This document shows positions 1-40,830 of a stretch of DNA of 40,830 nucleotides, piece after piece. Both the position numbers and the translations under genes were made by a program. A model generated the notes under the pieces. That model made no database searches and was not told where the DNA came from. It saw nothing but the letters and a program-made list of their open reading frames with translations. Positions within the stretch are counted from its first letter, which is position 1. The number at the start of each line of letters is the position of its first letter. This DNA is from an uncultured Gammaproteobacteria bacterium. Its GTDB lineage: Bacteria > Patescibacteriota > Microgenomatia > UBA1406 > GWC2-37-13. Location: assembly GCA_964490915.1 (NCBI GenBank), contig CAZBEJ010000002.1, positions 1-40,830 on the forward strand, read 5' to 3'.

Positions 1-48
1 TTCATTTAGGGGTTTCAAATGTTACAATTTAACATTTAGAGATCTACT

Positions 49-987
49 ATGAAAATTTCTATGCCGGAATATATAGGAATACTTTCGCAGCAACATATTG
101 AAGAACTAAAAAAATTAGGCGATGTGCAATTATTCAACGATTACCCGAAAACCGACGAAGAGATCATAAAAAGGATTGGAGACGCGGAAATCGTCCTGTT
201 CAAATGGATTAAAATAACTGCGCACGTTATTGAAAACTGTCCCTCAATACACTATGCGATAGCATTATCCATCGGAACAAATTTCATCGACAAGCAAAAA
301 GCACAAGAAAAGGGTATCGTCGTTATAAACTCCCCGACTCATAATGCACATGCCGTAGCAGAACATGTCATCGGACTTATATTTGCGATATCGCGGAATA
401 TCGTTGTTGCACAAAATTTGATAAGGAGCGGGAAATGGAAAGATACGCCGTATATGTTTAGCGGATCTGAAATTGTCGGCAAAAAATTGGGACTGATAGG
501 CTATGGAAATATCGGCAAAGAAGTAGAGTTGTTGGCGAGCGGGTTGGGGATGAAAGTTTCATACTTGAACTCAAAATCATCAAGGCAAGAACTTGACGAT
601 CTGATATCATCTTCCGACTACATCAGTATAAGCATTCCTTATACCGAAAAAGTCCACCATCTTATTGATGGTCGAAGACTGGCTTACATGAAAAAAAGCG
701 CGTATATCGTCAATACTGCCAGAGGTGAAATTATTGACCAGAAAATATTGTTCCGGTTTCTGAAGGAAAGAAGAATCGCCGGCGCCGCTCTGGATGTATT
801 CGAAAACGAACCGATAAATGCGGCTCCGGGAAAAGAAATTGTCGAGCTGGCGAATCTTTCCAATGTTGTTGCGACTCCCCATATCGGATACAATACACCG
901 GAGGCTGCTTTACGATTAGGTGACGAGATGATAAAAAACGTAAAAGCATGTATTGCAGGGAACCCGGTTAACGTAAAGATTCCGTAA
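49..987 (+). CDS. D-isomer-specific 2-hydroxyacid dehydrogenase (phosphoglycerate dehydrogenase / glyoxylate reductase-like)
   Basis: 312-aa ORF. Has the Rossmann motif GLIGYGNIGKEV and the family signatures NTARG, ALDVFENEP and TPHIG (Arg/Glu/His catalytic set). Confidence 0.85.
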   Translation: MKISMPEYIGILSQQHIEELKKLGDVQLFNDYPKTDEEIIKRIGDAEIVLFKWIKITAHVIENCPSIHYAIALSIGTNFIDKQKAQEKGIVVINSPTHNAHAVAEHVIGLIFAISRNIVVAQNLIRSGKWKDTPYMFSGSEIVGKKLGLIGYGNIGKEVELLASGLGMKVSYLNSKSSRQELDDLISSSDYISISIPYTEKVHHLIDGRRLAYMKKSAYIVNTARGEIIDQKILFRFLKERRIAGAALDVFENEPINAAPGKEIVELANLSNVVATPHIGYNTPEAALRLGDEMIKNVKACIAGNPVNVKIP

Positions 988-1080
988 TTTGTCAGGTTAC
1001 TTAGGGCGTTTTAACAACATGCTAAAACCACAAGCCGGATTTTGAAGATGTTGATGAAAATGAAGGGTAAGTTTTTGCTC

Positions 1081-1108
1081 TTGCAAATTGTTGTAATTGT
1101 TGTATAAA
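1081..1108 (+). promoter_or_regulatory. Putative sigma70-like promoter (TTGCAA, 16-nt spacer, TATAAA) containing a tandem ATTGTTGTA x2
   Basis: TTGCAA at 1081-1086 and TATAAA at 1103-1108, about 20 nt upstream of the 1129 start. The 9-mer ATTGTTGTA is directly repeated at 1087-1095 and 1096-1104. AT-rich context makes this weak. Confidence 0.3.
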
Positions 1109-1128
1109 TAATGGCATAAGATTAATTT

Positions 1129-1767
1129 ATGGATAATCCAACTTCAATATATCCAAATCCACCAGTGAGAGCAAAAAAGAAACCAACTGCGTTAATTGTT
1201 GTCGTAATTATTGTTATAGCCGTAGTCGCATCAGGAATAGTATTGTTTCGCCGGCAGAACAAGAATAGTCAGTCGCAATCAAACGTGTCACTCACACCGA
1301 CGCAGGAACCCAGCGCTACTCCAACTCCGAAAATCGATAAGCAGACGGTAAAGATTGAAGTATTGAATGGAACCGGTACGCCTGGTCAGGCCGCATCTGC
1401 AGTTAAAGCACTCGAAAATGCAGGATATAATGCAGGCAATATCAAAACGGATAACGCGGCTAGTTACGATCAATCCGTCACGACTATTGCGACAAAAGCA
1501 GAATTTGCCGGCATAACCGATGATATAAAAACAGCTCTTGGTTCCACATTCGATACTATCACCGTTGATTCATCACAACTCGGGAACGATAGCGCTTATG
1601 ATGTTGTTATTACAACCGGAGGGAAGATATACGAAACTCCCACACCGGCGGAAACTCCTACGATAACGCCGACGGGCAACCCTACCAATACACCAACTCC
1701 AACAGCCAATCCTACTAATACACCGACGCCGACTTCTACTCCATCCCCATCGTCAACCTCTCCTTAA
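1129..1767 (+). CDS. Membrane-anchored LytR_C-domain protein with a Pro/Thr-rich C-terminal tail
   Basis: 212-aa ORF with an N-terminal TM helix (ALIVVVIIVIAVVASGIVLF). The segment VKIEVLNGTGTPGQAASAVKALENAGYN is typical of the LytR cell-envelope C-terminal domain. The tail is TPTPAETPTITPTGNPTNTPTPTANPTNTPTPTSTPSPSSTSP. Confidence 0.7.
   Translation: MDNPTSIYPNPPVRAKKKPTALIVVVIIVIAVVASGIVLFRRQNKNSQSQSNVSLTPTQEPSATPTPKIDKQTVKIEVLNGTGTPGQAASAVKALENAGYNAGNIKTDNAASYDQSVTTIATKAEFAGITDDIKTALGSTFDTITVDSSQLGNDSAYDVVITTGGKIYETPTPAETPTITPTGNPTNTPTPTANPTNTPTPTSTPSPSSTSP
1678..1737 (+). repeat. Tandem 30-nt in-frame repeat x2 (NPTNTPTPTA / NPTNTPTPTS) inside the Pro/Thr tail
   Basis: aaccctaccaatacaccaactccaacagcc is followed directly by aatcctactaatacaccgacgccgacttct. 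The encoded peptides match at 9 of 10 residues. Confidence 0.7.
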
Positions 1768-1905
1768 GGTTCAATGGCGGCATATTTTAAACGGAGTTCC
1801 ACGCTCAAAGTTTTGAATCAGCGGAGAAATTTTATGCGGATCTTGGATTCGATGTTGTTTTCGATCCTTATTTGATTGTATGATAAGGACATTCGAGCTT
1901 TTTTA

Positions 1906-3855
1906 TTAAGTTTCTTCGTTATGAACCCGTCCCCGGAACTGGCTATTGTACAGGTCGGCATAGAAGCCATTTTGTACCAGCAGACTTTTATGGGTGCCTT
2001 TTTCGATGATCGTACCGTGATTCATCACTAGGATCAGATCTGCGTTGCGAATCGTAGAGAGCCTGTGAGCAATCACAAAATTAGTTCTGCCCTTCATCAA
2101 CTTACTCATGGCAGTTTGAATGAGCATCTCGGTTCTGGTATCAACGCTGCTGGTTGCTTCATCCAGAATAAGGATCTCAGGATCGGCCAAGAAAGCGCGT
2201 GCGATGGTAAGTAACTGTTTCTGACCCTGCGAGATGTTTGTTGCTTCCTCATTCAGAACCATGTTATAGCCTTCCGGAAGTGTTCTGATAAAGTGATCGG
2301 CATAAGCCGCTGTTGACGCTCGCACAATTTCTTCCTCGCTGGCACCTTCGCGGCCATACGCAATGTTATCACGGAGCGATCCATGGAAGAGCCAGGTATT
2401 CTGAAGTACCATGCCGAACATGCGACGCAGGTCACCGCGCTTTAACTTGGTGATATCGACGCCGTCAACCAGGATCCGGCCGCTATTAACTTCGTAAAAA
2501 CGCATAAGCAAATTGACTAAGGTTGTCTTACCCGCGCCGGTTGGACCAACAATTGCGATCATATGTCCAGGATCAGCATAGAAGTTCATGTCGTGCATGA
2601 GTATTTTATCCGGGCTGTACCCGAACTGAACATGGTCGAATTGAACGCTGCCTTTTGGTTCTTTGATCACTGCCGGCTTGGCTATTTCAGGCACCTGTTC
2701 TTCTTCATCCAAGAGCTCGAAGATCCGCTCGGCCGAAGCAATCGCCGATTGAATAACATTGGTTATGTTGGCTAGTTGAGTAATCGGAAAGGTAAACTGC
2801 GAAGAGTATTGGATAAACGCTTGGACATCGCCCAAAGAAATGCTGTTATGCGTTGCCATGATGCCGCCGAGTACGGCGACCAACGCATACCCAAGATTGC
2901 CGACAAAACGCATCAGAGGGAAAAGAACGCCGGAGACATATTGCGCTTTCCAGCCTGCATCGTAGAGTTTGTCATTCAACTCATCAAACTCGATATTCGC
3001 TTTATTCTCATGGCCAAACGCTTTGACGATTTTGTGACCGGAGTACATTTCCTCGACATGACCGTTTAGGTCGCCGAGCGACTTCTGTTGTTTACGGAAA
3101 TAATCCTGTGAACGTTTGGCAATGACCGTGACGATAAAAATACTCATAGGCAATGTCAATAACGTGATAAGACTCAATATCCAGCTGATGGAAAGCATCA
3201 TAATGAGGACACCAACGATCGTTACGGCCGAAGTAATAAGTTGTGTTATGCTCTGCTGTAACGTCGAGCTGACATTATCCATATCGTTGACCGCACGGCT
3301 TAAGATTTCACCGTGCGTCCGGCCGTCAAAATATTTCAAAGGCAGTCGTGATAATTTCTCATCTACTTCTTTGCGCAGTTTATAAACCGTTCTTTGCGCC
3401 ACGCCGGCCATCAGGTATTGCTGGATGAACGTGAAAACTGCGCTGATGATATATAAGAGCGCCAGAATCAAAATAATATGGCCGATATAGCCGAATTCGA
3501 TTCCGGGAACCGGCGACAAATGAAGAGGTAAGTTGGGGTTTTGCAATAATTGTTTTTTGATCGCCAAGTTTTTGGTCTGGATAACGAAACTGGCGACAAG
3601 ATTATTGAATAGCCTGGTGGTCGCAAGCCCTAAGATTTTCGGACCCACGATATTGAAGATCGTTCCCAGAATAGCGGCGATTAAAACAATGATGAAATTG
3701 ATTTTTTCCGGCAAAAAGTACGAGAATAATCGTCTGACTGTTCCTTGGAAATCTTTCGCTTTTTCAACAGGATGACCCATGGCGCCAAAACCCCGACCCA
3801 TCGGACCGGGTGCACTGCGCATCGCGTCTTTATTTTTTGGATTTTCTGGACTCAT
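1906..3855 (-). CDS. ABC exporter half-transporter (fused TMD-NBD), consensus ATPase-site subunit
   Basis: 649-aa ORF with a multi-helix TMD followed by an NBD. Motifs: Walker A GPTGAGKTT, signature ISQGQKQLL, Walker B ILILDEATS (catalytic Glu present), H-loop IAHRLST. Its start overlaps the upstream partner's stop by 4 nt. Confidence 0.9.
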   Translation of the reverse strand: MSPENPKNKDAMRSAPGPMGRGFGAMGHPVEKAKDFQGTVRRLFSYFLPEKINFIIVLIAAILGTIFNIVGPKILGLATTRLFNNLVASFVIQTKNLAIKKQLLQNPNLPLHLSPVPGIEFGYIGHIILILALLYIISAVFTFIQQYLMAGVAQRTVYKLRKEVDEKLSRLPLKYFDGRTHGEILSRAVNDMDNVSSTLQQSITQLITSAVTIVGVLIMMLSISWILSLITLLTLPMSIFIVTVIAKRSQDYFRKQQKSLGDLNGHVEEMYSGHKIVKAFGHENKANIEFDELNDKLYDAGWKAQYVSGVLFPLMRFVGNLGYALVAVLGGIMATHNSISLGDVQAFIQYSSQFTFPITQLANITNVIQSAIASAERIFELLDEEEQVPEIAKPAVIKEPKGSVQFDHVQFGYSPDKILMHDMNFYADPGHMIAIVGPTGAGKTTLVNLLMRFYEVNSGRILVDGVDITKLKRGDLRRMFGMVLQNTWLFHGSLRDNIAYGREGASEEEIVRASTAAYADHFIRTLPEGYNMVLNEEATNISQGQKQLLTIARAFLADPEILILDEATSSVDTRTEMLIQTAMSKLMKGRTNFVIAHRLSTIRNADLILVMNHGTIIEKGTHKSLLVQNGFYADLYNSQFRGRVHNEET

Positions 3856-5591
3856 AGGTTTTCTTCGTTAATTTCCGTCTGCGACAACTGCGAATGAACA
3901 ATGTCGCTATATACTTTACAGGTCTTCATGAGCTCATGGTGTTTGCCGATGCCGACCATTTTTCCGTTATCGAGGACAATGATCTGGTCCGCGTCCATGA
4001 CCGTACTGACGCGTTGGGCAACAATGATGACGGTTGCTTGTTTGGTTTCACCTTTCAATGCCTGGCGCAACTTGGCATCGGTTTTGAAATCCAACGCGGA
4101 AAACGTATCATCGAAGATGTAAATTTCCGGTTTGCGTACGAGTGCACGCGCAATGGACAACCTTTGCATCTGTCCGCCCGAAACATTAGTGCCACCCTGA
4201 GCAATTGCTGAATCAAATTTGTCAGGCATCTTGGAAATGAATTCGCTTGCTTGTGCAATATCTGCCGCGTGTTTGATTTCCTTCTCCGTCGCATCTTCTT
4301 TTCCGTAGAGAAGATTGTTTTTGATAGTTCCGGCAAATAAGACGGCTTTCTGCGGGACGAATCCTATCTTGGAGCGCAGATAGTGTTGGGATGTTTCGCG
4401 TGTTTCAACGCCGTTAACCAGGATTTTACCGCTGTCCACGTCATAAAAGCGCGGTATCATGTTGACCAGGGTTGATTTGCCTGCGCCGGTACCGCCGATT
4501 ATCGCCGTCACTTTTCCCGGTACGGTAACAAAGGAAATATGGGAAAGCGCTGGTTTTTCCGCTCCGTGATAACTGAACGTTACGTCCTGGAATTCAACAT
4601 GGCCATGAAGTTTTTCGGTGTCTTTGGGTTTTACCGGATCGTGAATTTCCGGTTGTATTGCCAATACTTCGCTGATTCTTTTTGCAGAGGCTTCAGCCCG
4701 CGGGATCATAATAAACATCAAAGCGACCAATAAGAGGGAGAAAAGGATCTGCATCGCATATTGCAAGAAGGCAAACATGGCGCCGATATTCAGAGTGCTG
4801 CCGGCAACGCGCAAACTGCCGAACCAGATAATGGCGATGCTGGAAAAATTGATCGCCAAAAACATCGCGGGCATCATGATGGAGATCATCTGGTTGACGC
4901 GTATGGCGATATCGGTTACGTCAAGGTTGGCGACGTCGAATCGTTTTTCCTCGTGTTTGATGCGGTCGAACGCGCGTACTATCCTAACGCCGGTTAGATT
5001 TTCGTCGATAATAAGATTCAGTTTATCCAGTTTTTCCTGCATCACGGAGAAAAGCGGAATTGCTTTGATCAGCAGAAAAACAATCACGGCAACAAGAAAT
5101 GGCATAATGACCACAAGTATCCAAGACAGACCGACATCCTGGTTTAAGGCAAGGATGATACCAACTATCAGAGTGATCGGTGCGGTAATCAACATGTTGA
5201 AAATCATTACCATTACTTGTTGGATTTGGGTAGTGTCGTTGGTTGTCCGGGTGATAAGGGAAGCGGTACTCACCTTGTCGAATTCGTGGAGAGAAAAGAG
5301 CTGTACGTGTTTAAAAACAGCTGCTCTCAGCTGTTTGACCATGCCGGTTGCCACTTGAGAGGAGAAATAGATGCCGACGATGGCGCACAAGCCGCCGCCG
5401 ATGGCGACGAAGATCATGATGATGCCGGTCCGCCATATATAAGCGGTATCGAATTCGGCAATACCGTGATTGACGATATCCGACATTAAATTCGGTAAAT
5501 AGAGATTAGCCAGGGATTGGCCGACCGCAAGTACCAGAATAAGAACGATCAATAATTGATAGCGTTTCAAAAACCGCATCAGTTTAATCAT
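3852..5591 (-). CDS. ABC exporter half-transporter (fused TMD-NBD), degenerate ATPase-site subunit
   Basis: 579-aa ORF. Motifs: Walker A GGTGAGKST and signature VSGGQMQRLSIARAL. Walker B is IYIFDDTFS (Asp replaces the catalytic Glu) and the H-loop is VAQRVST (Gln replaces His). This is the pattern of heterodimeric exporters with one non-catalytic site. Confidence 0.9.
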   Translation of the reverse strand: MIKLMRFLKRYQLLIVLILVLAVGQSLANLYLPNLMSDIVNHGIAEFDTAYIWRTGIIMIFVAIGGGLCAIVGIYFSSQVATGMVKQLRAAVFKHVQLFSLHEFDKVSTASLITRTTNDTTQIQQVMVMIFNMLITAPITLIVGIILALNQDVGLSWILVVIMPFLVAVIVFLLIKAIPLFSVMQEKLDKLNLIIDENLTGVRIVRAFDRIKHEEKRFDVANLDVTDIAIRVNQMISIMMPAMFLAINFSSIAIIWFGSLRVAGSTLNIGAMFAFLQYAMQILFSLLLVALMFIMIPRAEASAKRISEVLAIQPEIHDPVKPKDTEKLHGHVEFQDVTFSYHGAEKPALSHISFVTVPGKVTAIIGGTGAGKSTLVNMIPRFYDVDSGKILVNGVETRETSQHYLRSKIGFVPQKAVLFAGTIKNNLLYGKEDATEKEIKHAADIAQASEFISKMPDKFDSAIAQGGTNVSGGQMQRLSIARALVRKPEIYIFDDTFSALDFKTDAKLRQALKGETKQATVIIVAQRVSTVMDADQIIVLDNGKMVGIGKHHELMKTCKVYSDIVHSQLSQTEINEENL

Positions 5592-5594
5592 AGA

Positions 5595-5623
5595 TTGACA
5601 TTAATATAAAAATATATTATACT
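5595..5623 (+). promoter_or_regulatory. Putative promoter of the marR operon (TTGACA, 17-nt spacer, TATACT) in the divergent intergenic region
   Basis: TTGACA at 5595-5600 and TATACT at 5618-5623. ATTATA-cta-TATAAT dyad symmetry immediately overlaps the -10 region. AT-rich context. Confidence 0.4.
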
Positions 5624-5651
5624 ATATAATTATTTGATTATCTAAGTATTT

Positions 5652-6077
5652 ATGAAAAATGATATTACGATCGAATTGATGGAAGTGATGTTTGGTGTTT
5701 TTCGCCTCATGAAAGGAAAGATGTCTTCGCGTAATTTAACTCATTTAAGTATATTGCAAATTCAAGCACTTTTTTTCCTAAAACAAAACGCGAATACAAC
5801 GATGGGTGATATTGCCGAGTACTTTCATATCGAATTACCATCGGCTACAAGCCTGCTCAACAAGCTATATGATCAGAAGTTGGTCAAGCGGCATGAAGAT
5901 CAGGAAGACAGGCGATTAGTCAGAATTACCTTAACTGATAAAGGAAAAGAACTGTTGGAACAAGCAATGCAAGAACGCAGAAAAACAATGGAAAAGATGT
6001 TATCCTATTTATCTGAGAAGGAAAAATCAGAGCTTTTGGATATTTTGAAAATATTACGCCAACGCATGGAAAAATAA
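5652..6077 (+). CDS. MarR-family transcriptional regulator
   Basis: 141-aa ORF. Winged-helix region is LSILQIQALFFLKQNANTTMGDIAEYFHIELPSATSLLNKLYDQKLVKRHEDQEDRRLVRITLTDKGKEL, including the DRR wing motif. Confidence 0.85.
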   Translation: MKNDITIELMEVMFGVFRLMKGKMSSRNLTHLSILQIQALFFLKQNANTTMGDIAEYFHIELPSATSLLNKLYDQKLVKRHEDQEDRRLVRITLTDKGKELLEQAMQERRKTMEKMLSYLSEKEKSELLDILKILRQRMEK

Positions 6078-6078
6078 C

Positions 6079-7179
6079 ATGAAAAAAATATTAATTGCCA
6101 TCGGTATTGTTGCGGGCTTGGCGATAGCGGCAATCGTGATGGTCAATCAATATTCCCGACTGTCCGCGTCCTCTTTAAATACCCGGCCTACTACCGAAAC
6201 AGCTGTCCGTTTTGTCAGTTCGATTATTACCGCTGACGGTACGGTTACAGCGCAAGATCAGGCGGCACTGCATTTTCAGACAAGCGGCAAGTTAACCTAT
6301 TTATCGGTAAGAGAAGGCGATCGCGTGTATCAGGGCCAGACAGTTGCGCAACTAGATACGTATGAATTGAAACGCGAACTCACTTCGGCATTAAATACGT
6401 ATCGTTCCACTCGTAATACGTTTGATCAGGTAAAGGATAGCTCCCAAAATAATTATCTGCAAGCACAGCAGTATTATCCATACAATACCTATGGAGCGGC
6501 GGGAATAGGCGGAATCTCAGAGACAAATGCCATCAATGATATCGTCAAAAGAATCATTGATCAGAACCAAGCGAATTTGGATAACTCGGTCATTAACGTC
6601 GAATTAGCCAATTATGCTTTGCAATTAGCTACCCTGACTTCGCCATTAAACGGAATAGTCACCCACGAGGATGTTAATCTAGCTGGCCAAAACATTACAT
6701 CAACGACAACGTTTACTATCGCCGATCCGGCAACCATGATTTTTCGCGCCAATGTCCCGACGGAAAGCATTTATTACATTGCTGAAGGTAGCCCGGTCAC
6801 ACTGGCGATCGATGGTTTACCCAATAAGATCATGGGTACAGTCATTAAAATCTATCCGGCAAAAGTGGTTCTGTCCAACGGTCAAGCAGTATACGAAGTC
6901 GATATCCAAAGCGATGAATTGAAAAAACAGGCAAAATTAGACGAAGCGGGAACGGCGATGATCAACACCAATGCAGAAAATGTCGCCTTAGTGCCGGCAT
7001 GGACAGTTCTAGGTGGCAAATATATTTGGGTTGACAATAAGGGAAGACCGGTGTTAAAGACCGTAATAACTGGAAAGGTTCATGGCAAAGAAATTGAAAT
7101 CACGACTGGTTTGTCATCCGGCGACAAAATTATTACTGATCCCGAATATATATCGTCATTAAAGTACCGAATATTATGA
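6079..7179 (+). CDS. Membrane-fusion protein / periplasmic-adaptor family (HlyD/RND-MFP-like)
   Basis: 366-aa ORF with an N-terminal TM anchor. Lipoyl-like half-motifs are SGKLTYLSVREGDRVYQGQTVAQLD and LTSPLNGIVTHEDV. A coiled-coil region lies between them and beta-barrel/MP-proximal-type sequence follows. Confidence 0.75.
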   Translation: MKKILIAIGIVAGLAIAAIVMVNQYSRLSASSLNTRPTTETAVRFVSSIITADGTVTAQDQAALHFQTSGKLTYLSVREGDRVYQGQTVAQLDTYELKRELTSALNTYRSTRNTFDQVKDSSQNNYLQAQQYYPYNTYGAAGIGGISETNAINDIVKRIIDQNQANLDNSVINVELANYALQLATLTSPLNGIVTHEDVNLAGQNITSTTTFTIADPATMIFRANVPTESIYYIAEGSPVTLAIDGLPNKIMGTVIKIYPAKVVLSNGQAVYEVDIQSDELKKQAKLDEAGTAMINTNAENVALVPAWTVLGGKYIWVDNKGRPVLKTVITGKVHGKEIEITTGLSSGDKIITDPEYISSLKYRIL

Positions 7180-7808
7180 AAAAACGTTTTTCTATCAATC
7201 GCAATGTTCTGAAAATTACCGGCATTATTTTATTGCTGATTCTTTTTATTGGCGCGTACTTTTTTTTCCTGATGATGACCGGAAGAGTGTTTATCGATAA
7301 TTCACTGATTCAGGCACCTATAATTACTGTTTCGCCATCTACCGCGGGTAAAGTCCAGGAAATGGATGTTAAAGAAGGACAAACAGTTCAAACAGGCGAT
7401 ACATTAGCCGTCGTTGGTTCTGAGACACTTCGTGCAGACACAGATGGCCTTATCATCTCTGCAAGCGATTTAACCGGTTCAACAGTCAGTCCGCAAACAC
7501 CGCTTATCCAAATGATAAGGCCGGTCAATATGCGGGTAACCGGGACGATCGATGAGAACAAAGGATTGGATCAGATTCGGGTGGGGCAAGTCGTCTCATT
7601 CACCGTTGATGCTTTGCCCGGCAAAACGTTTTGGGGATATATTGATGAAATTTCCCCGAGCGCCAATACACAGGTTTTCTCTTTTTCAACATCCACGGAG
7701 CGACCAACGCAGCAGTTTACTATCTATGCAAAATTTGATTCAACCTTATATCCTGTTATAAAAAATGGAATGTCTGCCAAAATGGTAGTGTATACAAAGA
7801 CACGATAA
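7176..7808 (+). CDS. Short HlyD-family (biotin-lipoyl-like barrel-sandwich) membrane-anchored protein
   Basis: 210-aa ORF with a 4-nt overlap to the upstream gene and an N-terminal TM helix. Has GKVQEMDVKEGQTVQTGDTLAVV ... DGLIISASDLTGSTV, but no long coiled-coil hairpin. Confidence 0.6.
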   Translation: MKKRFSINRNVLKITGIILLLILFIGAYFFFLMMTGRVFIDNSLIQAPIITVSPSTAGKVQEMDVKEGQTVQTGDTLAVVGSETLRADTDGLIISASDLTGSTVSPQTPLIQMIRPVNMRVTGTIDENKGLDQIRVGQVVSFTVDALPGKTFWGYIDEISPSANTQVFSFSTSTERPTQQFTIYAKFDSTLYPVIKNGMSAKMVVYTKTR

Positions 7809-7820
7809 ATACGTTCCATT

Positions 7821-7838
7821 TGTCCAGGGAGAGGAATC
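7821..7838. repeat. Degenerate third copy of the tRNA-Tyr 3'-end repeat (tgtccagggagaggaatc)
   Basis: Compare with tgtccagaggggaggatt at 9036-9053 and 9428-9445. It shares tgtccag, a G-rich run and gagga. It lies just upstream of the AKR promoter region. Confidence 0.3.
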
Positions 7839-7965
7839 ACTTCGATTCGCTTCGCTCACTCAGCGAAAACATACAGGTCCACATTTTAAGTCCAGAGCAA
7901 TTGAGGGCATGAGAACCATTTACGCACAAAATTAGTATAGTAAATTTAATTTTATTAAATGCTAC

Positions 7966-7995
7966 TTGATTTAAAGTACTTTACATTGGTAAGCT
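7966..7995 (+). promoter_or_regulatory. Putative promoter with a perfect 12-bp palindrome in the spacer (MerR-type operator architecture)
   Basis: TTGATT at 7966-7971 and TAAGCT at 7990-7995, with an 18-nt spacer. The spacer begins with the perfect palindrome TAAAGTACTTTA (7972-7983). Confidence 0.4.
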
Positions 7996-8001
7996 GGTGG
8001 T

Positions 8002-8877
8002 ATGAAAAACCAAAACAGTTCAATAACAACTTCGGTAACGTTACATAATGGTATCAAAATGCCAACAATAGGATTTGGTGTCTTTCAAATCCCCAACGAA
8101 CAGACAGCGCTAGCAGTTTCTGATGCAATTAAAATTGGCTACCGCTTAATCGATACCGCTGCTTCATATAGAAACGAAAAAGGAGTTGGTCTTGCTATTA
8201 AAAATAGTGACATTCCAAGAGAAGAATTATTTATTACCAGTAAACTCTGGGTAGTGGATGTTAATTATGAAGGAGCAAAAAAAGCATTCCAAAGATCACT
8301 AGACAATTTACAACTCGATTATCTTGATCTCTACCTTATTCATCAGCCATATAATGATGTATTTGGTGCATGGAGAGCAATGGAGGAGCTTTACGAAAAA
8401 GGGAAAATAAAATCAATTGGAGTTGCTAACTTTACCAGTGCCAAATTGGTTGATTTCATTCTCAACAATAAAATTGCTCCGATTGTGAACCAGATTGAAA
8501 CGCACCCGTTTAACCAGCAAGAAGAAGCCCATAAAATTATGCAGGAATATAAAGTTCAACATCAAGGATGGGCGCCATTTGCAGAAGGGAGACATGACTT
8601 ATTTGCCAATACAACCCTTGCCGAAATAGCTAAGCAGTATGGAAAAACTACCGGTCAAGTTATCTTACGATGGAATCTGCAAAGAGGGGTGGCTATTATT
8701 CCAAAATCAACTCATAGGGAGCGTATGCAAGAAAACATTGATATTTTTGACTTTGAACTAAATGAGGTAGATATGGAAAAAATAAAAACACTGGATGAGA
8801 GTAAAGGATTGTTTGTCAATCACGAGGATCCTGAATTCGTTAAATATTTATATGCTCGCGATAAGAAAAATGAATGA
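8002..8877 (+). CDS. Aldo/keto reductase (2,5-diketo-D-gluconate reductase-like)
   Basis: 291-aa ORF. Has MPTIGFGVFQ, IDTAASYRNE, LFITSKLW (catalytic Lys), LDYLDLYLIHQP (catalytic His) and IPKSTHRERMQENIDIF, which together are the typical AKR signature set. Confidence 0.9.
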   Translation: MKNQNSSITTSVTLHNGIKMPTIGFGVFQIPNEQTALAVSDAIKIGYRLIDTAASYRNEKGVGLAIKNSDIPREELFITSKLWVVDVNYEGAKKAFQRSLDNLQLDYLDLYLIHQPYNDVFGAWRAMEELYEKGKIKSIGVANFTSAKLVDFILNNKIAPIVNQIETHPFNQQEEAHKIMQEYKVQHQGWAPFAEGRHDLFANTTLAEIAKQYGKTTGQVILRWNLQRGVAIIPKSTHRERMQENIDIFDFELNEVDMEKIKTLDESKGLFVNHEDPEFVKYLYARDKKNE

Positions 8878-9026
8878 CGCTATTTACTACTGAGTGGATT
8901 TCCCGAAAGTACTCTACGTTACTACGAGACAATCGGCCTTATTCATCCGATCAAACGAGTTCCAAGTAGCAAGCAGCGGATTTACAGTGAAGATGATGTT
9001 AATGAGGTTATTGTTTTTATGCTCTA
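8870..9026 (+). pseudogene. MerR-family regulator remnant (frameshifted near codon 7 and truncated after the HTH)
   Basis: The ATG at 8870 overlaps the AKR stop (ATGAATGA) and reads MNDAIYY then stop. Shifting one frame gives LLSGFPESTLRYYETIGLIHPIKRVPSSKQRIYSEDDVNEVIVFML then stop at 9024-9026. That is the MerR HTH core (TLRYYE.IGL ... YSEDD) without the dimerisation and effector part. Confidence 0.6.
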
Positions 9027-9035
9027 AACTCAGCA

Positions 9036-9053
9036 TGTCCAGAGGGGAGGATT
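9036..9053. repeat. 18-bp direct repeat copy A (tgtccagaggggaggatt), a displaced copy of the tRNA-Tyr 3' end
   Basis: Identical 18-mer to 9428-9445, which covers the last 16 nt of tRNA-Tyr plus 2 nt beyond its 3' end. Confidence 0.85.
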
Positions 9054-9077
9054 TGGTTCGGCGAGCTCACCACAAGC

Positions 9078-9392
9078 TCACTCGAGGTTCTCATCTCCCA
9101 GGATTTCTTCAGCAATCTTAGTGCACGTATTCATGCCTAAAGTACCGTCTATAAGCATTTGCTTCTTTGCTTTTGACCAACCCTTTAATTGTTTCTCTCT
9201 TCTTGCGGCTTGATATTTATCCTTATAACATTCACAGTAAACTAACTTAATTTGGTTAAACCGTAAAGTAAATAAAGAATTTTTATCGCGATGATTTCTG
9301 ATTCTCTGTACTAGATTATTAGTTATTCCAGTGTAATATATTTTTCTATCGCAAAGAAGCAAATAAACATACCATTTCTCAGAATTCTCCAT
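9078..9392 (-). CDS. GIY-YIG nuclease-family protein (small stand-alone, UPF0213/YhbQ-like)
   Basis: 104 aa from the internal ATG at 9392. Sequence: WYVYLLLCDRKIYYTGITNNLVQRIRNHR ... LVYCECYKDKYQAARREKQLKGWSKAKKQMLI (GIY...YIG, Arg, Glu motifs). The 142-aa track ORF was shortened because its N-terminal 38 codons are antisense to the tRNA. Confidence 0.85.
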   Translation of the reverse strand: MENSEKWYVYLLLCDRKIYYTGITNNLVQRIRNHRDKNSLFTLRFNQIKLVYCECYKDKYQAARREKQLKGWSKAKKQMLIDGTLGMNTCTKIAEEILGDENLE

Positions 9393-9427
9393 AACATTTT
9401 CTTGAGCTTGCACTGAGCTTGCCGAAG

Positions 9428-9445
9428 TGTCCAGAGGGGAGGATT
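9428..9445. repeat. 18-bp direct repeat copy B (tgtccagaggggaggatt), within and abutting the tRNA-Tyr 3' end
   Basis: Identical to 9036-9053. Confidence 0.85.
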
Positions 9446-9512
9446 CGAACCTCCGTAGGGTTACCCCGCTAGATTTACAGTCTAGTGCGATTGGCCGCTC
9501 TGCCACCTCTGG
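9430..9512 (-). tRNA. tRNA-Tyr (anticodon GUA), class II with long variable arm, no encoded CCA
   Basis: The reverse complement reads CCAGAGG-UG-GCAGAGCGGCCAAUCGC-A-CUAGA-CUGUAAA-UCUAG-CGGGGUAACCCUACG-GAGG-UUCGAAU-CCUC-CCUCUGG-A. It has a perfect 7-bp acceptor stem, 5-bp anticodon stem and 4-bp T stem. The D-loop AGCGGCCAA resembles bacterial tRNA-Tyr. The discriminator A is followed by CAC, not CCA. Confidence 0.92.
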
Positions 9513-9667
9513 TAGTCATTCTATTGTATCAAATAATCTGTCTTTAGGCACGCAAAAAACTAAGGCGAAGAAGCTATATTCCTGATTTTAGTAGTAGTAT
9601 AATACCGGAAAGGATAAGGAGGATTGCGGATATTGCAATTCATCCGAAGTGACTTTATGATAAAGCT

Positions 9668-10126
9668 ATGTGGTTTGTACACCCCGTATATGCAACCTGT
9701 CCGGCCTGCGTAGTCACCATTGGCGGTGGGCTGCTGATTGCCAAAAAACTCGGTATGGACGATCTTTTGGTTTCCATCTGGCTTTCAGGTTTTAACACCG
9801 CGTTCGCGTTTTTGATCGTATCGGGAGCAAAGAGCAGAAAAATTTTTTATTCCGTCTTGTTATCGCTGATTTTTCTGGTTTTGAACTTGTTGTATCTTTT
9901 TTTCTCCGGCCAGCTGTTTCATGCCGGAAATACGTTGTGGGGAATTGACAAGATTATTTTGGGAACGGTTGTCGGATTCATCGGATTTTTGTTTTCAGTG
10001 TATCTCGACAGACTGGTACGAAAAACCAATAAGGGAAAAGTTCTATTCCGCTATCAAAAAGTCCTGATACCGGTGTTCTTGCTTTTTATCATCACTTTGT
10101 TGTTTAATATAGGTATAGGGCATTAA
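9668..10126 (+). CDS. Small polytopic membrane protein of unknown function with a CPAC motif at the first TM helix
   Basis: 152-aa ORF with about 4 hydrophobic helices. The N-terminus VYATCPACVVTIGGGLLIA has a Cys-Pro-Ala-Cys pair. No family recognised. Confidence 0.6.
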   Translation: MWFVHPVYATCPACVVTIGGGLLIAKKLGMDDLLVSIWLSGFNTAFAFLIVSGAKSRKIFYSVLLSLIFLVLNLLYLFFSGQLFHAGNTLWGIDKIILGTVVGFIGFLFSVYLDRLVRKTNKGKVLFRYQKVLIPVFLLFIITLLFNIGIGH

Positions 10127-10154
10127 AATTTCTTTATCGGCCGTTAATGAGTCT

Positions 10155-10283
10155 ATGGACAATAAGGATGCAGTAACACAGGGGAAAAAAAATTCACGGG
10201 AAGATGCGGACGATCAATCGGACGACATATTCGGCGTGATAAATAAATTCATTAAAAAAATTTTAAAATGCTGCGGAAATTAA
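10155..10283 (+). CDS. Possible 42-aa small ORF (acidic N-terminus, amphipathic helix, C-terminal CCGN)
   Basis: Reads MDNKDAVTQGKKNSREDADDQSDDIFGVINKFIKKILKCCGN and ends 4 nt before the HypC-like ORF. No clear Shine-Dalgarno sequence. Absent from the ORF track because it is under 60 aa. Confidence 0.25.
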   Translation: MDNKDAVTQGKKNSREDADDQSDDIFGVINKFIKKILKCCGN

Positions 10284-10287
10284 TCCT

Positions 10288-10461
10288 ATGTGTTTTGTAA
10301 AGCCGATTCGGGTCAAAAAAGTTTTTGATAATTACGTCTTGTTGGAAAACGGAATCAAGGCGTATTACGAAAAAAAGGAGGGGAAATTAAAACGGAACGA
10401 TCTGGTTTTGGTATACGGAAATGTTGTTATAAATAAAATTGTTGATTATGCCCAAATCTGA
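10288..10461 (+). CDS. HypC/HupF-like hydrogenase maturation chaperone (short, 57 aa), unannotated small ORF
   Basis: Reads MCFVKPIRVKKVFDNYVLLENGIKAYYEKKEGKLKRNDLVLVYGNVVINKIVDYAQI. It has the HypC hallmark Met-Cys2 ... Pro6 (MCxxxP) and a C-terminal NDLVLVYGNVVI matching the GDYVLVHVGFAI block. It lies in the hydrogenase locus and overlaps the next gene by 14 nt. Confidence 0.6.
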   Translation: MCFVKPIRVKKVFDNYVLLENGIKAYYEKKEGKLKRNDLVLVYGNVVINKIVDYAQI

Positions 10462-11350
10462 CGGATTAAAAAAAGGATTGCTGTTTGCGTTTATTACCGC
10501 GGTTATCTCCGGATTCGCCATTTTTTACTCGAAAATTTCAGTCGCAAAAATTGACCCGTTGGTTTTGACAACGTGGAGAAATGCATTCGTGGGAGTTGTT
10601 TTCTTGCTCGGAATGGTATCATTCGGAAAATTGAAACAACTGAAAACGCTGCAGAAAAAGGATGTGATTATATTGTTGCTCATCGGCATAATCGGCGGCG
10701 GAGTTCCGTTTTACCTGTTTTTTACCGGGCTTCAGTTTATCGGCGCCCAGTCGGCAAACATTATTCATAAGTCCCTTTTTGTCTGGGTGTCGATCCTTGC
10801 GGTTGCGGTACTGGGAGAGCGTATCTCGTTCAAAACCATAGTCGCATACAGCCTGGTGTTTGCGGGAACGTTTTTCTTTGCACCCGTTAACCTTGTTTGG
10901 AATCAGGGAACGGCCATGGTGTTGGGAGCTACGCTTCTGTGGACCGTTGAAACGATTCTTTCAAAAAAAATTCTTGTACGTATCTCGTCGGAACTGGTCG
11001 GTTTTTCAAGAATGTTTGTCGGAGCATTGTTCTTGCTTGCAATGACCGCGGTTTCCGGTAAAGGAGCGGTGCTTTTTCACCTGAGTAATTCACAACTGCT
11101 AACTGTCGTCGTCGGCGGGTCGATCTTATGCGGGTATGTGTTTTTCTGGTATAGGGCGTTGAAACTGGCACCTGCCAATCTGGTAACGTTGGTTCTGAGT
11201 TTTTCCGTTGTCGTCGGATTCGTATTGAACGGTTCATTTGCCGGAGTAATTCTGAGCCGATCTGATGTACTATCGTCAGTATATATTGCCTGCGGAGTCG
11301 GGTTGGTATACCTCGCATACACTTTCCCCAAATTGCTCAGGCAATCGTGA
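10448..11350 (+). CDS. EamA/DMT-superfamily transporter (10 TM)
   Basis: About 300-aa ORF, started at the ATG at 10448 in frame with the track ORF at 10439. Shows two-fold repeated 5-TM architecture with EamA-like segments. Substrate unknown. Confidence 0.8.
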   Translation: MPKSDGLKKGLLFAFITAVISGFAIFYSKISVAKIDPLVLTTWRNAFVGVVFLLGMVSFGKLKQLKTLQKKDVIILLLIGIIGGGVPFYLFFTGLQFIGAQSANIIHKSLFVWVSILAVAVLGERISFKTIVAYSLVFAGTFFFAPVNLVWNQGTAMVLGATLLWTVETILSKKILVRISSELVGFSRMFVGALFLLAMTAVSGKGAVLFHLSNSQLLTVVVGGSILCGYVFFWYRALKLAPANLVTLVLSFSVVVGFVLNGSFAGVILSRSDVLSSVYIACGVGLVYLAYTFPKLLRQS

Positions 11351-11353
11351 TGT

Positions 11354-12100
11354 ATGGATTACAAAGGATTACTGCTGTGCGCGAGATATTCATCGGCGCC
11401 CAATTTCTACGGATATTGTGGACCTAATGAAAATGAAACGCTTGTCGGCAACCTGGCAGCAAAAGACCGGTATCGGGAGATCGCTTCCATACTTTCTGAG
11501 TTCGAAACATTGTATTTGTACCTCCGGTTGATTTCCTATGAAAACAGGGTTCCGGACCCGTTTGACCAGAAGGTTGTGGAAGCATACTGGATTGGAAACA
11601 AATTACTGAACAATGTTCAGAATGTGGATTATGGTGCGTTGCTGGAGGAACGGTTTGCAATCGAAAAAAAAATAGGGTTTAAAAAATATCTGCTGATGAG
11701 AAGGAAAATCCTCGGTAATAAACTGTATCCCCACCATTCGTTTCACGTATTCAATGTTTTCAAGCGTACAGGGCATGATCCGAGTTTTCACACGCTTGAG
11801 ACCATGAATGAATGCAGGGTAGGATGGGGAAAGATAAGAATGGAGATTGGAGGATGGAAAAGAGAGAATATCACTGTTGAAACACAACCATTAGTTATGG
11901 AAAAAGGCAAACTGAAATTGGGGAAACCGTTCATGAAAAATTTAAAAACAGACTACAGGGGGAAAAGTTTTCTCAAGGGTTTAAATCCGGGCGATTGGGT
12001 GAGTTTTCATTGGGGATTTGTTTGCGATAGACTAACGTTAGTTCAGGTACGCAATCTGCAATTTTATACCCAGAAGTCAATTGATTTCTACAATACATAA
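11354..12100 (+). CDS. Conserved hypothetical protein (resembles what I recall as DUF6390) with a C-terminal HypC-like domain
   Basis: 248-aa ORF. The N-terminus is CARYSSAPNFYGYCGPNEN. The C-terminal part has CRVGWGKIRMEI (compare HypC CLGIPGKIVEI) and GDWVSFHWGFVCDRL (compare HypC GDYVLVHVGFAI). Confidence 0.65.
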   Translation: MDYKGLLLCARYSSAPNFYGYCGPNENETLVGNLAAKDRYREIASILSEFETLYLYLRLISYENRVPDPFDQKVVEAYWIGNKLLNNVQNVDYGALLEERFAIEKKIGFKKYLLMRRKILGNKLYPHHSFHVFNVFKRTGHDPSFHTLETMNECRVGWGKIRMEIGGWKRENITVETQPLVMEKGKLKLGKPFMKNLKTDYRGKSFLKGLNPGDWVSFHWGFVCDRLTLVQVRNLQFYTQKSIDFYNT

Positions 12101-12108
12101 ATTAAATC

Positions 12109-12126
12109 ACTACAATTAATTGTAGT
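12109..12126. promoter_or_regulatory. Perfect 18-bp palindrome ACTACAATTAATTGTAGT between the DUF gene and the endopeptidase gene
   Basis: All 9 positions pair. It sits 8 nt after the stop at 12098-12100 and 14 nt before the ATG at 12141. Could be an operator site or a hairpin. Confidence 0.5.
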
Positions 12127-12140
12127 ACATGAAATAACGT

Positions 12141-12530
12141 ATGAGAAAAATCTATGTGTTTGGCAATCCGCTCATTCCACAAGATTCCTTTCCGTTTCAA
12201 TTCATTAATGAATTGAGTCGCGCTTTTCCAGATATAGATTTTCACATTACTGATCCGAATGAAAACTTTCCGCCAACGAGTGAAAAAAACCTGGTGATTC
12301 TGGATACGGTGAAAGGAATAAAAAAACCGATGCTATTTGATTTGGATGATTTCGAATCGAAAGGAGCCACGCCAATATCACCCCATGACTACGATCTGTT
12401 ATTTCATCTGCTGTTGCTTAGGAAGCTGAAAAAAATCAATACGGTCAAATTGATTGGTATACCTCAAAATAGTCGGACAGCGTTTACGTCTATTCAATCC
12501 ATGATCAGAAAGGCGCTGGCATCGTACTGA
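12141..12530 (+). CDS. Hydrogenase maturation endopeptidase (HycI/HoxW/HybD-like, divergent and short)
   Basis: 129-aa ORF. VFGNPLIPQDSFPF matches the GNxLxxDDGxG block. LVILDTV matches the xxDA metal-ligand block. SPHDYDL matches the His ligand block. It is convergent with the large subunit, which carries a cleavable tail. Confidence 0.6.
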   Translation: MRKIYVFGNPLIPQDSFPFQFINELSRAFPDIDFHITDPNENFPPTSEKNLVILDTVKGIKKPMLFDLDDFESKGATPISPHDYDLLFHLLLLRKLKKINTVKLIGIPQNSRTAFTSIQSMIRKALASY

Positions 12531-12538
12531 ATACTGTA

Positions 12539-13849
12539 TCATCGCCATTTCACCTTCAGAAAATGCGCCGCGCAGGACATACAGGGATCAAAAGCCCTGA
12601 TGAACTTTTCTATTTCATAGACGATCTGCTCCTTCGGCGTATCGACCGCAACCAATTTTTCGGTGAGTTCATAGATTCCTCTCTCCATTACAATCTGGTT
12701 CTGTCCGGTCGGTACCACAATGTCTCCTTTTTCAACAATGCCGTCAGCCTGCACCTGAAGTTTGTAGTACAGCGTGCCGCGGGGAGCTTCGATCAGGCCG
12801 ACGCTTTCGGTTCGGGTAAACATGGGTTTTTGCGGTGCCTCGTAGTCTATGGTTTTAAACGAATTTATGATATCGATTGACGAGTCAATCGCGTGAAGAA
12901 TTTCTATGGCCTGGGCAATAGTATTGAGGTAGAGATTATGAGAGGGGAACAGGTCGAGATATTTTTTTGCCGATTCCCTGGTTTTCGGATGAAGTTTTTT
13001 TTTATCGTTATTGATCCGGGCCAAAGCGCCCACCATGAGAAACTTGCCGTCGAATTTGAATCCCCGCGCCTGGGAGTAAGGAATGATGACCGCGTCCAAG
13101 TGGGTTCCATAGTCCTTTTCCTGGACGGTAACGCCGTCGCTGGTAATAAGGACTCCCTCGAGAAAGGAGTAGTCCTCTGAAGACAGTCCGCCGTATATCA
13201 CAGGCGTCCGCAGTGAAAAATCAGAACCGTCTTTGGCAAAAATTTCCAGAAGCTGCAAGATCTTCGGTCTGATTTCCATGAGGTTCGGCTTGAGATTCTT
13301 CAAGTCCTCGAGTCTGGGGAGTTTCAGAAAACCGCCGATAGTAGGCATGGGCGCATGGACCGATCTTCCGCCGACAATAACCGACAGTCGGTTGCCGACC
13401 TCTTTTACGCAAAACGTATCTTCAAGCATCTGGTGTTGAGTGGGATCTTTATCGTCAAAGTCCAGAATCGAGTTTTTGCCAAAAACGTCAGGTAAGGAAA
13501 AAATATATAAATGCAATGCATGGTCACGGATGATCAGACCGTAATATAACAGTTTACGCAATAACATAGTCTGTACAGATGGCTTTATGTTGCTTGCTTT
13601 TTCCACTGCCTCGATGCTTGCCAGAAGGTGCGCATTGGAACAGGTTCCGCAGATCCTGGCGACCAGTTGAGGGACTGCCGTTGCTGGTTTTCCCCTAATT
13701 GCCTGCGTGTAAAACCGTTTCCATTCGGATATGCTGAACTTTACGTTTTCGACATGTTTGTTGCGTACTCTCAGTTCAAGGGAAGCGGCTCCTTCGATTT
13801 TCGAAATTTCTTCCAGATTAATATCGAAGTCAATATCGATGTTATGCAT
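12539..13849 (-). CDS. [NiFe]-hydrogenase large (catalytic) subunit
   Basis: 436-aa ORF. The N-terminal Ni-Fe ligands are in RICGTCSNAH (C67, C70). The C-terminal ligands are in DPCMSCAAH (C423, C426, H429), followed by the 7-aa tail FLKVKWR. The size fits cytosolic group-3-type enzymes, but the subgroup was not determined. Confidence 0.9.
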   Translation of the reverse strand: MHNIDIDFDINLEEISKIEGAASLELRVRNKHVENVKFSISEWKRFYTQAIRGKPATAVPQLVARICGTCSNAHLLASIEAVEKASNIKPSVQTMLLRKLLYYGLIIRDHALHLYIFSLPDVFGKNSILDFDDKDPTQHQMLEDTFCVKEVGNRLSVIVGGRSVHAPMPTIGGFLKLPRLEDLKNLKPNLMEIRPKILQLLEIFAKDGSDFSLRTPVIYGGLSSEDYSFLEGVLITSDGVTVQEKDYGTHLDAVIIPYSQARGFKFDGKFLMVGALARINNDKKKLHPKTRESAKKYLDLFPSHNLYLNTIAQAIEILHAIDSSIDIINSFKTIDYEAPQKPMFTRTESVGLIEAPRGTLYYKLQVQADGIVEKGDIVVPTGQNQIVMERGIYELTEKLVAVDTPKEQIVYEIEKFIRAFDPCMSCAAHFLKVKWR

Positions 13850-13864
13850 GATAATTATTATCTA

Positions 13865-14344
13865 TTAACTCTTAGTTATTAAGAATTTATCCATAATATT
13901 GATAAACATTTCTTCGTTCATCGGACATCCCGGTACGACGGTATCCACCTTGACGACATCCGACAATTTCAGAACTTTGTCTTTATATTTGAACAGATCC
14001 AGGATCGGCTTGATTTCGTCCAGTTGGTCCCTGTTGAAAAAATTACGTTGGTTGGACGGGGATCCGACAATGGCACATGATCCGATTGCGACCAATACCT
14101 TTGTTTTCCCCCTGATCCGTATCAGTTTTTCCTCCTGTTTATCAGAACTTATGGATCCTTCTACGAATGCCACATCCATTTCCTGCAGTTCTTTTGTGTC
14201 ATCTTTCCGAAGCACCCGTGCATGCACAAACTCGATTTTCGCCAGCCATTCTTTATAATGAGTGTTCAATAATTCGGTAAACATGATAGTTGAATCTTCA
14301 CAGCAGGTAAAACTAAACCAGCCGACGCGTATTTTTTTATCCAT
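13865..14344 (-). CDS. [NiFe]-hydrogenase small subunit, minimal NuoB-fold with a single [4Fe-4S] site
   Basis: 159-aa ORF with exactly four Cys: C14 and C15 (FSFTCCEDS), C90 (GSCAIVG) and C140 (VPGCP). This is the Oxidored_q6/NuoB-like arrangement. It lies 15 nt upstream of the large-subunit gene on the same strand. Confidence 0.85.
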   Translation of the reverse strand: MDKKIRVGWFSFTCCEDSTIMFTELLNTHYKEWLAKIEFVHARVLRKDDTKELQEMDVAFVEGSISSDKQEEKLIRIRGKTKVLVAIGSCAIVGSPSNQRNFFNRDQLDEIKPILDLFKYKDKVLKLSDVVKVDTVVPGCPMNEEMFINIMDKFLITKS

Positions 14345-14437
14345 AAAATCATTCTAGCAAAATATTATTGGTTTCTGTTACTATTAAAGTTAAGATTAGG
14401 CAGAATCATTTATTTGTAATTCGTTATTTTTCCCAAT

Positions 14438-15484
14438 ATGACGCTGACCGAAATATCCTATAACAGCAGAAAATATGCGCCATTGGCAGTCCTTTTTTTT
14501 CTGGTAATCCTTATTTTCTTTTATGCATTTAAACTATTGTTTATTGCGCTCGAAGGCAACCAGACTCGACCGATTTATACGAATGCGGTTTTCGGAAAAA
14601 TCAAACAGCCGTTTGTAAAAGAGGCAACATCCAGCGCCGGCATGACATTTACGCTGGATACGGTTGAAGGTCAACCGGTCACCGCCTCGTCTGCAGCAAA
14701 AGTATATTTTCTTCCGCCTTCAGCAACGCATTTCGGCTACAACGAAAAAGTATATTTGATCGCAAAAGCATTTGGATTTAATACCGATCTGATTAAATAC
14801 CGCATGGTTGATATGGACGCGGTGTTTACCGATTCCAAGCAAAAACTTTCGGTCGATATCACCAACTTCAATTTTTCATACAACTATGATTTCGCGCTTG
14901 ACCCGGCCGTTTTCAACAGTATTCAAATTCCGTCAACCGACGTCATTCAAAACAAAGCAACGGACTTTCTCAAGACTGTCGGCCGCTATCCGGACGAGCT
15001 TGCGCAGGGAAAAATAAATATTTCCTATCTTATTCTGAATCCCACCGACCGTAGCGTAACCGTCACCGACAGGCCACAGGACGCCAATGCGGTCGAGGTC
15101 GATTTTTACCGGCCTGATATTGACGGTTTCCCCATGGTTTCACCCGGGTTTCCGTCCAGTCAAAATTACGTTATCATGGCAATATACAATACCAACATAA
15201 AGGTGTTAAGAGCGCAGATCCAGTTCTTTGAAAAATCAGATTCTCAGGTTGGTGTCTATCCGTTGAAAACAGGCGCTGTTGCATGGAAAGAACTGCAGGA
15301 AGGTAACGGATATGTCATATCGAATCCTCAAAACAATATGAATATTGATGTTAAGAATATGTTTACCGCATATCTTGACCCGAGTATTTACCAAAATTAT
15401 CTGGAACCGGTTTATGTATTTTTGGGAGGCAATAACTTCGCGGCATTTGTTCCTGCAGTCAGCGATTCATATCTCGCGCCGTGA
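14438..15484 (+). CDS. Hypothetical membrane-anchored, probably extracytoplasmic protein
   Basis: 348-aa ORF with one N-terminal TM helix (LAVLFFLVILIFFYAFKLLFIAL). No recognised motifs. Its 3' end overlaps the convergent dac-like gene by 26 nt. Confidence 0.6.
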   Translation: MTLTEISYNSRKYAPLAVLFFLVILIFFYAFKLLFIALEGNQTRPIYTNAVFGKIKQPFVKEATSSAGMTFTLDTVEGQPVTASSAAKVYFLPPSATHFGYNEKVYLIAKAFGFNTDLIKYRMVDMDAVFTDSKQKLSVDITNFNFSYNYDFALDPAVFNSIQIPSTDVIQNKATDFLKTVGRYPDELAQGKINISYLILNPTDRSVTVTDRPQDANAVEVDFYRPDIDGFPMVSPGFPSSQNYVIMAIYNTNIKVLRAQIQFFEKSDSQVGVYPLKTGAVAWKELQEGNGYVISNPQNNMNIDVKNMFTAYLDPSIYQNYLEPVYVFLGGNNFAAFVPAVSDSYLAP

Positions 15485-16379
15485 TATAGTTTATGTTTGA
15501 ATCAATCCAGTTGACCACTGCCTTTGTATCTGAGAACCGATCCTGGCTTTTCAGGATAACGATAATATACTGTCGGCCCTGATGTTTATAGAAACTAACC
15601 AGATTCTCGCCGGCGTTTTCCGTGTATCCTGTTTTCAATCCGCCGATTCCCTGGATTTCGCCAAGGAGCTGGTTGACGTTGGTTAACGTATGGAAGATCT
15701 TAAAGTCGACATCTGAGATCGTGATTTCTTTTATAGATACGATCCTGCTCAAATACTTGTTCTGTAGCAGGGCGCGAGCTGCCAGAGAGAGGTCAAAAGG
15801 TGTTACCAACTGTGACCTGTTGTCAAGACCGGCCGGATTAGTGAAATGCGAATCTTTCATATGGAGCTCTTGGGCTTTTTTATTCATCAATACGATGAAT
15901 TTATCGTAACCATACGCGTCGGCAAGAGCGTATGCCGCGTCGTTCCCCGAATAGATCAGCATTCCGTAAAATAGATTTTCAACAGTGATACGTTCACCGG
16001 GAACAAGGCCCATTACCTGACCTTCATTCATGACGCGGTGGATAGTAATAACCTGATCAGGTTTAAATATGTCATATGCCACCAGTGCGGTTATGATTTT
16101 GGCAGTCGAAGCAGGATAGAGGCGTTCGTGTTCATTTCGCATCATGATCGGCGTGAACGAAGGAAGATCGACAACATATACGCCTTCCGCCGTCACAGCA
16201 GGATAATATTGGCTAATCACGTGGGGAATGGGGTCAATTTTGATCGGGGTATTTTGCGGTGCTTTGACACTAAACATCTGTCGGTTATACGCGAAAATAT
16301 GGAAATAGTACGAATCGCCCGGATAAAAAAGAAAAAGTAAGGTAAAAAAACTGAATAATAGAATGAATTTCAGGCGCAT
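15459..16379 (-). CDS. D-alanyl-D-alanine carboxypeptidase (serine-type, PBP5/S11-like)
   Basis: 306-aa ORF with an N-terminal signal/anchor. Has SxxK (ASTAKIIT), SxN (YSGNDAA) and KTG (LKTGYT) motifs in the right order and spacing. Confidence 0.85.
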   Translation of the reverse strand: MRLKFILLFSFFTLLFLFYPGDSYYFHIFAYNRQMFSVKAPQNTPIKIDPIPHVISQYYPAVTAEGVYVVDLPSFTPIMMRNEHERLYPASTAKIITALVAYDIFKPDQVITIHRVMNEGQVMGLVPGERITVENLFYGMLIYSGNDAAYALADAYGYDKFIVLMNKKAQELHMKDSHFTNPAGLDNRSQLVTPFDLSLAARALLQNKYLSRIVSIKEITISDVDFKIFHTLTNVNQLLGEIQGIGGLKTGYTENAGENLVSFYKHQGRQYIIVILKSQDRFSDTKAVVNWIDSNINYITARDMNR

Positions 16380-16392
16380 ATAAAATAATGAA

Positions 16393-18231
16393 TTACGTAA
16401 AGTCTCCCACAGTCGGGTGAGTAATTGTTTTGAAATCTTCCGCCTTCATTTCGATTGATTTGGTGTGGCTGCCGGCATTAAAGTCGATGATTTGATTTTC
16501 GAATAACGCATGGTCGACATAGAGGGGAATAGAAAAAAGATTGCCGAAAGGCGGAACAGCGCCGATTTCAACATGGCTGACAGTTTTCACTTCTTCGGGT
16601 TTTGCCATTCTCAGATCCTTGACTTTATAGAGCATCTTGAATTTTTTCGTGTCGACTTTCCGGTCGGCAGGCACCACGATCATGACCGGTTTTTTGTCCG
16701 CATACATGATAAGAGCTTTTGCTCCGCGTTTTAAATCTGTGCCGCGGACTTTTGCAGCTTGCTCGGAAGTAAAAACTGGTTCATGTTCGTGGAGCGTATA
16801 TTCCTTTTTTTTGTTTTTTAGGAGTTTGACTATGGATTCGAACACATTCATATTGTATTTTTTTTCCGTAATTGAGATTCCCAGTTCCTGCAGCTGTTCT
16901 TCGCGTGCTTCGGACGGTGCATCCATGACCGCTGTTCTTCCTCCGGATGTGACAGGAAACGCGATAACTTCTCGCAAGTTTGATTCTCCGGTTAGACAGG
17001 TAATCAAACGGTCTATACCCGGCGCTATGCCGCCGTGCGGAGGCGCGCCATAGGAAAACGCCTCGATCATATGGCCGAACTCGGCGTCGATCCTCTGTTT
17101 TTCATACCCCATGATTTCGAAAACGCTTCTGAGCATTTCTGGCGTATGGGATCTGATGCTTCCTCCGCCGACTTCATAGCCGTTGCAGACCAGATCGTAT
17201 TGCGACGTAAGAATCTTTTCGATATTCGTTTTATTCAGCAGATCCTTCTCGTATTCGGGCAGCGGAGCGGAAAACGGGTTATGGGTAAAAGTCCATTTTC
17301 CTTCATATGTCTGTTCGAAAAACGGGAAATCAATAACCCAGGCAAATGCCTGGACATTGTCTTTTTTTTCCTGGTCGGTGCGCAGGTCGAACTTGTCTGC
17401 GCCGAACTTTTCCTTTGCTTCCTTATACGTAAAAACAGGAAATGGTTTTTTTTGCAGTTTCGCGCCGAGTTTCTCGAACGTAACTATTATCATTTCCTCG
17501 GTCAATTTCATGACATCCTTGCGGGTGACGAAGCTCATTTCGAGGTCGATCTGTGAAAACTCGCCGTATGCGCGGTCAGCGCGCGGGTCCTCATCCCTGA
17601 AACAGCGGGCGATCTGGAAATACCGTTCGAGTCCGGCAACCATGAGAAGTTGTTTATACTGTTGCGGCGACTGGGGGAGGGCGTAGAATTTTCCTTTTTG
17701 TAGTCGTGAAGGAACCAGGAAATCTCGTGCCCCTTCCGGTGTTGTTTTGGACAGAATAGGTGTTTCGATTTCGATAAACCGGTTTGAAAACAAAAATTCC
17801 CTAACAAGCTGGACGAATTTCGATTTGATGATAAGATTATTGGTCAGGCGCGGTCTTCGTAAATCAAGATACCGGTATTTCTGGCGGACTTCCTCATCAA
17901 CATTGTATCCGGTTCCTGACACAGGAAGGGGTAGGGCATTAGCTTTTCCCAAAACTTTCAGTTTTTTTGCAGCCACCTCAATACTGCCGGTCTTAAGTTT
18001 AGGATTTACCAAGTTTTCAGGCCGCTTATTGATTGTACCTTTAATCCATACGACATCTTCAGAAGATAATTCCTTAAAGCGTTCATCGCCAACAACCTGG
18101 ACAATGCCGCTTCGGTCACGAAGATCAATGAACACGATTTTCTTGTGGTCCCGTTTCGAATCTACCCAACCGTAAAGCTCCACTTCCTGACCGACTTTAT
18201 CAACTGTTTCGCTGATAAAAAGAGTTTTCAT
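16393..18231 (-). CDS. aspS: Aspartate--tRNA ligase, bacterial type without the GAD insertion, fused to a C-terminal YbaK/ProX-like aminoacyl-tRNA deacylase domain
   Basis: 612-aa ORF with an N-terminal OB anticodon-binding domain. Motif 2 is FRDEDPRADR..EFSQIDLEMSF, with HNPFSAP and GGGSIRSH, and motif 3 is PPHGGIAPGIDRL. Residues 457-612 carry the tRNA_edit/YbaK pattern (GAKALIMYADKKPVMIVVPADRKVDTKKFK ... GAVPPFG ... DFNAGSH). Confidence 0.9.
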   Translation of the reverse strand: MKTLFISETVDKVGQEVELYGWVDSKRDHKKIVFIDLRDRSGIVQVVGDERFKELSSEDVVWIKGTINKRPENLVNPKLKTGSIEVAAKKLKVLGKANALPLPVSGTGYNVDEEVRQKYRYLDLRRPRLTNNLIIKSKFVQLVREFLFSNRFIEIETPILSKTTPEGARDFLVPSRLQKGKFYALPQSPQQYKQLLMVAGLERYFQIARCFRDEDPRADRAYGEFSQIDLEMSFVTRKDVMKLTEEMIIVTFEKLGAKLQKKPFPVFTYKEAKEKFGADKFDLRTDQEKKDNVQAFAWVIDFPFFEQTYEGKWTFTHNPFSAPLPEYEKDLLNKTNIEKILTSQYDLVCNGYEVGGGSIRSHTPEMLRSVFEIMGYEKQRIDAEFGHMIEAFSYGAPPHGGIAPGIDRLITCLTGESNLREVIAFPVTSGGRTAVMDAPSEAREEQLQELGISITEKKYNMNVFESIVKLLKNKKKEYTLHEHEPVFTSEQAAKVRGTDLKRGAKALIMYADKKPVMIVVPADRKVDTKKFKMLYKVKDLRMAKPEEVKTVSHVEIGAVPPFGNLFSIPLYVDHALFENQIIDFNAGSHTKSIEMKAEDFKTITHPTVGDFT

Positions 18232-18286
18232 GTTTATGAACCATTATAGCAAGTTCGCGATAAAAAATCATAGCCACAAAATGTTG

Positions 18287-18314
18287 TTGAAATTGAACAA
18301 ATTTTTGGTATACT
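18287..18314 (+). promoter_or_regulatory. Putative promoter TTGAAA, 16-nt spacer, TATACT with TG-extended -10
   Basis: TTGAAA at 18287-18292 and tggTATACT at 18306-18314. It lies in the divergent region between aspS and the 18500 ORF. Confidence 0.45.
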
Positions 18315-18377
18315 TTTAACTAGATTGTCAAATATAGATAAACATAAATATGGTAAAACAATATCAACTTTTTATTT

Positions 18378-18482
18378 CCCACATCCGGGTCCTTATTACA
18401 AGGATCAGGAGTGGGGTGGTTGATACGGCGAAATAAGCAATTTAACGTTACAAACCACCCCGCCGGAAGGCGGGTTTTTTTT
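18378..18482 (+). ncRNA. Candidate structured leader (attenuator/riboswitch-like) or small RNA ending in an intrinsic terminator
   Basis: There are three overlapping helices. Hairpin 1 spans 18378-18415 (15 bp: CCCAC/GUGGG, UCC/GGA, GGUCCUU/AAGGAUC). A long-range helix pairs GGGGUGGUU (18413-18421) with AACCACCCC (18453-18461). The terminator spans 18459-18482. Confidence 0.45.
18459..18482 (+). terminator. Rho-independent terminator CCCGCC-GGAA-GGCGGG followed by U8
   Basis: A 6-bp stem with a GNRA-type loop is followed by eight T. It is oriented for the + strand only and lies 18 nt upstream of the 18500 start codon. Confidence 0.7.
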
Positions 18483-18499
18483 ATTTAAACAATATAAAT

Positions 18500-18853
18500 A
18501 TGGGAGAAAAACTAACACAAATGGAAAATAAAACAAATTTCTTAAATTTACTTGTAGGAATTCCTTTTTTATGCGATGCAAACTTGATTGGAGATTATAT
18601 AGAGCATTCTGTTAAGCAAGTATATAAAAATTTAATTTCCAACGGAAGCGAAAAAAAAGAGGTTTTAGAAATTTTAGATCGTATACCTGATGGTAAGGAA
18701 AGAGAAGTTGCTTCCTTTATCAATAATACAGTAGATGTTATGAATAGCGGTCGGAGAAAAAGACGAATGCTGGGGCACAAGGTAAACGCAAAACCTCATC
18801 TTCATATAGTACAAGCAATTAGAAGTATGAGAAATTTATATTCAGGAGAATAA
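18500..18853 (+). CDS. Hypothetical protein (orphan, no recognised family)
   Basis: 117-aa ORF in a locally AT-rich stretch with a basic patch, GRRKRRMLGHK. No motif recognised. Confidence 0.5.
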   Translation: MGEKLTQMENKTNFLNLLVGIPFLCDANLIGDYIEHSVKQVYKNLISNGSEKKEVLEILDRIPDGKEREVASFINNTVDVMNSGRRKRRMLGHKVNAKPHLHIVQAIRSMRNLYSGE

Positions 18854-18890
18854 TGTCAGTTTAGTTTTTAATATATTTAAAAGAGACAAT

Positions 18891-19133
18891 ATGCCGGTAT
18901 GGCAAAAAAAAACTGATTCCAACGGCAACTCAAGACTTGAGTTTGATGTACCGGTAAATAGCCGGCGAGCAAAACGGGAAACCGGAAATCTATTGCACAA
19001 TGTTTGTACAGCCTGTATATTCTTAAGTCAAGGCACCTATGGAATGCTTGATGCTGAAGGATATGTTGGCGAAAGAGAAAGAATTCCATACAGAACATGC
19101 CCAGGAATTGGTAGACCTGAAGCCAAATGCTAG
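18891..19133 (+). CDS. Hypothetical small Cys-containing protein (orphan)
   Basis: 80-aa ORF containing CTAC ... C ... C and a run of nine A at 18905-18913. No motif recognised, and coding status is uncertain. Confidence 0.35.
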   Translation: MPVWQKKTDSNGNSRLEFDVPVNSRRAKRETGNLLHNVCTACIFLSQGTYGMLDAEGYVGERERIPYRTCPGIGRPEAKC

Positions 19134-19146
19134 TAACTTATGTGTT

Positions 19147-20856
19147 TTAAATATTTCTTATTCTTCCTTGCAACTTTTCTTTATGATTCCAGTAGTTAAT
19201 TCCCAGCATGTAAATCAATTCTATGTTTTGCCCCCGTGATAATTTCGTAAATTGTTCAACAGAGTTAAATGACATGAATTCAACAGGCTGTGATTTTTCG
19301 TCTTTTACCAGTAACTTCATATGATTCTGTTCTTTTCCCAGTATTTTCGCATCCACGAGTTCTCCTTTGCTGTAAAACACGGGTTGGGGATTTCCGATAC
19401 CGAATGGTTGGAGTTTAAACAACGCTTTTGCAACTGAAATATTGATTTTCGATAGAGGTATTTTTATATCAGCTTCAATTATCCGTTCGAGATCTTTTTC
19501 AGAAATTAATATATCTGCCTTTTTTTGGGCATTTTCGATAAACCCGTCAAGATTGGTGTTTTCAATGGTGAATCCGGCAGCGCCTTTATGTCCGCCGACA
19601 TCAACAAGGTATTGTTTCAGGCTTCTCAAAAAATCAGTTATGTGGAATGAAGGAATGGAGCGCGCCGATCCCTTATAAAATCCGTCTGTTTTGGTCATGA
19701 CAATGGTAGGCCGGAAATATTCCTCGGTAATTCTGGATGCGATAAGTCCGATAATGCCTTCATGCCAGTGATCGGATTGCAGGATAATGAGTTTCGGTAT
19801 TTTTTTGAAATGATCTGTCTGTTTTTCAAGTTGTTTTTTTGCCTGCTCTACGGATTCGGTTACCATGTCCTGACGCTCCCTGTTCATTCCTCCGACTTTT
19901 TCCGCAAGCGCCTGCGCTTTTTTAAAATCATTGGTGCACAGAAGGCGCAATGCATCTATGGCATGTTCCAGTCTTCCCACGGCATTGATGCGGGGCGCAA
20001 TAATAAATCCTATTTCATATGGCGTGATTTTCCTGTTTTCTATACCGGCCTGTTTGAGAATGGTACGAAGCCCGGGTCTTTTGGTTTCGGAGAATGCGTG
20101 CAGGCCATAGGTTACTATGCTCCGGGACGGGCCGGTCAAGGGAACAAGATCCGCAACGGTTCCGACCGAGGCGAGCGATAGATAATCGGTTGAAAAATGA
20201 TCTTCGAGAATTTTTTTATTTTTACAGCCGGACTTAAAATGGTCAAAAACCATTTTTGAGAAGAAGTAGGAAACGCCTGAACCTGAAAGCTCGGGGATGT
20301 GAAAAATCGCAAAAGCGTCATCAGGCAGTTTTTCCGGTTTCAAATGGTGATCGGTGATGATGACCAGTATTCCCAATTTTTTCGCGTAAGTTACTTTCTC
20401 CCGGGCTGTTATGCCGTGATCAACACTGATAATCAGCGCCGGATCATACAGTTTCTTTACCGCATCGATCCCTTTTATGGAAAATCCGTATCCTTCAAGT
20501 TTACGGTGGGGAACGTAGGGCATGACTTTGAATCCGAGAAGATAGAGTGTTTCCCATAATATGCTGCCGCCGGTAATGCCGTCGGCGTCATAATCCGTGT
20601 ACACGACAATCATCAGATTTTCTTTTTTTATCTTTTCAAGAAGATCCAGGGTTTGTTTTGTTTCGGTTTTATATTGTTTGGTACTGATTTCGGAGATGGA
20701 AAGAGAAACCGGAGATTTCGGATGAAGGAACTCATTAATATTTTTAATATTCCGGTGTTTTAGGATAATGTCTACGACGTCCTGAGGATCAATCTTCTCA
20801 TCAAGTTTTATTTCATGTTTGTATGTGATCTTCATATGGATCCAAAATAAGGACAC
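19147..20856 (-). CDS. recJ: Single-stranded-DNA-specific exonuclease RecJ
   Basis: 569-aa ORF. DHH-family motifs are DYDADGITGG, SVDHG and ITDHH, with DHHA1 GGHKGAAG. The start is ambiguous: GTG at 20856 or ATG at 20835. Confidence 0.9.
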   Translation of the reverse strand: MSLFWIHMKITYKHEIKLDEKIDPQDVVDIILKHRNIKNINEFLHPKSPVSLSISEISTKQYKTETKQTLDLLEKIKKENLMIVVYTDYDADGITGGSILWETLYLLGFKVMPYVPHRKLEGYGFSIKGIDAVKKLYDPALIISVDHGITAREKVTYAKKLGILVIITDHHLKPEKLPDDAFAIFHIPELSGSGVSYFFSKMVFDHFKSGCKNKKILEDHFSTDYLSLASVGTVADLVPLTGPSRSIVTYGLHAFSETKRPGLRTILKQAGIENRKITPYEIGFIIAPRINAVGRLEHAIDALRLLCTNDFKKAQALAEKVGGMNRERQDMVTESVEQAKKQLEKQTDHFKKIPKLIILQSDHWHEGIIGLIASRITEEYFRPTIVMTKTDGFYKGSARSIPSFHITDFLRSLKQYLVDVGGHKGAAGFTIENTNLDGFIENAQKKADILISEKDLERIIEADIKIPLSKINISVAKALFKLQPFGIGNPQPVFYSKGELVDAKILGKEQNHMKLLVKDEKSQPVEFMSFNSVEQFTKLSRGQNIELIYMLGINYWNHKEKLQGRIRNI

Positions 20857-20861
20857 TCCTT

Positions 20862-21869
20862 TTAAGGGGCGGTTTTATCTTCCAATTGGTTTGTCTCTTT
20901 ATTCTCAGAAAGCATTTGGGTAGAGGAAAGTTTTTGTCCCAATGACTGGAATGACCTGGTTACTACGTCCATCTGGTTATATGCATGTGTTATATGTTTC
21001 TGCAGAGTGGATAACGAATCTTCGGATTTCTCATAGTCTTTTTTAATGGCTTTCAGGATGTCCAGAATCTGCTTTGCCTGCGTCTGGATTCTCTGGCCTT
21101 CGAATGACATGAGTATCGCCTTCATGTACGCGTAAAAACTCATGGGTGAAACAGGAAGTACGCGTCGGTCCCCGGCATAATCGAACAGCTCTGTGCTGTT
21201 TATGATTTCGTAATATACGGATTCCGAAGGTATATACATAAGCGCATAATCCATGGTATGTTCGTCAACCAGGATATATTTACGGCTTATATCATTGATA
21301 TGTTTTTTCACGTCATTGGCGAACTCTTTTTTTATTTTATTTTTTTCCTCAGGGTTTGTTTCCTTTGTCATTTTCCTGAAATTTTCCATGGGGAACTTCG
21401 AATCGATCGGAATAAGTCCTTGTGAAGTTTTAATCACCGCATCGACTTTTTCTCCATTTCTGAATCCGTGCTGGAGTTTGTACGAGTCTTTGGGAAAATA
21501 CTGCGCCAGGAGCTCTTTTAATACCTGTTCGCCGATGTTGCCGCGCAGTTTCGGCGATTGGAGAAATTCCTGAAGCTCGTTCATGGATCTGCCGATCTCG
21601 GAAAACTCGCCTATGCTTTTTTGTACGTCACCGATAACCCGTGCTGCATTATCCAATCGGGTGTTAAACATTTTCATGCTATCAGACAATTTGTTGTCAA
21701 TCTGCATTGTTGAAGATTTAAGCCATTCAACCAGTTCATCAGATAGTTTTGTTTTTTCTTCGAGTTTGTTGAGCCAAAGACGAAGTATAAAAAGAATGAT
21801 ACCGGCTGTAATAATCAATAGTACGATAAAGAGAATATTCACATGAAAATTATAGCATTGAAAATTCAA
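20862..21869 (-). CDS. rmuC: DNA recombination protein RmuC
   Basis: 335-aa ORF with an N-terminal TM helix and a coiled-coil. The RmuC core is VDAVIKTSQGLIPIDSKFP ... YALMYIPSESVYYE ... VLPVSPMSFYAYM. Confidence 0.8.
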   Translation of the reverse strand: MNFQCYNFHVNILFIVLLIITAGIILFILRLWLNKLEEKTKLSDELVEWLKSSTMQIDNKLSDSMKMFNTRLDNAARVIGDVQKSIGEFSEIGRSMNELQEFLQSPKLRGNIGEQVLKELLAQYFPKDSYKLQHGFRNGEKVDAVIKTSQGLIPIDSKFPMENFRKMTKETNPEEKNKIKKEFANDVKKHINDISRKYILVDEHTMDYALMYIPSESVYYEIINSTELFDYAGDRRVLPVSPMSFYAYMKAILMSFEGQRIQTQAKQILDILKAIKKDYEKSEDSLSTLQKHITHAYNQMDVVTRSFQSLGQKLSSTQMLSENKETNQLEDKTAP

Positions 21870-21902
21870 TGAAAATTGAGAAATGAAAATTATGGACAGG
21901 AG

Positions 21903-22841
21903 TTATATGAGTCCAGATCCTTTGAAGATTTTCGGTTTCAACCAGTCTTGGGCGCTTTGGGTTTGCTGGTCATCTGTTTTACTCTCCTTTTCAACCACTT
22001 CCACGGGTTTTGTCTGAATTTCAGGATGCAGTCCTCCGCGAACCTGCATCTGAGGCTGTGGTTTGACAGGTTTTTGTACCTGAGGTTGATTAAAGCCCGG
22101 TTTTTTTACCATTTTTTTCAAAGCTCCCATACGAAGTAATATAGCTATATGTTCGAATGTATCGGCATTCACCGAGTATGAAGTAAAGTTATTGGTTGCC
22201 GCAGCAATACCGGCATACAGGTTGGTAGCCATATCTTTATCAATCTCCAGCTTGAGCTCCTGCAAAATGTTCAGAATGAGTTCTGATACAGATGAAGATG
22301 TTTTATTAACCATATTTATGGTACCGAAGAATGCATTGGTGAGATGGCGGTCAATATTGACGATTTCCCGTCCCTGGAACATGGCCTGGTTTTCCGTATA
22401 GAGGGTTCCCAGGGAACTGAGCGCAGGCGAGTCAATAACGATTACGAAATCGAGCATACCGCCGGTATACGAGTATTTGACCTGGTTAGACTGCATTTTC
22501 GGATAGCCTTGGCGCGGCGTGATAATAAGGTTGAAGTTATTACCTTGGATATTATAATCAACTTTGTCGATAGCACCGTCCGTATAGGGGAATGAGATAA
22601 CCAGATTATCACCGCTGGTTACGAGCTCAGATTGGAATTTATCCGCGGCAACAAGATCGCTCTGAACAGACTGTGAATTTACCAAGGCAACTGTTTTACC
22701 TATCTTAACCAGACCAAGATACAAAGCTGTAGCTGAAGCTATAGCATCAACCGTAGGATTGCCGGGCAAAATAATAGCGCCAGAACTGGCTTTGGTGATA
22801 ATTTCGTGCAGTCGTAAGAGGTTGTTTTGTTGGGTATCCAT
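21903..22841 (-). CDS. DHH/DHHA1-fold NrnA-like protein with degenerate catalytic motifs and a Gln/Pro-rich tail
   Basis: 312-aa ORF colinear with NrnA-type phosphoesterases, but the motifs are altered. HxxPDGD becomes LPGNPTVD, DHH becomes DRH (NIDRHLTN), and GIxTDTGxF becomes GIAAATNNF. The C-terminus is PGFNQPQVQKPVKPQPQMQ. Confidence 0.6.
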   Translation of the reverse strand: MDTQQNNLLRLHEIITKASSGAIILPGNPTVDAIASATALYLGLVKIGKTVALVNSQSVQSDLVAADKFQSELVTSGDNLVISFPYTDGAIDKVDYNIQGNNFNLIITPRQGYPKMQSNQVKYSYTGGMLDFVIVIDSPALSSLGTLYTENQAMFQGREIVNIDRHLTNAFFGTINMVNKTSSSVSELILNILQELKLEIDKDMATNLYAGIAAATNNFTSYSVNADTFEHIAILLRMGALKKMVKKPGFNQPQVQKPVKPQPQMQVRGGLHPEIQTKPVEVVEKESKTDDQQTQSAQDWLKPKIFKGSGLI

Positions 22842-22845
22842 ATTA

Positions 22846-24306
22846 CTATGAGATAGATTTTACCACATCACCTATACGAATGTCAAGTGGTGGCCCGAAA
22901 ATCATTCCTGCTTCCTGGCCCTTTTTGACTTCCTGCGTAGCTTTTGCCCTAATTCTCAAGGATACGACTTTTGTTTTGCCTATAGGTTTATTATTTCTAT
23001 GAATTTCGACATTGTCAGCCAAGTTGATTTTTCCTTTAGTCATGGAAACACCGAATATACGTTCACCTTCAATGAAAAAGTTCGCCAGGACTTTTGCTTC
23101 GCCTTTGAGGTTTTTCTCCTGTTCTTCTTTCTCCTGCATTAATTCGGCAACCTCGATAAGTTCATCCAGAAGTTCGTAAATAATGGTATAGGTTTTGATA
23201 ATGACTTTTTCCTGTTTCGCCAAATCCTGTACCTCTTTGGCAACATTGGATGAAAACCCTATAATAATGGCATTTGTAGACTTCGCGAGGAATACATCGG
23301 ATTTATTGATGTCACCAACCGCTTTCAATATAACATCTACATTATTCTGTTTGAGCAAAGCCGTATTGATCGCCTCAAGACTACTTTGTGCATCTGCTTT
23401 AATGATCAAGGAAAGTTTTTTTTCTTCGATTTCAGGGTGGAGCAGGGATTGTATATCTAGGATTTTTGCGTCTCGGTTAACGGTTTCGATTATTTTTATG
23501 CTCGATTCCATCTGGATTGCAGTGCCAACCTCCGGTAGGTCGTCGAAACCGAGAATTTCGAATGGCGTCGAAGGAGCAACTGTTTGTATTGATTTGCCGA
23601 GATCGTTGATGAGAGAGCGTATTTTCGTCTTTTTTTCATTGACAAAGATCTCATTGCCGACACTTAGGTGTCCATCCTTGATAACCGCACTCACTACAAC
23701 GCCTCGTTTATCTTTTTTCGTTTCAATAATGTATGCCAATGGTTTATTTTTGGGATTGTATTCCAAATGAAGGTCTGCGGCATGAAGTAGAATAACTTCA
23801 AGCAGCTCGTGGATTCCTTTTCCGGTTTTTGCGGATACGGGAACAACTGAAATATTGCCGCCCTTTCCTTCCACCTGGATTTCATATTGGAGAAGATCGT
23901 TTTTTACCTTTTCGGGATTTGCTTCAGGCAGATCCATTTTGTTTAAGACTACGATAAACGGAATTTTTGCGTTTTTGATATGCGCGATTGATTCTCCGGT
24001 CTGTGGCATTATTGAATCTTTAGCGTCGATCAAAAGAAGAGCGATATCGGCCACGTTTGCTCCGCGCGCCCGAAGCTGGGAAAATGCTTCATGACCCGGC
24101 GTGTCAATAAAGGTGATTTTATTGGTTCTATAACCTTTGAAATCAGTCGTAATCTCATATGCACCAATGCGTTGGGTTATGCCTCCGTGCTCTTTTGCCG
24201 CAATGCGACTGTTACGGATATAGTCCAGAAGACTGGTTTTGCCGTGATCTACATGGCCGAGAATCGTAACCACGGGTGATCTTGGTTGTAGTGTTGAGGT
24301 GTTCAT
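22846..24306 (-). CDS. infB: Translation initiation factor IF-2 (short form that starts at the G domain)
   Basis: 486-aa ORF. G1 is GHVDHGKTSLLD at residues about 17-28, G3 is DTPGHEAF and G4 is NKMD. The C-terminal beta-barrel and C2 regions are present. No N-terminal extension. Confidence 0.9.
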   Translation of the reverse strand: MNTSTLQPRSPVVTILGHVDHGKTSLLDYIRNSRIAAKEHGGITQRIGAYEITTDFKGYRTNKITFIDTPGHEAFSQLRARGANVADIALLLIDAKDSIMPQTGESIAHIKNAKIPFIVVLNKMDLPEANPEKVKNDLLQYEIQVEGKGGNISVVPVSAKTGKGIHELLEVILLHAADLHLEYNPKNKPLAYIIETKKDKRGVVVSAVIKDGHLSVGNEIFVNEKKTKIRSLINDLGKSIQTVAPSTPFEILGFDDLPEVGTAIQMESSIKIIETVNRDAKILDIQSLLHPEIEEKKLSLIIKADAQSSLEAINTALLKQNNVDVILKAVGDINKSDVFLAKSTNAIIIGFSSNVAKEVQDLAKQEKVIIKTYTIIYELLDELIEVAELMQEKEEQEKNLKGEAKVLANFFIEGERIFGVSMTKGKINLADNVEIHRNNKPIGKTKVVSLRIRAKATQEVKKGQEAGMIFGPPLDIRIGDVVKSIS

Positions 24307-24324
24307 ATGATTTGTTTGGTATTG

Positions 24325-24398
24325 AGTATAGTGTATGGAGTATGGAGAATATGGGGAAGATATTGTACTAAATACTCTATACTCTATAACTCTATACT
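24325..24398. repeat. Long imperfect inverted repeat built from tandem heptamers, filling the nusA-infB spacer
   Basis: The outer arms AGTATAG (24325-24331) and CTATACT (24392-24398) pair perfectly. The inner arms are 24334-24351 (TATGGAGTATGGAGAATA) and 24371-24388 (AATACTCTATACTCTATA). They give 14 Watson-Crick pairs, 2 G:T pairs and 2 mismatches around a 19-nt loop. Each arm is itself a TATGGAG / TACTCTA tandem repeat. Confidence 0.7.
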
Positions 24399-25525
24399 AT
24401 TACTTTTTTTTCTTCCGATTCAGTATTTGGAGCTTTCGTTTGATCAGAAGAAGATTGTTGGTTTTGAGGTTTGGATTGTTGCGTATTTGAGTCATCTGGC
24501 GGTTGTGTGGCGTTTGATTGGTATGAGAGTTGAGTTGCGTCTGATTTTTTTGCTTGTTCTTCCTGGGCTGGCTCGGTTTTTAGCTGTACGATATCGATCT
24601 CAAATTCAGCCAAGCGCGAAGCAAGATTTACGTTTATTCCGCCTTTTCCTATGGCTAACGGAGCTTCTTTTTCCTCTACGGTTACGGTAGCCTTTCTCTT
24701 AGTACTATCCAGTTCCACATGGCTGATTTTCGCCGGCGAAAGAGCTGCCATGAGAAAGAGCTTTTCGTCCTTATTCCACTGGATGACATCGATTTTTTCC
24801 ATACCCCCAAGTTCATCAGTTACGGTCTGGACACGCACGCCTTTTTGCCCGACGCATGCACCAACCGGATCGACACCTCCCTGGCCGCTGAATACCGCGA
24901 TCTTCGCACGCTCGCCAGGTTCACGCACTATTTTTTTGACCTCGACTGTACCGTTTGCTATTTCAGGAACTTCCCGTTTGAAAAGTTCTTCTATAAGTTT
25001 GGGATCAGAGCGTGATACGATGATCCGGGGGTTTCCGAATTTGTCGTCGGCGATTTCTTTCAGGTATACGATCAGGGTAGTATTTACTGCGTAACGTTCA
25101 TTCTTGCTTTGCTCTTCCTTGGGAAGTACGGCTTCTGTTTTGCCGATATCCAGATAAGCATTATATCCGTCGTAGCGTATAACGCGGCCTTTTATTAATG
25201 TACCAATTTGGGATTTATAGTGGGCTACGACAGTCCGTTTTTCCGCTTCCCTGATTTTCTGGAGAATGACTTGTTTTGCCGTTTGTGCCGCGATACGACC
25301 AAATCCAGGAGGAGTGATATCTTTGCCGTCTTTCATGATTTTGGTTTCACCGGTATCTTTGCTTATTGATGAAGTGATATCGTCTTCGATTTTGTCCGGA
25401 TATTCCCGTTTGTATGCTGCAACTACAGCAGCTTCTATCGAAACGATAACGTCATCCGGCGAAATACCCCGTTCGGTCGCGACCTGATTAAGCGCCAGTG
25501 TAAATTCGCTTTTTACGATTGTCAT
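24392..25525 (-). CDS. nusA: Transcription termination/antitermination factor NusA with a Gln/Ser-rich C-terminal tail
   Basis: 377-aa ORF with a NusA N-terminal domain and an S1 domain (GTLIKGRVIRYDGYNAYLDIGKTEAVLP). The two KH domains are GACVGQKGVRVQ and GKGGINVNLASRL. The tail is SYQSNATQPPDDSNTQQSKPQNQQSSSDQ. Confidence 0.9.
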   Translation of the reverse strand: MTIVKSEFTLALNQVATERGISPDDVIVSIEAAVVAAYKREYPDKIEDDITSSISKDTGETKIMKDGKDITPPGFGRIAAQTAKQVILQKIREAEKRTVVAHYKSQIGTLIKGRVIRYDGYNAYLDIGKTEAVLPKEEQSKNERYAVNTTLIVYLKEIADDKFGNPRIIVSRSDPKLIEELFKREVPEIANGTVEVKKIVREPGERAKIAVFSGQGGVDPVGACVGQKGVRVQTVTDELGGMEKIDVIQWNKDEKLFLMAALSPAKISHVELDSTKRKATVTVEEKEAPLAIGKGGINVNLASRLAEFEIDIVQLKTEPAQEEQAKKSDATQLSYQSNATQPPDDSNTQQSKPQNQQSSSDQTKAPNTESEEKKVIV

Positions 25526-25608
25526 AGTTTAACAATTGTAACATAAAAAGCAGGATTTGGGTAGTGAATGGGAAGATAAGAAAAACATAGAGATAGAAGA
25601 TTGTACAA

Positions 25609-26358
25609 TTACTTCTTTTCTTCCTTTTTCTCTGATTTTTCACCTTTTTCAGGAACTGGAGCCGTTTCTTTCTTGTTTCCTTCACCAGCGGCCGGTTGAA
25701 CTGCAGCTTCTCCTTCTTCACCTTCCTTGGCTTCGGTTAATACCTCAGGTGGAGCAGCGGTGGTTTCAGGAGTGACACTTTCCTCCTTATGTTCGACGAC
25801 AGAGATTACAACTTTGTCAGGTTCTGTCTTAATTTCGTACGTAGCCGATTTTGGAAGATTAGATACTTTTATTTCCCGGCCCAGTTCCTTGATGCCTGAA
25901 ATGTCTATTTCTATTGTTTGCGGAATATTTTCGGGTAATGCCTCAACCAAAAGCGTAGTCGACTGAGTCAATACCACGCCTGCTTTTTGGGTTACCGCCT
26001 CTGATGTACCCACGATCTTTACCGGCACTTCGGTTTGGATTTTCTTTTTCAGATCGATTTTTCTGAAATCGACATGAAGGATTGAGTCGCTGACGGGATG
26101 ATGCTGTACGTGTTTGATCAACACCGGAATCTCTTCTTTATTCAGATCCAAGTAAACAATTCCTGTTTCTTTTGCAGTTTTATAGGCCTTTACGAAATCC
26201 TTGTGTTGAACGCCGATTGAGGTAGATTTGAATTCGGGACCGAAGATATTTGCCGGAACAAAACCTTGAATGCGATATTTCTTGAGTTTTTTCCCGAGAA
26301 CGGTACGAGGTTGTACATTGAGGACGAGTTTATCAGAAGCATTTTTTTTAGTGCTCAT
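25609..26358 (-). CDS. rplY: 50S ribosomal protein L25 (Ctc form) with a Glu/Lys-rich C-terminal extension
   Basis: 249-aa ORF. The L25 N-terminal domain is LNVQPRTVLGKKLKKYRIQGFVPANIFGP, followed by the Ctc-type second domain. The tail is EGEEGEAAVQPAAGEGNKKETAPVPEKGEKSEKKEEKK. Confidence 0.85.
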   Translation of the reverse strand: MSTKKNASDKLVLNVQPRTVLGKKLKKYRIQGFVPANIFGPEFKSTSIGVQHKDFVKAYKTAKETGIVYLDLNKEEIPVLIKHVQHHPVSDSILHVDFRKIDLKKKIQTEVPVKIVGTSEAVTQKAGVVLTQSTTLLVEALPENIPQTIEIDISGIKELGREIKVSNLPKSATYEIKTEPDKVVISVVEHKEESVTPETTAAPPEVLTEAKEGEEGEAAVQPAAGEGNKKETAPVPEKGEKSEKKEEKK

Positions 26359-26360
26359 AA

Positions 26361-28616
26361 TTATTTTTTAGTCAGTTCAATGAAAAAAATTTTATCTGCT
26401 GACAAGCTAGTATTATAAACAATATGATTGTCTTTGACAAGTGGAGTGAAGTTTTGATTAACAATAGAGAGATTTTTCGGCAAGGTTATTTCCATGACAT
26501 AATCGCTGTTTGGCGACCCGATCTGTTTTTGAACAACCAATTGGTATAGCGTATTGCCTTTTGGAATGCGTTGGTTAAGCGTATAGCTGATTTTGATTTC
26601 AGTTGTTTTTTCCGGAGGAAGCTCGAAATAGAATCCGATTGTTTCGTATGCGGTATTTTTCTGGTCAAAGTTCTCCACAAGCGTTCCGTCCCTGGTTATG
26701 GTTTGAAGTGTTGAGCTTGCCGGAAGCATGGTCTGGAAATAGTTTTTATACGTCCCGCCCGGAAACACGTCTCCCGGAGAATCATTGCGATATCTGATTG
26801 AAAATATATGCTCTATCTGTCCGGCTGAATCAATATCGGTTTTCAGATACATGGACCGGGTTATGTAATAATTGACTTTGTTTGCTCCAACGTTAGCATC
26901 AAACGGCATAAGATAATCAACGATACAGGTTCCATTGGCGTCAAACGCGCATTTCGGTTCAATAACCCTTCCCGACCAGTAGAAGGGATCGATTGCTTTC
27001 TGGATGTTCGGGTCGTCAAAGTACATAATCAGCTGTTTTTCGTCAAGCGATTGTTTTAATGCAAGTGCCATTTTTCCCAAGGATACTGAATCCAGGTTAA
27101 CAAAAATATAGCGCGCCAACGTTCCCAAGAAAGATTTTTTCTGGATTGACCCGGGAAAAAAATTGCTTTCCGCGCGCATCTGAGCCTTAAGATAAAAATT
27201 TTGTTGGTTTATGGTTTCGTCGAAGTCGGGAAGGTAAATAGTACCGAAAACACCCAAAAACCTCTGAATCGCGGTAGTTGTGAGTAATATCGATCCGGAA
27301 AATCCAGTCAGGTTGATTTCCTTTTCCAGAAACATCTTCGCTTTTGCATAGTTTTCGGGAAAATCAGGTGAAAAATTCGAATCTCGCAAGAACCCATGCG
27401 GAATATGAAGATAGATGCGAATCGGGTCAGGCGGATCAATATGCGCTTTCAGTTGGCCATCCGCGTCATAGACATCGTGTATTTCGATATTTTCGATAGT
27501 ATAGTCTTTGACTGTCAATATGCCAAATGAGCCCAGGAATCCTCCGCCTGGCCTCAGCTCCATGTTGTTCGCGAAAAACAAAAGGTATTTTTTTTCGGTA
27601 TTTTTTGCGAGGATGGAATCCAGATATGGAAAGATTTTTTGTATCCGATCCATACCTTCGATTGCATTTGCCATCTGATCACGCAGATGATTGATGGATG
27701 GTAATTGCGTCGGCAAAATCTGTACGAGGGTAGTCGCGTTATTGTCTATATTTTCCAGTTCCGTCTCGAATTCTTTAATCCTTAAGAGCAAATATGTTTT
27801 TTCTTCATTTGTTTTGTCTGTTTTGAAAAGCAGTTTTTGGATCTGTTTTGCGTTCTGTACAAGAACGACGGATTGGTCGAGGATAGAACTGCTTTTATTG
27901 CCAATATCTATAAGGTTGTCAAACGGCAGAGATACGGAAAACAACAAGAGCGTTGGTCTCGCAAACGTGTAGAGTTGCTTGGAGATCTCCATACCTGAAA
28001 TTGCCTGCTCTGTATAGTTTTTTGCAGCCGTCATGTTTTCCGATTTAAATGCATAGAATCCTTTATATGTTGCAAATAGGGAATACAGAAGCGAAGGGAG
28101 AAATGCAATATGCACGATGATAAATAAAACTATAATAGCCAGTAAGACCTTTTTTTTAGTAATGACGAACCGTCGTATAAGCTTAGGGGTGATAAGCTGG
28201 CGTTTGACCGGAATGCTGCCGACATCTTCACGAAGATACCGTTCCTTGCTTTTTGAAAACGCAAACCAAAACAACCGGTCAATGTGTTCTTTCCGGATAT
28301 CATCACCATAGATTTCGACGACCTTGTGATGGGGAAATCTCGAAAAATATTGTGCGTGTCTGGCATACGATTGGTTGAATAAGATAGTCACGAGCTTTTT
28401 ATACGACTTGGGAAGCAATGTATAGTTCTCGTGTTCCCGGTTGATGAAAAAATAGTAGTCAAAGTTCGATTTGGTTTTTGGCATGTGAGGAGAGTAGAAA
28501 ACTTCAAGCCCATAGCGTTCGATCTCCGCTTTCAACAAAGAAATAAACGGATAGTTTTTCTCGCTGACGATCAATGCTTTTTGTTTTTCTTCAACGGTTT
28601 CCACGAGCAGATTCAT
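26361..28616 (-). CDS. DUF4012-domain large membrane-anchored extracytoplasmic protein
   Basis: 751-aa ORF with an internal TM helix (LLAIIVLFIIVHIAFLPSLLYSLF). Carries the DUF4012-type core MELRPGGGFLGSFGILTV. Confidence 0.7.
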   Translation of the reverse strand: MNLLVETVEEKQKALIVSEKNYPFISLLKAEIERYGLEVFYSPHMPKTKSNFDYYFFINREHENYTLLPKSYKKLVTILFNQSYARHAQYFSRFPHHKVVEIYGDDIRKEHIDRLFWFAFSKSKERYLREDVGSIPVKRQLITPKLIRRFVITKKKVLLAIIVLFIIVHIAFLPSLLYSLFATYKGFYAFKSENMTAAKNYTEQAISGMEISKQLYTFARPTLLLFSVSLPFDNLIDIGNKSSSILDQSVVLVQNAKQIQKLLFKTDKTNEEKTYLLLRIKEFETELENIDNNATTLVQILPTQLPSINHLRDQMANAIEGMDRIQKIFPYLDSILAKNTEKKYLLFFANNMELRPGGGFLGSFGILTVKDYTIENIEIHDVYDADGQLKAHIDPPDPIRIYLHIPHGFLRDSNFSPDFPENYAKAKMFLEKEINLTGFSGSILLTTTAIQRFLGVFGTIYLPDFDETINQQNFYLKAQMRAESNFFPGSIQKKSFLGTLARYIFVNLDSVSLGKMALALKQSLDEKQLIMYFDDPNIQKAIDPFYWSGRVIEPKCAFDANGTCIVDYLMPFDANVGANKVNYYITRSMYLKTDIDSAGQIEHIFSIRYRNDSPGDVFPGGTYKNYFQTMLPASSTLQTITRDGTLVENFDQKNTAYETIGFYFELPPEKTTEIKISYTLNQRIPKGNTLYQLVVQKQIGSPNSDYVMEITLPKNLSIVNQNFTPLVKDNHIVYNTSLSADKIFFIELTKK

Positions 28617-28623
28617 ATCCTTA

Positions 28624-29118
28624 TTGTATAATGGGAGCGTGGCAAATACAGGATCAAAAATTATCCAATTGTCAGATAGTTATACTGTACGACAAAGGTC
28701 GAAAAACAAAAAAACAGTTTTGGTCGGTGGATGTTTCGACCTATTCCACTATGGTCATTTTTCCTTTCTGAAGAAAGCTAAAAAGTCAGGAGAGTTTCTC
28801 ATTGTTGCGCTTGAATCCGATGAGTTCATCAAGAAAACAAAACATAGGGAAGCATTGCATACCCAGAAACAGCGGGCGGAAATCCTCGCATCCATTGATT
28901 TTGTCGACCTTGTAGTTATGCTGCCGTTATTGCAGTCTGATACGGACTATCTTTCCATGGTTGAAAGCATACAACCCTCGGTTATTGCGGTAACTTCAGG
29001 AGATCCTCAACGCGAGAACAAACAAAGACAGGCAAAAAAAGTCGGCGGAGAATTGAAAGTGGTGACTCCGGTATTGATGAATTTTTCATCGCAACATATT
29101 ATTGATTCATTCAGCTAA
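28624..29118 (+). CDS. Cytidylyltransferase-fold nucleotidyltransferase (RfaE domain II / TagD-like)
   Basis: 164-aa ORF. Has GGCFDLFHYGH (HxGH motif), then LIVALESDEFI and VDLVV blocks. The start is only 7 nt from the divergent DUF4012 start, and a GTG at 28639 is an alternative start. Confidence 0.75.
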   Translation: MYNGSVANTGSKIIQLSDSYTVRQRSKNKKTVLVGGCFDLFHYGHFSFLKKAKKSGEFLIVALESDEFIKKTKHREALHTQKQRAEILASIDFVDLVVMLPLLQSDTDYLSMVESIQPSVIAVTSGDPQRENKQRQAKKVGGELKVVTPVLMNFSSQHIIDSFS

Positions 29119-29127
29119 AACCAAATT

Positions 29128-29676
29128 ATGCGATTGTTTCTTGCTCTTGAATTCCCACAATCCACGAAGAACGAATTAATAAAACAACTGGATGTTTTAT
29201 ATAAAGAATATCCGCAGTTTGACTGGATTCCACCAAAAAACTATCATGTGACAATATATTTTTTTGGTGACATAGATAATCCGGTTAATATATATAAGCG
29301 GTTGGATGAAATACTCTATGACAAGGAATCATTTCACATGTATTCCTTTCATCTGGATATGTTCATAAATCACCGCATTACCATATATCTGGATTTCAGG
29401 CGCGAGAAAACGCTGGAAGCAATCGCAAAACAAACGGGGATAATTTTTCAGCACAAGCCGAGCAATCGGAGATTTGTTCCTCATGTAACTTTGGCCAGAT
29501 GGCGTATTCCTTCAAAGCAACAATATTTCGTTTTGAAGAAACGATTTAATAAGCAACAGATTGACGTATCCTTTCAAGTGAAAAAAATCGGAGTTTTTGA
29601 AAGCATATCGTCAGGCAAATTTCCGGACTATAAAAAAATGAAAGAGTTTGTTCTTTTATCAAAAAACCAATCCTAA
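29128..29676 (+). CDS. thpR: RNA 2',3'-cyclic phosphodiesterase (2H phosphoesterase, ThpR/LigT-like)
   Basis: 182-aa ORF starting MRLFLALEFP. Has the two HxT motifs YHVTIYFFG and PHVTLAR at the expected spacing. Confidence 0.8.
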   Translation: MRLFLALEFPQSTKNELIKQLDVLYKEYPQFDWIPPKNYHVTIYFFGDIDNPVNIYKRLDEILYDKESFHMYSFHLDMFINHRITIYLDFRREKTLEAIAKQTGIIFQHKPSNRRFVPHVTLARWRIPSKQQYFVLKKRFNKQQIDVSFQVKKIGVFESISSGKFPDYKKMKEFVLLSKNQS

Positions 29677-29699
29677 GCAAAAGCTTAGGTATTGGTTTT
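29663..29699. terminator. Bidirectional intrinsic terminator between convergent genes
   Basis: AAAACCAATCCTAAGC-aaaa-GCTTAGGTATTGGTTTT forms a 16-bp stem with a 1-nt bulge. An A-run lies 5' and a T-run 3'. It overlaps the thpR stop and lies 19 nt from the DUF5679 stop. Confidence 0.7.
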
Positions 29700-29717
29700 A
29701 TTGTAACGTACAAAAAA

Positions 29718-29861
29718 TTACGCAGCGCCAATTCTATACATTCCAGTTCCACAAACTGGGCATTTTGCTTTCATTGCCGGCTTACCATTTTTCATGGTAA
29801 CTTTTTGAGGATTTGCTACATCTCTTTTTGCTCTACATTTTACACAGTACATTGATGCCAT
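29718..29861 (-). CDS. DUF5679-like zinc-ribbon small protein (47 aa), unannotated small ORF
   Basis: Reads MASMYCVKCRAKRDVANPQKVTMKNGKPAMKAKCPVCGTGMYRIGAA, with CxxC ... CxxC. A strong SD (GAGGGGGTG) lies 8 nt upstream. Absent from the ORF track because it is under 60 aa. Confidence 0.75.
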   Translation of the reverse strand: MASMYCVKCRAKRDVANPQKVTMKNGKPAMKAKCPVCGTGMYRIGAA

Positions 29862-29980
29862 AATTTTCTTCACCCCCTCGTATATTACATCGCACGCTAT
29901 TTACTTTAATGCACGCCTGCGATAAATTTTTAACTCGATTCTCTATCTTTATTGAGATAAATACTATGCCTAGCCTTAAT

Positions 29981-30298
29981 TTATTTAATAATCCTAACAA
30001 AATAAAGAGAAATTTCAAGGCCAATAATAATTATAATGAGAATAAGACTTCTTCGCAGGTCTTGTTTAAAATACCATACAATTTTTCCGTCTTCGACAGT
30101 TGGCGCCGCAGTTTTCTGTTTTATCGCGGTGGGTTGCTCTATTTTCTGTTCACGAATGAAAGACAGTTCTCGGCGGGAGGGAGCTGGTATGTGTTTTTCG
30201 GTCGAATACGTATTTAACGGTATTTGTTGAGATTGTAATAGCTGAAGTCTTTTTCTGTATGCCGCGATTATTTTTTCCTTTTTGGTTTTTTTTGGCAT
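29981..30298 (-). CDS. Hypothetical small protein with a basic N-terminus and C-terminal TM helix
   Basis: 105-aa ORF with MPKKTKKEKIIAAYRKRL at the N-terminus and SLILIIIIIGLEISLYFV as a C-terminal TM helix. No family recognised. Confidence 0.5.
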   Translation of the reverse strand: MPKKTKKEKIIAAYRKRLQLLQSQQIPLNTYSTEKHIPAPSRRELSFIREQKIEQPTAIKQKTAAPTVEDGKIVWYFKQDLRRSLILIIIIIGLEISLYFVRIIK

Positions 30299-30368
30299 AG
30301 GGTTTGGTAATGTAACCTCAGTTTTACCATATTGACAGTAATTTGTAAAGAAGTTACAATGATTACCA

Positions 30369-30821
30369 ATGATATTGTATATAATAGGGGGTGTTTTTTT
30401 TATTTGGTTGGGTATAATTACGATTGTTCTTTTAAAAACGAGAGGTCATTATTTAAATCTGGTATCAAACACAAAAAAAGGACAGATAAATGATATTTTG
30501 GATGAATTAATCAGGACCGATCAGATTATTTCGAAAGACATCGTGTCGATTAAAAAAGAATTGAAAGATGAAATCCAAGCGTCGCAGCTGCATTTGCAAA
30601 AGGTCGGTTTATTGAGATTCAATCCTTTTGAAAGAATAGCAGGCGAGCAAAGTTTTGTAGTTGCTTTGTTAGATAATGAGAACAGCGGAATGATTCTTAA
30701 TTTTATTTACACGAGAGACGGCTTACGGGTCTATACGAAAAAAGTGAAGCGGGGACAAGGAGAAGAATACGAATTATCCGAGGAGGAGAAAAAAGTCATT
30801 GAAAAATGCAATAAAAAATAA
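30369..30821 (+). CDS. DUF4446-family protein
   Basis: 150-aa ORF with an N-terminal TM helix. The core is LRFNPFERIAGEQSFVVALLDNENSGMILNFIYTRDGLRVYTKKVKRGQGEEYELSEEEKKVIE, as in DUF4446 proteins. Confidence 0.7.
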   Translation: MILYIIGGVFFIWLGIITIVLLKTRGHYLNLVSNTKKGQINDILDELIRTDQIISKDIVSIKKELKDEIQASQLHLQKVGLLRFNPFERIAGEQSFVVALLDNENSGMILNFIYTRDGLRVYTKKVKRGQGEEYELSEEEKKVIEKCNKK

Positions 30822-30851
30822 GGGAATTGTTATTATTTCTCATAATACCAT

Positions 30852-32033
30852 ATGATACGTAAGAAACTTGCGATTTTAGTGGGTGTTATTGTATTTGTTA
30901 TAGCTGGATTCGCCGCGTATAAGTTTTTCCCGGGAAGCGGCGGGGGCGTGGGAATTCCGTCACCTTTCAACAACTATCAACCGCCTAAGTCAAATGGCAA
31001 TAGCACGACGCAGGCGCAGATAGCCAAGGAACCGAAAACAGAGCCTTGTCCTTTGAACGGCGAACTTCTTACCAAAACGCAGAAACAACTGTGGGAGTTA
31101 CGAAGACCGTTGGGTATTATGGTGGAAAATCATGTGCAGGCACGGCCACAATCAGGTCTGTCATCTGCGGACATAATCTACGAAGCTGTGGCAGAAGGCG
31201 GAATTACGAGATTCTTGAGTATATTTTATTGTCAGGACGCGTCTTATGTCGGACCAGTCCGATCGGCGAGAATGTATTTCATCAAACTGCTAGAAGGATA
31301 TGGTAATAATCCATTATATGCGCACGTCGGCGGAGCCAACACGCCGGGACCGGCTGATGCATTGGGGTATATCAATACGTTAGGATGGGGATTATATAAT
31401 GATATGAACCAGTTCGGTATTCCGTTCCCGTATTATTGGAGAGACTATGAGCGGTTGCCGAATCGTGCCACCGAACACACCGTATATACTTCAACCGTAA
31501 AGTTGTGGCAGTATGCGAAAGACAACCGTGGTCTGACCAATGTCGATGCTAAAGGAGTTGCGTGGAACAAAACGTTTACGCCATGGCAGTTCCAGGATGA
31601 TGCTGCTCCTGCCGATCGGGGGACAGTCTCAAAAGTCAGTTTCGGTTTTTGGACGTCGTTTGCTTCTGATTATGCAGTTACCTGGAATTACGACAAAAGT
31701 ACCAACAGCTATTCGCGTGTAAACGGCGGACAGCCGCATATAGATAAAGATACCGGTAAACCGATTACTTCAAAAAACGTGATTGTGGTTTTTGCCCAGG
31801 AATCACCAGTTAATGACGGATATGATGCCGGCCAGCACATTTTGTATGCGATCGTCGGATCCGGCGATGCTCTGGTATTCCAGAACGGCAATGCGATAAA
31901 GGCTACGTGGAGCAAATTGGATGAAACCTCGACCATGGAATTCACGGATAATAAAACGGGTAGACAAATAAAATTGGTACGGGGACAGGATTTTATCGAG
32001 ATTCTGCCGATCGGTAATAAAGTTACATACTAA
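30852..32033 (+). CDS. DUF3048-domain protein (YerB-like, secreted or lipid-anchored)
   Basis: 393-aa ORF with an N-terminal TM/signal sequence. Has RRPLGIMVENHVQARPQSGLSSADIIYEAVAEGGITRFLSIFY, typical of DUF3048. Confidence 0.75.
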   Translation: MIRKKLAILVGVIVFVIAGFAAYKFFPGSGGGVGIPSPFNNYQPPKSNGNSTTQAQIAKEPKTEPCPLNGELLTKTQKQLWELRRPLGIMVENHVQARPQSGLSSADIIYEAVAEGGITRFLSIFYCQDASYVGPVRSARMYFIKLLEGYGNNPLYAHVGGANTPGPADALGYINTLGWGLYNDMNQFGIPFPYYWRDYERLPNRATEHTVYTSTVKLWQYAKDNRGLTNVDAKGVAWNKTFTPWQFQDDAAPADRGTVSKVSFGFWTSFASDYAVTWNYDKSTNSYSRVNGGQPHIDKDTGKPITSKNVIVVFAQESPVNDGYDAGQHILYAIVGSGDALVFQNGNAIKATWSKLDETSTMEFTDNKTGRQIKLVRGQDFIEILPIGNKVTY

Positions 32034-32042
32034 ATTCAATTT

Positions 32043-32106
32043 TCAATATCTAATTTCCAACAAAAAATATACAATTTCAAATTAGAAATTAGGAATTAGA
32101 TATTGA
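32043..32106. promoter_or_regulatory. AT-rich 15-bp inverted repeat (terminator-like hairpin or operator) containing ATTAGRA heptamer repeats
   Basis: TCAATATCTAATTTCC (32043-32058) pairs with GGAATTAGATATTGA (32092-32106) with a one-T bulge, followed by TTTT and the ATG at 32111. The right side reads ATTAGAA-ATTAGGA-ATTAGAT in tandem. Confidence 0.5.
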
Positions 32107-32110
32107 TTTT

Positions 32111-32686
32111 ATGCTTCAACATATTATTCCATCCAAAGCACGGAGGAAAATACTGGAGTTTTTCTTCCATCATCCGGATGAGAACTTTTATCTTCGACGG
32201 ATTGTTCGGGAAATAGATGAGGAAGTCAATGCAGTCAAAAGAGAGTTGGATATTTTGACCGACGAAAAGCTACTCCACAGGGAACGCAGGTTGAACAAGG
32301 TGTTTTATTTCCTCAACAAAAACTACACGTTTTACGACGAGTTTATGCGTATTTTTACCAAGACTGGCGTGTTTGCTCTCGCCGTTGAAAAAAGGGGATC
32401 AAAAATAGGCAAGGTCAAACATATTGCGGTTTCCACGAAACTTTCAAAAAATATCGTAATTAAAGACGATGAAATTTATGTGTTATTTGTCGGTGTTATC
32501 GTGGTTCCGGAGGTGGAAAGTATTATGGCCGAGACAGAAAAGACATACGGCAGAACAATCAATTATACGGTCATGGACGACGATGAATTCATATTTAGGA
32601 AACGGAATAATGATCCGTTTATTTGGCGTTTTTTAAAGCAGCCCAAAGTAATGTTGGTGGGTAATGAAGAAGAATTGTTAAAATAA
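32111..32686 (+). CDS. Winged-helix (ArsR-like) putative transcriptional regulator with an uncharacterised C-terminal domain
   Basis: 191-aa ORF. The N-terminus SKARRKILEFFFHHPDENFYLRRIVREIDEEVNAVKRELDILTDEKLL looks like a wHTH. The C-terminal half is unassigned. Confidence 0.55.
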   Translation: MLQHIIPSKARRKILEFFFHHPDENFYLRRIVREIDEEVNAVKRELDILTDEKLLHRERRLNKVFYFLNKNYTFYDEFMRIFTKTGVFALAVEKRGSKIGKVKHIAVSTKLSKNIVIKDDEIYVLFVGVIVVPEVESIMAETEKTYGRTINYTVMDDDEFIFRKRNNDPFIWRFLKQPKVMLVGNEEELLK

Positions 32687-32698
32687 ATCTAAATTACG

Positions 32699-34045
32699 AT
32701 GAAACTAATTAAAACGCTGATAATATTATTAATTTCAATTCTTATCCTTTCGATCGATCTTCCTGAGAATTTCCCGATCAGATTTCAGATGGGGAAATAT
32801 AATATCAACTACACCATCAATCCTTTAAGCATCAATAGCTCGATTTTCGGCATGCATATCCAAAAACAGTTTGTGACCAAACTCGGTCTTGACCTGAAAG
32901 GAGGAAGCAATTTAGTTTTTGAAGCAGATACTTCCAAGTTGCAGCCGGCTGATTTGCAGGATGCACTGAACTCCGCAAAAGATATCATAGAAAAACGAGT
33001 GAATTTTTTTGGTGTTTCAGAACCGATCGTCCAGACAATAAAAACAGGAAATAATTATCGTATCAGTGTGGACCTACCCGGTATTACCAATGTCGCAGAC
33101 GCAATCGGCTTGATCGGACAGACCGCACAGCTTTCATTTAAAGAAGAAGCGTCTTCATCGGCAAATCTTGCAACACCATCCGCTATTTTTGAACAACTTA
33201 CCAAAGATACTGGTTTGACAGGAAAAGGTGTAAAAAAAGCAAGCGTGACATTTAATCCGCAAACAGGAAAGCCCGAGGTTTCGTTGTCATTCAGCAGTCG
33301 GGGTGCCCGGCAATTTGCCGATATCACAACAAAGAACGTGGGAAAACCGGTCGGGATATTTATCGATAATATACTGATTTCCGCTCCCGTTGTACAGCAG
33401 CCTATTACAGACGGTAATGCGGTGATAACAGGAAATTTTACGACCAACGATGCGAAACAATTGGCTATCACTATCAACTCAGGTGCCCTTCCTCTCCCGA
33501 TAAAACTGGTTGAACAACACAATATTGGTCCGACCTTAGGTGCATCGGAAGTAAAGAAAAGTGTTTACGCAGGAGCAGTTGGGTTATTGATGGTTTTGCT
33601 TTTTATGGTGGTATACTACCGTGCATTGGGTATTATTGCTGCCATGGCTTTAATTATATATGGCCTGATTTCATTCGCGATTTTCCGCGCGATTCCGGTC
33701 GTTTTGACGTTACCCGGTGTCGCCGGATTTATCCTTTCAATCGGCATGGCGGTTGACGCGAACATCCTGATATTCGAACGTATCAAAGAAGAAATGCGCA
33801 AAGGCAGGGAATTCGACATTGCGATTCGACTTGGATTCGGCAGGGCAATCGATGCGATCAAAGATGCGAATATCACGACATTGATTGTTGCATTCATCTT
33901 GTTTAATCCACTCAGCTGGGATTTTCTTCCGCAGTTTGGCATGGTGCGGGGATTCGCCTTGACTCTGGCGATAGGAGTTGCGACCAGTTTGTTTACCGGC
34001 GTAGTCATAACCAGAAGGTTAATAGATTTTTTCTATAAACAATGA
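32699..34045 (+). CDS. secD: Protein translocase subunit SecD
   Basis: 448-aa ORF with an N-terminal TM helix and a periplasmic-type domain containing LGLDLKGG. The C-terminal 5-6 TM region has the ILSIGMAVDANILIFERIKEE motif. It overlaps secF by 4 nt. Confidence 0.9.
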   Translation: MKLIKTLIILLISILILSIDLPENFPIRFQMGKYNINYTINPLSINSSIFGMHIQKQFVTKLGLDLKGGSNLVFEADTSKLQPADLQDALNSAKDIIEKRVNFFGVSEPIVQTIKTGNNYRISVDLPGITNVADAIGLIGQTAQLSFKEEASSSANLATPSAIFEQLTKDTGLTGKGVKKASVTFNPQTGKPEVSLSFSSRGARQFADITTKNVGKPVGIFIDNILISAPVVQQPITDGNAVITGNFTTNDAKQLAITINSGALPLPIKLVEQHNIGPTLGASEVKKSVYAGAVGLLMVLLFMVVYYRALGIIAAMALIIYGLISFAIFRAIPVVLTLPGVAGFILSIGMAVDANILIFERIKEEMRKGREFDIAIRLGFGRAIDAIKDANITTLIVAFILFNPLSWDFLPQFGMVRGFALTLAIGVATSLFTGVVITRRLIDFFYKQ

Positions 34046-34905
34046 TTGACTTTTTGAAATACAAATGGGTCTATTTCATCATTTCGGCAACAGTCATACT
34101 TGCCGGATTGTTTTCTCTGCTGCGATGGGGATATGTGTTTTCCATTGATTTTGTCGGAGGAACCAACCTAGAATACAGTTCCACAAAACCCATGGATCTG
34201 AATCAAGTGAAGAAAATATTCGCGATTAACAAAGCGGAAATAATCAGCGTACAGGAAACAAAAAATGTCCTGTCAGTCCGGACCAAAGCAATAGACGAAA
34301 AAACGGAAAATGCCATTAAACAGGATTTGACCAGGACATTCAATACCAGCTTGACGGTCAATCTTTCGGAAACAGTCGGTCCGGTACTGGGGCAGGAAAC
34401 CATGATAAAGACGGTCGTTGCATCCATCTTGGCAATCGTGGGAATCCTCCTTTATATGAGTTTCGCATTCAAAGGGTTTAATTTTGCGTTTGCAGCGATT
34501 TTGGCGATGTTCCATGATCTGTTGGTGGTCTTGGGAACATATTCTTTGCTGTCTCATTTCTTAGGCGCGCAGGTTGATACCATGTTTGTCACTGCCGTTT
34601 TGACCGCCATGTCGTTTTCAGTCCATGATACCATTGTTATTTTTGACAAGATACGGGAATATCGGAGTTATGGAGAAGTATCGAATATGGGGGTTGGCGC
34701 GAACAAGGCATTGACCGAAACATTGGTGAGGTCTTTGAATAACTCGATGACTATTATTTTCATGCTTCTCGCTCTTACCGTATTAGGCGGTGTGACCATT
34801 CGATTTTTCGTGGCGACATTGTTGATTGGTACGATAACCGGAACCTATTCTTCACCGTTCGTCGCAACCCCTATTCTCGTTTGGTTGGAAAACAAAAGGA
34901 AATGA
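34042..34905 (+). CDS. secF: Protein translocase subunit SecF
   Basis: 287-aa ORF. Has GIDFVGGT-like SIDFVGGTNLEY, and the C-terminal TM bundle contains FSVHDTIVIFDKIRE. Confidence 0.9.
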   Translation: MIDFLKYKWVYFIISATVILAGLFSLLRWGYVFSIDFVGGTNLEYSSTKPMDLNQVKKIFAINKAEIISVQETKNVLSVRTKAIDEKTENAIKQDLTRTFNTSLTVNLSETVGPVLGQETMIKTVVASILAIVGILLYMSFAFKGFNFAFAAILAMFHDLLVVLGTYSLLSHFLGAQVDTMFVTAVLTAMSFSVHDTIVIFDKIREYRSYGEVSNMGVGANKALTETLVRSLNNSMTIIFMLLALTVLGGVTIRFFVATLLIGTITGTYSSPFVATPILVWLENKRK

Positions 34906-34936
34906 TTTTGCAGATTATAAATTTATTTTATTCACT

Positions 34937-35449
34937 ATGCCGAAAAACATATCAGACGGGATACCAATGGTAATAGGAGAAAAGGAAGTATGCCCTAAAT
35001 GCGGATCAGAACTTGCTGCAGTTTCCGAAACGAAGTCGGGAAGAAAACTGCAGCGCTGTTCCGCAGGAACTTGGAATCCGGAAACGCATACGATCGACGG
35101 ATGTACCTACGTGAAATGGTTGCCGATTGAACCCCGGCAACTTGAAGAAAAATGTCCAAAATGTGGTTCACCGTTATTGTTGGTTATAACACGATTCGGA
35201 AAAAAGATGAAAAAATGTTCCACTGCGACCTGGGATCCGAAAACCAAAACAGCCGGAGGGTGCGACTATATAGAATGGTTGAAAGGAACGACGGAGCAGC
35301 TTGATGAAAATTGCCCGAAATGTGGGGCTAAATTGGTTTTGTTCACCACTGTTTCCGGAAAAAAATTAAAAAAGTGTTCGACCAATCAATGGGATCCCCA
35401 GCAAAAAATGGCTACAGGTTGTGATTTCGTGGAATGGCAGCGTTCATAA
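34937..35449 (+). CDS. Stand-alone protein of three tandem topoisomerase-type C4 zinc-ribbon modules
   Basis: 170-aa ORF with three units of about 43 aa: CPKCGSEL..RCSAGTWNP..DGCTYVKWL, CPKCGSPL..KCSTATWDP..GGCDYIEWL and CPKCGAKL..KCSTNQWDP..TGCDFVEWQ. There are 12 Cys in total. Confidence 0.7.
   Translation: MPKNISDGIPMVIGEKEVCPKCGSELAAVSETKSGRKLQRCSAGTWNPETHTIDGCTYVKWLPIEPRQLEEKCPKCGSPLLLVITRFGKKMKKCSTATWDPKTKTAGGCDYIEWLKGTTEQLDENCPKCGAKLVLFTTVSGKKLKKCSTNQWDPQQKMATGCDFVEWQRS
34991..35440 (+). repeat. Three intragenic repeat units encoding the zinc-ribbon modules (34991-35122, 35153-35281, 35312-35440)
   Basis: The period is about 53-54 codons. Conserved positions are CPKCG, KCS, W(N/D)P, GC and (V/I)(K/E)W. 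Confidence 0.75.
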
Positions 35450-35467
35450 TCGTGATACAATAAGAAA

Positions 35468-36079
35468 ATGCAGATTCTGCGGTATTCGTTGGGACAACTA
35501 CAGGCAAACTGTTATTTTTTAATTCAGGATAAGGAATGTTTGATTATTGATCCGGCAGATGATGCTTCGTTTATTCTGGAAGAACTTCAAAGGAAAAATC
35601 TTAAATTAGCAGGAATGCTTGCAACCCACGGGCATTTTGATCACATCATGGCGGTTGGAGAAATTCAGCGATCATTTAATGTACCCTTATATATAAACAA
35701 TAAAGATGTATTTCTGGTAAATCGATTGATTGGAACGGCGGGATATTTTTTAGGGTATCAGCCTACAATTCTCAAACCAACAAATATTAAATTTCTAAAA
35801 AAAGGAGTATTTCACGTTCAGCGTTTTAAGCTTCAAGTTCTGCAAACCCCAGGTCACACACCGGGAAGTTGTTGTTATTATCTTAAAAAAGAAAAAATTC
35901 TTATTACCGGTGATACGATATTTAAAAACGGCATAGGAGGATACGATCATTCATATAGCAACAAAAGCGATCTAATACAGTCAATAAAAACGATACTCAC
36001 GTTTCCCGAAACAACAACGGTCTATCCTGGTCACGGACAATCTACAACTATAGGGGAAGAGAAAACTCACTTCAATTAA
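35468..36079 (+). CDS. MBL-fold metallo-hydrolase (glyoxalase II-like)
   Basis: 203-aa ORF. Has ATHGHFDH (HxHxDH motif), TPGHTPGS, and GDTIF followed later by the His in PGHG. Confidence 0.85.
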   Translation: MQILRYSLGQLQANCYFLIQDKECLIIDPADDASFILEELQRKNLKLAGMLATHGHFDHIMAVGEIQRSFNVPLYINNKDVFLVNRLIGTAGYFLGYQPTILKPTNIKFLKKGVFHVQRFKLQVLQTPGHTPGSCCYYLKKEKILITGDTIFKNGIGGYDHSYSNKSDLIQSIKTILTFPETTTVYPGHGQSTTIGEEKTHFN

Positions 36080-37425
36080 TTGAAGTTTGAGATTTCTTTT
36101 AACAAGCCTTCTCTTTCATTTTTTAATTTTCCTTCGACCACTTGGTCAAACAATTTTTTCAAAATTTCGCCGACTTTCGGCCCTGGTTTTAGTTTCAGCA
36201 GTTTCATTACATCATTTCCATCCACTTTTAGGTCGGCAACGGTGAATGGTTGTTTTTGCACTTCAATAAGACGCTTTTTAAATAGCTCGAGCCGCCATGA
36301 TGTCGGTGTCGCACCTGAGCCGATCCGATCGCCTGTTCGAAGATCCAGCATATTTTGCAGATATTCTTTACCGAGTTCTCTGATGAATCTGCGTACTGCC
36401 TTGTCTGTCTGCAGTTCACTGACCGTAAACTGATGATACTTTACCAAACGTACGACCTTTTCTTTTTGCTCATTGGACAGTTTTAGCCGCTCCGCGATTC
36501 TCTCTACCATATTCGTTCCCGCGACTTCATGGTTATAAAACGTAATCAACCCGGTTTCATCGTCTTTTCTGAATGTTTTTGCTTTGCCGATGTCGTGCAA
36601 AAGCGTTGCCAGTCGAGTGATCGGATCGTTGGACGGACATGATTTAAGTGCCATGACCAAGTGAGTCCCGACGTCGTAGATGTGGTGGCGTTTTGGGCTT
36701 TTTTGCGGAATCGTGAAACAGATATCTACCTCGGATAACACATGAGCGAGTAATCCGGTGTTTTTCATGAACAGGATTCCTTCCGCCGGATGATCGCTCG
36801 CAAGAATTTTCAAGAGCTCATCCCTGATACGTTCCCATGAAATATGCCCGATCAGCGAAGCGTTTTTTTGAATGGAGGCACGGGTTTTATCCTCGATGAG
36901 GAACCCGAGTTCTGACGCAAAACGTATGGCACGCATAAGACGAAGCGCGTCTTCAGAGAACCGTTTATCGGGATCACCAACAGTCACAATAAGCTTTTGT
37001 TCTAGATGCTGTTTTCCGTTATAAAGATCAATGATTTTTTTCCCGTCATACGCAATGGCATTAATGGTAAAATCACGACGGTTTAGGTCTTCCTCGATTG
37101 TTTTTGCCCACAGTATTTTATCCGGATGGCGCTTGTCTGTATAATCGATTTCCTTACGGAAGGTAGTTACGTCAAACACAATTTTTTCTCCTTTGATTTC
37201 CTGGGAAACGCCGACCGTACCAAACTGATTATTATAATATCCTTCAGGAAAAATCTTGAGAATTTCTTCGGGTGTAGCGTCGGTTGCAAAGTCCCAATTT
37301 ACCCCGTCCTGTTTGTTTCTTTCCAGCAAAAGATCTCGTACCGCTCCGCCGACCACATAGATCTGAAAACCGTTTTTTTTGAATATTGACATGAATGTTC
37401 CGACGTAATCGGGTAAGGCAATCAT
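36076..37425 (-). CDS. cca: CCA-adding tRNA nucleotidyltransferase with HD domain
   Basis: 449-aa ORF. Has VVGGAVRDLLL, DFATD, RRDFTINA and an HD domain, LLHDIGK. This fits the tRNA-Tyr in this window lacking an encoded CCA. Confidence 0.85.
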   Translation of the reverse strand: MIALPDYVGTFMSIFKKNGFQIYVVGGAVRDLLLERNKQDGVNWDFATDATPEEILKIFPEGYYNNQFGTVGVSQEIKGEKIVFDVTTFRKEIDYTDKRHPDKILWAKTIEEDLNRRDFTINAIAYDGKKIIDLYNGKQHLEQKLIVTVGDPDKRFSEDALRLMRAIRFASELGFLIEDKTRASIQKNASLIGHISWERIRDELLKILASDHPAEGILFMKNTGLLAHVLSEVDICFTIPQKSPKRHHIYDVGTHLVMALKSCPSNDPITRLATLLHDIGKAKTFRKDDETGLITFYNHEVAGTNMVERIAERLKLSNEQKEKVVRLVKYHQFTVSELQTDKAVRRFIRELGKEYLQNMLDLRTGDRIGSGATPTSWRLELFKKRLIEVQKQPFTVADLKVDGNDVMKLLKLKPGPKVGEILKKLFDQVVEGKLKNEREGLLKEISNFN

Positions 37426-37450
37426 GGTTTAATTATAACATCATTACCAC

Positions 37451-37479
37451 TTGACAGATTAGCAGAGTTGTATTATTAT
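37451..37479 (+). promoter_or_regulatory. Putative hrcA operon promoter TTGACA, 17-nt spacer, TATTAT
   Basis: TTGACA at 37451-37456 and TATTAT at 37474-37479, about 55 nt upstream of the hrcA ATG. Confidence 0.55.
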
Positions 37480-37485
37480 TGCTAA
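37459..37485. promoter_or_regulatory. CIRCE-like operator (degenerate): TTAGCAGAG-N9-TATTGCTAA
   Basis: The canonical CIRCE is TTAGCACTC-N9-GAGTGCTAA. Here the outer TTAGCA/TGCTAA hexamers and the 9-nt spacer are conserved while the inner three positions differ. It overlaps the -10 of the hrcA promoter. Confidence 0.6.
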
Positions 37486-37531
37486 TACCATAACATTTAT
37501 GAGGAGAAGTAGACAATGTTGGGTATAAAAC

Positions 37532-38269
37532 ATGGAAGATTTGACACAAAGACAGATCGATATCTTAAGGACTATAATCAAGGAATATACCGAGACCGGT
37601 GAGGCGGTCGGATCGGAAATTCTGGAAAAAAAATACAAGCTTGGCGTTTCGCCGGCAACCATCAGGAACGAGATGGTTGAATTGGCTAAAAAAGGTTATC
37701 TTAAGAAAACGCATTTTTCCTCGGGCCGCGTACCGTCTGCAAAGGGATTCAGGTTCTATATCAAACACCTGATGAAGCAAAAGGATCTTTCCACAATAGA
37801 CGAAGTATCATACAAAAACAGCATCTGGGATGAGCGACAGGAGACGCATAGATTGCTGTCGCAGGCCACCAAAGTATTGTCACACAAAACAGGCCTTTTG
37901 TCTTTGGTAGCGACCAATGCGGGAGACGTATATTATGCAGGTATAGCAAATCTATTAAGTCAGCCTGAGTTTTTGGATATCACGCTTTCCAGGAATGTGT
38001 TTGAGCGGCTTGATCAGGTAAATTACTGGGAACGCATATTGGATGAATTTGACCCGTTGCAGGAAGAAATCGTATATTTATTGGGAGAAGAGGATTTCAG
38101 AGATCCGATGTTCGAGGCATGCGCGAGCGTATTAGGAGAATTTGAGAATTTGCACATCAAAGGCATTATTGGTGTTGTGGGTCCGAAGCGTATGTATTAT
38201 GATGAAATTATACCTCAGATCAGGTATTTTTCCAATCTTATTGGAGAAATCATGAAAACTCAGGAATAA
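37532..38269 (+). CDS. hrcA: Heat-inducible transcription repressor HrcA (short, 245 aa)
   Basis: The N-terminal wHTH is LTQRQIDILRTIIKEYTETGEAVGSEILEKKYKLGVSPATIRNEMVELAKKGYLKKTHFSSGRVPSAKGFRFYI. It is followed by grpE-dnaK-dnaJ. Confidence 0.85.
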   Translation: MEDLTQRQIDILRTIIKEYTETGEAVGSEILEKKYKLGVSPATIRNEMVELAKKGYLKKTHFSSGRVPSAKGFRFYIKHLMKQKDLSTIDEVSYKNSIWDERQETHRLLSQATKVLSHKTGLLSLVATNAGDVYYAGIANLLSQPEFLDITLSRNVFERLDQVNYWERILDEFDPLQEEIVYLLGEEDFRDPMFEACASVLGEFENLHIKGIIGVVGPKRMYYDEIIPQIRYFSNLIGEIMKTQE

Positions 38270-38289
38270 AGAAATTGAGAGTTAGCGGA

Positions 38290-38829
38290 ATGTTTGGTAT
38301 GGATGACAAAAAACCAGTAAAACAAAATCAACAAGGTCATTCCAATGTACCGCATAAAGACGGAGAAGTGCGATTCAAAGAATTAGAACATGTAAAAAAA
38401 GAACTGGAAGAAACGAAAAAACAAACGGATGAATTCAGGCACAAATATTTGCGTGCTTTGGCTGATTATCAAAATCTGGAACATAGGGCTCAACAGGATA
38501 AAGAAAGAGTGATTCAACGGGCCGCAGAACAGATAATCCATGAACTGTTAGTGGTATTGGATACCTTTGAGAGTGTCCAAAAACAATATCCACATGACCA
38601 AGGTGTCTCGTTAGGAGTACAAAGTTTTCAAACAGTATTGGCGTCCCGTGGATTAAAAAAAATTGAAGTTTTGCGCAAGAAATTCGATCCGGTTGAAATG
38701 GAATGTACGGAAGTAGTAGAAAGCGATAAAGACGGTGAGGTCGTTGAAGAAGTAAGACCGGGATACAGATTATCAGATAAAATAATAAGAGTAGCGAGGG
38801 TTAAAGTCGGAAAGAAGAAACAGGGTTAA
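38290..38829 (+). CDS. grpE: Nucleotide exchange factor GrpE
   Basis: Started at the ATG at 38290 (the track ORF begins at TTG 38275). Has a coiled-coil N-terminus, [20 protein letters not shown], and the C-terminal beta-domain [17 protein letters not shown]. Confidence 0.85.
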
Positions 38830-38857
38830 TTATACATTACAAATTCATTTTAATTTT

Positions 38858-40762
38858 ATGTCTAAAGTAATAGGTATCGATCTCGGTACAACAAACTCAT
38901 GCGTAGCAGTTATGGAAGGCGGAAAACCTAAAGTCATCTATTCCCAGGAGGGAAGGAATGTCATCCCGTCTGTTGTCGATCCGATAAAGAGGGTAGTTGG
39001 TGATGTTGCGAAACGCCAGATGGTGATCAATCCGAAAAATACCATTTTCTCGGTCAAACGATTGATGGGAAGAAGATATACGGATGAATCAGTTAAACAC
39101 GACATGAAATGGTTGCCGTACAAAATCAAAGAAGGACGTGACCAGATGGCTGACATTGAAGTAGAAGGAAAAACATTCACTCCTCAGGAAATTTCGGCAA
39201 TGGTTTTACAGAAGATCAAATCCGATGCAGAAGCATATCTTGGTGGGAAGGTCGACAAAGCGGTTATTACGGTTCCCGCATATTTTGACGACTCTCAACG
39301 CCAGGCAACCAAGCAGGCAGGTGAGATTGCAGGTCTTGAGGTTGTTCGCATTTTGAATGAACCTACTGCAGCTGCACTAGCGTACGGATTGGACAAAAAA
39401 CACTCACATACCATTGCTGTTTACGATCTTGGCGGAGGAACATTTGATATTACGGTTCTTGAACTAGGTGAAGGCGTATTCCAGGTTAAAGCAACCAATG
39501 GCGATACACACTTGGGCGGAGATGATTTTGACAAAGTAATTTTAGATTATTTAGCAGACGAGTTCAAGAAAGATAACGGTGTGGATCTGAGAAAAGACCC
39601 GCAGGCATTGCAGCGTTTGCGTGATGCAGCCGAAAAGGCAAAAATAGAACTTTCAACTTCAATGGAAGCGGAAGTGAATCTACCTTTTATTACGGTCAAA
39701 GACAATCAGCCACAGCATTTGGTGATCAAATTGACCCGCGCAAAACTCGAATCTTTGGTTGGTAACCTGATCGAAAAAACATTCGAACCGGTAAAGGCGT
39801 GTTTGAAAGACGCAAAGGTCGACGTATCGAAAATCAACGAAGTGGTTTTGGTTGGAGGTATGACCAGAATGCCGAAGGTCATCGAGGAAGTTAAGAAATT
39901 CTTCGGAAAAGAACCCAACAGATCAGTCAATCCCGATGAGGTTGTTGCGATTGGTGCGGCGATCCAAGCAGGAGTATTGACCGGAGAAACTAAAGACGTA
40001 GTTTTATTGGATGTGACACCGTTGACTTTGGGTGTTGAAACTTTGGGAGGTGTAACAACACCGATGATTACCAGAAATACTACGGTGCCGACCAGCAAAA
40101 CAGAGGTCTATTCCACTGCGGGCGATAACCAGACACAGGTGGAAATCCATGTGTTACAGGGTGAACGACCTATGGCAAAAGATAACAAATCCTTGGGGCG
40201 CTTTATCCTTGAGGGCATACCGCCCGCACCGCGCGGCGTACCACAGATAGAGGTAATATTTGATATCGATGCAAACGGCATATTGACGGTTACTGCGAAA
40301 GATAAAGCAACTGGTAAAACGCAGAGTATTCGTTTGACCGGGTCAACTGGTTTAACCAAAGATGAAATTAGCAAGATGAAGGAAGAAGCCGAGAAAAACG
40401 CGGAACAGGACAGTAAAGACAAGGAAAAGATTGAAGCGCGGAATAAGGCAGACAATATGATATATGTTGCGGAAAAGTCCTTGAAAGATGCAGGCGATAA
40501 AGTTGCCAAGGACGTGAAAGAGGATATCGAAAAAAAGATCAAGAGTTTGAAAGACAGCCTGGAAAAAGGGACAGGCGAGGAAATTGAGAACAAAACCAAA
40601 GAGCTTTCAGATGCGCTCTCGAAAGTGGGAGAAGCCATGTATAATAAACAAAGCCAGCAACCGCCGAGCGCTCAACCAGCAGGAGACAAGGATGGAAAAT
40701 CTGCTTCTGACAAAGCTTCCGGAGACAAAAAAGATGTTGAAGAGGGTGAAGTAGTGAATTAA
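38858..40762 (+). CDS. dnaK: Molecular chaperone DnaK (Hsp70)
   Basis: 634-aa ORF. Has [27 protein letters not shown] and [11 protein letters not shown], plus a C-terminal lid and an acidic tail ending EEGEVVN. Confidence 0.95.
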
Positions 40763-40776
40763 GTATTCCACAATAT

Positions 40777-40830
40777 ATGGCAGACTATTACGAAGTATTG
40801 GGAGTTTCGAAAACAGCCTCTGATGCGGAA
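40777..40830 (+). CDS. dnaJ: Molecular chaperone DnaJ, 5' fragment (runs off the window)
   Basis: MADYYEVLGVSKTASDAE is the canonical start of the J domain. Only 18 codons are present. Confidence 0.8.
   Translation, partial: MADYYEVLGVSKTASDAE

Follow-up and report, generated by a model that had tools for sequence, protein, structure and literature searches.

The locus described here raises the question of how a single small nuclease gene came to lie between two exact copies of a tRNA 3' end. Integrases classically leave such a direct repeat as their footprint. The original prediction, made from the letters of the window (the whole stretch of 40,830 nucleotides analysed), had read the arrangement as a minimal selfish cassette homing to the tRNA end or, alternatively, as the stump of a larger island. 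The window corresponds to positions 1-40,830 of contig CAZBEJ010000002.1 (assembly GCA_964490915.1), deposited in GenBank as an uncultured Gammaproteobacteria bacterium and placed by GTDB in Patescibacteriota, Microgenomatia, UBA1406, GWC2-37-13. The genome behind it (G000) comprises 759 kb in 110 contigs and is 80%-complete.

An intact tRNA-Tyr gene followed by a repeat of its own end

ARAGORN and Rfam both place a tRNA-Tyr(GTA) gene on the minus strand, upholding the initial tRNA call. The intact gene occupies positions 9430-9512 (Rfam RF00005, 52.3 bits), or 9429-9512 with the ARAGORN boundary, and is the sole tRNA-Tyr that ARAGORN found in this 80%-complete genome. As predicted, the 18-mer TGTCCAGAGGGGAGGATT is present in exact copies at 9036-9053 and 9428-9445. 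Within the window no further match was detected at up to three mismatches (0 expected from 100 shuffles), and across the 110 contigs the total is exactly two. The proximal copy (9428-9445, minus strand, AATCCTCCCCTCTGGACA on the tRNA strand) extends from the T-loop to 2 nt beyond the discriminator. By the Rfam boundary it consists of the last 16 nt of tRNA-Tyr plus 2 nt, again as first described, and covers part of the T-loop, the 3' strand of the T-stem, the 3' acceptor strand and the discriminator A9430. The distal copy (9036-9053, minus strand) reproduces it exactly, and upstream of this copy we found neither the 5' half of a T-loop nor any other tRNA piece.

The two copies are separated by 374 bp (9054-9427), in which the only wholly contained ORF of at least 40 aa is a GIY-YIG nuclease ORF of 104 aa (9078-9392, minus strand), oriented like the tRNA; a 75-aa ORF (8894-9121, plus strand) overlaps the right edge of the cassette only. 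The statement that a 104-aa GIY-YIG gene is all that lies between the repeats was thus confirmed, as was the lack of an integrase, a transposase or other cargo, since this ORF has GIY-YIG as its only Pfam match. Outside the cassette, the decayed remnant of a MerR-type HTH gene (8878-9028, plus strand), which has no start codon and is truncated at its C-terminus, ends 7 nt short of the distal repeat. The cassette begins 2-3 nt beyond the discriminator base and therefore leaves the tRNA intact. No promoter or terminator match was found between tRNA-Tyr and the ORF, which suggests that the ORF is probably co-transcribed with the tRNA by read-through from the tRNA promoter.

Inverted repeats at the cassette ends

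Immediately inside the direct repeats we identified imperfect terminal inverted repeats of 24 nt (9057-9080 and 9403-9426) that are 83% complementary. They had not been included in the original prediction. Each consists of two copies of (G/A)C(A/G)AGCTCA spaced by 11 nt, and the tips of both begin with TTCG. The left cassette end (9403-9427, minus strand) reads CTTCGGCAAGCTCAGTGCAAGCTCA on the tRNA strand and contains two GCAAGCTCA units, at 9422-9414 and 9411-9403. Its inverted partner, the right end (9054-9080, minus strand), reads ..TGAGCTTGTGGTGAGCTCGCCGAACCA on the tRNA strand, with units on the plus strand GCGAGCTCA at 9061-9069 and ACAAGCTCA at 9072-9080; the stop codon of the ORF falls within this right repeat. 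An Rfam scan of 8800-9700 returned the tRNA as its single match, indicating that the cassette ends correspond to no described RNA family.

A separate hairpin at each cassette end, in the manner of the Ssn repeats, was ruled out by folding: taken by itself, the left end is no more stable than shuffled sequences (z +1.2), and the right end is only slightly more stable (z -1.1). When the right end, the 18-mer and the left end are joined, a 24-bp hairpin with a tRNA-derived loop is predicted (-21 kcal/mol, z -5), and this very junction is present in tandem arrays of cassettes.

A single-domain GIY-YIG protein under purifying selection

The 104-aa protein belongs to the GIY-YIG nuclease superfamily, with a Pfam PF01541 match over residues 6-77 (E 3.2e-16) and with the catalytic tyrosines and arginine and the metal-binding glutamate present; in an alignment with the four closest homologues Y10, Y20, R30, H34 and E66 are invariant. 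Near full-length matches in the PDB (1zg2, E 2.9e-7; 1ywl, E 5.6e-4) identify UPF0213 proteins as the closest solved structures, and the protein falls into the UPF0213/YhbQ-like single-domain group, related to BH0048/EF2693. No NCBIfam model matched it. The ORF is under purifying selection, with a dN/dS of about 0.15 (0.15-0.18 among three copies of the tRNA-Tyr lineage), and dS between the window copy and its nearest relatives is 0.6-0.8.

A cassette family behind six kinds of tRNA

We fetched 64 homologous loci from species-representative genomes. About 55 homologous cassettes in Patescibacteria genomes carry the same ends, and about 35 of these abut a tRNA 3' end, always on the same strand; no cassette antisense to its tRNA was found among the loci. 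A same-strand tRNA lies within 200 nt upstream in 26 of the 64 loci, and in 6 more ARAGORN missed the tRNA because it contains a group I intron. The targeted tRNAs are of six kinds (Tyr, Asn, Gln, Glu, His and Ser). In 27 loci the end of the local tRNA is repeated exactly after the gene, over 12-19 nt (15-19 nt in 26 of the 27); this repeat starts in the T-loop and stops 0-2 nt before the left end, and most of these cassettes measure 351-413 bp. The left end reads CTTCG(G/A)CAAGCTCAG with little variation, its first 15-22 nt being almost unchanged throughout the family, whereas the proteins are merely 45-80% identical. Both tips start with TTCG, and in 36 of 46 cassettes the left and right ends also share the base that follows. 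Several contigs terminate at the cassette.

The idea that small GIY-YIG genes are common beside tRNAs holds for this subfamily only, as among the more distant homologues (37-49% identity) 2 of 71 lie near a tRNA. On a protein tree, which was built on 101 columns and is poorly resolved, tRNA types cluster (23 changes compared to 31 in shuffles, with none of 200 shuffles as low) and some switches between types are seen. Full-text literature searches returned no description of tRNA-linked GIY-YIG cassettes.

Presence, absence and stacking

Of about 27 tRNA-Tyr loci that we examined in relatives, most have unrelated DNA behind the tRNA, and the site is occupied in G000, L021, L022, L050 and L052. 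In a genome of the same genus synteny is kept 5' of tRNA-Tyr and ends exactly at the tRNA 3' end, with no synteny over about 1.7-9.4 kb of the window. Cassette-free tRNA-Tyr genes, for which the original prediction proposed to look, therefore form the majority and include one in the same genus. In metagenome contigs we did not find an empty site of this exact locus (T-loop, 18-mer and right flank), and the best match to the window cassette was 65% identical, so that no strain-level variant was available for comparison; in the genome collection it has no relative above 81% identity. A blastn search of the cassette against its own genome returned no second copy, and the left-end motif stands next to a tRNA end once in G000, the other regex matches being unrelated. 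Recent copies were not found within G000, G013 or G016, in which the paralogues are too diverged for DNA alignment.

Derivatives of the cassette exist. ORF-less mini-cassettes retain both ends and a repeat that closely matches the local tRNA-Tyr variant (exactly in L104, with one C fewer in L086 and with a short deletion in L108), and tandem or stacked cassettes occur at L004/L071, L070, L059, L147 and L149. Some related cassettes of the family, other than the window copy, are more alike between genomes than their flanks are: in two groundwater contigs the block of tRNA-Glu and cassette is 97.6% identical (L147/L148) and the flanking genes 87-89%, and the 89.5% identity between L060 and L064 is confined to tRNA and cassette. 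A 438-bp cassette is also 100% identical between L027 and L028, whose left flanks are unrelated.

Origin of the repeated tRNA end

At most loci both copies of the repeat match the local tRNA, which is explained equally well by duplication through a staggered cut. A simple 18-bp target-site duplication as the sole explanation is treated as a rival, because at some loci the two sides differ. The distal copy and the adjoining tRNA disagree in L026, L033 and L043; in L022 and L052 the distal copy is the other natural tRNA-Tyr allele (CCCCCC instead of CCCCTC); in L021 and L028 a perfect tRNA end forms the right 18-mer, and only its last 7-8 nt recur in the left flank. From these sequences the 18-mer seems to travel together with the cassette. 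The earlier idea that it is an attachment or homology footprint and not an ordinary target-site duplication also fits some loci.

We also noted pseudo-sites (GGTTCTAAC...), conserved pseudo-tRNA ends of about 29 nt; in G062 such an end and a gene for a serine recombinase are about 7 kb apart. A pattern search for the pseudo-site gave chance-level matches only. Another reading of L027/L028 and of the pseudo-site is that a second island was inserted between tRNA and cassette.

Possible routes of spread

We give about even chances to the reading that positions 9036-9445 hold a member of a Patescibacteria family of minimal mobile cassettes that spread in a homing-like manner. It builds on direct observations, namely the anatomy, the recurrence at many tRNAs, the presence and absence at one site, the derivatives and stacks, the similarity of cassettes over flanks and the purifying selection; from these we infer the target of the nuclease and the route of repair. 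The cassette comprises the gene for the GIY-YIG protein of about 100 aa, the imperfect inverted repeats with TTCG(G/A)C tips and a copy of the last 15-19 nt of the tRNA gene that it follows. The nuclease might break a cassette-free tRNA gene in or beside the segment from T-loop to 3' end, or the tips of its own repeats, TTCG being common to the T-loop and both tips. A cassette-bearing copy would then serve as template for repair of the break, with homology provided on the left by the conserved tRNA body and on the right by the 18-mer that the element carries. After such an event the tRNA would be whole again, the 18-mer would stand as a direct repeat and the site could receive another insertion. 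Since the tRNA is intact after insertion, a nuclease aimed at it would recut an essential gene unless something protects it, and recognition of an 18-bp site is not known for a GIY-YIG protein of 104 aa that lacks a DNA-binding domain. Against homing also stand the lack of recent copies and the age of the window cassette, as measured by dS. The original interpretation is partly supported: its minimal selfish cassette is backed by the recurring 350-410-bp unit, the empty sites, the ORF-less forms, the stacks and the similarity of cassettes over flanks, with cleavage of the tRNA 3' region by the cassette's own enzyme as a prediction.

Two other mobile routes have to be weighed against the homing-like one. 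The cassette could be cut out or copied and joined into a staggered break, with nicks about 18 bp apart (in the T-loop and 2 nt past the discriminator) and gap filling, i.e. transposition with a long target-site duplication. Inverted repeats placed immediately inside the direct repeat are what such a route would leave, as are a 15-19 nt repeat of one geometry at six tRNA types with an exact local match in 27 loci, extending to allele variants (CCATCC in L104, GTCAG or GTCGG in the His group). The ORF-less derivatives with both ends resemble non-autonomous elements, and the switches of tRNA type on the protein tree point the same way. We nevertheless consider transposition unlikely: in L021, L028, L026, L033 and L043 the distal 18-mer is a valid tRNA end that does not match the other side, several near-identical copies per genome were not found (G000, G013, G016), and the cassette contains no DDE, HUH, serine or tyrosine enzyme. 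DNA hydrolysis is the chemistry of GIY-YIG enzymes, which are not known to catalyse strand transfer. The alternative that a recombinase encoded elsewhere, on an island, a phage or the chromosome, mobilises the cassette in trans by attachment-site recombination, the GIY-YIG gene being cargo, an addiction gene or a defence gene, is in our opinion doubtful. It draws on the integrase-style repeat of the tRNA 3' end, the 24-bp hairpin of the joined ends whose junction is seen in tandem arrays, the identity limited at the odd loci to the last 7-8 nt beside the left end, as in a crossover core, and the use of tRNA 3' ends by other elements here, such as the pseudo-tRNA end of G062. However, no recombinase lies within or next to the cassette, one such enzyme would need to serve six tRNA types, and the ORF is kept in nearly all copies under purifying selection, as if the element needed it.

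Explanations without a mobile cassette fare worse with the comparative data. An immobile host gene linked to tRNAs, such as a nuclease for repair or processing, with the repeated tRNA end signalling processing or termination of the co-transcribed mRNA, would agree with the purifying selection and old divergence, with the lack of recent intragenomic copies and with the missing promoter and terminator matches between tRNA and ORF. It is improbable given the patchy occurrence at the same tRNA among close relatives, the decayed and ORF-less copies, the stacks, and the similarity between genomes, which is higher for cassettes than for flanks. Finally, the GIY-YIG gene could be what remains between attL and attR of a larger, decayed tRNA-Tyr island. 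The variable region downstream of tRNA-Tyr (the non-syntenic stretch at about 1.7-9.4 kb) and the truncated MerR pseudogene 7 nt from the distal repeat would suit this second option of the original prediction. We disfavour it as very improbable indeed, since one and the same single-gene unit, 350-410 bp long and with conserved ends, stands at about 35 tRNA 3' ends, with six kinds of tRNA and dozens of genomes represented, a state to which independent decay would not converge, and since the inverted repeats lie exactly at the direct-repeat boundaries.

Significance of the proposed homing-like cassette

If the homing-like reading is correct, the cassette would lie at about the lower size limit of the self-contained mobile DNA known from bacteria (about 375 bp and one protein of 100 residues), with a neat choice of a safe and universally conserved landing site. 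It would give a biological role to the large and functionally blank group of UPF0213/Ssn-like mini GIY-YIG proteins, account for part of the gene-order instability beside tRNA genes in reduced CPR genomes, and possibly provide a tool, in the form of a compact nuclease whose short address sequence can be swapped. More tentatively, and with a probability well short of even, the family may represent a new class of autonomous element, in which one GIY-YIG protein of about 100 aa, an 18-nt tRNA-end address, and the universally conserved tRNA body and the 18-mer as portable homology arms allow harmless homing into the same tRNA gene in any species; this would explain the spread of the cassette across the Candidate Phyla Radiation. 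In annotation, the cassettes are currently called lone 'GIY-YIG nuclease family protein' genes; in assembly, their repeats can break contigs.

Comparison with known systems

The Seg proteins of T-even phages are free-standing GIY-YIG homing endonucleases, and SegB is encoded within the tRNA gene cluster of T4. Like the cassette, seg genes are lone nuclease genes outside introns and between host genes, are associated with tRNA genes and are patchy at one site among relatives, a trait of homing genes that we observed at tRNA-Tyr; both would be expected to spread by break repair that co-converts the flanks. The Seg proteins possess an additional DNA-binding domain and have about double the length of the bare domain of about 100 aa encoded here, and their genes, found in phages and not in bacterial chromosomes, have neither terminal inverted repeats nor a duplicated target end.

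With tRNA-integrating islands and prophages the cassette shares the direct repeat of a tRNA 3' end, the intact tRNA and, at some loci, a repeat that is apparently element-borne. Unlike them it has no integrase, spans 374 bp with one gene and carries inverted repeats at its ends. Casposons, which are among the transposons that make long target-site duplications near tRNA genes, likewise combine terminal inverted repeats with a long duplication at a tRNA 3' end, of 14-15 bp compared to 15-19 in the cassettes, but they run to kilobases and code for a Cas1 integrase as well as a polymerase (PMC4046053). The duplication of the cassettes, unlike that of casposons, is not always derived from the target.

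The protein architecture also resembles that of SsnA of Neisseria meningitidis, which belongs to the Ssn family of site-specific ssDNA nucleases and is a single-domain GIY-YIG protein of about 94 aa associated with NTS/SRM repeats, which has the same spacing of the catalytic Tyr, Tyr and Glu and whose gene, termed IS-like by the authors, is also flanked on both sides by inverted repeat copies (PMC11893778). The degenerate SRM pattern of that paper had no match on either strand of the window, and the paper makes no mention of tRNA genes or duplicated targets (PMC11893778). The Ssn repeats form hairpins and are present in many copies genome-wide, whereas neither cassette end folds as a hairpin alone and G000 has a single copy of the left end. 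For binding by SsnA the repeat has to be single-stranded DNA, and the enzyme cuts in the flank, a few nucleotides upstream (PMC11893778); by analogy, cutting of this type would place the breaks of the cassette nuclease at the junctions between cassette and tRNA end.

The tRNA-Tyr locus

The 18-mer TGTCCAGAGGGGAGGATT occurs in two exact copies, a distal one at 9036-9053 and a proximal one at 9428-9445, the latter overlapping the 3' end of a minus-strand tRNA-Tyr(GTA) gene (9429/9430-9512; ARAGORN, 52 bits in Rfam), no other tRNA-Tyr having been found in this genome. On the tRNA strand the repeat reads AATCCTCCCCTCTGGACA; it runs from the T-loop, just past TTCG, through the 3' strands of the T-stem and acceptor stem to the discriminator and 2 further nt. 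A 104-aa ORF on the minus strand (9078-9392) is the only one in the 374 bp that separate the copies; in Pfam it matches GIY-YIG alone (E 3e-16). Between tRNA-Tyr and this ORF there is no match to a promoter or terminator. Since repeat, tRNA and single-ORF content all check out, the locus was correctly described in the original prediction. No third copy of the 18-mer was found in the window with up to 3 mismatches (none being expected in shuffles) or elsewhere in the 759-kb, 110-contig genome.

Directly inside the direct-repeat copies lie imperfect inverted repeats that had been overlooked (9403-9426 and 9057-9080; 24 nt, 83% complementary). On the tRNA strand the insert starts with CTTCGGCAAGCTCAGTGCAAGCTCA at its left, tRNA-adjoining end and finishes with TGAGCTTGTGGTGAGCTCGCCGAACCA at its right end, each end consisting of two (G/A)C(A/G)AGCTCA units with a spacing of 11 nt. 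Neither end folds alone; the right and left ends joined via the 18-mer give a predicted 24-bp hairpin (-21 kcal/mol, z -5).

Beyond the distal repeat, an intact aldo/keto reductase gene (8002-8877) precedes the plus-strand remnant of a MerR-type HTH regulator (8878-9028; PF13411, E 3e-8, profile positions 10-45 of 69), which has no usable start codon, is truncated at its C-terminus and ends 7 nt from the repeat.

A cassette family at tRNA 3' ends

Many diverged homologues of the 104-aa protein were found in 40 relatives. The closest share the layout but neighbour different tRNAs: locus L003 has an 18-nt repeat at tRNA-Gln, and at the tRNA-Glu of L004 a second, truncated cassette comes after the 17-18-nt repeat. 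Species-representative genomes, when scanned, yielded 64 loci, almost all of them in Patescibacteria (Roizman-, Woese-, Gottesman-, Levy- and Shapirobacteria, Paceibacterota and others). A same-strand tRNA lies within 200 nt upstream in 26/64; at 6 additional loci the upstream tRNA was missed by ARAGORN because of a group I intron inside it, and none of the tRNA-linked cassettes is antisense to its tRNA. Exact repeats of 12-19 nt are present in 27 loci including the window (15-19 nt in all but one), always starting at the T-loop and stopping 0-2 nt before the left end, and most of these 27 cassettes measure 351-413 bp. The tRNAs concerned are of six types (Tyr, Asn, Gln, Glu, His and Ser). Protein identity is only 45-80%, whereas the left end, CTTCG(G/A)CAAGCTCAG, hardly varies; TTCG opens both tips, and the next base is the same at both ends in 36 of 46 cassettes. 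The window feature is thus a real member of a recurrent family of nuclease cassettes at tRNA 3' ends. A full-text literature search returned no description of tRNA-linked GIY-YIG cassettes, and this minimal family is apparently unpublished. The suggestion that small GIY-YIG genes beside tRNAs are common holds within this subfamily but not in general: only 2/71 distant homologues from metagenomes (37-49% identity) have a tRNA nearby, and the tRNA link is therefore specific to the cassette subfamily.

At several loci (L024, L026, L027, L072, L073, L077, L151, L153) a group I intron (Rfam RF00028, 55-90 bits) located ~100-500 nt upstream of the cassette interrupts an Asn-like tRNA gene bearing the cassette at its 3' end, so that two kinds of selfish element share one tRNA gene. 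Other GIY-YIG genes also neighbour tRNAs. In the window's own genome, a different cassette (C10:20350-21000, minus strand, 39% identity) sits just upstream of tRNA-Glu(TTC), flanked by an 18-nt direct repeat of a tRNA 5' end (GGTCCCATCGTCTAGCGG) with GC hairpins; at the start of another contig, a decayed gene with in-frame TGA and TAG (C104:1-450) follows a tRNA 3' end and has a partial copy of that end (CGGCATCTC) after it. Genome G007 carries 13 perfect tandem copies of a 357-bp unit (G007:C2:1-4646; L130, L131), in which an 82-aa GIY-YIG ORF is combined with a tRNA-5'-like segment bearing GC hairpins. The array, at a contig start, stops 50 nt from tRNA-Val; it could be real, could represent a small circle that assembly turned into a concatemer, or could be an artefact. 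An insert of ~330-360 bp with a GIY-YIG gene of another subfamily separates tRNA-Arg(CCG) from tRNA-Ala(CGC) in a same-genus (G001, L016) and a same-family genome (G002, L013), with no visible direct repeat; the two tRNAs abut in the window's genome (C14:3026-3173, ..GACA-CCA-GGGCC..).

Gain, loss and spread

Most relatives examined for empty sites lack the cassette at this position, unrelated DNA following their tRNA-Tyr gene. Synteny between the window and the same-genus genome covers the tRNA-Tyr 5' side (hydrogenase accessory genes) and breaks off exactly at the tRNA 3' end. Neither an empty site for the window's own copy (exact search) nor a near-identical relative of its cassette was found in metagenome contigs. 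ORF-less mini-cassettes in three relatives (L086, L104, L108) keep the left end, ~60 nt of the right end and the repeat, which in L104 (GAATCCATCCCTCTGGAC) matches the tRNA-Tyr variant of the same genome. At several tRNAs, cassettes are stacked or arranged in tandem, so the site is still usable after insertion. On two orthologous groundwater contigs, one with an extra stacked insert, the tRNA-Glu and cassette block is 97.6% identical versus 87-89% for the flanks; L060 and L064 are alignable over tRNA and cassette only (89.5%). A 438-bp cassette is 100% identical in L027 and L028, each genome being without the other's flanks; MAG incompleteness could also account for this pair, as could insertion of an island between tRNA and cassette. 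Purifying selection acts on the ORF (dN/dS 0.15-0.18 for the window copy, L021 and L022). With dS values of 0.6-0.8 these copies are old, and paralogues within one genome do not align at the DNA level; the cassette is therefore not a bursting insertion sequence, and movement, if ongoing, is rare. On a protein tree that is weak, with 101 columns only, tRNA type is clustered (23 changes versus 31 in shuffles, 0/200 shuffles being as low). A strongly supported Tyr clade unites the window copy with L021 and L022, and switches of tRNA type occur, as in a supported clade mixing His and Glu.

Two further observations concern these sites. The same-genus contig G001:C2:1-9500 (L115) shares synteny with the window over ~1120-1703 and again from tRNA-Tyr onward (9429-10798); the 7.7 kb between (~1700-9428) differ, and in the window's genome the G001 genes of that interval lie elsewhere, on contigs C61 and C87, making the tRNA-Tyr 3' end a rearrangement breakpoint. 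At L136 (G047:C52, ~1524), a solo left-end motif (CTTCGGCAAGCTCAGTGCAAGCCC) directly follows tRNA-Gln(CTG) with no nuclease ORF behind.

Mechanism and origin of the 18-mer

Empty sites, mini-cassettes, stacks and cassettes more similar than their flanks make mobility of the family well supported at the level of sequence comparison, in line with the minimal selfish cassette first proposed; a non-mobile host gene is the rival reading. The other proposal, the stump of a larger island, is unlikely because the cassette recurs at many tRNAs. Another rival is a true transposon that makes a long target duplication. The usual match of both repeat copies to the local tRNA would follow from a staggered cut with fill-in. 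Several loci do not fit that model: the distal copy is a plausible tRNA end unlike the adjacent tRNA in L026, L033 and L043, and the other natural tRNA-Tyr allele in L022 and L052. At ~8 loci the cassette stands behind a conserved ~29-nt pseudo-end (GGTTCTAAC...) with no tRNA, sharing only its last 6-8 nt with a perfect tRNA-type 18-mer across the cassette; in L021 this far-side 18-mer is the same as the window's. From these cases the 18-mer seems to travel with the cassette and to serve as an attachment or homology segment, in keeping with the original prediction. A further rival is that a recombinase mobilises the cassette in trans. The pseudo-end also occurs without cassette in two other genomes, in one ~7 kb from a serine recombinase gene.

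The conserved pseudo-tRNA end (..AAATTTGTGCGTAAAAGGTTCTAACGTCCTCCACTAGTCTGGAC; ~29-47 nt) occurs with or without cassette and with no tRNA nearby, at L021:1938-1966, L226 (G062:C8:31048-31094, the recombinase gene lying upstream) and L228 (G073:C35:7830-7862); a copy in L090 stands just after tRNA-Tyr. It may instead mark where a different island, having entered between tRNA and cassette, ends.

We give homing-like spread about even odds, inferring all its steps from comparative anatomy. The nuclease would break a cassette-free tRNA gene in or near the segment from T-loop to 3' end, or nick the cassette tips, TTCG being common to the T-loop and both tips. Repair would then copy the cassette from a filled allele, with homology provided by the tRNA body on the left and the 18-mer on the right. 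Such a mechanism would explain why the repeat boundaries are constant and the tRNA intact, why target fidelity goes together with cross-species spread, why the site is re-used, and why distal copies retain another allele. It leaves unexplained how a bare 104-aa domain finds one tRNA and how the host tRNA gene avoids repeated cutting.

Comparison with known systems

By sequence, the 104-aa protein is a UPF0213-type single-domain GIY-YIG protein (PDB 1zg2, E 3e-7). Its closest functional precedents are the free-standing GIY-YIG homing genes of T-even phages and the Ssn family. Among the former homing endonuclease genes, SegB is located among the T4 tRNA genes. The Ssn family includes a 94-aa GIY-YIG protein flanked by inverted repeats, which it binds solely as single-stranded DNA, cutting a few nt upstream; the authors remarked on the IS-like architecture and tRNAs are unmentioned (PMC11893778). 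The window cassette likewise has a small GIY-YIG gene between inverted repeats. However, its ends do not match the Ssn repeat pattern, are not hairpins by themselves and are not dispersed in the genome, and we therefore do not file it as an Ssn member. By analogy, the cassette may work similarly to Ssn.

Follow-up and report, generated by a model that had tools for sequence, protein, structure and literature searches.

The region between positions 9,668 and 14,344 of the 40.8-kb stretch of DNA analysed here (the window) holds a genuine and conserved set of genes for a two-subunit nickel-iron hydrogenase of the "hyd2" type, which is found only in ultra-small CPR bacteria. The combination is already known: Jaffe et al. 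(BMC Biol 2020, PMC7304191) named hyd2 as a group-3b-related CPR clade with a truncated small subunit of 164 aa on average, no beta or gamma subunit, a hypC-like neighbour and a function left uncertain. A previous sequence-only reading, which found the cluster unlike described hydrogenase operons, is outdated on this point, as that paper describes exactly this type. We consider the product of the region to be probably a soluble [NiFe]-hydrogenase heterodimer of minimal type, which belongs to a CPR-specific lineage and is accompanied by a facing accessory operon; the enzyme would be ferredoxin-linked, fermentative and served by its own maturation operon.

All eight open reading frames of the region were found at the positions given below, so that the gene anatomy drawn up by the sequence-only reading was correct. 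The arrangement, in which the small and large subunit genes converge on genes for a protease-like protein, DUF6390, an EamA transporter and HypC, is kept in about 80 CPR species genomes, and the six-gene module spans Roizman-, Gottesman-, Chisholm-, WWE3-, Azam- and Kerfeldbacteria as well as Parcubacteria. Among 82 non-duplicate loci, the small subunit was present at 81, the protease-like gene at 80, DUF6390 at about 74 and EamA at about 67, while in two genomes (L034 and L036) all six genes are co-directional on a single strand. Synteny of the plus-strand genes with the hydrogenase, whose absence had been set as a refuting test, thus holds in many CPR lineages. For comparisons in which dS was estimable, dN/dS ranged from 0.04 to 0.23 for five of the six core genes; for DUF6390, dS was saturated in all three comparisons, so purifying selection is measurable on the other five only. 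The recurrent gene order in about 80 species genomes and the low dN/dS show that the cluster is more than a chance assembly.

The large subunit (436 aa, 12539..13849, minus strand) was assigned to the group-3b-related hyd2 clade from its PF00374, NCBIfam and PDB matches and its motifs. It scores 104 bits against PF00374 (cut-off 25.8) and carries RICGTCSNAH, DPCMSCAAH and the tail FLKVKWR, seven residues past His429, confirming the cysteine pairs and tail described before. The first motif (L1) is identical in 82/82 relatives, practically all of them share the second (L2, DPCMSCAxH) and the FLK[VI]xW tail, and the four metal-binding cysteines, the EAPRG arginine, the HxxHLY motif and the cleavable tail are invariant. 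As judged from these motifs, a canonical Ni-Fe site would catalyse the formation or cleavage of H2. The top NCBIfam matches are the group-3b alpha subunits of sulfhydrogenase, HydA and ShyA, with 234 and 231 bits, far below the equivalog cut-offs of 880 and 700 bits; the protein does not nest inside a characterised subgroup, a placement that the sequence-only reading had set as a refuting test. T. kodakarensis HyhL (5yxy) and P. furiosus SHI alpha are the top PDB matches, and by sequence the hyd2 lineage is a distant relative of group 3b. Compared with its counterpart in the closest relative, L007, the large subunit shows a dN/dS of 0.044.

The small subunit (159 aa, 13865..14344, minus strand; PF01058, E=5.5e-19) consists of the N-terminal proximal-cluster domain only; Oxidored_q6 is the sole domain matched, in agreement with the single cluster read from the sequence before. 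Its counterpart in P. furiosus sulfhydrogenase delta, as in MvhG, is the initial stretch of ~150 residues, and the truncation recurs in 81/81 relatives, whose median length is 164 aa. Four cysteines are conserved, the tandem C14-C15, C90 and C140, and the CCED/C90/C140 pattern is kept in 75-81 of the 81 relatives. The tandem pairs with the 'SCC' of E. coli NuoB and not with the 'CNGC' of HycG. By sequence, electrons would be expected to cross one [4Fe-4S] cluster held by this NuoB-like motif, whose recognition is an addition of the present analysis.

Pfam scans of all other sizeable reading frames revealed no diaphorase, FeS/flavin protein or membrane subunit in the window, and neither ferredoxin nor reductase genes occur there or within 10 kb in 35/35 Microgenomates-type loci. 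The view that no electron route is encoded locally thus holds for this window but not for the family: a rubredoxin-reductase-like flavoprotein gene (Pyr_redox_2 and Rubredoxin_C domains, NorW-like, E down to 5e-26) is found at 22 of the 82 loci, which are of Parcubacteria type. At 17 of them it directly precedes the small-subunit gene on its strand, whereas at the other 5 it lies downstream. In 17 of the 22, a single-cluster ferredoxin gene (Fer4_15/Fer4_13) sits beside it. This linkage, likewise an addition of our analysis, suggests that electrons leave the small subunit straight to a small soluble single-cluster ferredoxin, the Parcubacteria-type relatives encoding both this carrier and a putative NAD(P)H:ferredoxin oxidoreductase of the rubredoxin-reductase-like type next to the small subunit. 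Since neither gene was found in the window or the 35 Microgenomates-type loci, the carrier of the Roizmanbacteria-type lineage studied here is proposed by analogy and would have to be encoded elsewhere. The most likely function is thus that of a fermentative hydrogenase that works with ferredoxin and is matured by a dedicated operon; its likely physiological role would be to dispose of fermentative reductant as H2, in a reaction that may be reversible.

The plus-strand block was largely as previously listed, except that the 42-aa reading frame (10155..10283) is, by alignment, what is left of the C-terminus of a 176-196-aa protein; this protein is specific to the lineage, has a Cys-Cys motif at its end and is intact in relatives. 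Full-length versions without Pfam match lie between hypC and the membrane protein gene at 12 loci of Roizmanbacteria type (13 if one duplicate is counted), and the last ~20 residues of the intact 176-aa copy in L007 align with the remnant, which is probably not part of the core. The preceding gene (9668..10126) encodes a membrane protein of 152 aa that bears TCPxC at its N-terminal end and has only a weak DUF2070 match. It occurs at 13 loci, all of Microgenomates type, is frameshifted in L007 and represents a lineage-specific accessory gene of Roizmanbacteria-type loci.

The 57-aa reading frame (10288..10461, plus strand) has no Pfam match of its own, whereas 19 of 22 orthologues match HupF_HypC (PF01455, best E=1.2e-13). 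The family profile matches T. kodakarensis HypC (2z1c, E=7e-11), and E. coli HypC matches three of the orthologues. The N-terminal Met-Cys is invariant, and the conserved His51 is missing, its position being taken by Tyr. On these sequence grounds we assign the protein as a true HypC, an assignment added by this analysis. The neighbouring EamA/DMT-family transporter (303 aa, 10 TM, 10439..11350, plus strand; PF00892 E=1.1e-32, two repeats) overlaps the end of hypC and abuts the gene of the 248-aa DUF6390 protein (11354..12100, plus strand; PF19927 E=2.9e-52). The AlphaFold model of the latter (pLDDT 81) predicts a novel all-alpha N-terminal domain (~1-155), for which no relative was detectable, followed by a HypC-like OB-fold domain (~155-248), a description that is new here and backs the HypC-like domain suspected before. 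Foldseek aligned the model with T. kodakarensis HypC (2z1c_B) at a target-normalised TM of 0.62 and a probability of 1.0; C154 and H219 fall at the positions of HypC Cys2 and His51. Invariant residues include C9, C22, H128, H131, C154, H219 and C224 (alignment A2). DUF6390 adjoins hyd2 in every context inspected, and the family appears to be hyd2-specific; at least two genomes, probably three, encode EamA and DUF6390 as a single polypeptide (563 aa in L041, 559 aa in L043).

The last plus-strand gene (129 aa, 12141..12530) faces the 3' end of the large-subunit gene in convergent orientation and encodes a divergent candidate for a HycI/HybD-like maturation endopeptidase. Its match to Pfam HycI (E=1.6e-3) is weak and misses Pfam's cut-off; 10 of 21 family members match HycI and none matches another family. 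Alignment with E. coli HycI shows that the metal-ligand columns GN..D, D and H are retained, and residues D15, D55 and H82 do not vary. hhalign gave a probability of only 12%, and a profile search of the PDB returned no match.

Taken together, we infer that the plus-strand genes most likely serve as a maturation module dedicated to this enzyme. In such a scheme HypC would deliver the iron moiety, DUF6390 would act as a HypC-domain protein on the cytoplasmic side of the EamA transporter, probably receiving a transported metal or cofactor precursor and passing it to the large subunit, and the HycI-like candidate would cut off the conserved tail after metal insertion; the EamA substrate and the DUF6390 role are guesses. 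Pfam scans confirmed that HypA, B, D, E and F are not encoded in the window, as noted before, and the flanks of 86 loci, 1.35 Mb in total, did not yield any either, for which reason canonical cofactor synthesis is only putative.

It is conceivable, though rather unlikely, that hyd2 genomes lack HypD, E and F and that the EamA, DUF6390, HypC and protease-like set stands in for them, importing a nickel chelate or pre-made cofactor precursor from a host cell or else assembling the iron site on the Cys/His-rich DUF6390. Consistent with this, HypA/B/D/E/F were found neither in the window nor, across 80 species genomes, at a distance of up to 10 kb from hyd2, and a HypC-profile search returned hyd2-linked HypC proteins only and no canonical hyp operon. 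The seven invariant Cys/His and HypC-like domain of DUF6390, its fusion to the transporter in some genomes, its apparent restriction to hyd2 and the general host dependence of CPR bacteria (PMC7304191) also fit. On the other hand, the inspection covered only about 2% of each genome and hyp genes often lie apart from the structural genes, the retained Cys2 of HypC suggests its obligate partner HypD somewhere, and no relative of the N-terminal DUF6390 domain indicates its chemistry. Moreover, we know of no precedent for Hyp-independent Fe(CN)2CO assembly.

We see little chance that the protein is merely hydrogenase-like, much as the Cys-less CPR Ehr proteins are, and serves in sensing or in another redox function. 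The Hyp machinery and redox partner not seen locally and the function called uncertain by Jaffe et al. (PMC7304191) would agree with this, but the invariant cysteines, arginine, HxxHLY and cleavable tail, the co-occurring HypC and protease-like genes, a dN/dS of about 0.04 and the ferredoxin and reductase genes in relatives' operons argue against it. Slightly less probable still is a conventional group-3b (sulf)hydrogenase with beta/gamma diaphorase subunits and hyp genes elsewhere in the genome. Its closest characterised large-subunit relatives are indeed 3b alpha subunits, and tetrameric 3b enzymes of the 'hyd1' type occur in CPR genomes (PMC7304191; PMC10811913). However, the C-terminal domain for the medial and distal clusters that wire to beta is absent in 81/81 relatives, no beta/gamma-like family recurs among the neighbours at 82 loci, the partners encoded, where present, are a ferredoxin and a NorW-like reductase, and scores lie far under the 3b equivalog cut-offs. 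A mere adjacency, in which the plus-strand block would consist of a metabolite exporter and unknown proteins with no link to the hydrogenase, is very improbable: EamA transporters usually carry organic metabolites and on a Komeilibacteria contig (L093) the HypC-EamA block occurs with no hydrogenase beside it, yet the linkage persists across deep CPR lineages while other neighbours vary, forms one operon in L034 and L036, includes two proteins with HypC domains and keeps DUF6390 beside hyd2 in every context examined.

Compared with known systems, the window enzyme differs in nothing essential from hyd2 (PMC7304191) and is a member of that clade. It shares the CPR host, its close homologues being named Roizmanbacteria, the lineage with most matches in that study, the 3b-related large subunit, the small subunit (159 aa here, mean 164 aa there), the nearby hypC-like gene and the absence of beta/gamma subunits. 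Families fam013 (PF07992) and fam390 (FeS) of PMC7304191 correspond to the reductase and ferredoxin of Parcubacteria-type loci. The neighbour plots of that paper cover same-strand genes only, and the protease-like, DUF6390 and EamA genes, the EamA-DUF6390 fusions and the tandem-Cys motif are not mentioned in its text and accessible supplements. Group 3b (P. furiosus SHI, T. kodakarensis Hyh) provides the best sequence matches for both subunits and shares the cytosolic location and the short C-terminal tail of the large subunit, but forms an alpha-delta-beta-gamma tetramer with a flavin/NAD(P) module where hyd2 is a dimer, and its delta subunit (~260 aa) holds three clusters instead of one and has CxxC in place of CC as first cysteine pair. 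HoxY (group 3d), HycG/EchC (group 4) and NuoB likewise hold the proximal [4Fe-4S] cluster only, with NuoB of complex I having the tandem-Cys ligation motif in common with hyd2; they dock onto large diaphorase or membrane modules, none of which is linked to hyd2, and the hyd2 small subunit is nearer to group-3 small subunits by sequence. Unlike canonical [NiFe] maturation, HypA, B, D, E and F are unlinked to the cluster, and the 129-aa protein, which aligns with HycI and keeps its D/D/H columns, is too divergent for the HycI/HybD family thresholds. To the HypC/HybG/HupF chaperones the 57-aa protein is related by family, differing in its missing His, and DUF6390 by its OB domain with Cys and His equivalents; in DUF6390, the HypC-like Cys is internal, behind a 150-residue helical domain, and the protein is coupled to a transporter.

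By its features, the [NiFe]-hydrogenase of the window belongs to the kind that Jaffe et al. (2020, PMC7304191) named hyd2 in CPR genomes. A six-frame ORF list reproduced every gene that the sequence-only reading had placed in this region, at the same coordinates. The large subunit (12539-13849, minus strand, 436 aa) matches PF00374 at 104.4 bits against a cut-off of 25.8 and carries both of the cysteine pairs that had been read from it, in RICGTCSNAH and DPCMSCAAH; FLKVKWR forms the tail after the latter. The L1 motif (RxCGxCxxxH type) is identical in 82/82 relatives and the L2 motif (DPCxxCxxH type) is kept in essentially all of them. Relatives also keep the tail as FLK[VI]xW, an unusual degree of conservation given that such a peptide is normally discarded. 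Among NCBIfam models, those of the group-3b alpha subunits HydA (234 bits) and ShyA (231 bits) score highest, with the next group at about 120 bits; both scores lie far under the equivalog cut-offs of 880 and 700, respectively, so that the protein does not score as a group-3b equivalog. The best-matching solved structures are HyhL of T. kodakarensis and the sulfhydrogenase I alpha subunit of P. furiosus, followed by Mvh, and the nearest homologues (60-86 % identity) are those of Candidatus Roizmanbacteria and further Patescibacteria.

The small subunit (13865-14344, minus strand, 159 aa; family median 164 aa) has the NuoB/small-subunit domain as its sole domain match, in line with the single cluster attributed to it earlier. 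It holds four cysteines and aligns only with residues ~3-152 of P. furiosus HydD. As the alignment with HydD and MvhG covers their first ~150 residues and ends just past the GCP motif, the medial and distal clusters are missing, whereas a group 3b delta subunit comprises ~250-260 aa with proximal, medial and distal clusters, a description that the window subunit does not fit. A tandem CC (CCED in 75/80) stands where CxxC is usual; in an alignment with the E. coli proteins, it pairs with the 'SCC' of NuoB and not with the 'CNGC' of HycG. A NuoB-like tandem-cysteine motif in a group-3-like small subunit bears on the evolution of complex I from hydrogenases.

Relatives were sought in one genome per GTDB species, yielding at least 312 genomes with a relative, of which the best 80 loci of 312 were analysed. 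ORFs were called in all loci, HMMs were built from the window proteins, and all neighbours were clustered; the handles L001-L093 used here denote related loci in other CPR genomes. Among 82 non-duplicate loci, the small subunit is present in 81, the protease-like gene in 80, DUF6390 in ~74, EamA in ~67 and the HypC-like gene in at least 41. The layout is near-universal: the small and large subunit genes run in one direction and face the protease-like gene (12141-12530 in the window), DUF6390 (11354-12100), EamA (10439-11350) and hypC (10288-10461), all four on the plus strand of the window and read towards the large subunit. These plus-strand genes are syntenic with the hydrogenase across related loci, so that the neighbourhood, which the sequence-only reading had proposed to compare among relatives, proves to be conserved and the block belongs to the hydrogenase. 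Variants are few: L034 and L036 carry all six genes in one strand direction, L041 and L043 encode EamA and DUF6390 as a single polypeptide, and L069, truncated by its contig end, probably has the same fusion. Every DUF6390/HypC-like context inspected was such a cluster, bar one Komeilibacteria contig (L093, 10001-12294), on which HypC, EamA, a 253-aa protein without Pfam match and a 134-aa protein are arranged as elsewhere; genes for type IV pili come next, and no hydrogenase stands beside this accessory block. The recovered loci include genomes of the RIFCSP and GW2011 datasets, on which the study by Jaffe et al. reportedly drew.

Synonymous sites are saturated in comparison with the relatives and dN is low, with dN/dS values of 0.04 for both hydrogenase subunits and 0.07-0.23 for HypC, EamA and the protease; for DUF6390, saturated dS leaves dN/dS without value. 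The large-subunit and protease-like genes converge with an 8-base gap in the window (12530-12539) and overlap by ~20 bases in relatives (e.g. L001, 11292-11311), leaving no space for terminators. Promoter and terminator scans returned counts no higher than the shuffled expectation, and neither a nickel riboswitch nor another RNA element was found near the cluster, where tRNA-Tyr was the sole match. In seven loci (L012, L037, L039, L048, L056, L068 and L085), a heavy-metal P-type ATPase with an HMA domain and a CPC motif is encoded at 3-9 kb distance from hyd2, too infrequently to call it linked.

Pfam matches are clear for EamA and DUF6390 among the plus-strand ORFs. The window copy of the 57-aa ORF has no Pfam match of its own; its designation as HypC-like is borne out by its family, in which 19/22 aligned orthologues match PF01455 (HupF_HypC) and the profile matches T. 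kodakarensis HypC in the PDB at E=7e-11. The N-terminal M1-C2, which includes the essential Cys2, is invariant (22/22), and the site equivalent to His51 is not kept, being Tyr, Ala, Gln or Thr. DUF6390 matches PF19927 at 178 bits against a cut-off of 25 and has about 700 homologues by word-indexed search; when 1.84 billion representatives were searched in full by HMM, 1221 clusters (50 % identity) were obtained at E<=0.001, the best 150 of which consist of DUF6390-length proteins, fragments and a few longer fusions and hold no clue to the N-terminal domain. Its invariant residues are C9, C22 (YCGP), H128, H131, C154, H219 and C224. The AlphaFold model (pLDDT 81) comprises a helical domain joined to an OB barrel and helix; Foldseek matched only the OB domain and returned no PDB match for the helical one. 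HypC 2z1c is the most specific structural match of the OB part, which agrees with the internal HypC-like domain suggested before, and by inspection against the HypC consensus, C154 (ECRVGWGKI) and H219 (SFHWGF) presumably occupy the positions of HypC Cys2 and His51.

The 129-aa protease-like ORF is divergent: it reaches 18.7 bits with the HycI/HybD model PF01750 against a cut-off of 23. Among the HMM searches proposed earlier, those for PF00374 and the NuoB/small-subunit domain succeeded, while that for HycI remained weak and the 57-aa copy alone went unmatched. HycI is matched by 10/21 of its orthologues (best E=2.4e-5), and no member matches another family. The invariant residues D15, D55 and H82 line up with GN..DD, DA and H of HycI, the Asp/Asp/His nickel-binding triad. 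A PDB profile search with the family gave no match, hhalign against E. coli HycI, HybD and HyaD gave a probability of 12 %, and the single-sequence AlphaFold model (pLDDT 47) is too low to read a HybD-type alpha/beta fold. The 42-aa ORF (10155-10283, plus strand, no Pfam match) is left over from the C-terminal part of a 176-196-aa protein that ends in ...CC(K/R/G)x, likewise has no Pfam match and is intact in 12 Roizmanbacteria-type loci (e.g. L007, 13590-14120, minus strand). The 152-aa TCPxC membrane protein occurs only in Roizmanbacteria-type loci and is frameshifted in L007. One or other of these two proteins is degraded in close relatives; neither the 42-aa ORF nor the membrane protein is core.

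Pfam scans of the ORFs upheld the reported absence of hypA, B, D, E and F from the 40.8-kb window. Searches with the E. coli proteins found none of HypA/B/D/E/F among all ORFs in the ±10-kb flanks of 86 loci, which amount to 1.35 Mb or ~2 % of each genome. A HypC-profile search recovered 111 proteins, and the three contexts inspected were hyd2 clusters or the orphan accessory block, with no canonical CPR hyp operon among them. We consider it rather unlikely that hyd2 is a self-contained system whose hosts lack HypD, HypE and HypF and in which EamA with DUF6390, HypC and the protease provide an alternative maturation or scavenging route. If so, EamA and the Cys/His-rich DUF6390 might import or assemble a metal cofactor, with DUF6390 serving as a membrane-tethered HypC-like domain; what is imported could be a chelate of nickel or else a host-scavenged precursor, and HypC and the small protease would complete maturation last. 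Were HypD/E/F truly absent, this would add a second way of making an active [NiFe] site. The helper genes offer a concrete handle on how much of the Hyp machinery is required and on how organisms with ~1-Mb genomes get nickel and the Fe(CN)2CO unit. Just past AspRS near the cluster, the Roizmanbacteria locus L088 carries a gene of the nicotianamine synthase type (PF03059) together with an Orn/Arg decarboxylase (15125-16747). As the former was found in no other locus, it was dropped as a nickel-chelate link.

Among the other 31 sizeable ORFs of the window, Pfam detects neither a Hyp protein nor a diaphorase, a ferredoxin or a membrane subunit of a hydrogenase, and beta (FeS) and gamma (FAD/NAD(P)) subunits are found neither in the 40.8-kb window nor among the recurrent neighbours of 82 loci. 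The claim that no electron partner is encoded locally thus holds for the window but not for the family. Of the 47 loci at greater distance (50-55 % identity; Parcubacteria, WWE3, Azambacteria and others), 22 encode a ~415-aa flavoprotein (Pyr_redox_2 plus Rubredoxin_C; NorW-like, E down to 5e-26), and 17 encode a ~89-aa single-cluster ferredoxin (Fer4_15/Fer4_13, CIGAASC...CP), 16 of these 17 together with the flavoprotein. In most such loci, the pair directly precedes the small-subunit gene in the same orientation. Loci with the ferredoxin/NorW-like reductase are of the Parcubacteria type only (L039, L043, L046-L048, L050, L051, L053, L057, L060, L061, L063, L070, L073-L077 and L083-L085), and neither gene lies within 10 kb in any of the 35 Microgenomates-type loci, the type of the window's own lineage. 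No locus has both the reductase and a local HypC gene: HypC only is present in 42 loci and the reductase only in 22, while 18 have neither. Flavoprotein and ferredoxin have their counterparts in fam013 and fam390, respectively, of Jaffe et al. On the simplest reading of the electron path, the single exposed proximal cluster would hand electrons to the small ferredoxin, and the ultimate partner may be NAD(P)H or PFOR-reduced ferredoxin. The sequence itself gives no direction; H2 evolution is the more likely one because the lifestyle of CPR bacteria is fermentative.

The rest of the window holds housekeeping and fermentation-type genes (2-hydroxyacid dehydrogenase, ABC exporters, AspRS, IF-2, NusA, SecDF and DnaK), with tRNA-Tyr (9429-9512) as its sole RNA gene. 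AspRS (16393-18231, minus strand, 612 aa) bears at its C-terminus an aminoacyl-tRNA editing domain of the YbaK/ProX type (PF04073, E=7e-31). In most relatives the enzyme is 443-463 aa long without this domain, and L088 has the same fusion. A GIY-YIG nuclease-domain ORF (9078-9512, minus strand) is overlapped at its 5' end by the tRNA-Tyr, and its real start is probably an internal Met, not the mechanical ORF start; about 10 related loci, e.g. L089, have a small GIY-YIG gene next to the cluster. Many GTDB representative MAGs with the cluster (L007, L009, L011, L013 and others) are titled 'uncultured Gammaproteobacteria' or 'Saccharibacteria', which from gene content and neighbours look like mislabels.

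Should it be active, hyd2 would rank among the simplest [NiFe]-hydrogenases, with ~600 residues and one FeS cluster, and its relatives in at least 312 species-level CPR genomes bear on hydrogen cycling in groundwater and sediments. Its main draws are the minimal build, the cluster motif that resembles that of NuoB and a so far unstudied, transporter-coupled protein with a HypC domain: DUF6390, sometimes fused to the transporter, appears in no paper of the full-text literature searched, in which no later paper takes up hyd2 either. The protease-like, DUF6390 and EamA genes find no mention in the text of Jaffe et al. 2020 (PMC7304191) or in its accessible supplements.

The sequence-only reading could not place the gene combination among described operons. 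Its observation is confirmed and its interpretation is partly supported; the combination is on record, as the window matches all of the features of hyd2, a kind already described yet uncharacterised. Jaffe et al. divided the CPR 3b-related enzymes into hyd1, with beta/gamma subunits, and hyd2, of which they state that 'its function remains uncertain' (PMC7304191). The latter forms a long branch and has a consistently truncated small subunit (mean 164 aa), a hypC-like family close by and no detected beta/gamma subunits, and some members have a PF07992 or FeS protein in the vicinity (PMC7304191). The enzyme of the window shares with hyd2 the CPR host, the 3b-related large subunit, the short small subunit (159 aa here vs ~164 aa), the hypC-like neighbour and the absence of beta/gamma subunits, and having all listed features, it is therefore a new member of that described kind.

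What the first reader, a model, noticed from the sequence alone, without database searches (positions are those of the whole stretch)
16393..18231. AspRS lacking the GAD insertion and fused to a YbaK/ProX-like trans-editing domain
- **Core.** The catalytic core is clearly bacterial-type: QSPQ, FRDEDPRADR, HNPFSAP, GGGSIRSH and PPHGGIAPGIDRL.
- **Missing GAD.** Bacterial AspRS normally carries the GAD insertion of about 130 aa between DKPDLR and WV(V/I)DFP. Here there are only about 12 residues, FGADKFDLRTDQEKKDNVQAFAWVIDFPFF (nt about 17344-17382).
- **Extra domain.** After the normal C-terminus the ORF continues for 156 residues (aa 457-612, nt 16396-16863). This stretch has the YbaK/ProX deacylase pattern: a conserved Lys in GAKALIMY, VVPADRKVDTKKFK, GAVPPFG and DFNAGSH.

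Such domains are known as free-standing editors or as the ProRS INS domain, and I am not aware of one fused to AspRS. It suggests cis-editing of a mischarged tRNA, for example on a non-discriminating AspRS serving tRNA-Asp and tRNA-Asn, or a moonlighting deacylase.
Basis: partly seen in the sequence, partly recalled or inferred. Interest (0 to 1): 0.65.

Follow-up and report, generated by a model that had tools for sequence, protein, structure and literature searches.

The report
AspRS fused to tRNA-editing domain
This is a real, widely conserved aspartyl-tRNA synthetase of ultra-small (CPR/Microgenomates) bacteria that has lost the usual GAD insert and carries a YbaK/YeaK-type aminoacyl-tRNA deacylase at its C-terminus, which points to a proofreading step not described for this enzyme in the literature I could search.

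Summary
Window 16393-18231 (-) is one 612-aa ORF with three domains: an OB anticodon-binding domain, a bacterial-type class II AspRS core, and a tRNA_edit (YbaK/INS superfamily) domain. There is no GAD.

It is not an assembly artefact:
- At least 120 protein clusters from independent assemblies (59-100% identity) have the same architecture.
- The tail keeps the invariant Lys and GxxxP loop, and dN/dS is about 0.05.
- The 7-residue linker is the only unconserved stretch.

New findings here:
- The same deacylase clade sits on three different AspRS scaffolds: GAD-less bacterial type (this window), archaeal type, and GAD-containing bacterial type. The first two occupy the same recJ-aspS-dacA locus in related Microgenomates. 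The third is in DPANN archaea, where gatCAB lies 9 nt to about 3.3 kb downstream (an operon only in L081).
- In some CPR genomes the tail is a separate gene next to aspS, with start/stop overlap in three of four cases.
- GAD loss and fusion are therefore independent events.
- The tail belongs to an unassigned clade. Its nearest characterised enzyme is E. coli YeaK/ProXp-ST1 (31% identity). Its nearest structure is lpg1207 (3op6).

The most likely function is AspRS-coupled post-transfer editing. The substrate is unknown, and Asp-tRNAAsn surveillance is the most interesting candidate. I found no published description. I rate it a new variant of a known kind.

The parts
16393..18231 (-). Complete aspS::deacylase fusion gene (612 aa plus stop codon)
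   Evidence: ORF list. NCBIfam aspS_bact equivalogs score above cut-off: 614.7 against 443 and 550.5 against 373.85.
17950..18183 (-). N-terminal OB-fold anticodon-binding domain (aa 17-94). It contains H29 (nt 18145-18147), the position of H31 in P. aeruginosa ND-AspRS.
   Evidence: Pfam PF01336, E 1.6e-14. In the alignments, ND-AspRS structures 4wj3 and 4rmf read RDH while E. coli and T. thermophilus read RDL. H29 is present in 122 of 124 family members.
16948..17898 (-). Class II (IIb) catalytic core (aa 112-428) with QSPQ, motif 2 FRDEDPRADR, HNPF, GGGSIRSH and motif 3 GIDRL
   Evidence: Pfam PF00152, E 1.2e-110. Motif positions. PDB matches to bacterial AspRS at about 1e-122.
17341..17382 (-). 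Short loop (aa 284-297, RTDQEKKDNVQAFA) at the site where bacterial AspRS carries the GAD insertion of about 117-130 aa
   Evidence: HMMER alignment to 1efw jumps from chain residue 302 to 419 while the query moves from 292 to 295. No PF02938 hit. The loop sequence is conserved across 124 homologs.
16867..16947 (-). Bacterial-type C-terminal extension of AspRS (aa 429-455), ending in ...EEQLQELGISI
   Evidence: Aligns to the last residues (to 577 of 580) of T. thermophilus AspRS.
16846..16866 (-). Interdomain linker (aa 456-462, TEKKYNM). It is A-rich at the DNA level and unconserved.
   Evidence: Mean identity to the query is 8% here, against 57-72% in the domains. AlphaFold pLDDT is below 50 at 454-459. 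DNA read.
16396..16845 (-). YbaK/INS-superfamily aminoacyl-tRNA deacylase domain (aa 463-612). Catalytic-site markers: K505 (nt 16717-16719) and G557-A-V-P-P561 (nt 16549-16563). Further conserved positions: H483, R496 and the F584-N-A-G587 motif.
   Evidence: Pfam PF04073, E 7.3e-31. AlphaFold model of the tail alone has pLDDT 95 and pTM 0.89. All 37 significant Foldseek hits in the PDB are INS-superfamily folds or domains with the same fold inside larger proteins (SadB 9qzk, Maqu_0641 3mem), with TM up to 0.89. K505, G557, P560, P561, G563 and H483 are invariant in 124 fusion proteins. dN/dS is about 0.05 against the closest relative, with dS saturated.
15459..16379 (-). Downstream D-Ala-D-Ala carboxypeptidase (Peptidase_S11). 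It lies 13 nt after the fusion gene on the same strand and is a conserved syntenic partner of the locus.
   Evidence: Pfam PF00768, E 2.3e-42. It is found directly downstream of the tail in most (38 of 44) of the CPR AspRS-linked loci. No terminator-like site lies between the two genes.

Best explanation
The gene encodes a bifunctional enzyme.

**Body.** The body is a working bacterial-type aspartyl-tRNA synthetase. Its GAD insertion has been precisely deleted.

**Tail.** The C-terminal 150 residues form an active aminoacyl-tRNA deacylase of the YbaK/INS superfamily. The nearest characterised enzyme is E. coli YeaK/ProXp-ST1.

**Origin.** The tail arose by loss of the stop codon between aspS and an adjacent downstream deacylase gene whose start and stop overlapped.

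**Proposed mechanism.** Because the tail is tethered to AspRS by a flexible linker of about 7 residues, it samples the aminoacylated 3' end of tRNAs that AspRS binds or has just released (tRNAAsp, and tRNAAsn if the enzyme is non-discriminating). It hydrolyses wrongly paired products by post-transfer editing. The invariant Lys505 and the G557xxxP561 loop hold the aminoacyl-A76.

**Likely targets, in order.**
1. Asp-tRNAAsn that was not taken up by GatCAB.
2. A non-cognate amino acid (Ser or Thr type) placed on tRNAAsp/Asn.

**Shown versus inferred.** Shown: the architecture, its conservation, purifying selection, the origin by fusion, and the specific and recurrent association with AspRS. Inferred: hydrolytic activity, action on AspRS-bound tRNA, and the identity of the substrate.
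For: **Architecture and reality.**

**Active-site and fold conservation.**
- K505, G557, P560, P561, G563 and H483 are invariant in 124 fused proteins.
- The same motifs are kept in 80 genomic loci.
- The tail is as conserved as the OB domain (58% against 57% mean identity), while the linker is at 8%.
- dN/dS is about 0.05.
- The tail model has pLDDT 95 and matches only INS-superfamily-type folds.

**Specific link to AspRS.**
- Of the 80 best genomic relatives of the tail, 51 are fused to AspRS and 4 are separate genes immediately downstream of aspS.
- Three of those four separate genes overlap the aspS stop (ATGA or GTGA); the fourth follows a spacer of about 40 nt.
- The partner AspRS is of three different types: GAD-less bacterial, archaeal type (NCBIfam aspartate--tRNA(Asn) ligase, 508 bits against a cut-off of 353) and GAD-containing bacterial.
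- The first two types occupy the same recJ-aspS-S11 locus in related genomes, and the tails do not sort by core type.
- Only rare other fusions were seen.

**Link to the indirect Asn pathway.**
- DPANN fusions have gatC/gatA 9 nt to about 3.3 kb downstream.
- In L081 the order is aspS::tail-gatC-gatA-gatB-asnS.
- H29 matches the His of ND-AspRS structures.

**Precedent.** H. pylori GluRS2 deacylates excess Glu-tRNAGln, and GatCAB protects it (PMC3241645).
Against: - No biochemical data exist.
- No published AspRS misacylation problem is known to need editing (my own knowledge).
- The nearest characterised homolog (YeaK/ProXp-ST1) is a free-standing Ser/Thr-tRNA deacylase with broad tRNA specificity (PMC11295145).
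- Twenty-five of the 80 closest genomic relatives are free-standing and not next to aspS. They carry essentially the same active-site motifs, so fusion did not retool the pocket.
- Hydrolysing Asp-tRNAAsn in cis would compete with the obligatory GatCAB step.
- ND markers are ambiguous. His is present, but the second marker is Asn here and most often Lys in the family.
- asnS and gatCAB could not be checked in this genome.
- The full-length model gives no confident domain docking: pTM is 0.65 and the linker pLDDT is below 50.
Confidence: 0.55

Rival explanations
1. The tail is a general trans-editing factor, for example a ProXp-ST-like Ser/Thr-tRNA deacylase, or the genome's only INS-family editor covering an INS-less ProRS. 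It acts on many tRNAs. Fusion to AspRS only secures housekeeping-level co-expression and stability, and has nothing to do with AspRS products.
For: - The closest characterised enzyme is E. coli YeaK, at 31% identity and E 3e-21.
- Free-standing relatives at 45-53% identity share all the motifs.
- Their gene neighbourhoods have no common theme.
- A CPR relative has a family-I ProRS without an INS domain near the free-standing gene.
- Small genomes favour fusions.
Against: - The partner is AspRS in 55 of 80 loci, on three unrelated AspRS scaffolds and in two domains of life.
- The fusion is retained when the AspRS core type is swapped in the same locus.
- A partner-indifferent fusion should show many different partners. 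Only rare S11, RuvX and tandem forms were seen.
- The tail is far from ProXp-ala (21 bits) and YbaK (29 bits).
Confidence: 0.25
2. The tail is a non-hydrolytic or weakly hydrolytic holding site for the aminoacyl-CCA end. It retains Asp-tRNAAsn on the synthetase and hands it to GatCAB, taking over the trapping role proposed for the GAD domain.
For: - The GAD domain is proposed to trap Asp-tRNAAsn next to the active site (PMC3367201).
- GAD is missing here.
- The Lys and GxxxP loop are described as stabilising the aa-tRNA during hydrolysis (PMC11286415), so their invariance need not prove turnover.
- The fusions are linked to gatCAB in DPANN archaea.
Against: - DPANN fusions keep GAD and the tail together. 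CPR genomes with a separate tail gene already lack GAD. The tail is therefore not a replacement for GAD.
- Every characterised member of the superfamily is a hydrolase.
- Free-standing relatives with identical motifs exist.
Confidence: 0.08
3. The tail releases free asparagine. It hydrolyses Asn-tRNAAsn made by ND-AspRS plus GatCAB, so that the fusion plus GatCAB acts as a tRNA-dependent asparagine synthetase for organisms that lack AsnA/AsnB.
For: - The L081 cluster reads aspS::tail-gatCAB-asnS. An AsnRS sits beside the indirect pathway, the arrangement seen in organisms where the pathway is the only source of Asn (the background is mentioned in the abstract of PMC4206432).
Against: - This is purely circumstantial and rests on one locus.
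- It would be wasteful.
- No deacylase of a correctly charged tRNA is known in this superfamily.
- The window genome's asnS, asnA and asnB status is unknown.
Confidence: 0.04
4. The fusion is an artefact. A missed stop codon or a frameshift in the A-rich junction has joined two separate genes, aspS and a ybaK-like gene.
For: - The junction DNA contains A8 and A-rich runs.
- In four related genomes the two genes really are separate.
Against: - The reading frame is continuous in the window.
- It is also continuous in at least 120 protein clusters from independent assemblies and sequencing projects.
- It is continuous in 51 of 80 species-representative genomes.
- Linker length and composition vary while the frame is kept.
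Confidence: 0.01

Closest known systems
ProRS INS editing domain, and the ProXp-ala-ProRS fusions of protists (INS superfamily domain in cis with a class II synthetase)
   Same: The same deacylase fold, with the Lys and GxxxP active-site markers, is covalently attached to a class II aminoacyl-tRNA synthetase.
   Different: - The host synthetase is AspRS (class IIb), not ProRS.
- The domain is appended at the C-terminus after a 7-residue linker. It is not inserted between motifs 2 and 3, and it is not N-terminal.
- Sequence similarity to INS and to ProXp-ala is weak: 23.5 and 20.8 bits.
E. coli YeaK (ProXp-ST1), a free-standing Ser/Thr-tRNA deacylase
   Same: It is the nearest characterised enzyme, at 31% identity over 154 residues with E 3e-21. 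It shares the H...R-G-T, G-A-K-A-L, G-A-[VI]-P-P-F and F-N-A-G motifs.
   Different: - YeaK is a single-domain protein with broad tRNA specificity.
- The tail clade differs at invariant positions: T488/S489 against K/C, A492/A493 against V/S, G563 against S, and H589 against Leu.
- In an NJ tree rooted on YeaK, YeaK sits on a long branch from the whole tail clade.
lpg1207 of Legionella pneumophila (PDB 3op6), an uncharacterised YbaK-like protein
   Same: It is the best solved-structure match: 71 bits with the single sequence, 121 bits with the family profile, and TM 0.76-0.86. It shares the FNAGSH motif.
   Different: It is free-standing, of unknown function, and only 29-30% identical. It is not close to YeaK either, at 25 bits.
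Bacterial-type AspRS (E. coli 1c0a, T. thermophilus 1efw, P. aeruginosa ND-AspRS 4wj3)
   Same: OB domain, catalytic core, C-terminal extension and all class II motifs are shared. Equivalog HMMs score above cut-off.
   Different: - It lacks the GAD insertion, which the literature uses to define the bacterial type (PMC4206432).
- The HHPF motif reads HNPF.
- It carries the extra deacylase domain.
AspRS-GatC fusion (NCBIfam NF009460, 'bifunctional aspartyl-tRNA synthetase/aspartyl/glutamyl-tRNA amidotransferase subunit C')
   Same: It is another case of a bacterial-type AspRS extended at the C-terminus by a partner from aminoacyl-tRNA processing (the model is listed).
   Different: The appended module is GatC, not a deacylase. 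The window protein scores 419 bits against a cut-off of 1379 and is not a member.
H. pylori GluRS2 resampling of Glu-tRNAGln
   Same: It is a functional precedent. The misacylating synthetase of an indirect pathway itself deacylates excess misacylated intermediate, and GatCAB protects that intermediate (PMC3241645).
   Different: The activity resides in the synthetase itself, with no dedicated editing domain. It is a class I enzyme acting on a different tRNA.

Membership tests
Bacterial-type aspartate--tRNA ligase (TIGR00459 / NF001750) | Equivalog HMM score above the curated cut-off | tested here: met
   NF001750 scores 614.7 bits (cut-off 443). TIGR00459 scores 550.5 bits (cut-off 373.85). 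Each matches in two stretches that flank the missing GAD.
Bacterial-type aspartate--tRNA ligase (TIGR00459 / NF001750) | N-terminal OB anticodon-binding domain plus a class II core with motifs 1-3 and QSPQ | tested here: met
   PF01336 at 1.6e-14 and PF00152 at 1.2e-110. Motifs located.
Bacterial-type aspartate--tRNA ligase (TIGR00459 / NF001750) | GAD insertion domain between motifs 2 and 3, which PMC4206432 uses to separate the bacterial from the archaeal type | tested here: not met
   No PF02938 hit at E <= 1. The alignment to 1efw skips chain residues 303-418. The criterion is quoted.
Bacterial-type aspartate--tRNA ligase (TIGR00459 / NF001750) | Aspartylation of tRNAAsp | not testable with these tools
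   This needs an enzyme assay. The active-site motifs are intact, except that HHPF reads HNPF.
Non-discriminating AspRS (bacterial type) | His at the position of P. aeruginosa H31 (own knowledge: Bernard et al. 2006, J Bacteriol 188:269; checked against PDB sequences) | tested here: met
   The query reads RDH, like ND enzymes 4wj3 and 4rmf. E. coli and T. thermophilus read RDL. His is present in 122 of 124 family members.
Non-discriminating AspRS (bacterial type) | Gly at the position of P. aeruginosa G83 | tested here: not met
   The query has Asn73. Across the family the counts are K 45, A 20, N 18, S 13 and G 9 of 124.
Non-discriminating AspRS (bacterial type) | The genome lacks AsnRS and encodes GatCAB, and tRNAAsn has U1-A72 | not testable with these tools
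   The window holds no asnS, gat genes or tRNAAsn. No tRNAAsn or tRNAAsp was found in 57 related loci. Only DPANN relatives show gatCAB next to the fusion.
YbaK/INS superfamily (Pfam PF04073 tRNA_edit) | Pfam score above the gathering threshold | tested here: met
   107.3 bits against 25.5, E 7.3e-31, covering profile positions 1-121 of 123.
YbaK/INS superfamily (Pfam PF04073 tRNA_edit) | YbaK-like alpha/beta fold | tested here: met
   The AlphaFold model has pLDDT 95.2. Foldseek TM is 0.83-0.89 to 2cx5, 3op6, 1dbu, 2dxa, 1wdv and 1vki. All 37 hits with E <= 1e-3 have this fold.
YbaK/INS superfamily (Pfam PF04073 tRNA_edit) | Strictly conserved Lys and GXXXP loop (PMC11286415) | tested here: met
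   K505 and G557-A-V-P-P561 are both invariant in 124 fusion proteins. The feature is quoted.
YbaK/INS superfamily (Pfam PF04073 tRNA_edit) | Aminoacyl-tRNA deacylase activity | not testable with these tools
   This needs deacylation assays.
YbaK proper (Cys-tRNAPro deacylase, TIGR00011) | Equivalog score above cut-off | tested here: not met
   63.3 bits against a cut-off of 153.25. Only 26-29 bits to the YbaK structures.
ProXp-ST1 (YeaK) | YeaK is the closest paralog among the E. coli INS-family proteins | tested here: met
   YeaK scores 72 bits with E 3e-21. E. coli YbaK (2dxa) scores 29 bits and ProRS INS 23.5 bits.
ProXp-ST1 (YeaK) | Free-standing single-domain protein | tested here: not met
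   It is fused to AspRS.
ProXp-ST1 (YeaK) | Membership of the ProXp-ST1 cluster in the published similarity network (Kuzmishin Nagy et al. 2020), and Ser/Thr-tRNA specificity | not testable with these tools
   The reference paper and its cluster lists are not held. Identity of 31% and several differing invariant positions suggest a separate clade. It could be one of the uncharacterised ProXp-7, -8 or -9 clusters.

The most novel reading that the evidence does not exclude
The tail is a dedicated proofreader of the indirect asparagine pathway. It hydrolyses Asp-tRNAAsn, or other mis-aspartylated tRNA, that escapes GatCAB. This would be the first editing activity associated with any AspRS, and the first hydrolytic quality control by a dedicated editing domain for a transamidation intermediate. 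It would have been acquired or retained on three AspRS scaffolds in CPR bacteria and DPANN archaea.
Probability: 0.25. Interest if true: 0.85.

Novelty: new variant of a known kind. Interest (0 to 1): 0.68.

Why it matters
AspRS is treated as a synthetase that needs no editing. The indirect Asn pathway is thought to be protected only by transamidosome channelling and EF-Tu rejection.

A conserved, selected deacylase domain is physically coupled to AspRS in two huge and poorly studied radiations (CPR and DPANN), whichever AspRS type is present. This implies a fidelity problem, or a regulatory hydrolysis step, that model organisms do not reveal.

The finding has three further consequences:
- It gives a natural Rosetta-stone link for assigning function to an uncharacterised clade of the INS superfamily.
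- It shows that "bacterial-type AspRS = has GAD" is not a safe classification rule.
- It documents replacement of a synthetase core within one locus while the appended domain stays.

All of this can be tested directly with recombinant protein.

Tried and rejected
**Attempts that gave nothing**
- Exact look-up of the window protein in the contig index found nothing. Context was taken instead from the 84%-identical relative P0002/L001.
- The 19-sequence tail alignment A1 was too diverse for the genome scan. The scan was redone with six closer tails.
- I tried to settle the discriminating versus non-discriminating question. The sequence markers split: His yes, Gly no. No tRNAAsn or tRNAAsp was found in 57 related loci for checking U1-A72. 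The window has no asnS or gat genes. No tool allowed a whole-genome census of the Microgenomates assemblies.
- The promoter and terminator scan around the gene gave no more sites than shuffled sequence.
- Liu et al. 2015 (PMC4434731) and Vargas-Rodriguez 2013 (PMC3656294) are not held. A search for the H31/G83 paper found nothing, so that point rests on my own knowledge plus the PDB alignments.

**Leads followed and dropped**
- Gene neighbourhoods of free-standing homologs showed no recurring theme: HhH-GPD twice, a glycosyltransferase, VTT, TsaD/Kae1, SelA and HAD.
- I considered D-Asp-tRNA editing, because an S11 D,D-carboxypeptidase lies downstream and a DAO-family gene lies upstream of one free-standing homolog. 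The DAO-like protein is a generic sarcosine/amino-oxidase relative, and S11 adjacency is plain synteny. This remains only a remote possibility.

**Ideas rejected**
- "The tail replaces GAD": GAD and tail coexist in DPANN archaea, and GAD-less AspRS with an unfused tail gene exists in CPR bacteria.
- An internal start at M461: that position is not conserved.
- An assembly artefact.
Full report
**1. The observation**

Window 16393-18231 (minus strand) is one uninterrupted 612-aa ORF.

Pfam finds three domains:
- tRNA_anti-codon, aa 17-94, 1.6e-14
- tRNA-synt_2, aa 112-428, 1.2e-110
- tRNA_edit PF04073, aa 483-601, 7.3e-31

There is no GAD hit even at E <= 1. NCBIfam's bacterial aspS equivalogs score above their cut-offs, but in two stretches that flank the missing insertion. 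In the alignment to T. thermophilus AspRS, query residues 292->295 lie opposite chain residues 302->419.

**2. Not an artefact**

- All of the best 120 homologous clusters are 606-652 aa with the same three Pfam domains. They share 59-100% identity and come from NCBI, JGI, ENA and Logan assemblies. Where a source gives an organism, it is Roizmanbacteria, Gottesmanbacteria, Microgenomates or Patescibacteria.
- In an alignment of 124 fusion proteins, K505, G557, P560, P561, G563 and H483 are invariant, and F584-N-A-G587 is nearly so.
- The tail is as conserved as the OB domain (58% against 57% mean identity to the query). The 7-residue linker is at 8%.
- Against the closest relative (L001, 84% protein identity) the tail has dN 0.13 and dN/dS of about 0.05. 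dS is saturated, so the ratio is approximate.
- AlphaFold gives pLDDT 95 and pTM 0.89 for the tail alone. All 37 significant PDB matches have the YbaK/ProX/INS-type fold, with TM up to 0.89.
- The full-length model has well-folded domains, a low-confidence linker (454-459) and pTM 0.65. No rigid docking is predicted. Its PDB matches are ordinary AspRS structures, none of which has an appended editing domain.

**3. What the tail is**

Scores against solved structures:

| Target | Bits |
|---|---|
| 3op6 (lpg1207, Legionella, uncharacterised) | 71 |
| ProXp-x (2cx5) | 36 |
| E. coli YbaK (2dxa) | 29 |
| 1wdv | 28.5 |
| ProRS INS | 23.5 |
| ProXp-ala (1vki) | 21 |

- The family profile raises 3op6 to 121 bits.
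- E. coli YeaK (ProXp-ST1, annotated "mischarged aminoacyl-tRNA deacylase") aligns at 31% identity with E 3e-21.
- YeaK and 3op6 hit each other at only 25 bits. The tail clade is therefore a separate branch lying between them.
- The YbaK equivalog is failed, at 63 bits against a cut-off of 153.

The tail is thus an INS-superfamily deacylase domain of an unassigned clade. Its nearest characterised relative hydrolyses Ser- and Thr-tRNAs with broad tRNA specificity (PMC11295145).

**4. Distribution and evolution (new here)**

An exhaustive search of 1.8 billion representative proteins with the tail found 3660 relatives. Most are free-standing proteins of 150-165 aa at 40-53% identity, from Patescibacteria, WWE3 and others.

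The multi-domain hits are:
- AspRS without GAD (P0235)
- AspRS of archaeal type (P0121 and P0250; NCBIfam "aspartate--tRNA(Asn) ligase", 508 and 457 bits against a cut-off of 353)
- AspRS with GAD (P0146, 744 aa)
- rare oddities: the tail fused to Peptidase_S11 or to RuvX, and three tandem copies

A scan of one genome per GTDB species returned 164 relatives. I classified the best 80 by tblastn:

| State | Loci | Where |
|---|---|---|
| Fused to GAD-less bacterial-type AspRS | 26 | CPR |
| Fused to archaeal-type AspRS | 14 | CPR |
| Fused to GAD-containing bacterial-type AspRS | 11 | 5 records titled Woesearchaeota/Nanoarchaeota/Nanoarchaeia; 6 titled "uncultured Methanosarcinales" (probably placeholders) |
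| Separate gene immediately downstream of GAD-less aspS | 4 | CPR |
| Free-standing, not next to aspS | 25 | CPR and archaea |

- The split cases are real genes. One has a spacer of about 40 nt, one a GTGA overlap, and two near-identical loci an ATGA overlap.
- In Microgenomates the locus recJ - aspS::tail - Peptidase_S11 - a 348-aa hypothetical (- NiFe hydrogenase) is kept whichever core type is present.
- L010 illustrates this. Its tail is 64% identical to the window's and its RecJ 64%, yet its core is archaeal type and only 33% identical to the window's.
- In an NJ tree of tails, the two CPR core types are interleaved and the DPANN fusions form their own clade. The tree has no support values.

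I conclude three things:
1. The fusion arose from an adjacent gene pair.
2. The AspRS core has been exchanged within the locus while the tail stayed.
3. GAD loss and fusion are independent, because GAD and tail coexist in DPANN archaea and GAD-less AspRS with an unfused tail gene exists in CPR bacteria.

**5. Link to the indirect asparagine pathway**

- DPANN fusions have gatC and gatA 9 nt to about 3.3 kb downstream (L005, L052, L072, L081, L085).
- In L081 the order is aspS(GAD)::tail - gatC - gatA - gatB - asnS, all on one strand.
- The archaeal-type partners are named ND enzymes by NCBIfam.
- For the window protein the markers split. H29 matches the His of ND enzymes (4wj3, 4rmf), where E. 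coli and T. thermophilus have Leu, and it is present in 122 of 124 relatives. The second marker (P. aeruginosa G83) is Asn here and is variable across the family, with Lys the most common.
- The window has no asnS or gat genes and no informative tRNA.

Non-discrimination is therefore plausible but unproven for this genome.

**6. Mechanism**

Shown:
- an intact AspRS with a selected, well-folded INS-type domain carrying the full set of conserved active-site markers
- a specific and recurrent partnership with AspRS across three scaffolds and two domains of life

Inferred:
- The tail hydrolyses an aminoacyl-tRNA that AspRS binds or releases.

I favour AspRS-coupled post-transfer editing (confidence 0.55). 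Candidate substrates, in order:
1. Asp-tRNAAsn not captured by GatCAB. The precedent is H. pylori GluRS2, which deacylates excess Glu-tRNAGln while GatCAB protects it (PMC3241645). In bacterial ND-AspRS the GAD domain has been proposed to trap Asp-tRNAAsn (PMC3367201).
2. A Ser/Thr-type non-cognate amino acid on tRNAAsp/Asn, by analogy with YeaK.

Against:
- Fused and free-standing relatives have essentially the same pocket motifs. Only T498 and A558 differ.
- A quarter to a third of close relatives are unlinked to aspS.
- Cis hydrolysis of an obligatory intermediate would need kinetic gating.

The main rival (0.25) is a general trans-editing factor that is merely co-expressed with AspRS. An assembly artefact is excluded.

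**7. Comparison with what is known, and novelty**

Editing domains of this superfamily are known in cis only in ProRS: the INS insertion and the N-terminal ProXp-ala of protists. A 2024 review states that other members are single-domain proteins. Papers that classify AspRS use the GAD domain as the mark of the bacterial type (PMC4206432).

Full-text searches found no description of an AspRS-INS fusion. The searches combined AspRS or aspartyl-tRNA synthetase with YbaK, trans-editing, editing domain, CPR, Patescibacteria or DPANN. The proteins are in public databases, annotated simply as aspartate--tRNA ligase.

I rate this a new variant of a known kind: a known editing fold on a synthetase not known to edit. 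Interest is 0.68.

**8. Genomic context**

The window is a typical Microgenomates/Roizmanbacteria-like chromosome segment. It carries:
- recJ, rmuC, infB, nusA and the L25 gene
- dnaK-grpE-hrcA, secDF and a CCA-adding enzyme
- ABC exporters and a NiFe hydrogenase
- one tRNA-Tyr

Its closest public relative is contig CAZFQZ010000002.1. DNA identity to it is 74-87%, in a mosaic pattern.

Noticed in passing
L010, L011, L013, L018, L021, L022, L024, L039, L048, L050, L064 and L068, compared with the window and L006-L009, L012: In related Microgenomates the same recJ-aspS::tail-Peptidase_S11 locus carries either a GAD-less bacterial-type or an archaeal-type AspRS core (30-33% identical to each other), while the tails stay 47-64% identical to the window's. 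The synthetase core seems to have been replaced within the locus, upstream of a resident editing domain.
   Followed up: partly
L081:4240-11025 (+): A DPANN-like MAG has the cluster aspS(GAD)::deacylase, gatC, gatA, gatB and asnS on one strand. gatC starts 9 nt after the fusion's stop codon. This looks like a complete asparagine module holding both the direct and the indirect routes.
   Followed up: partly
P0133 (486 aa), P0190 (505 aa), P0137 (298 aa), P0122 (448 aa): The same deacylase clade also occurs fused N-terminally to the downstream D-Ala-D-Ala carboxypeptidase (Peptidase_S11), fused to RuvX, and as three tandem tRNA_edit domains. I did not check whether the S11 fusions are real or are gene-calling read-throughs.
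   Followed up: no
Record titles of L006, L014-L016, L019, L023, L026, L029, L032, L035, L037, L041-L047, L049, L051, L055, L059, L081, L085 and others: Many 'MAG TPA_asm' records are titled uncultured Gammaproteobacteria, Pseudomonadales, Pirellulaceae or Methanosarcinales, although their genes and synteny are plainly CPR- or DPANN-like. L006, the window's closest relative, is one of them. The titles look like placeholders or mislabels.
   Followed up: no
window 12539-14344 (-): NiFe hydrogenase large (436 aa) and small (159 aa) subunit genes. They are syntenic with the aspS locus in several Roizmanbacteria-like relatives.
   Followed up: no
window 17275-17286 (aa 316-319): The bacterial AspRS histidine-loop motif HHPF reads HNPF here and in 121 of 124 fusion proteins. 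The consequence for aspartate recognition is unknown.
   Followed up: no
L049:4539-6465: A free-standing homolog of the tail lies directly downstream of SelA (L-seryl-tRNA(Sec) selenium transferase), another enzyme that works on a misacylated tRNA intermediate. This is a single case.
   Followed up: no
L003:1475-6471: In a Patescibacteria MAG the free-standing homolog overlaps by 4 nt the end of a sarcosine/amino-oxidase-like FAD enzyme gene. An INS-less family-I ProRS and a small tRNA-binding protein lie about 3 kb away.
   Followed up: partly
window 10287-28223 compared with L001: DNA identity to the closest relative is mosaic. It is 87% across recJ-rmuC-DHH-infB (19160-24270) but 74-77% on both sides, including aspS. 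This may reflect recombination or uneven constraint.
   Followed up: no
window 34937-35449 (+): A 170-aa protein made almost entirely of repeated zinc-ribbon motifs, with weak hits to many Zn-ribbon families. It lies between secF and a metallo-beta-lactamase-fold gene.
   Followed up: no
window 6079-7808 (+): Two consecutive overlapping ORFs (366 and 210 aa) both hit HlyD-type membrane-fusion domains, downstream of a MarR regulator and next to two ABC exporter genes. This could be a split or a duplicated gene.
   Followed up: no
window 9078-9506 (-): A 142-aa ORF overlaps the tRNA-Tyr gene (9429-9512, -) and is almost certainly spurious.
   Followed up: no
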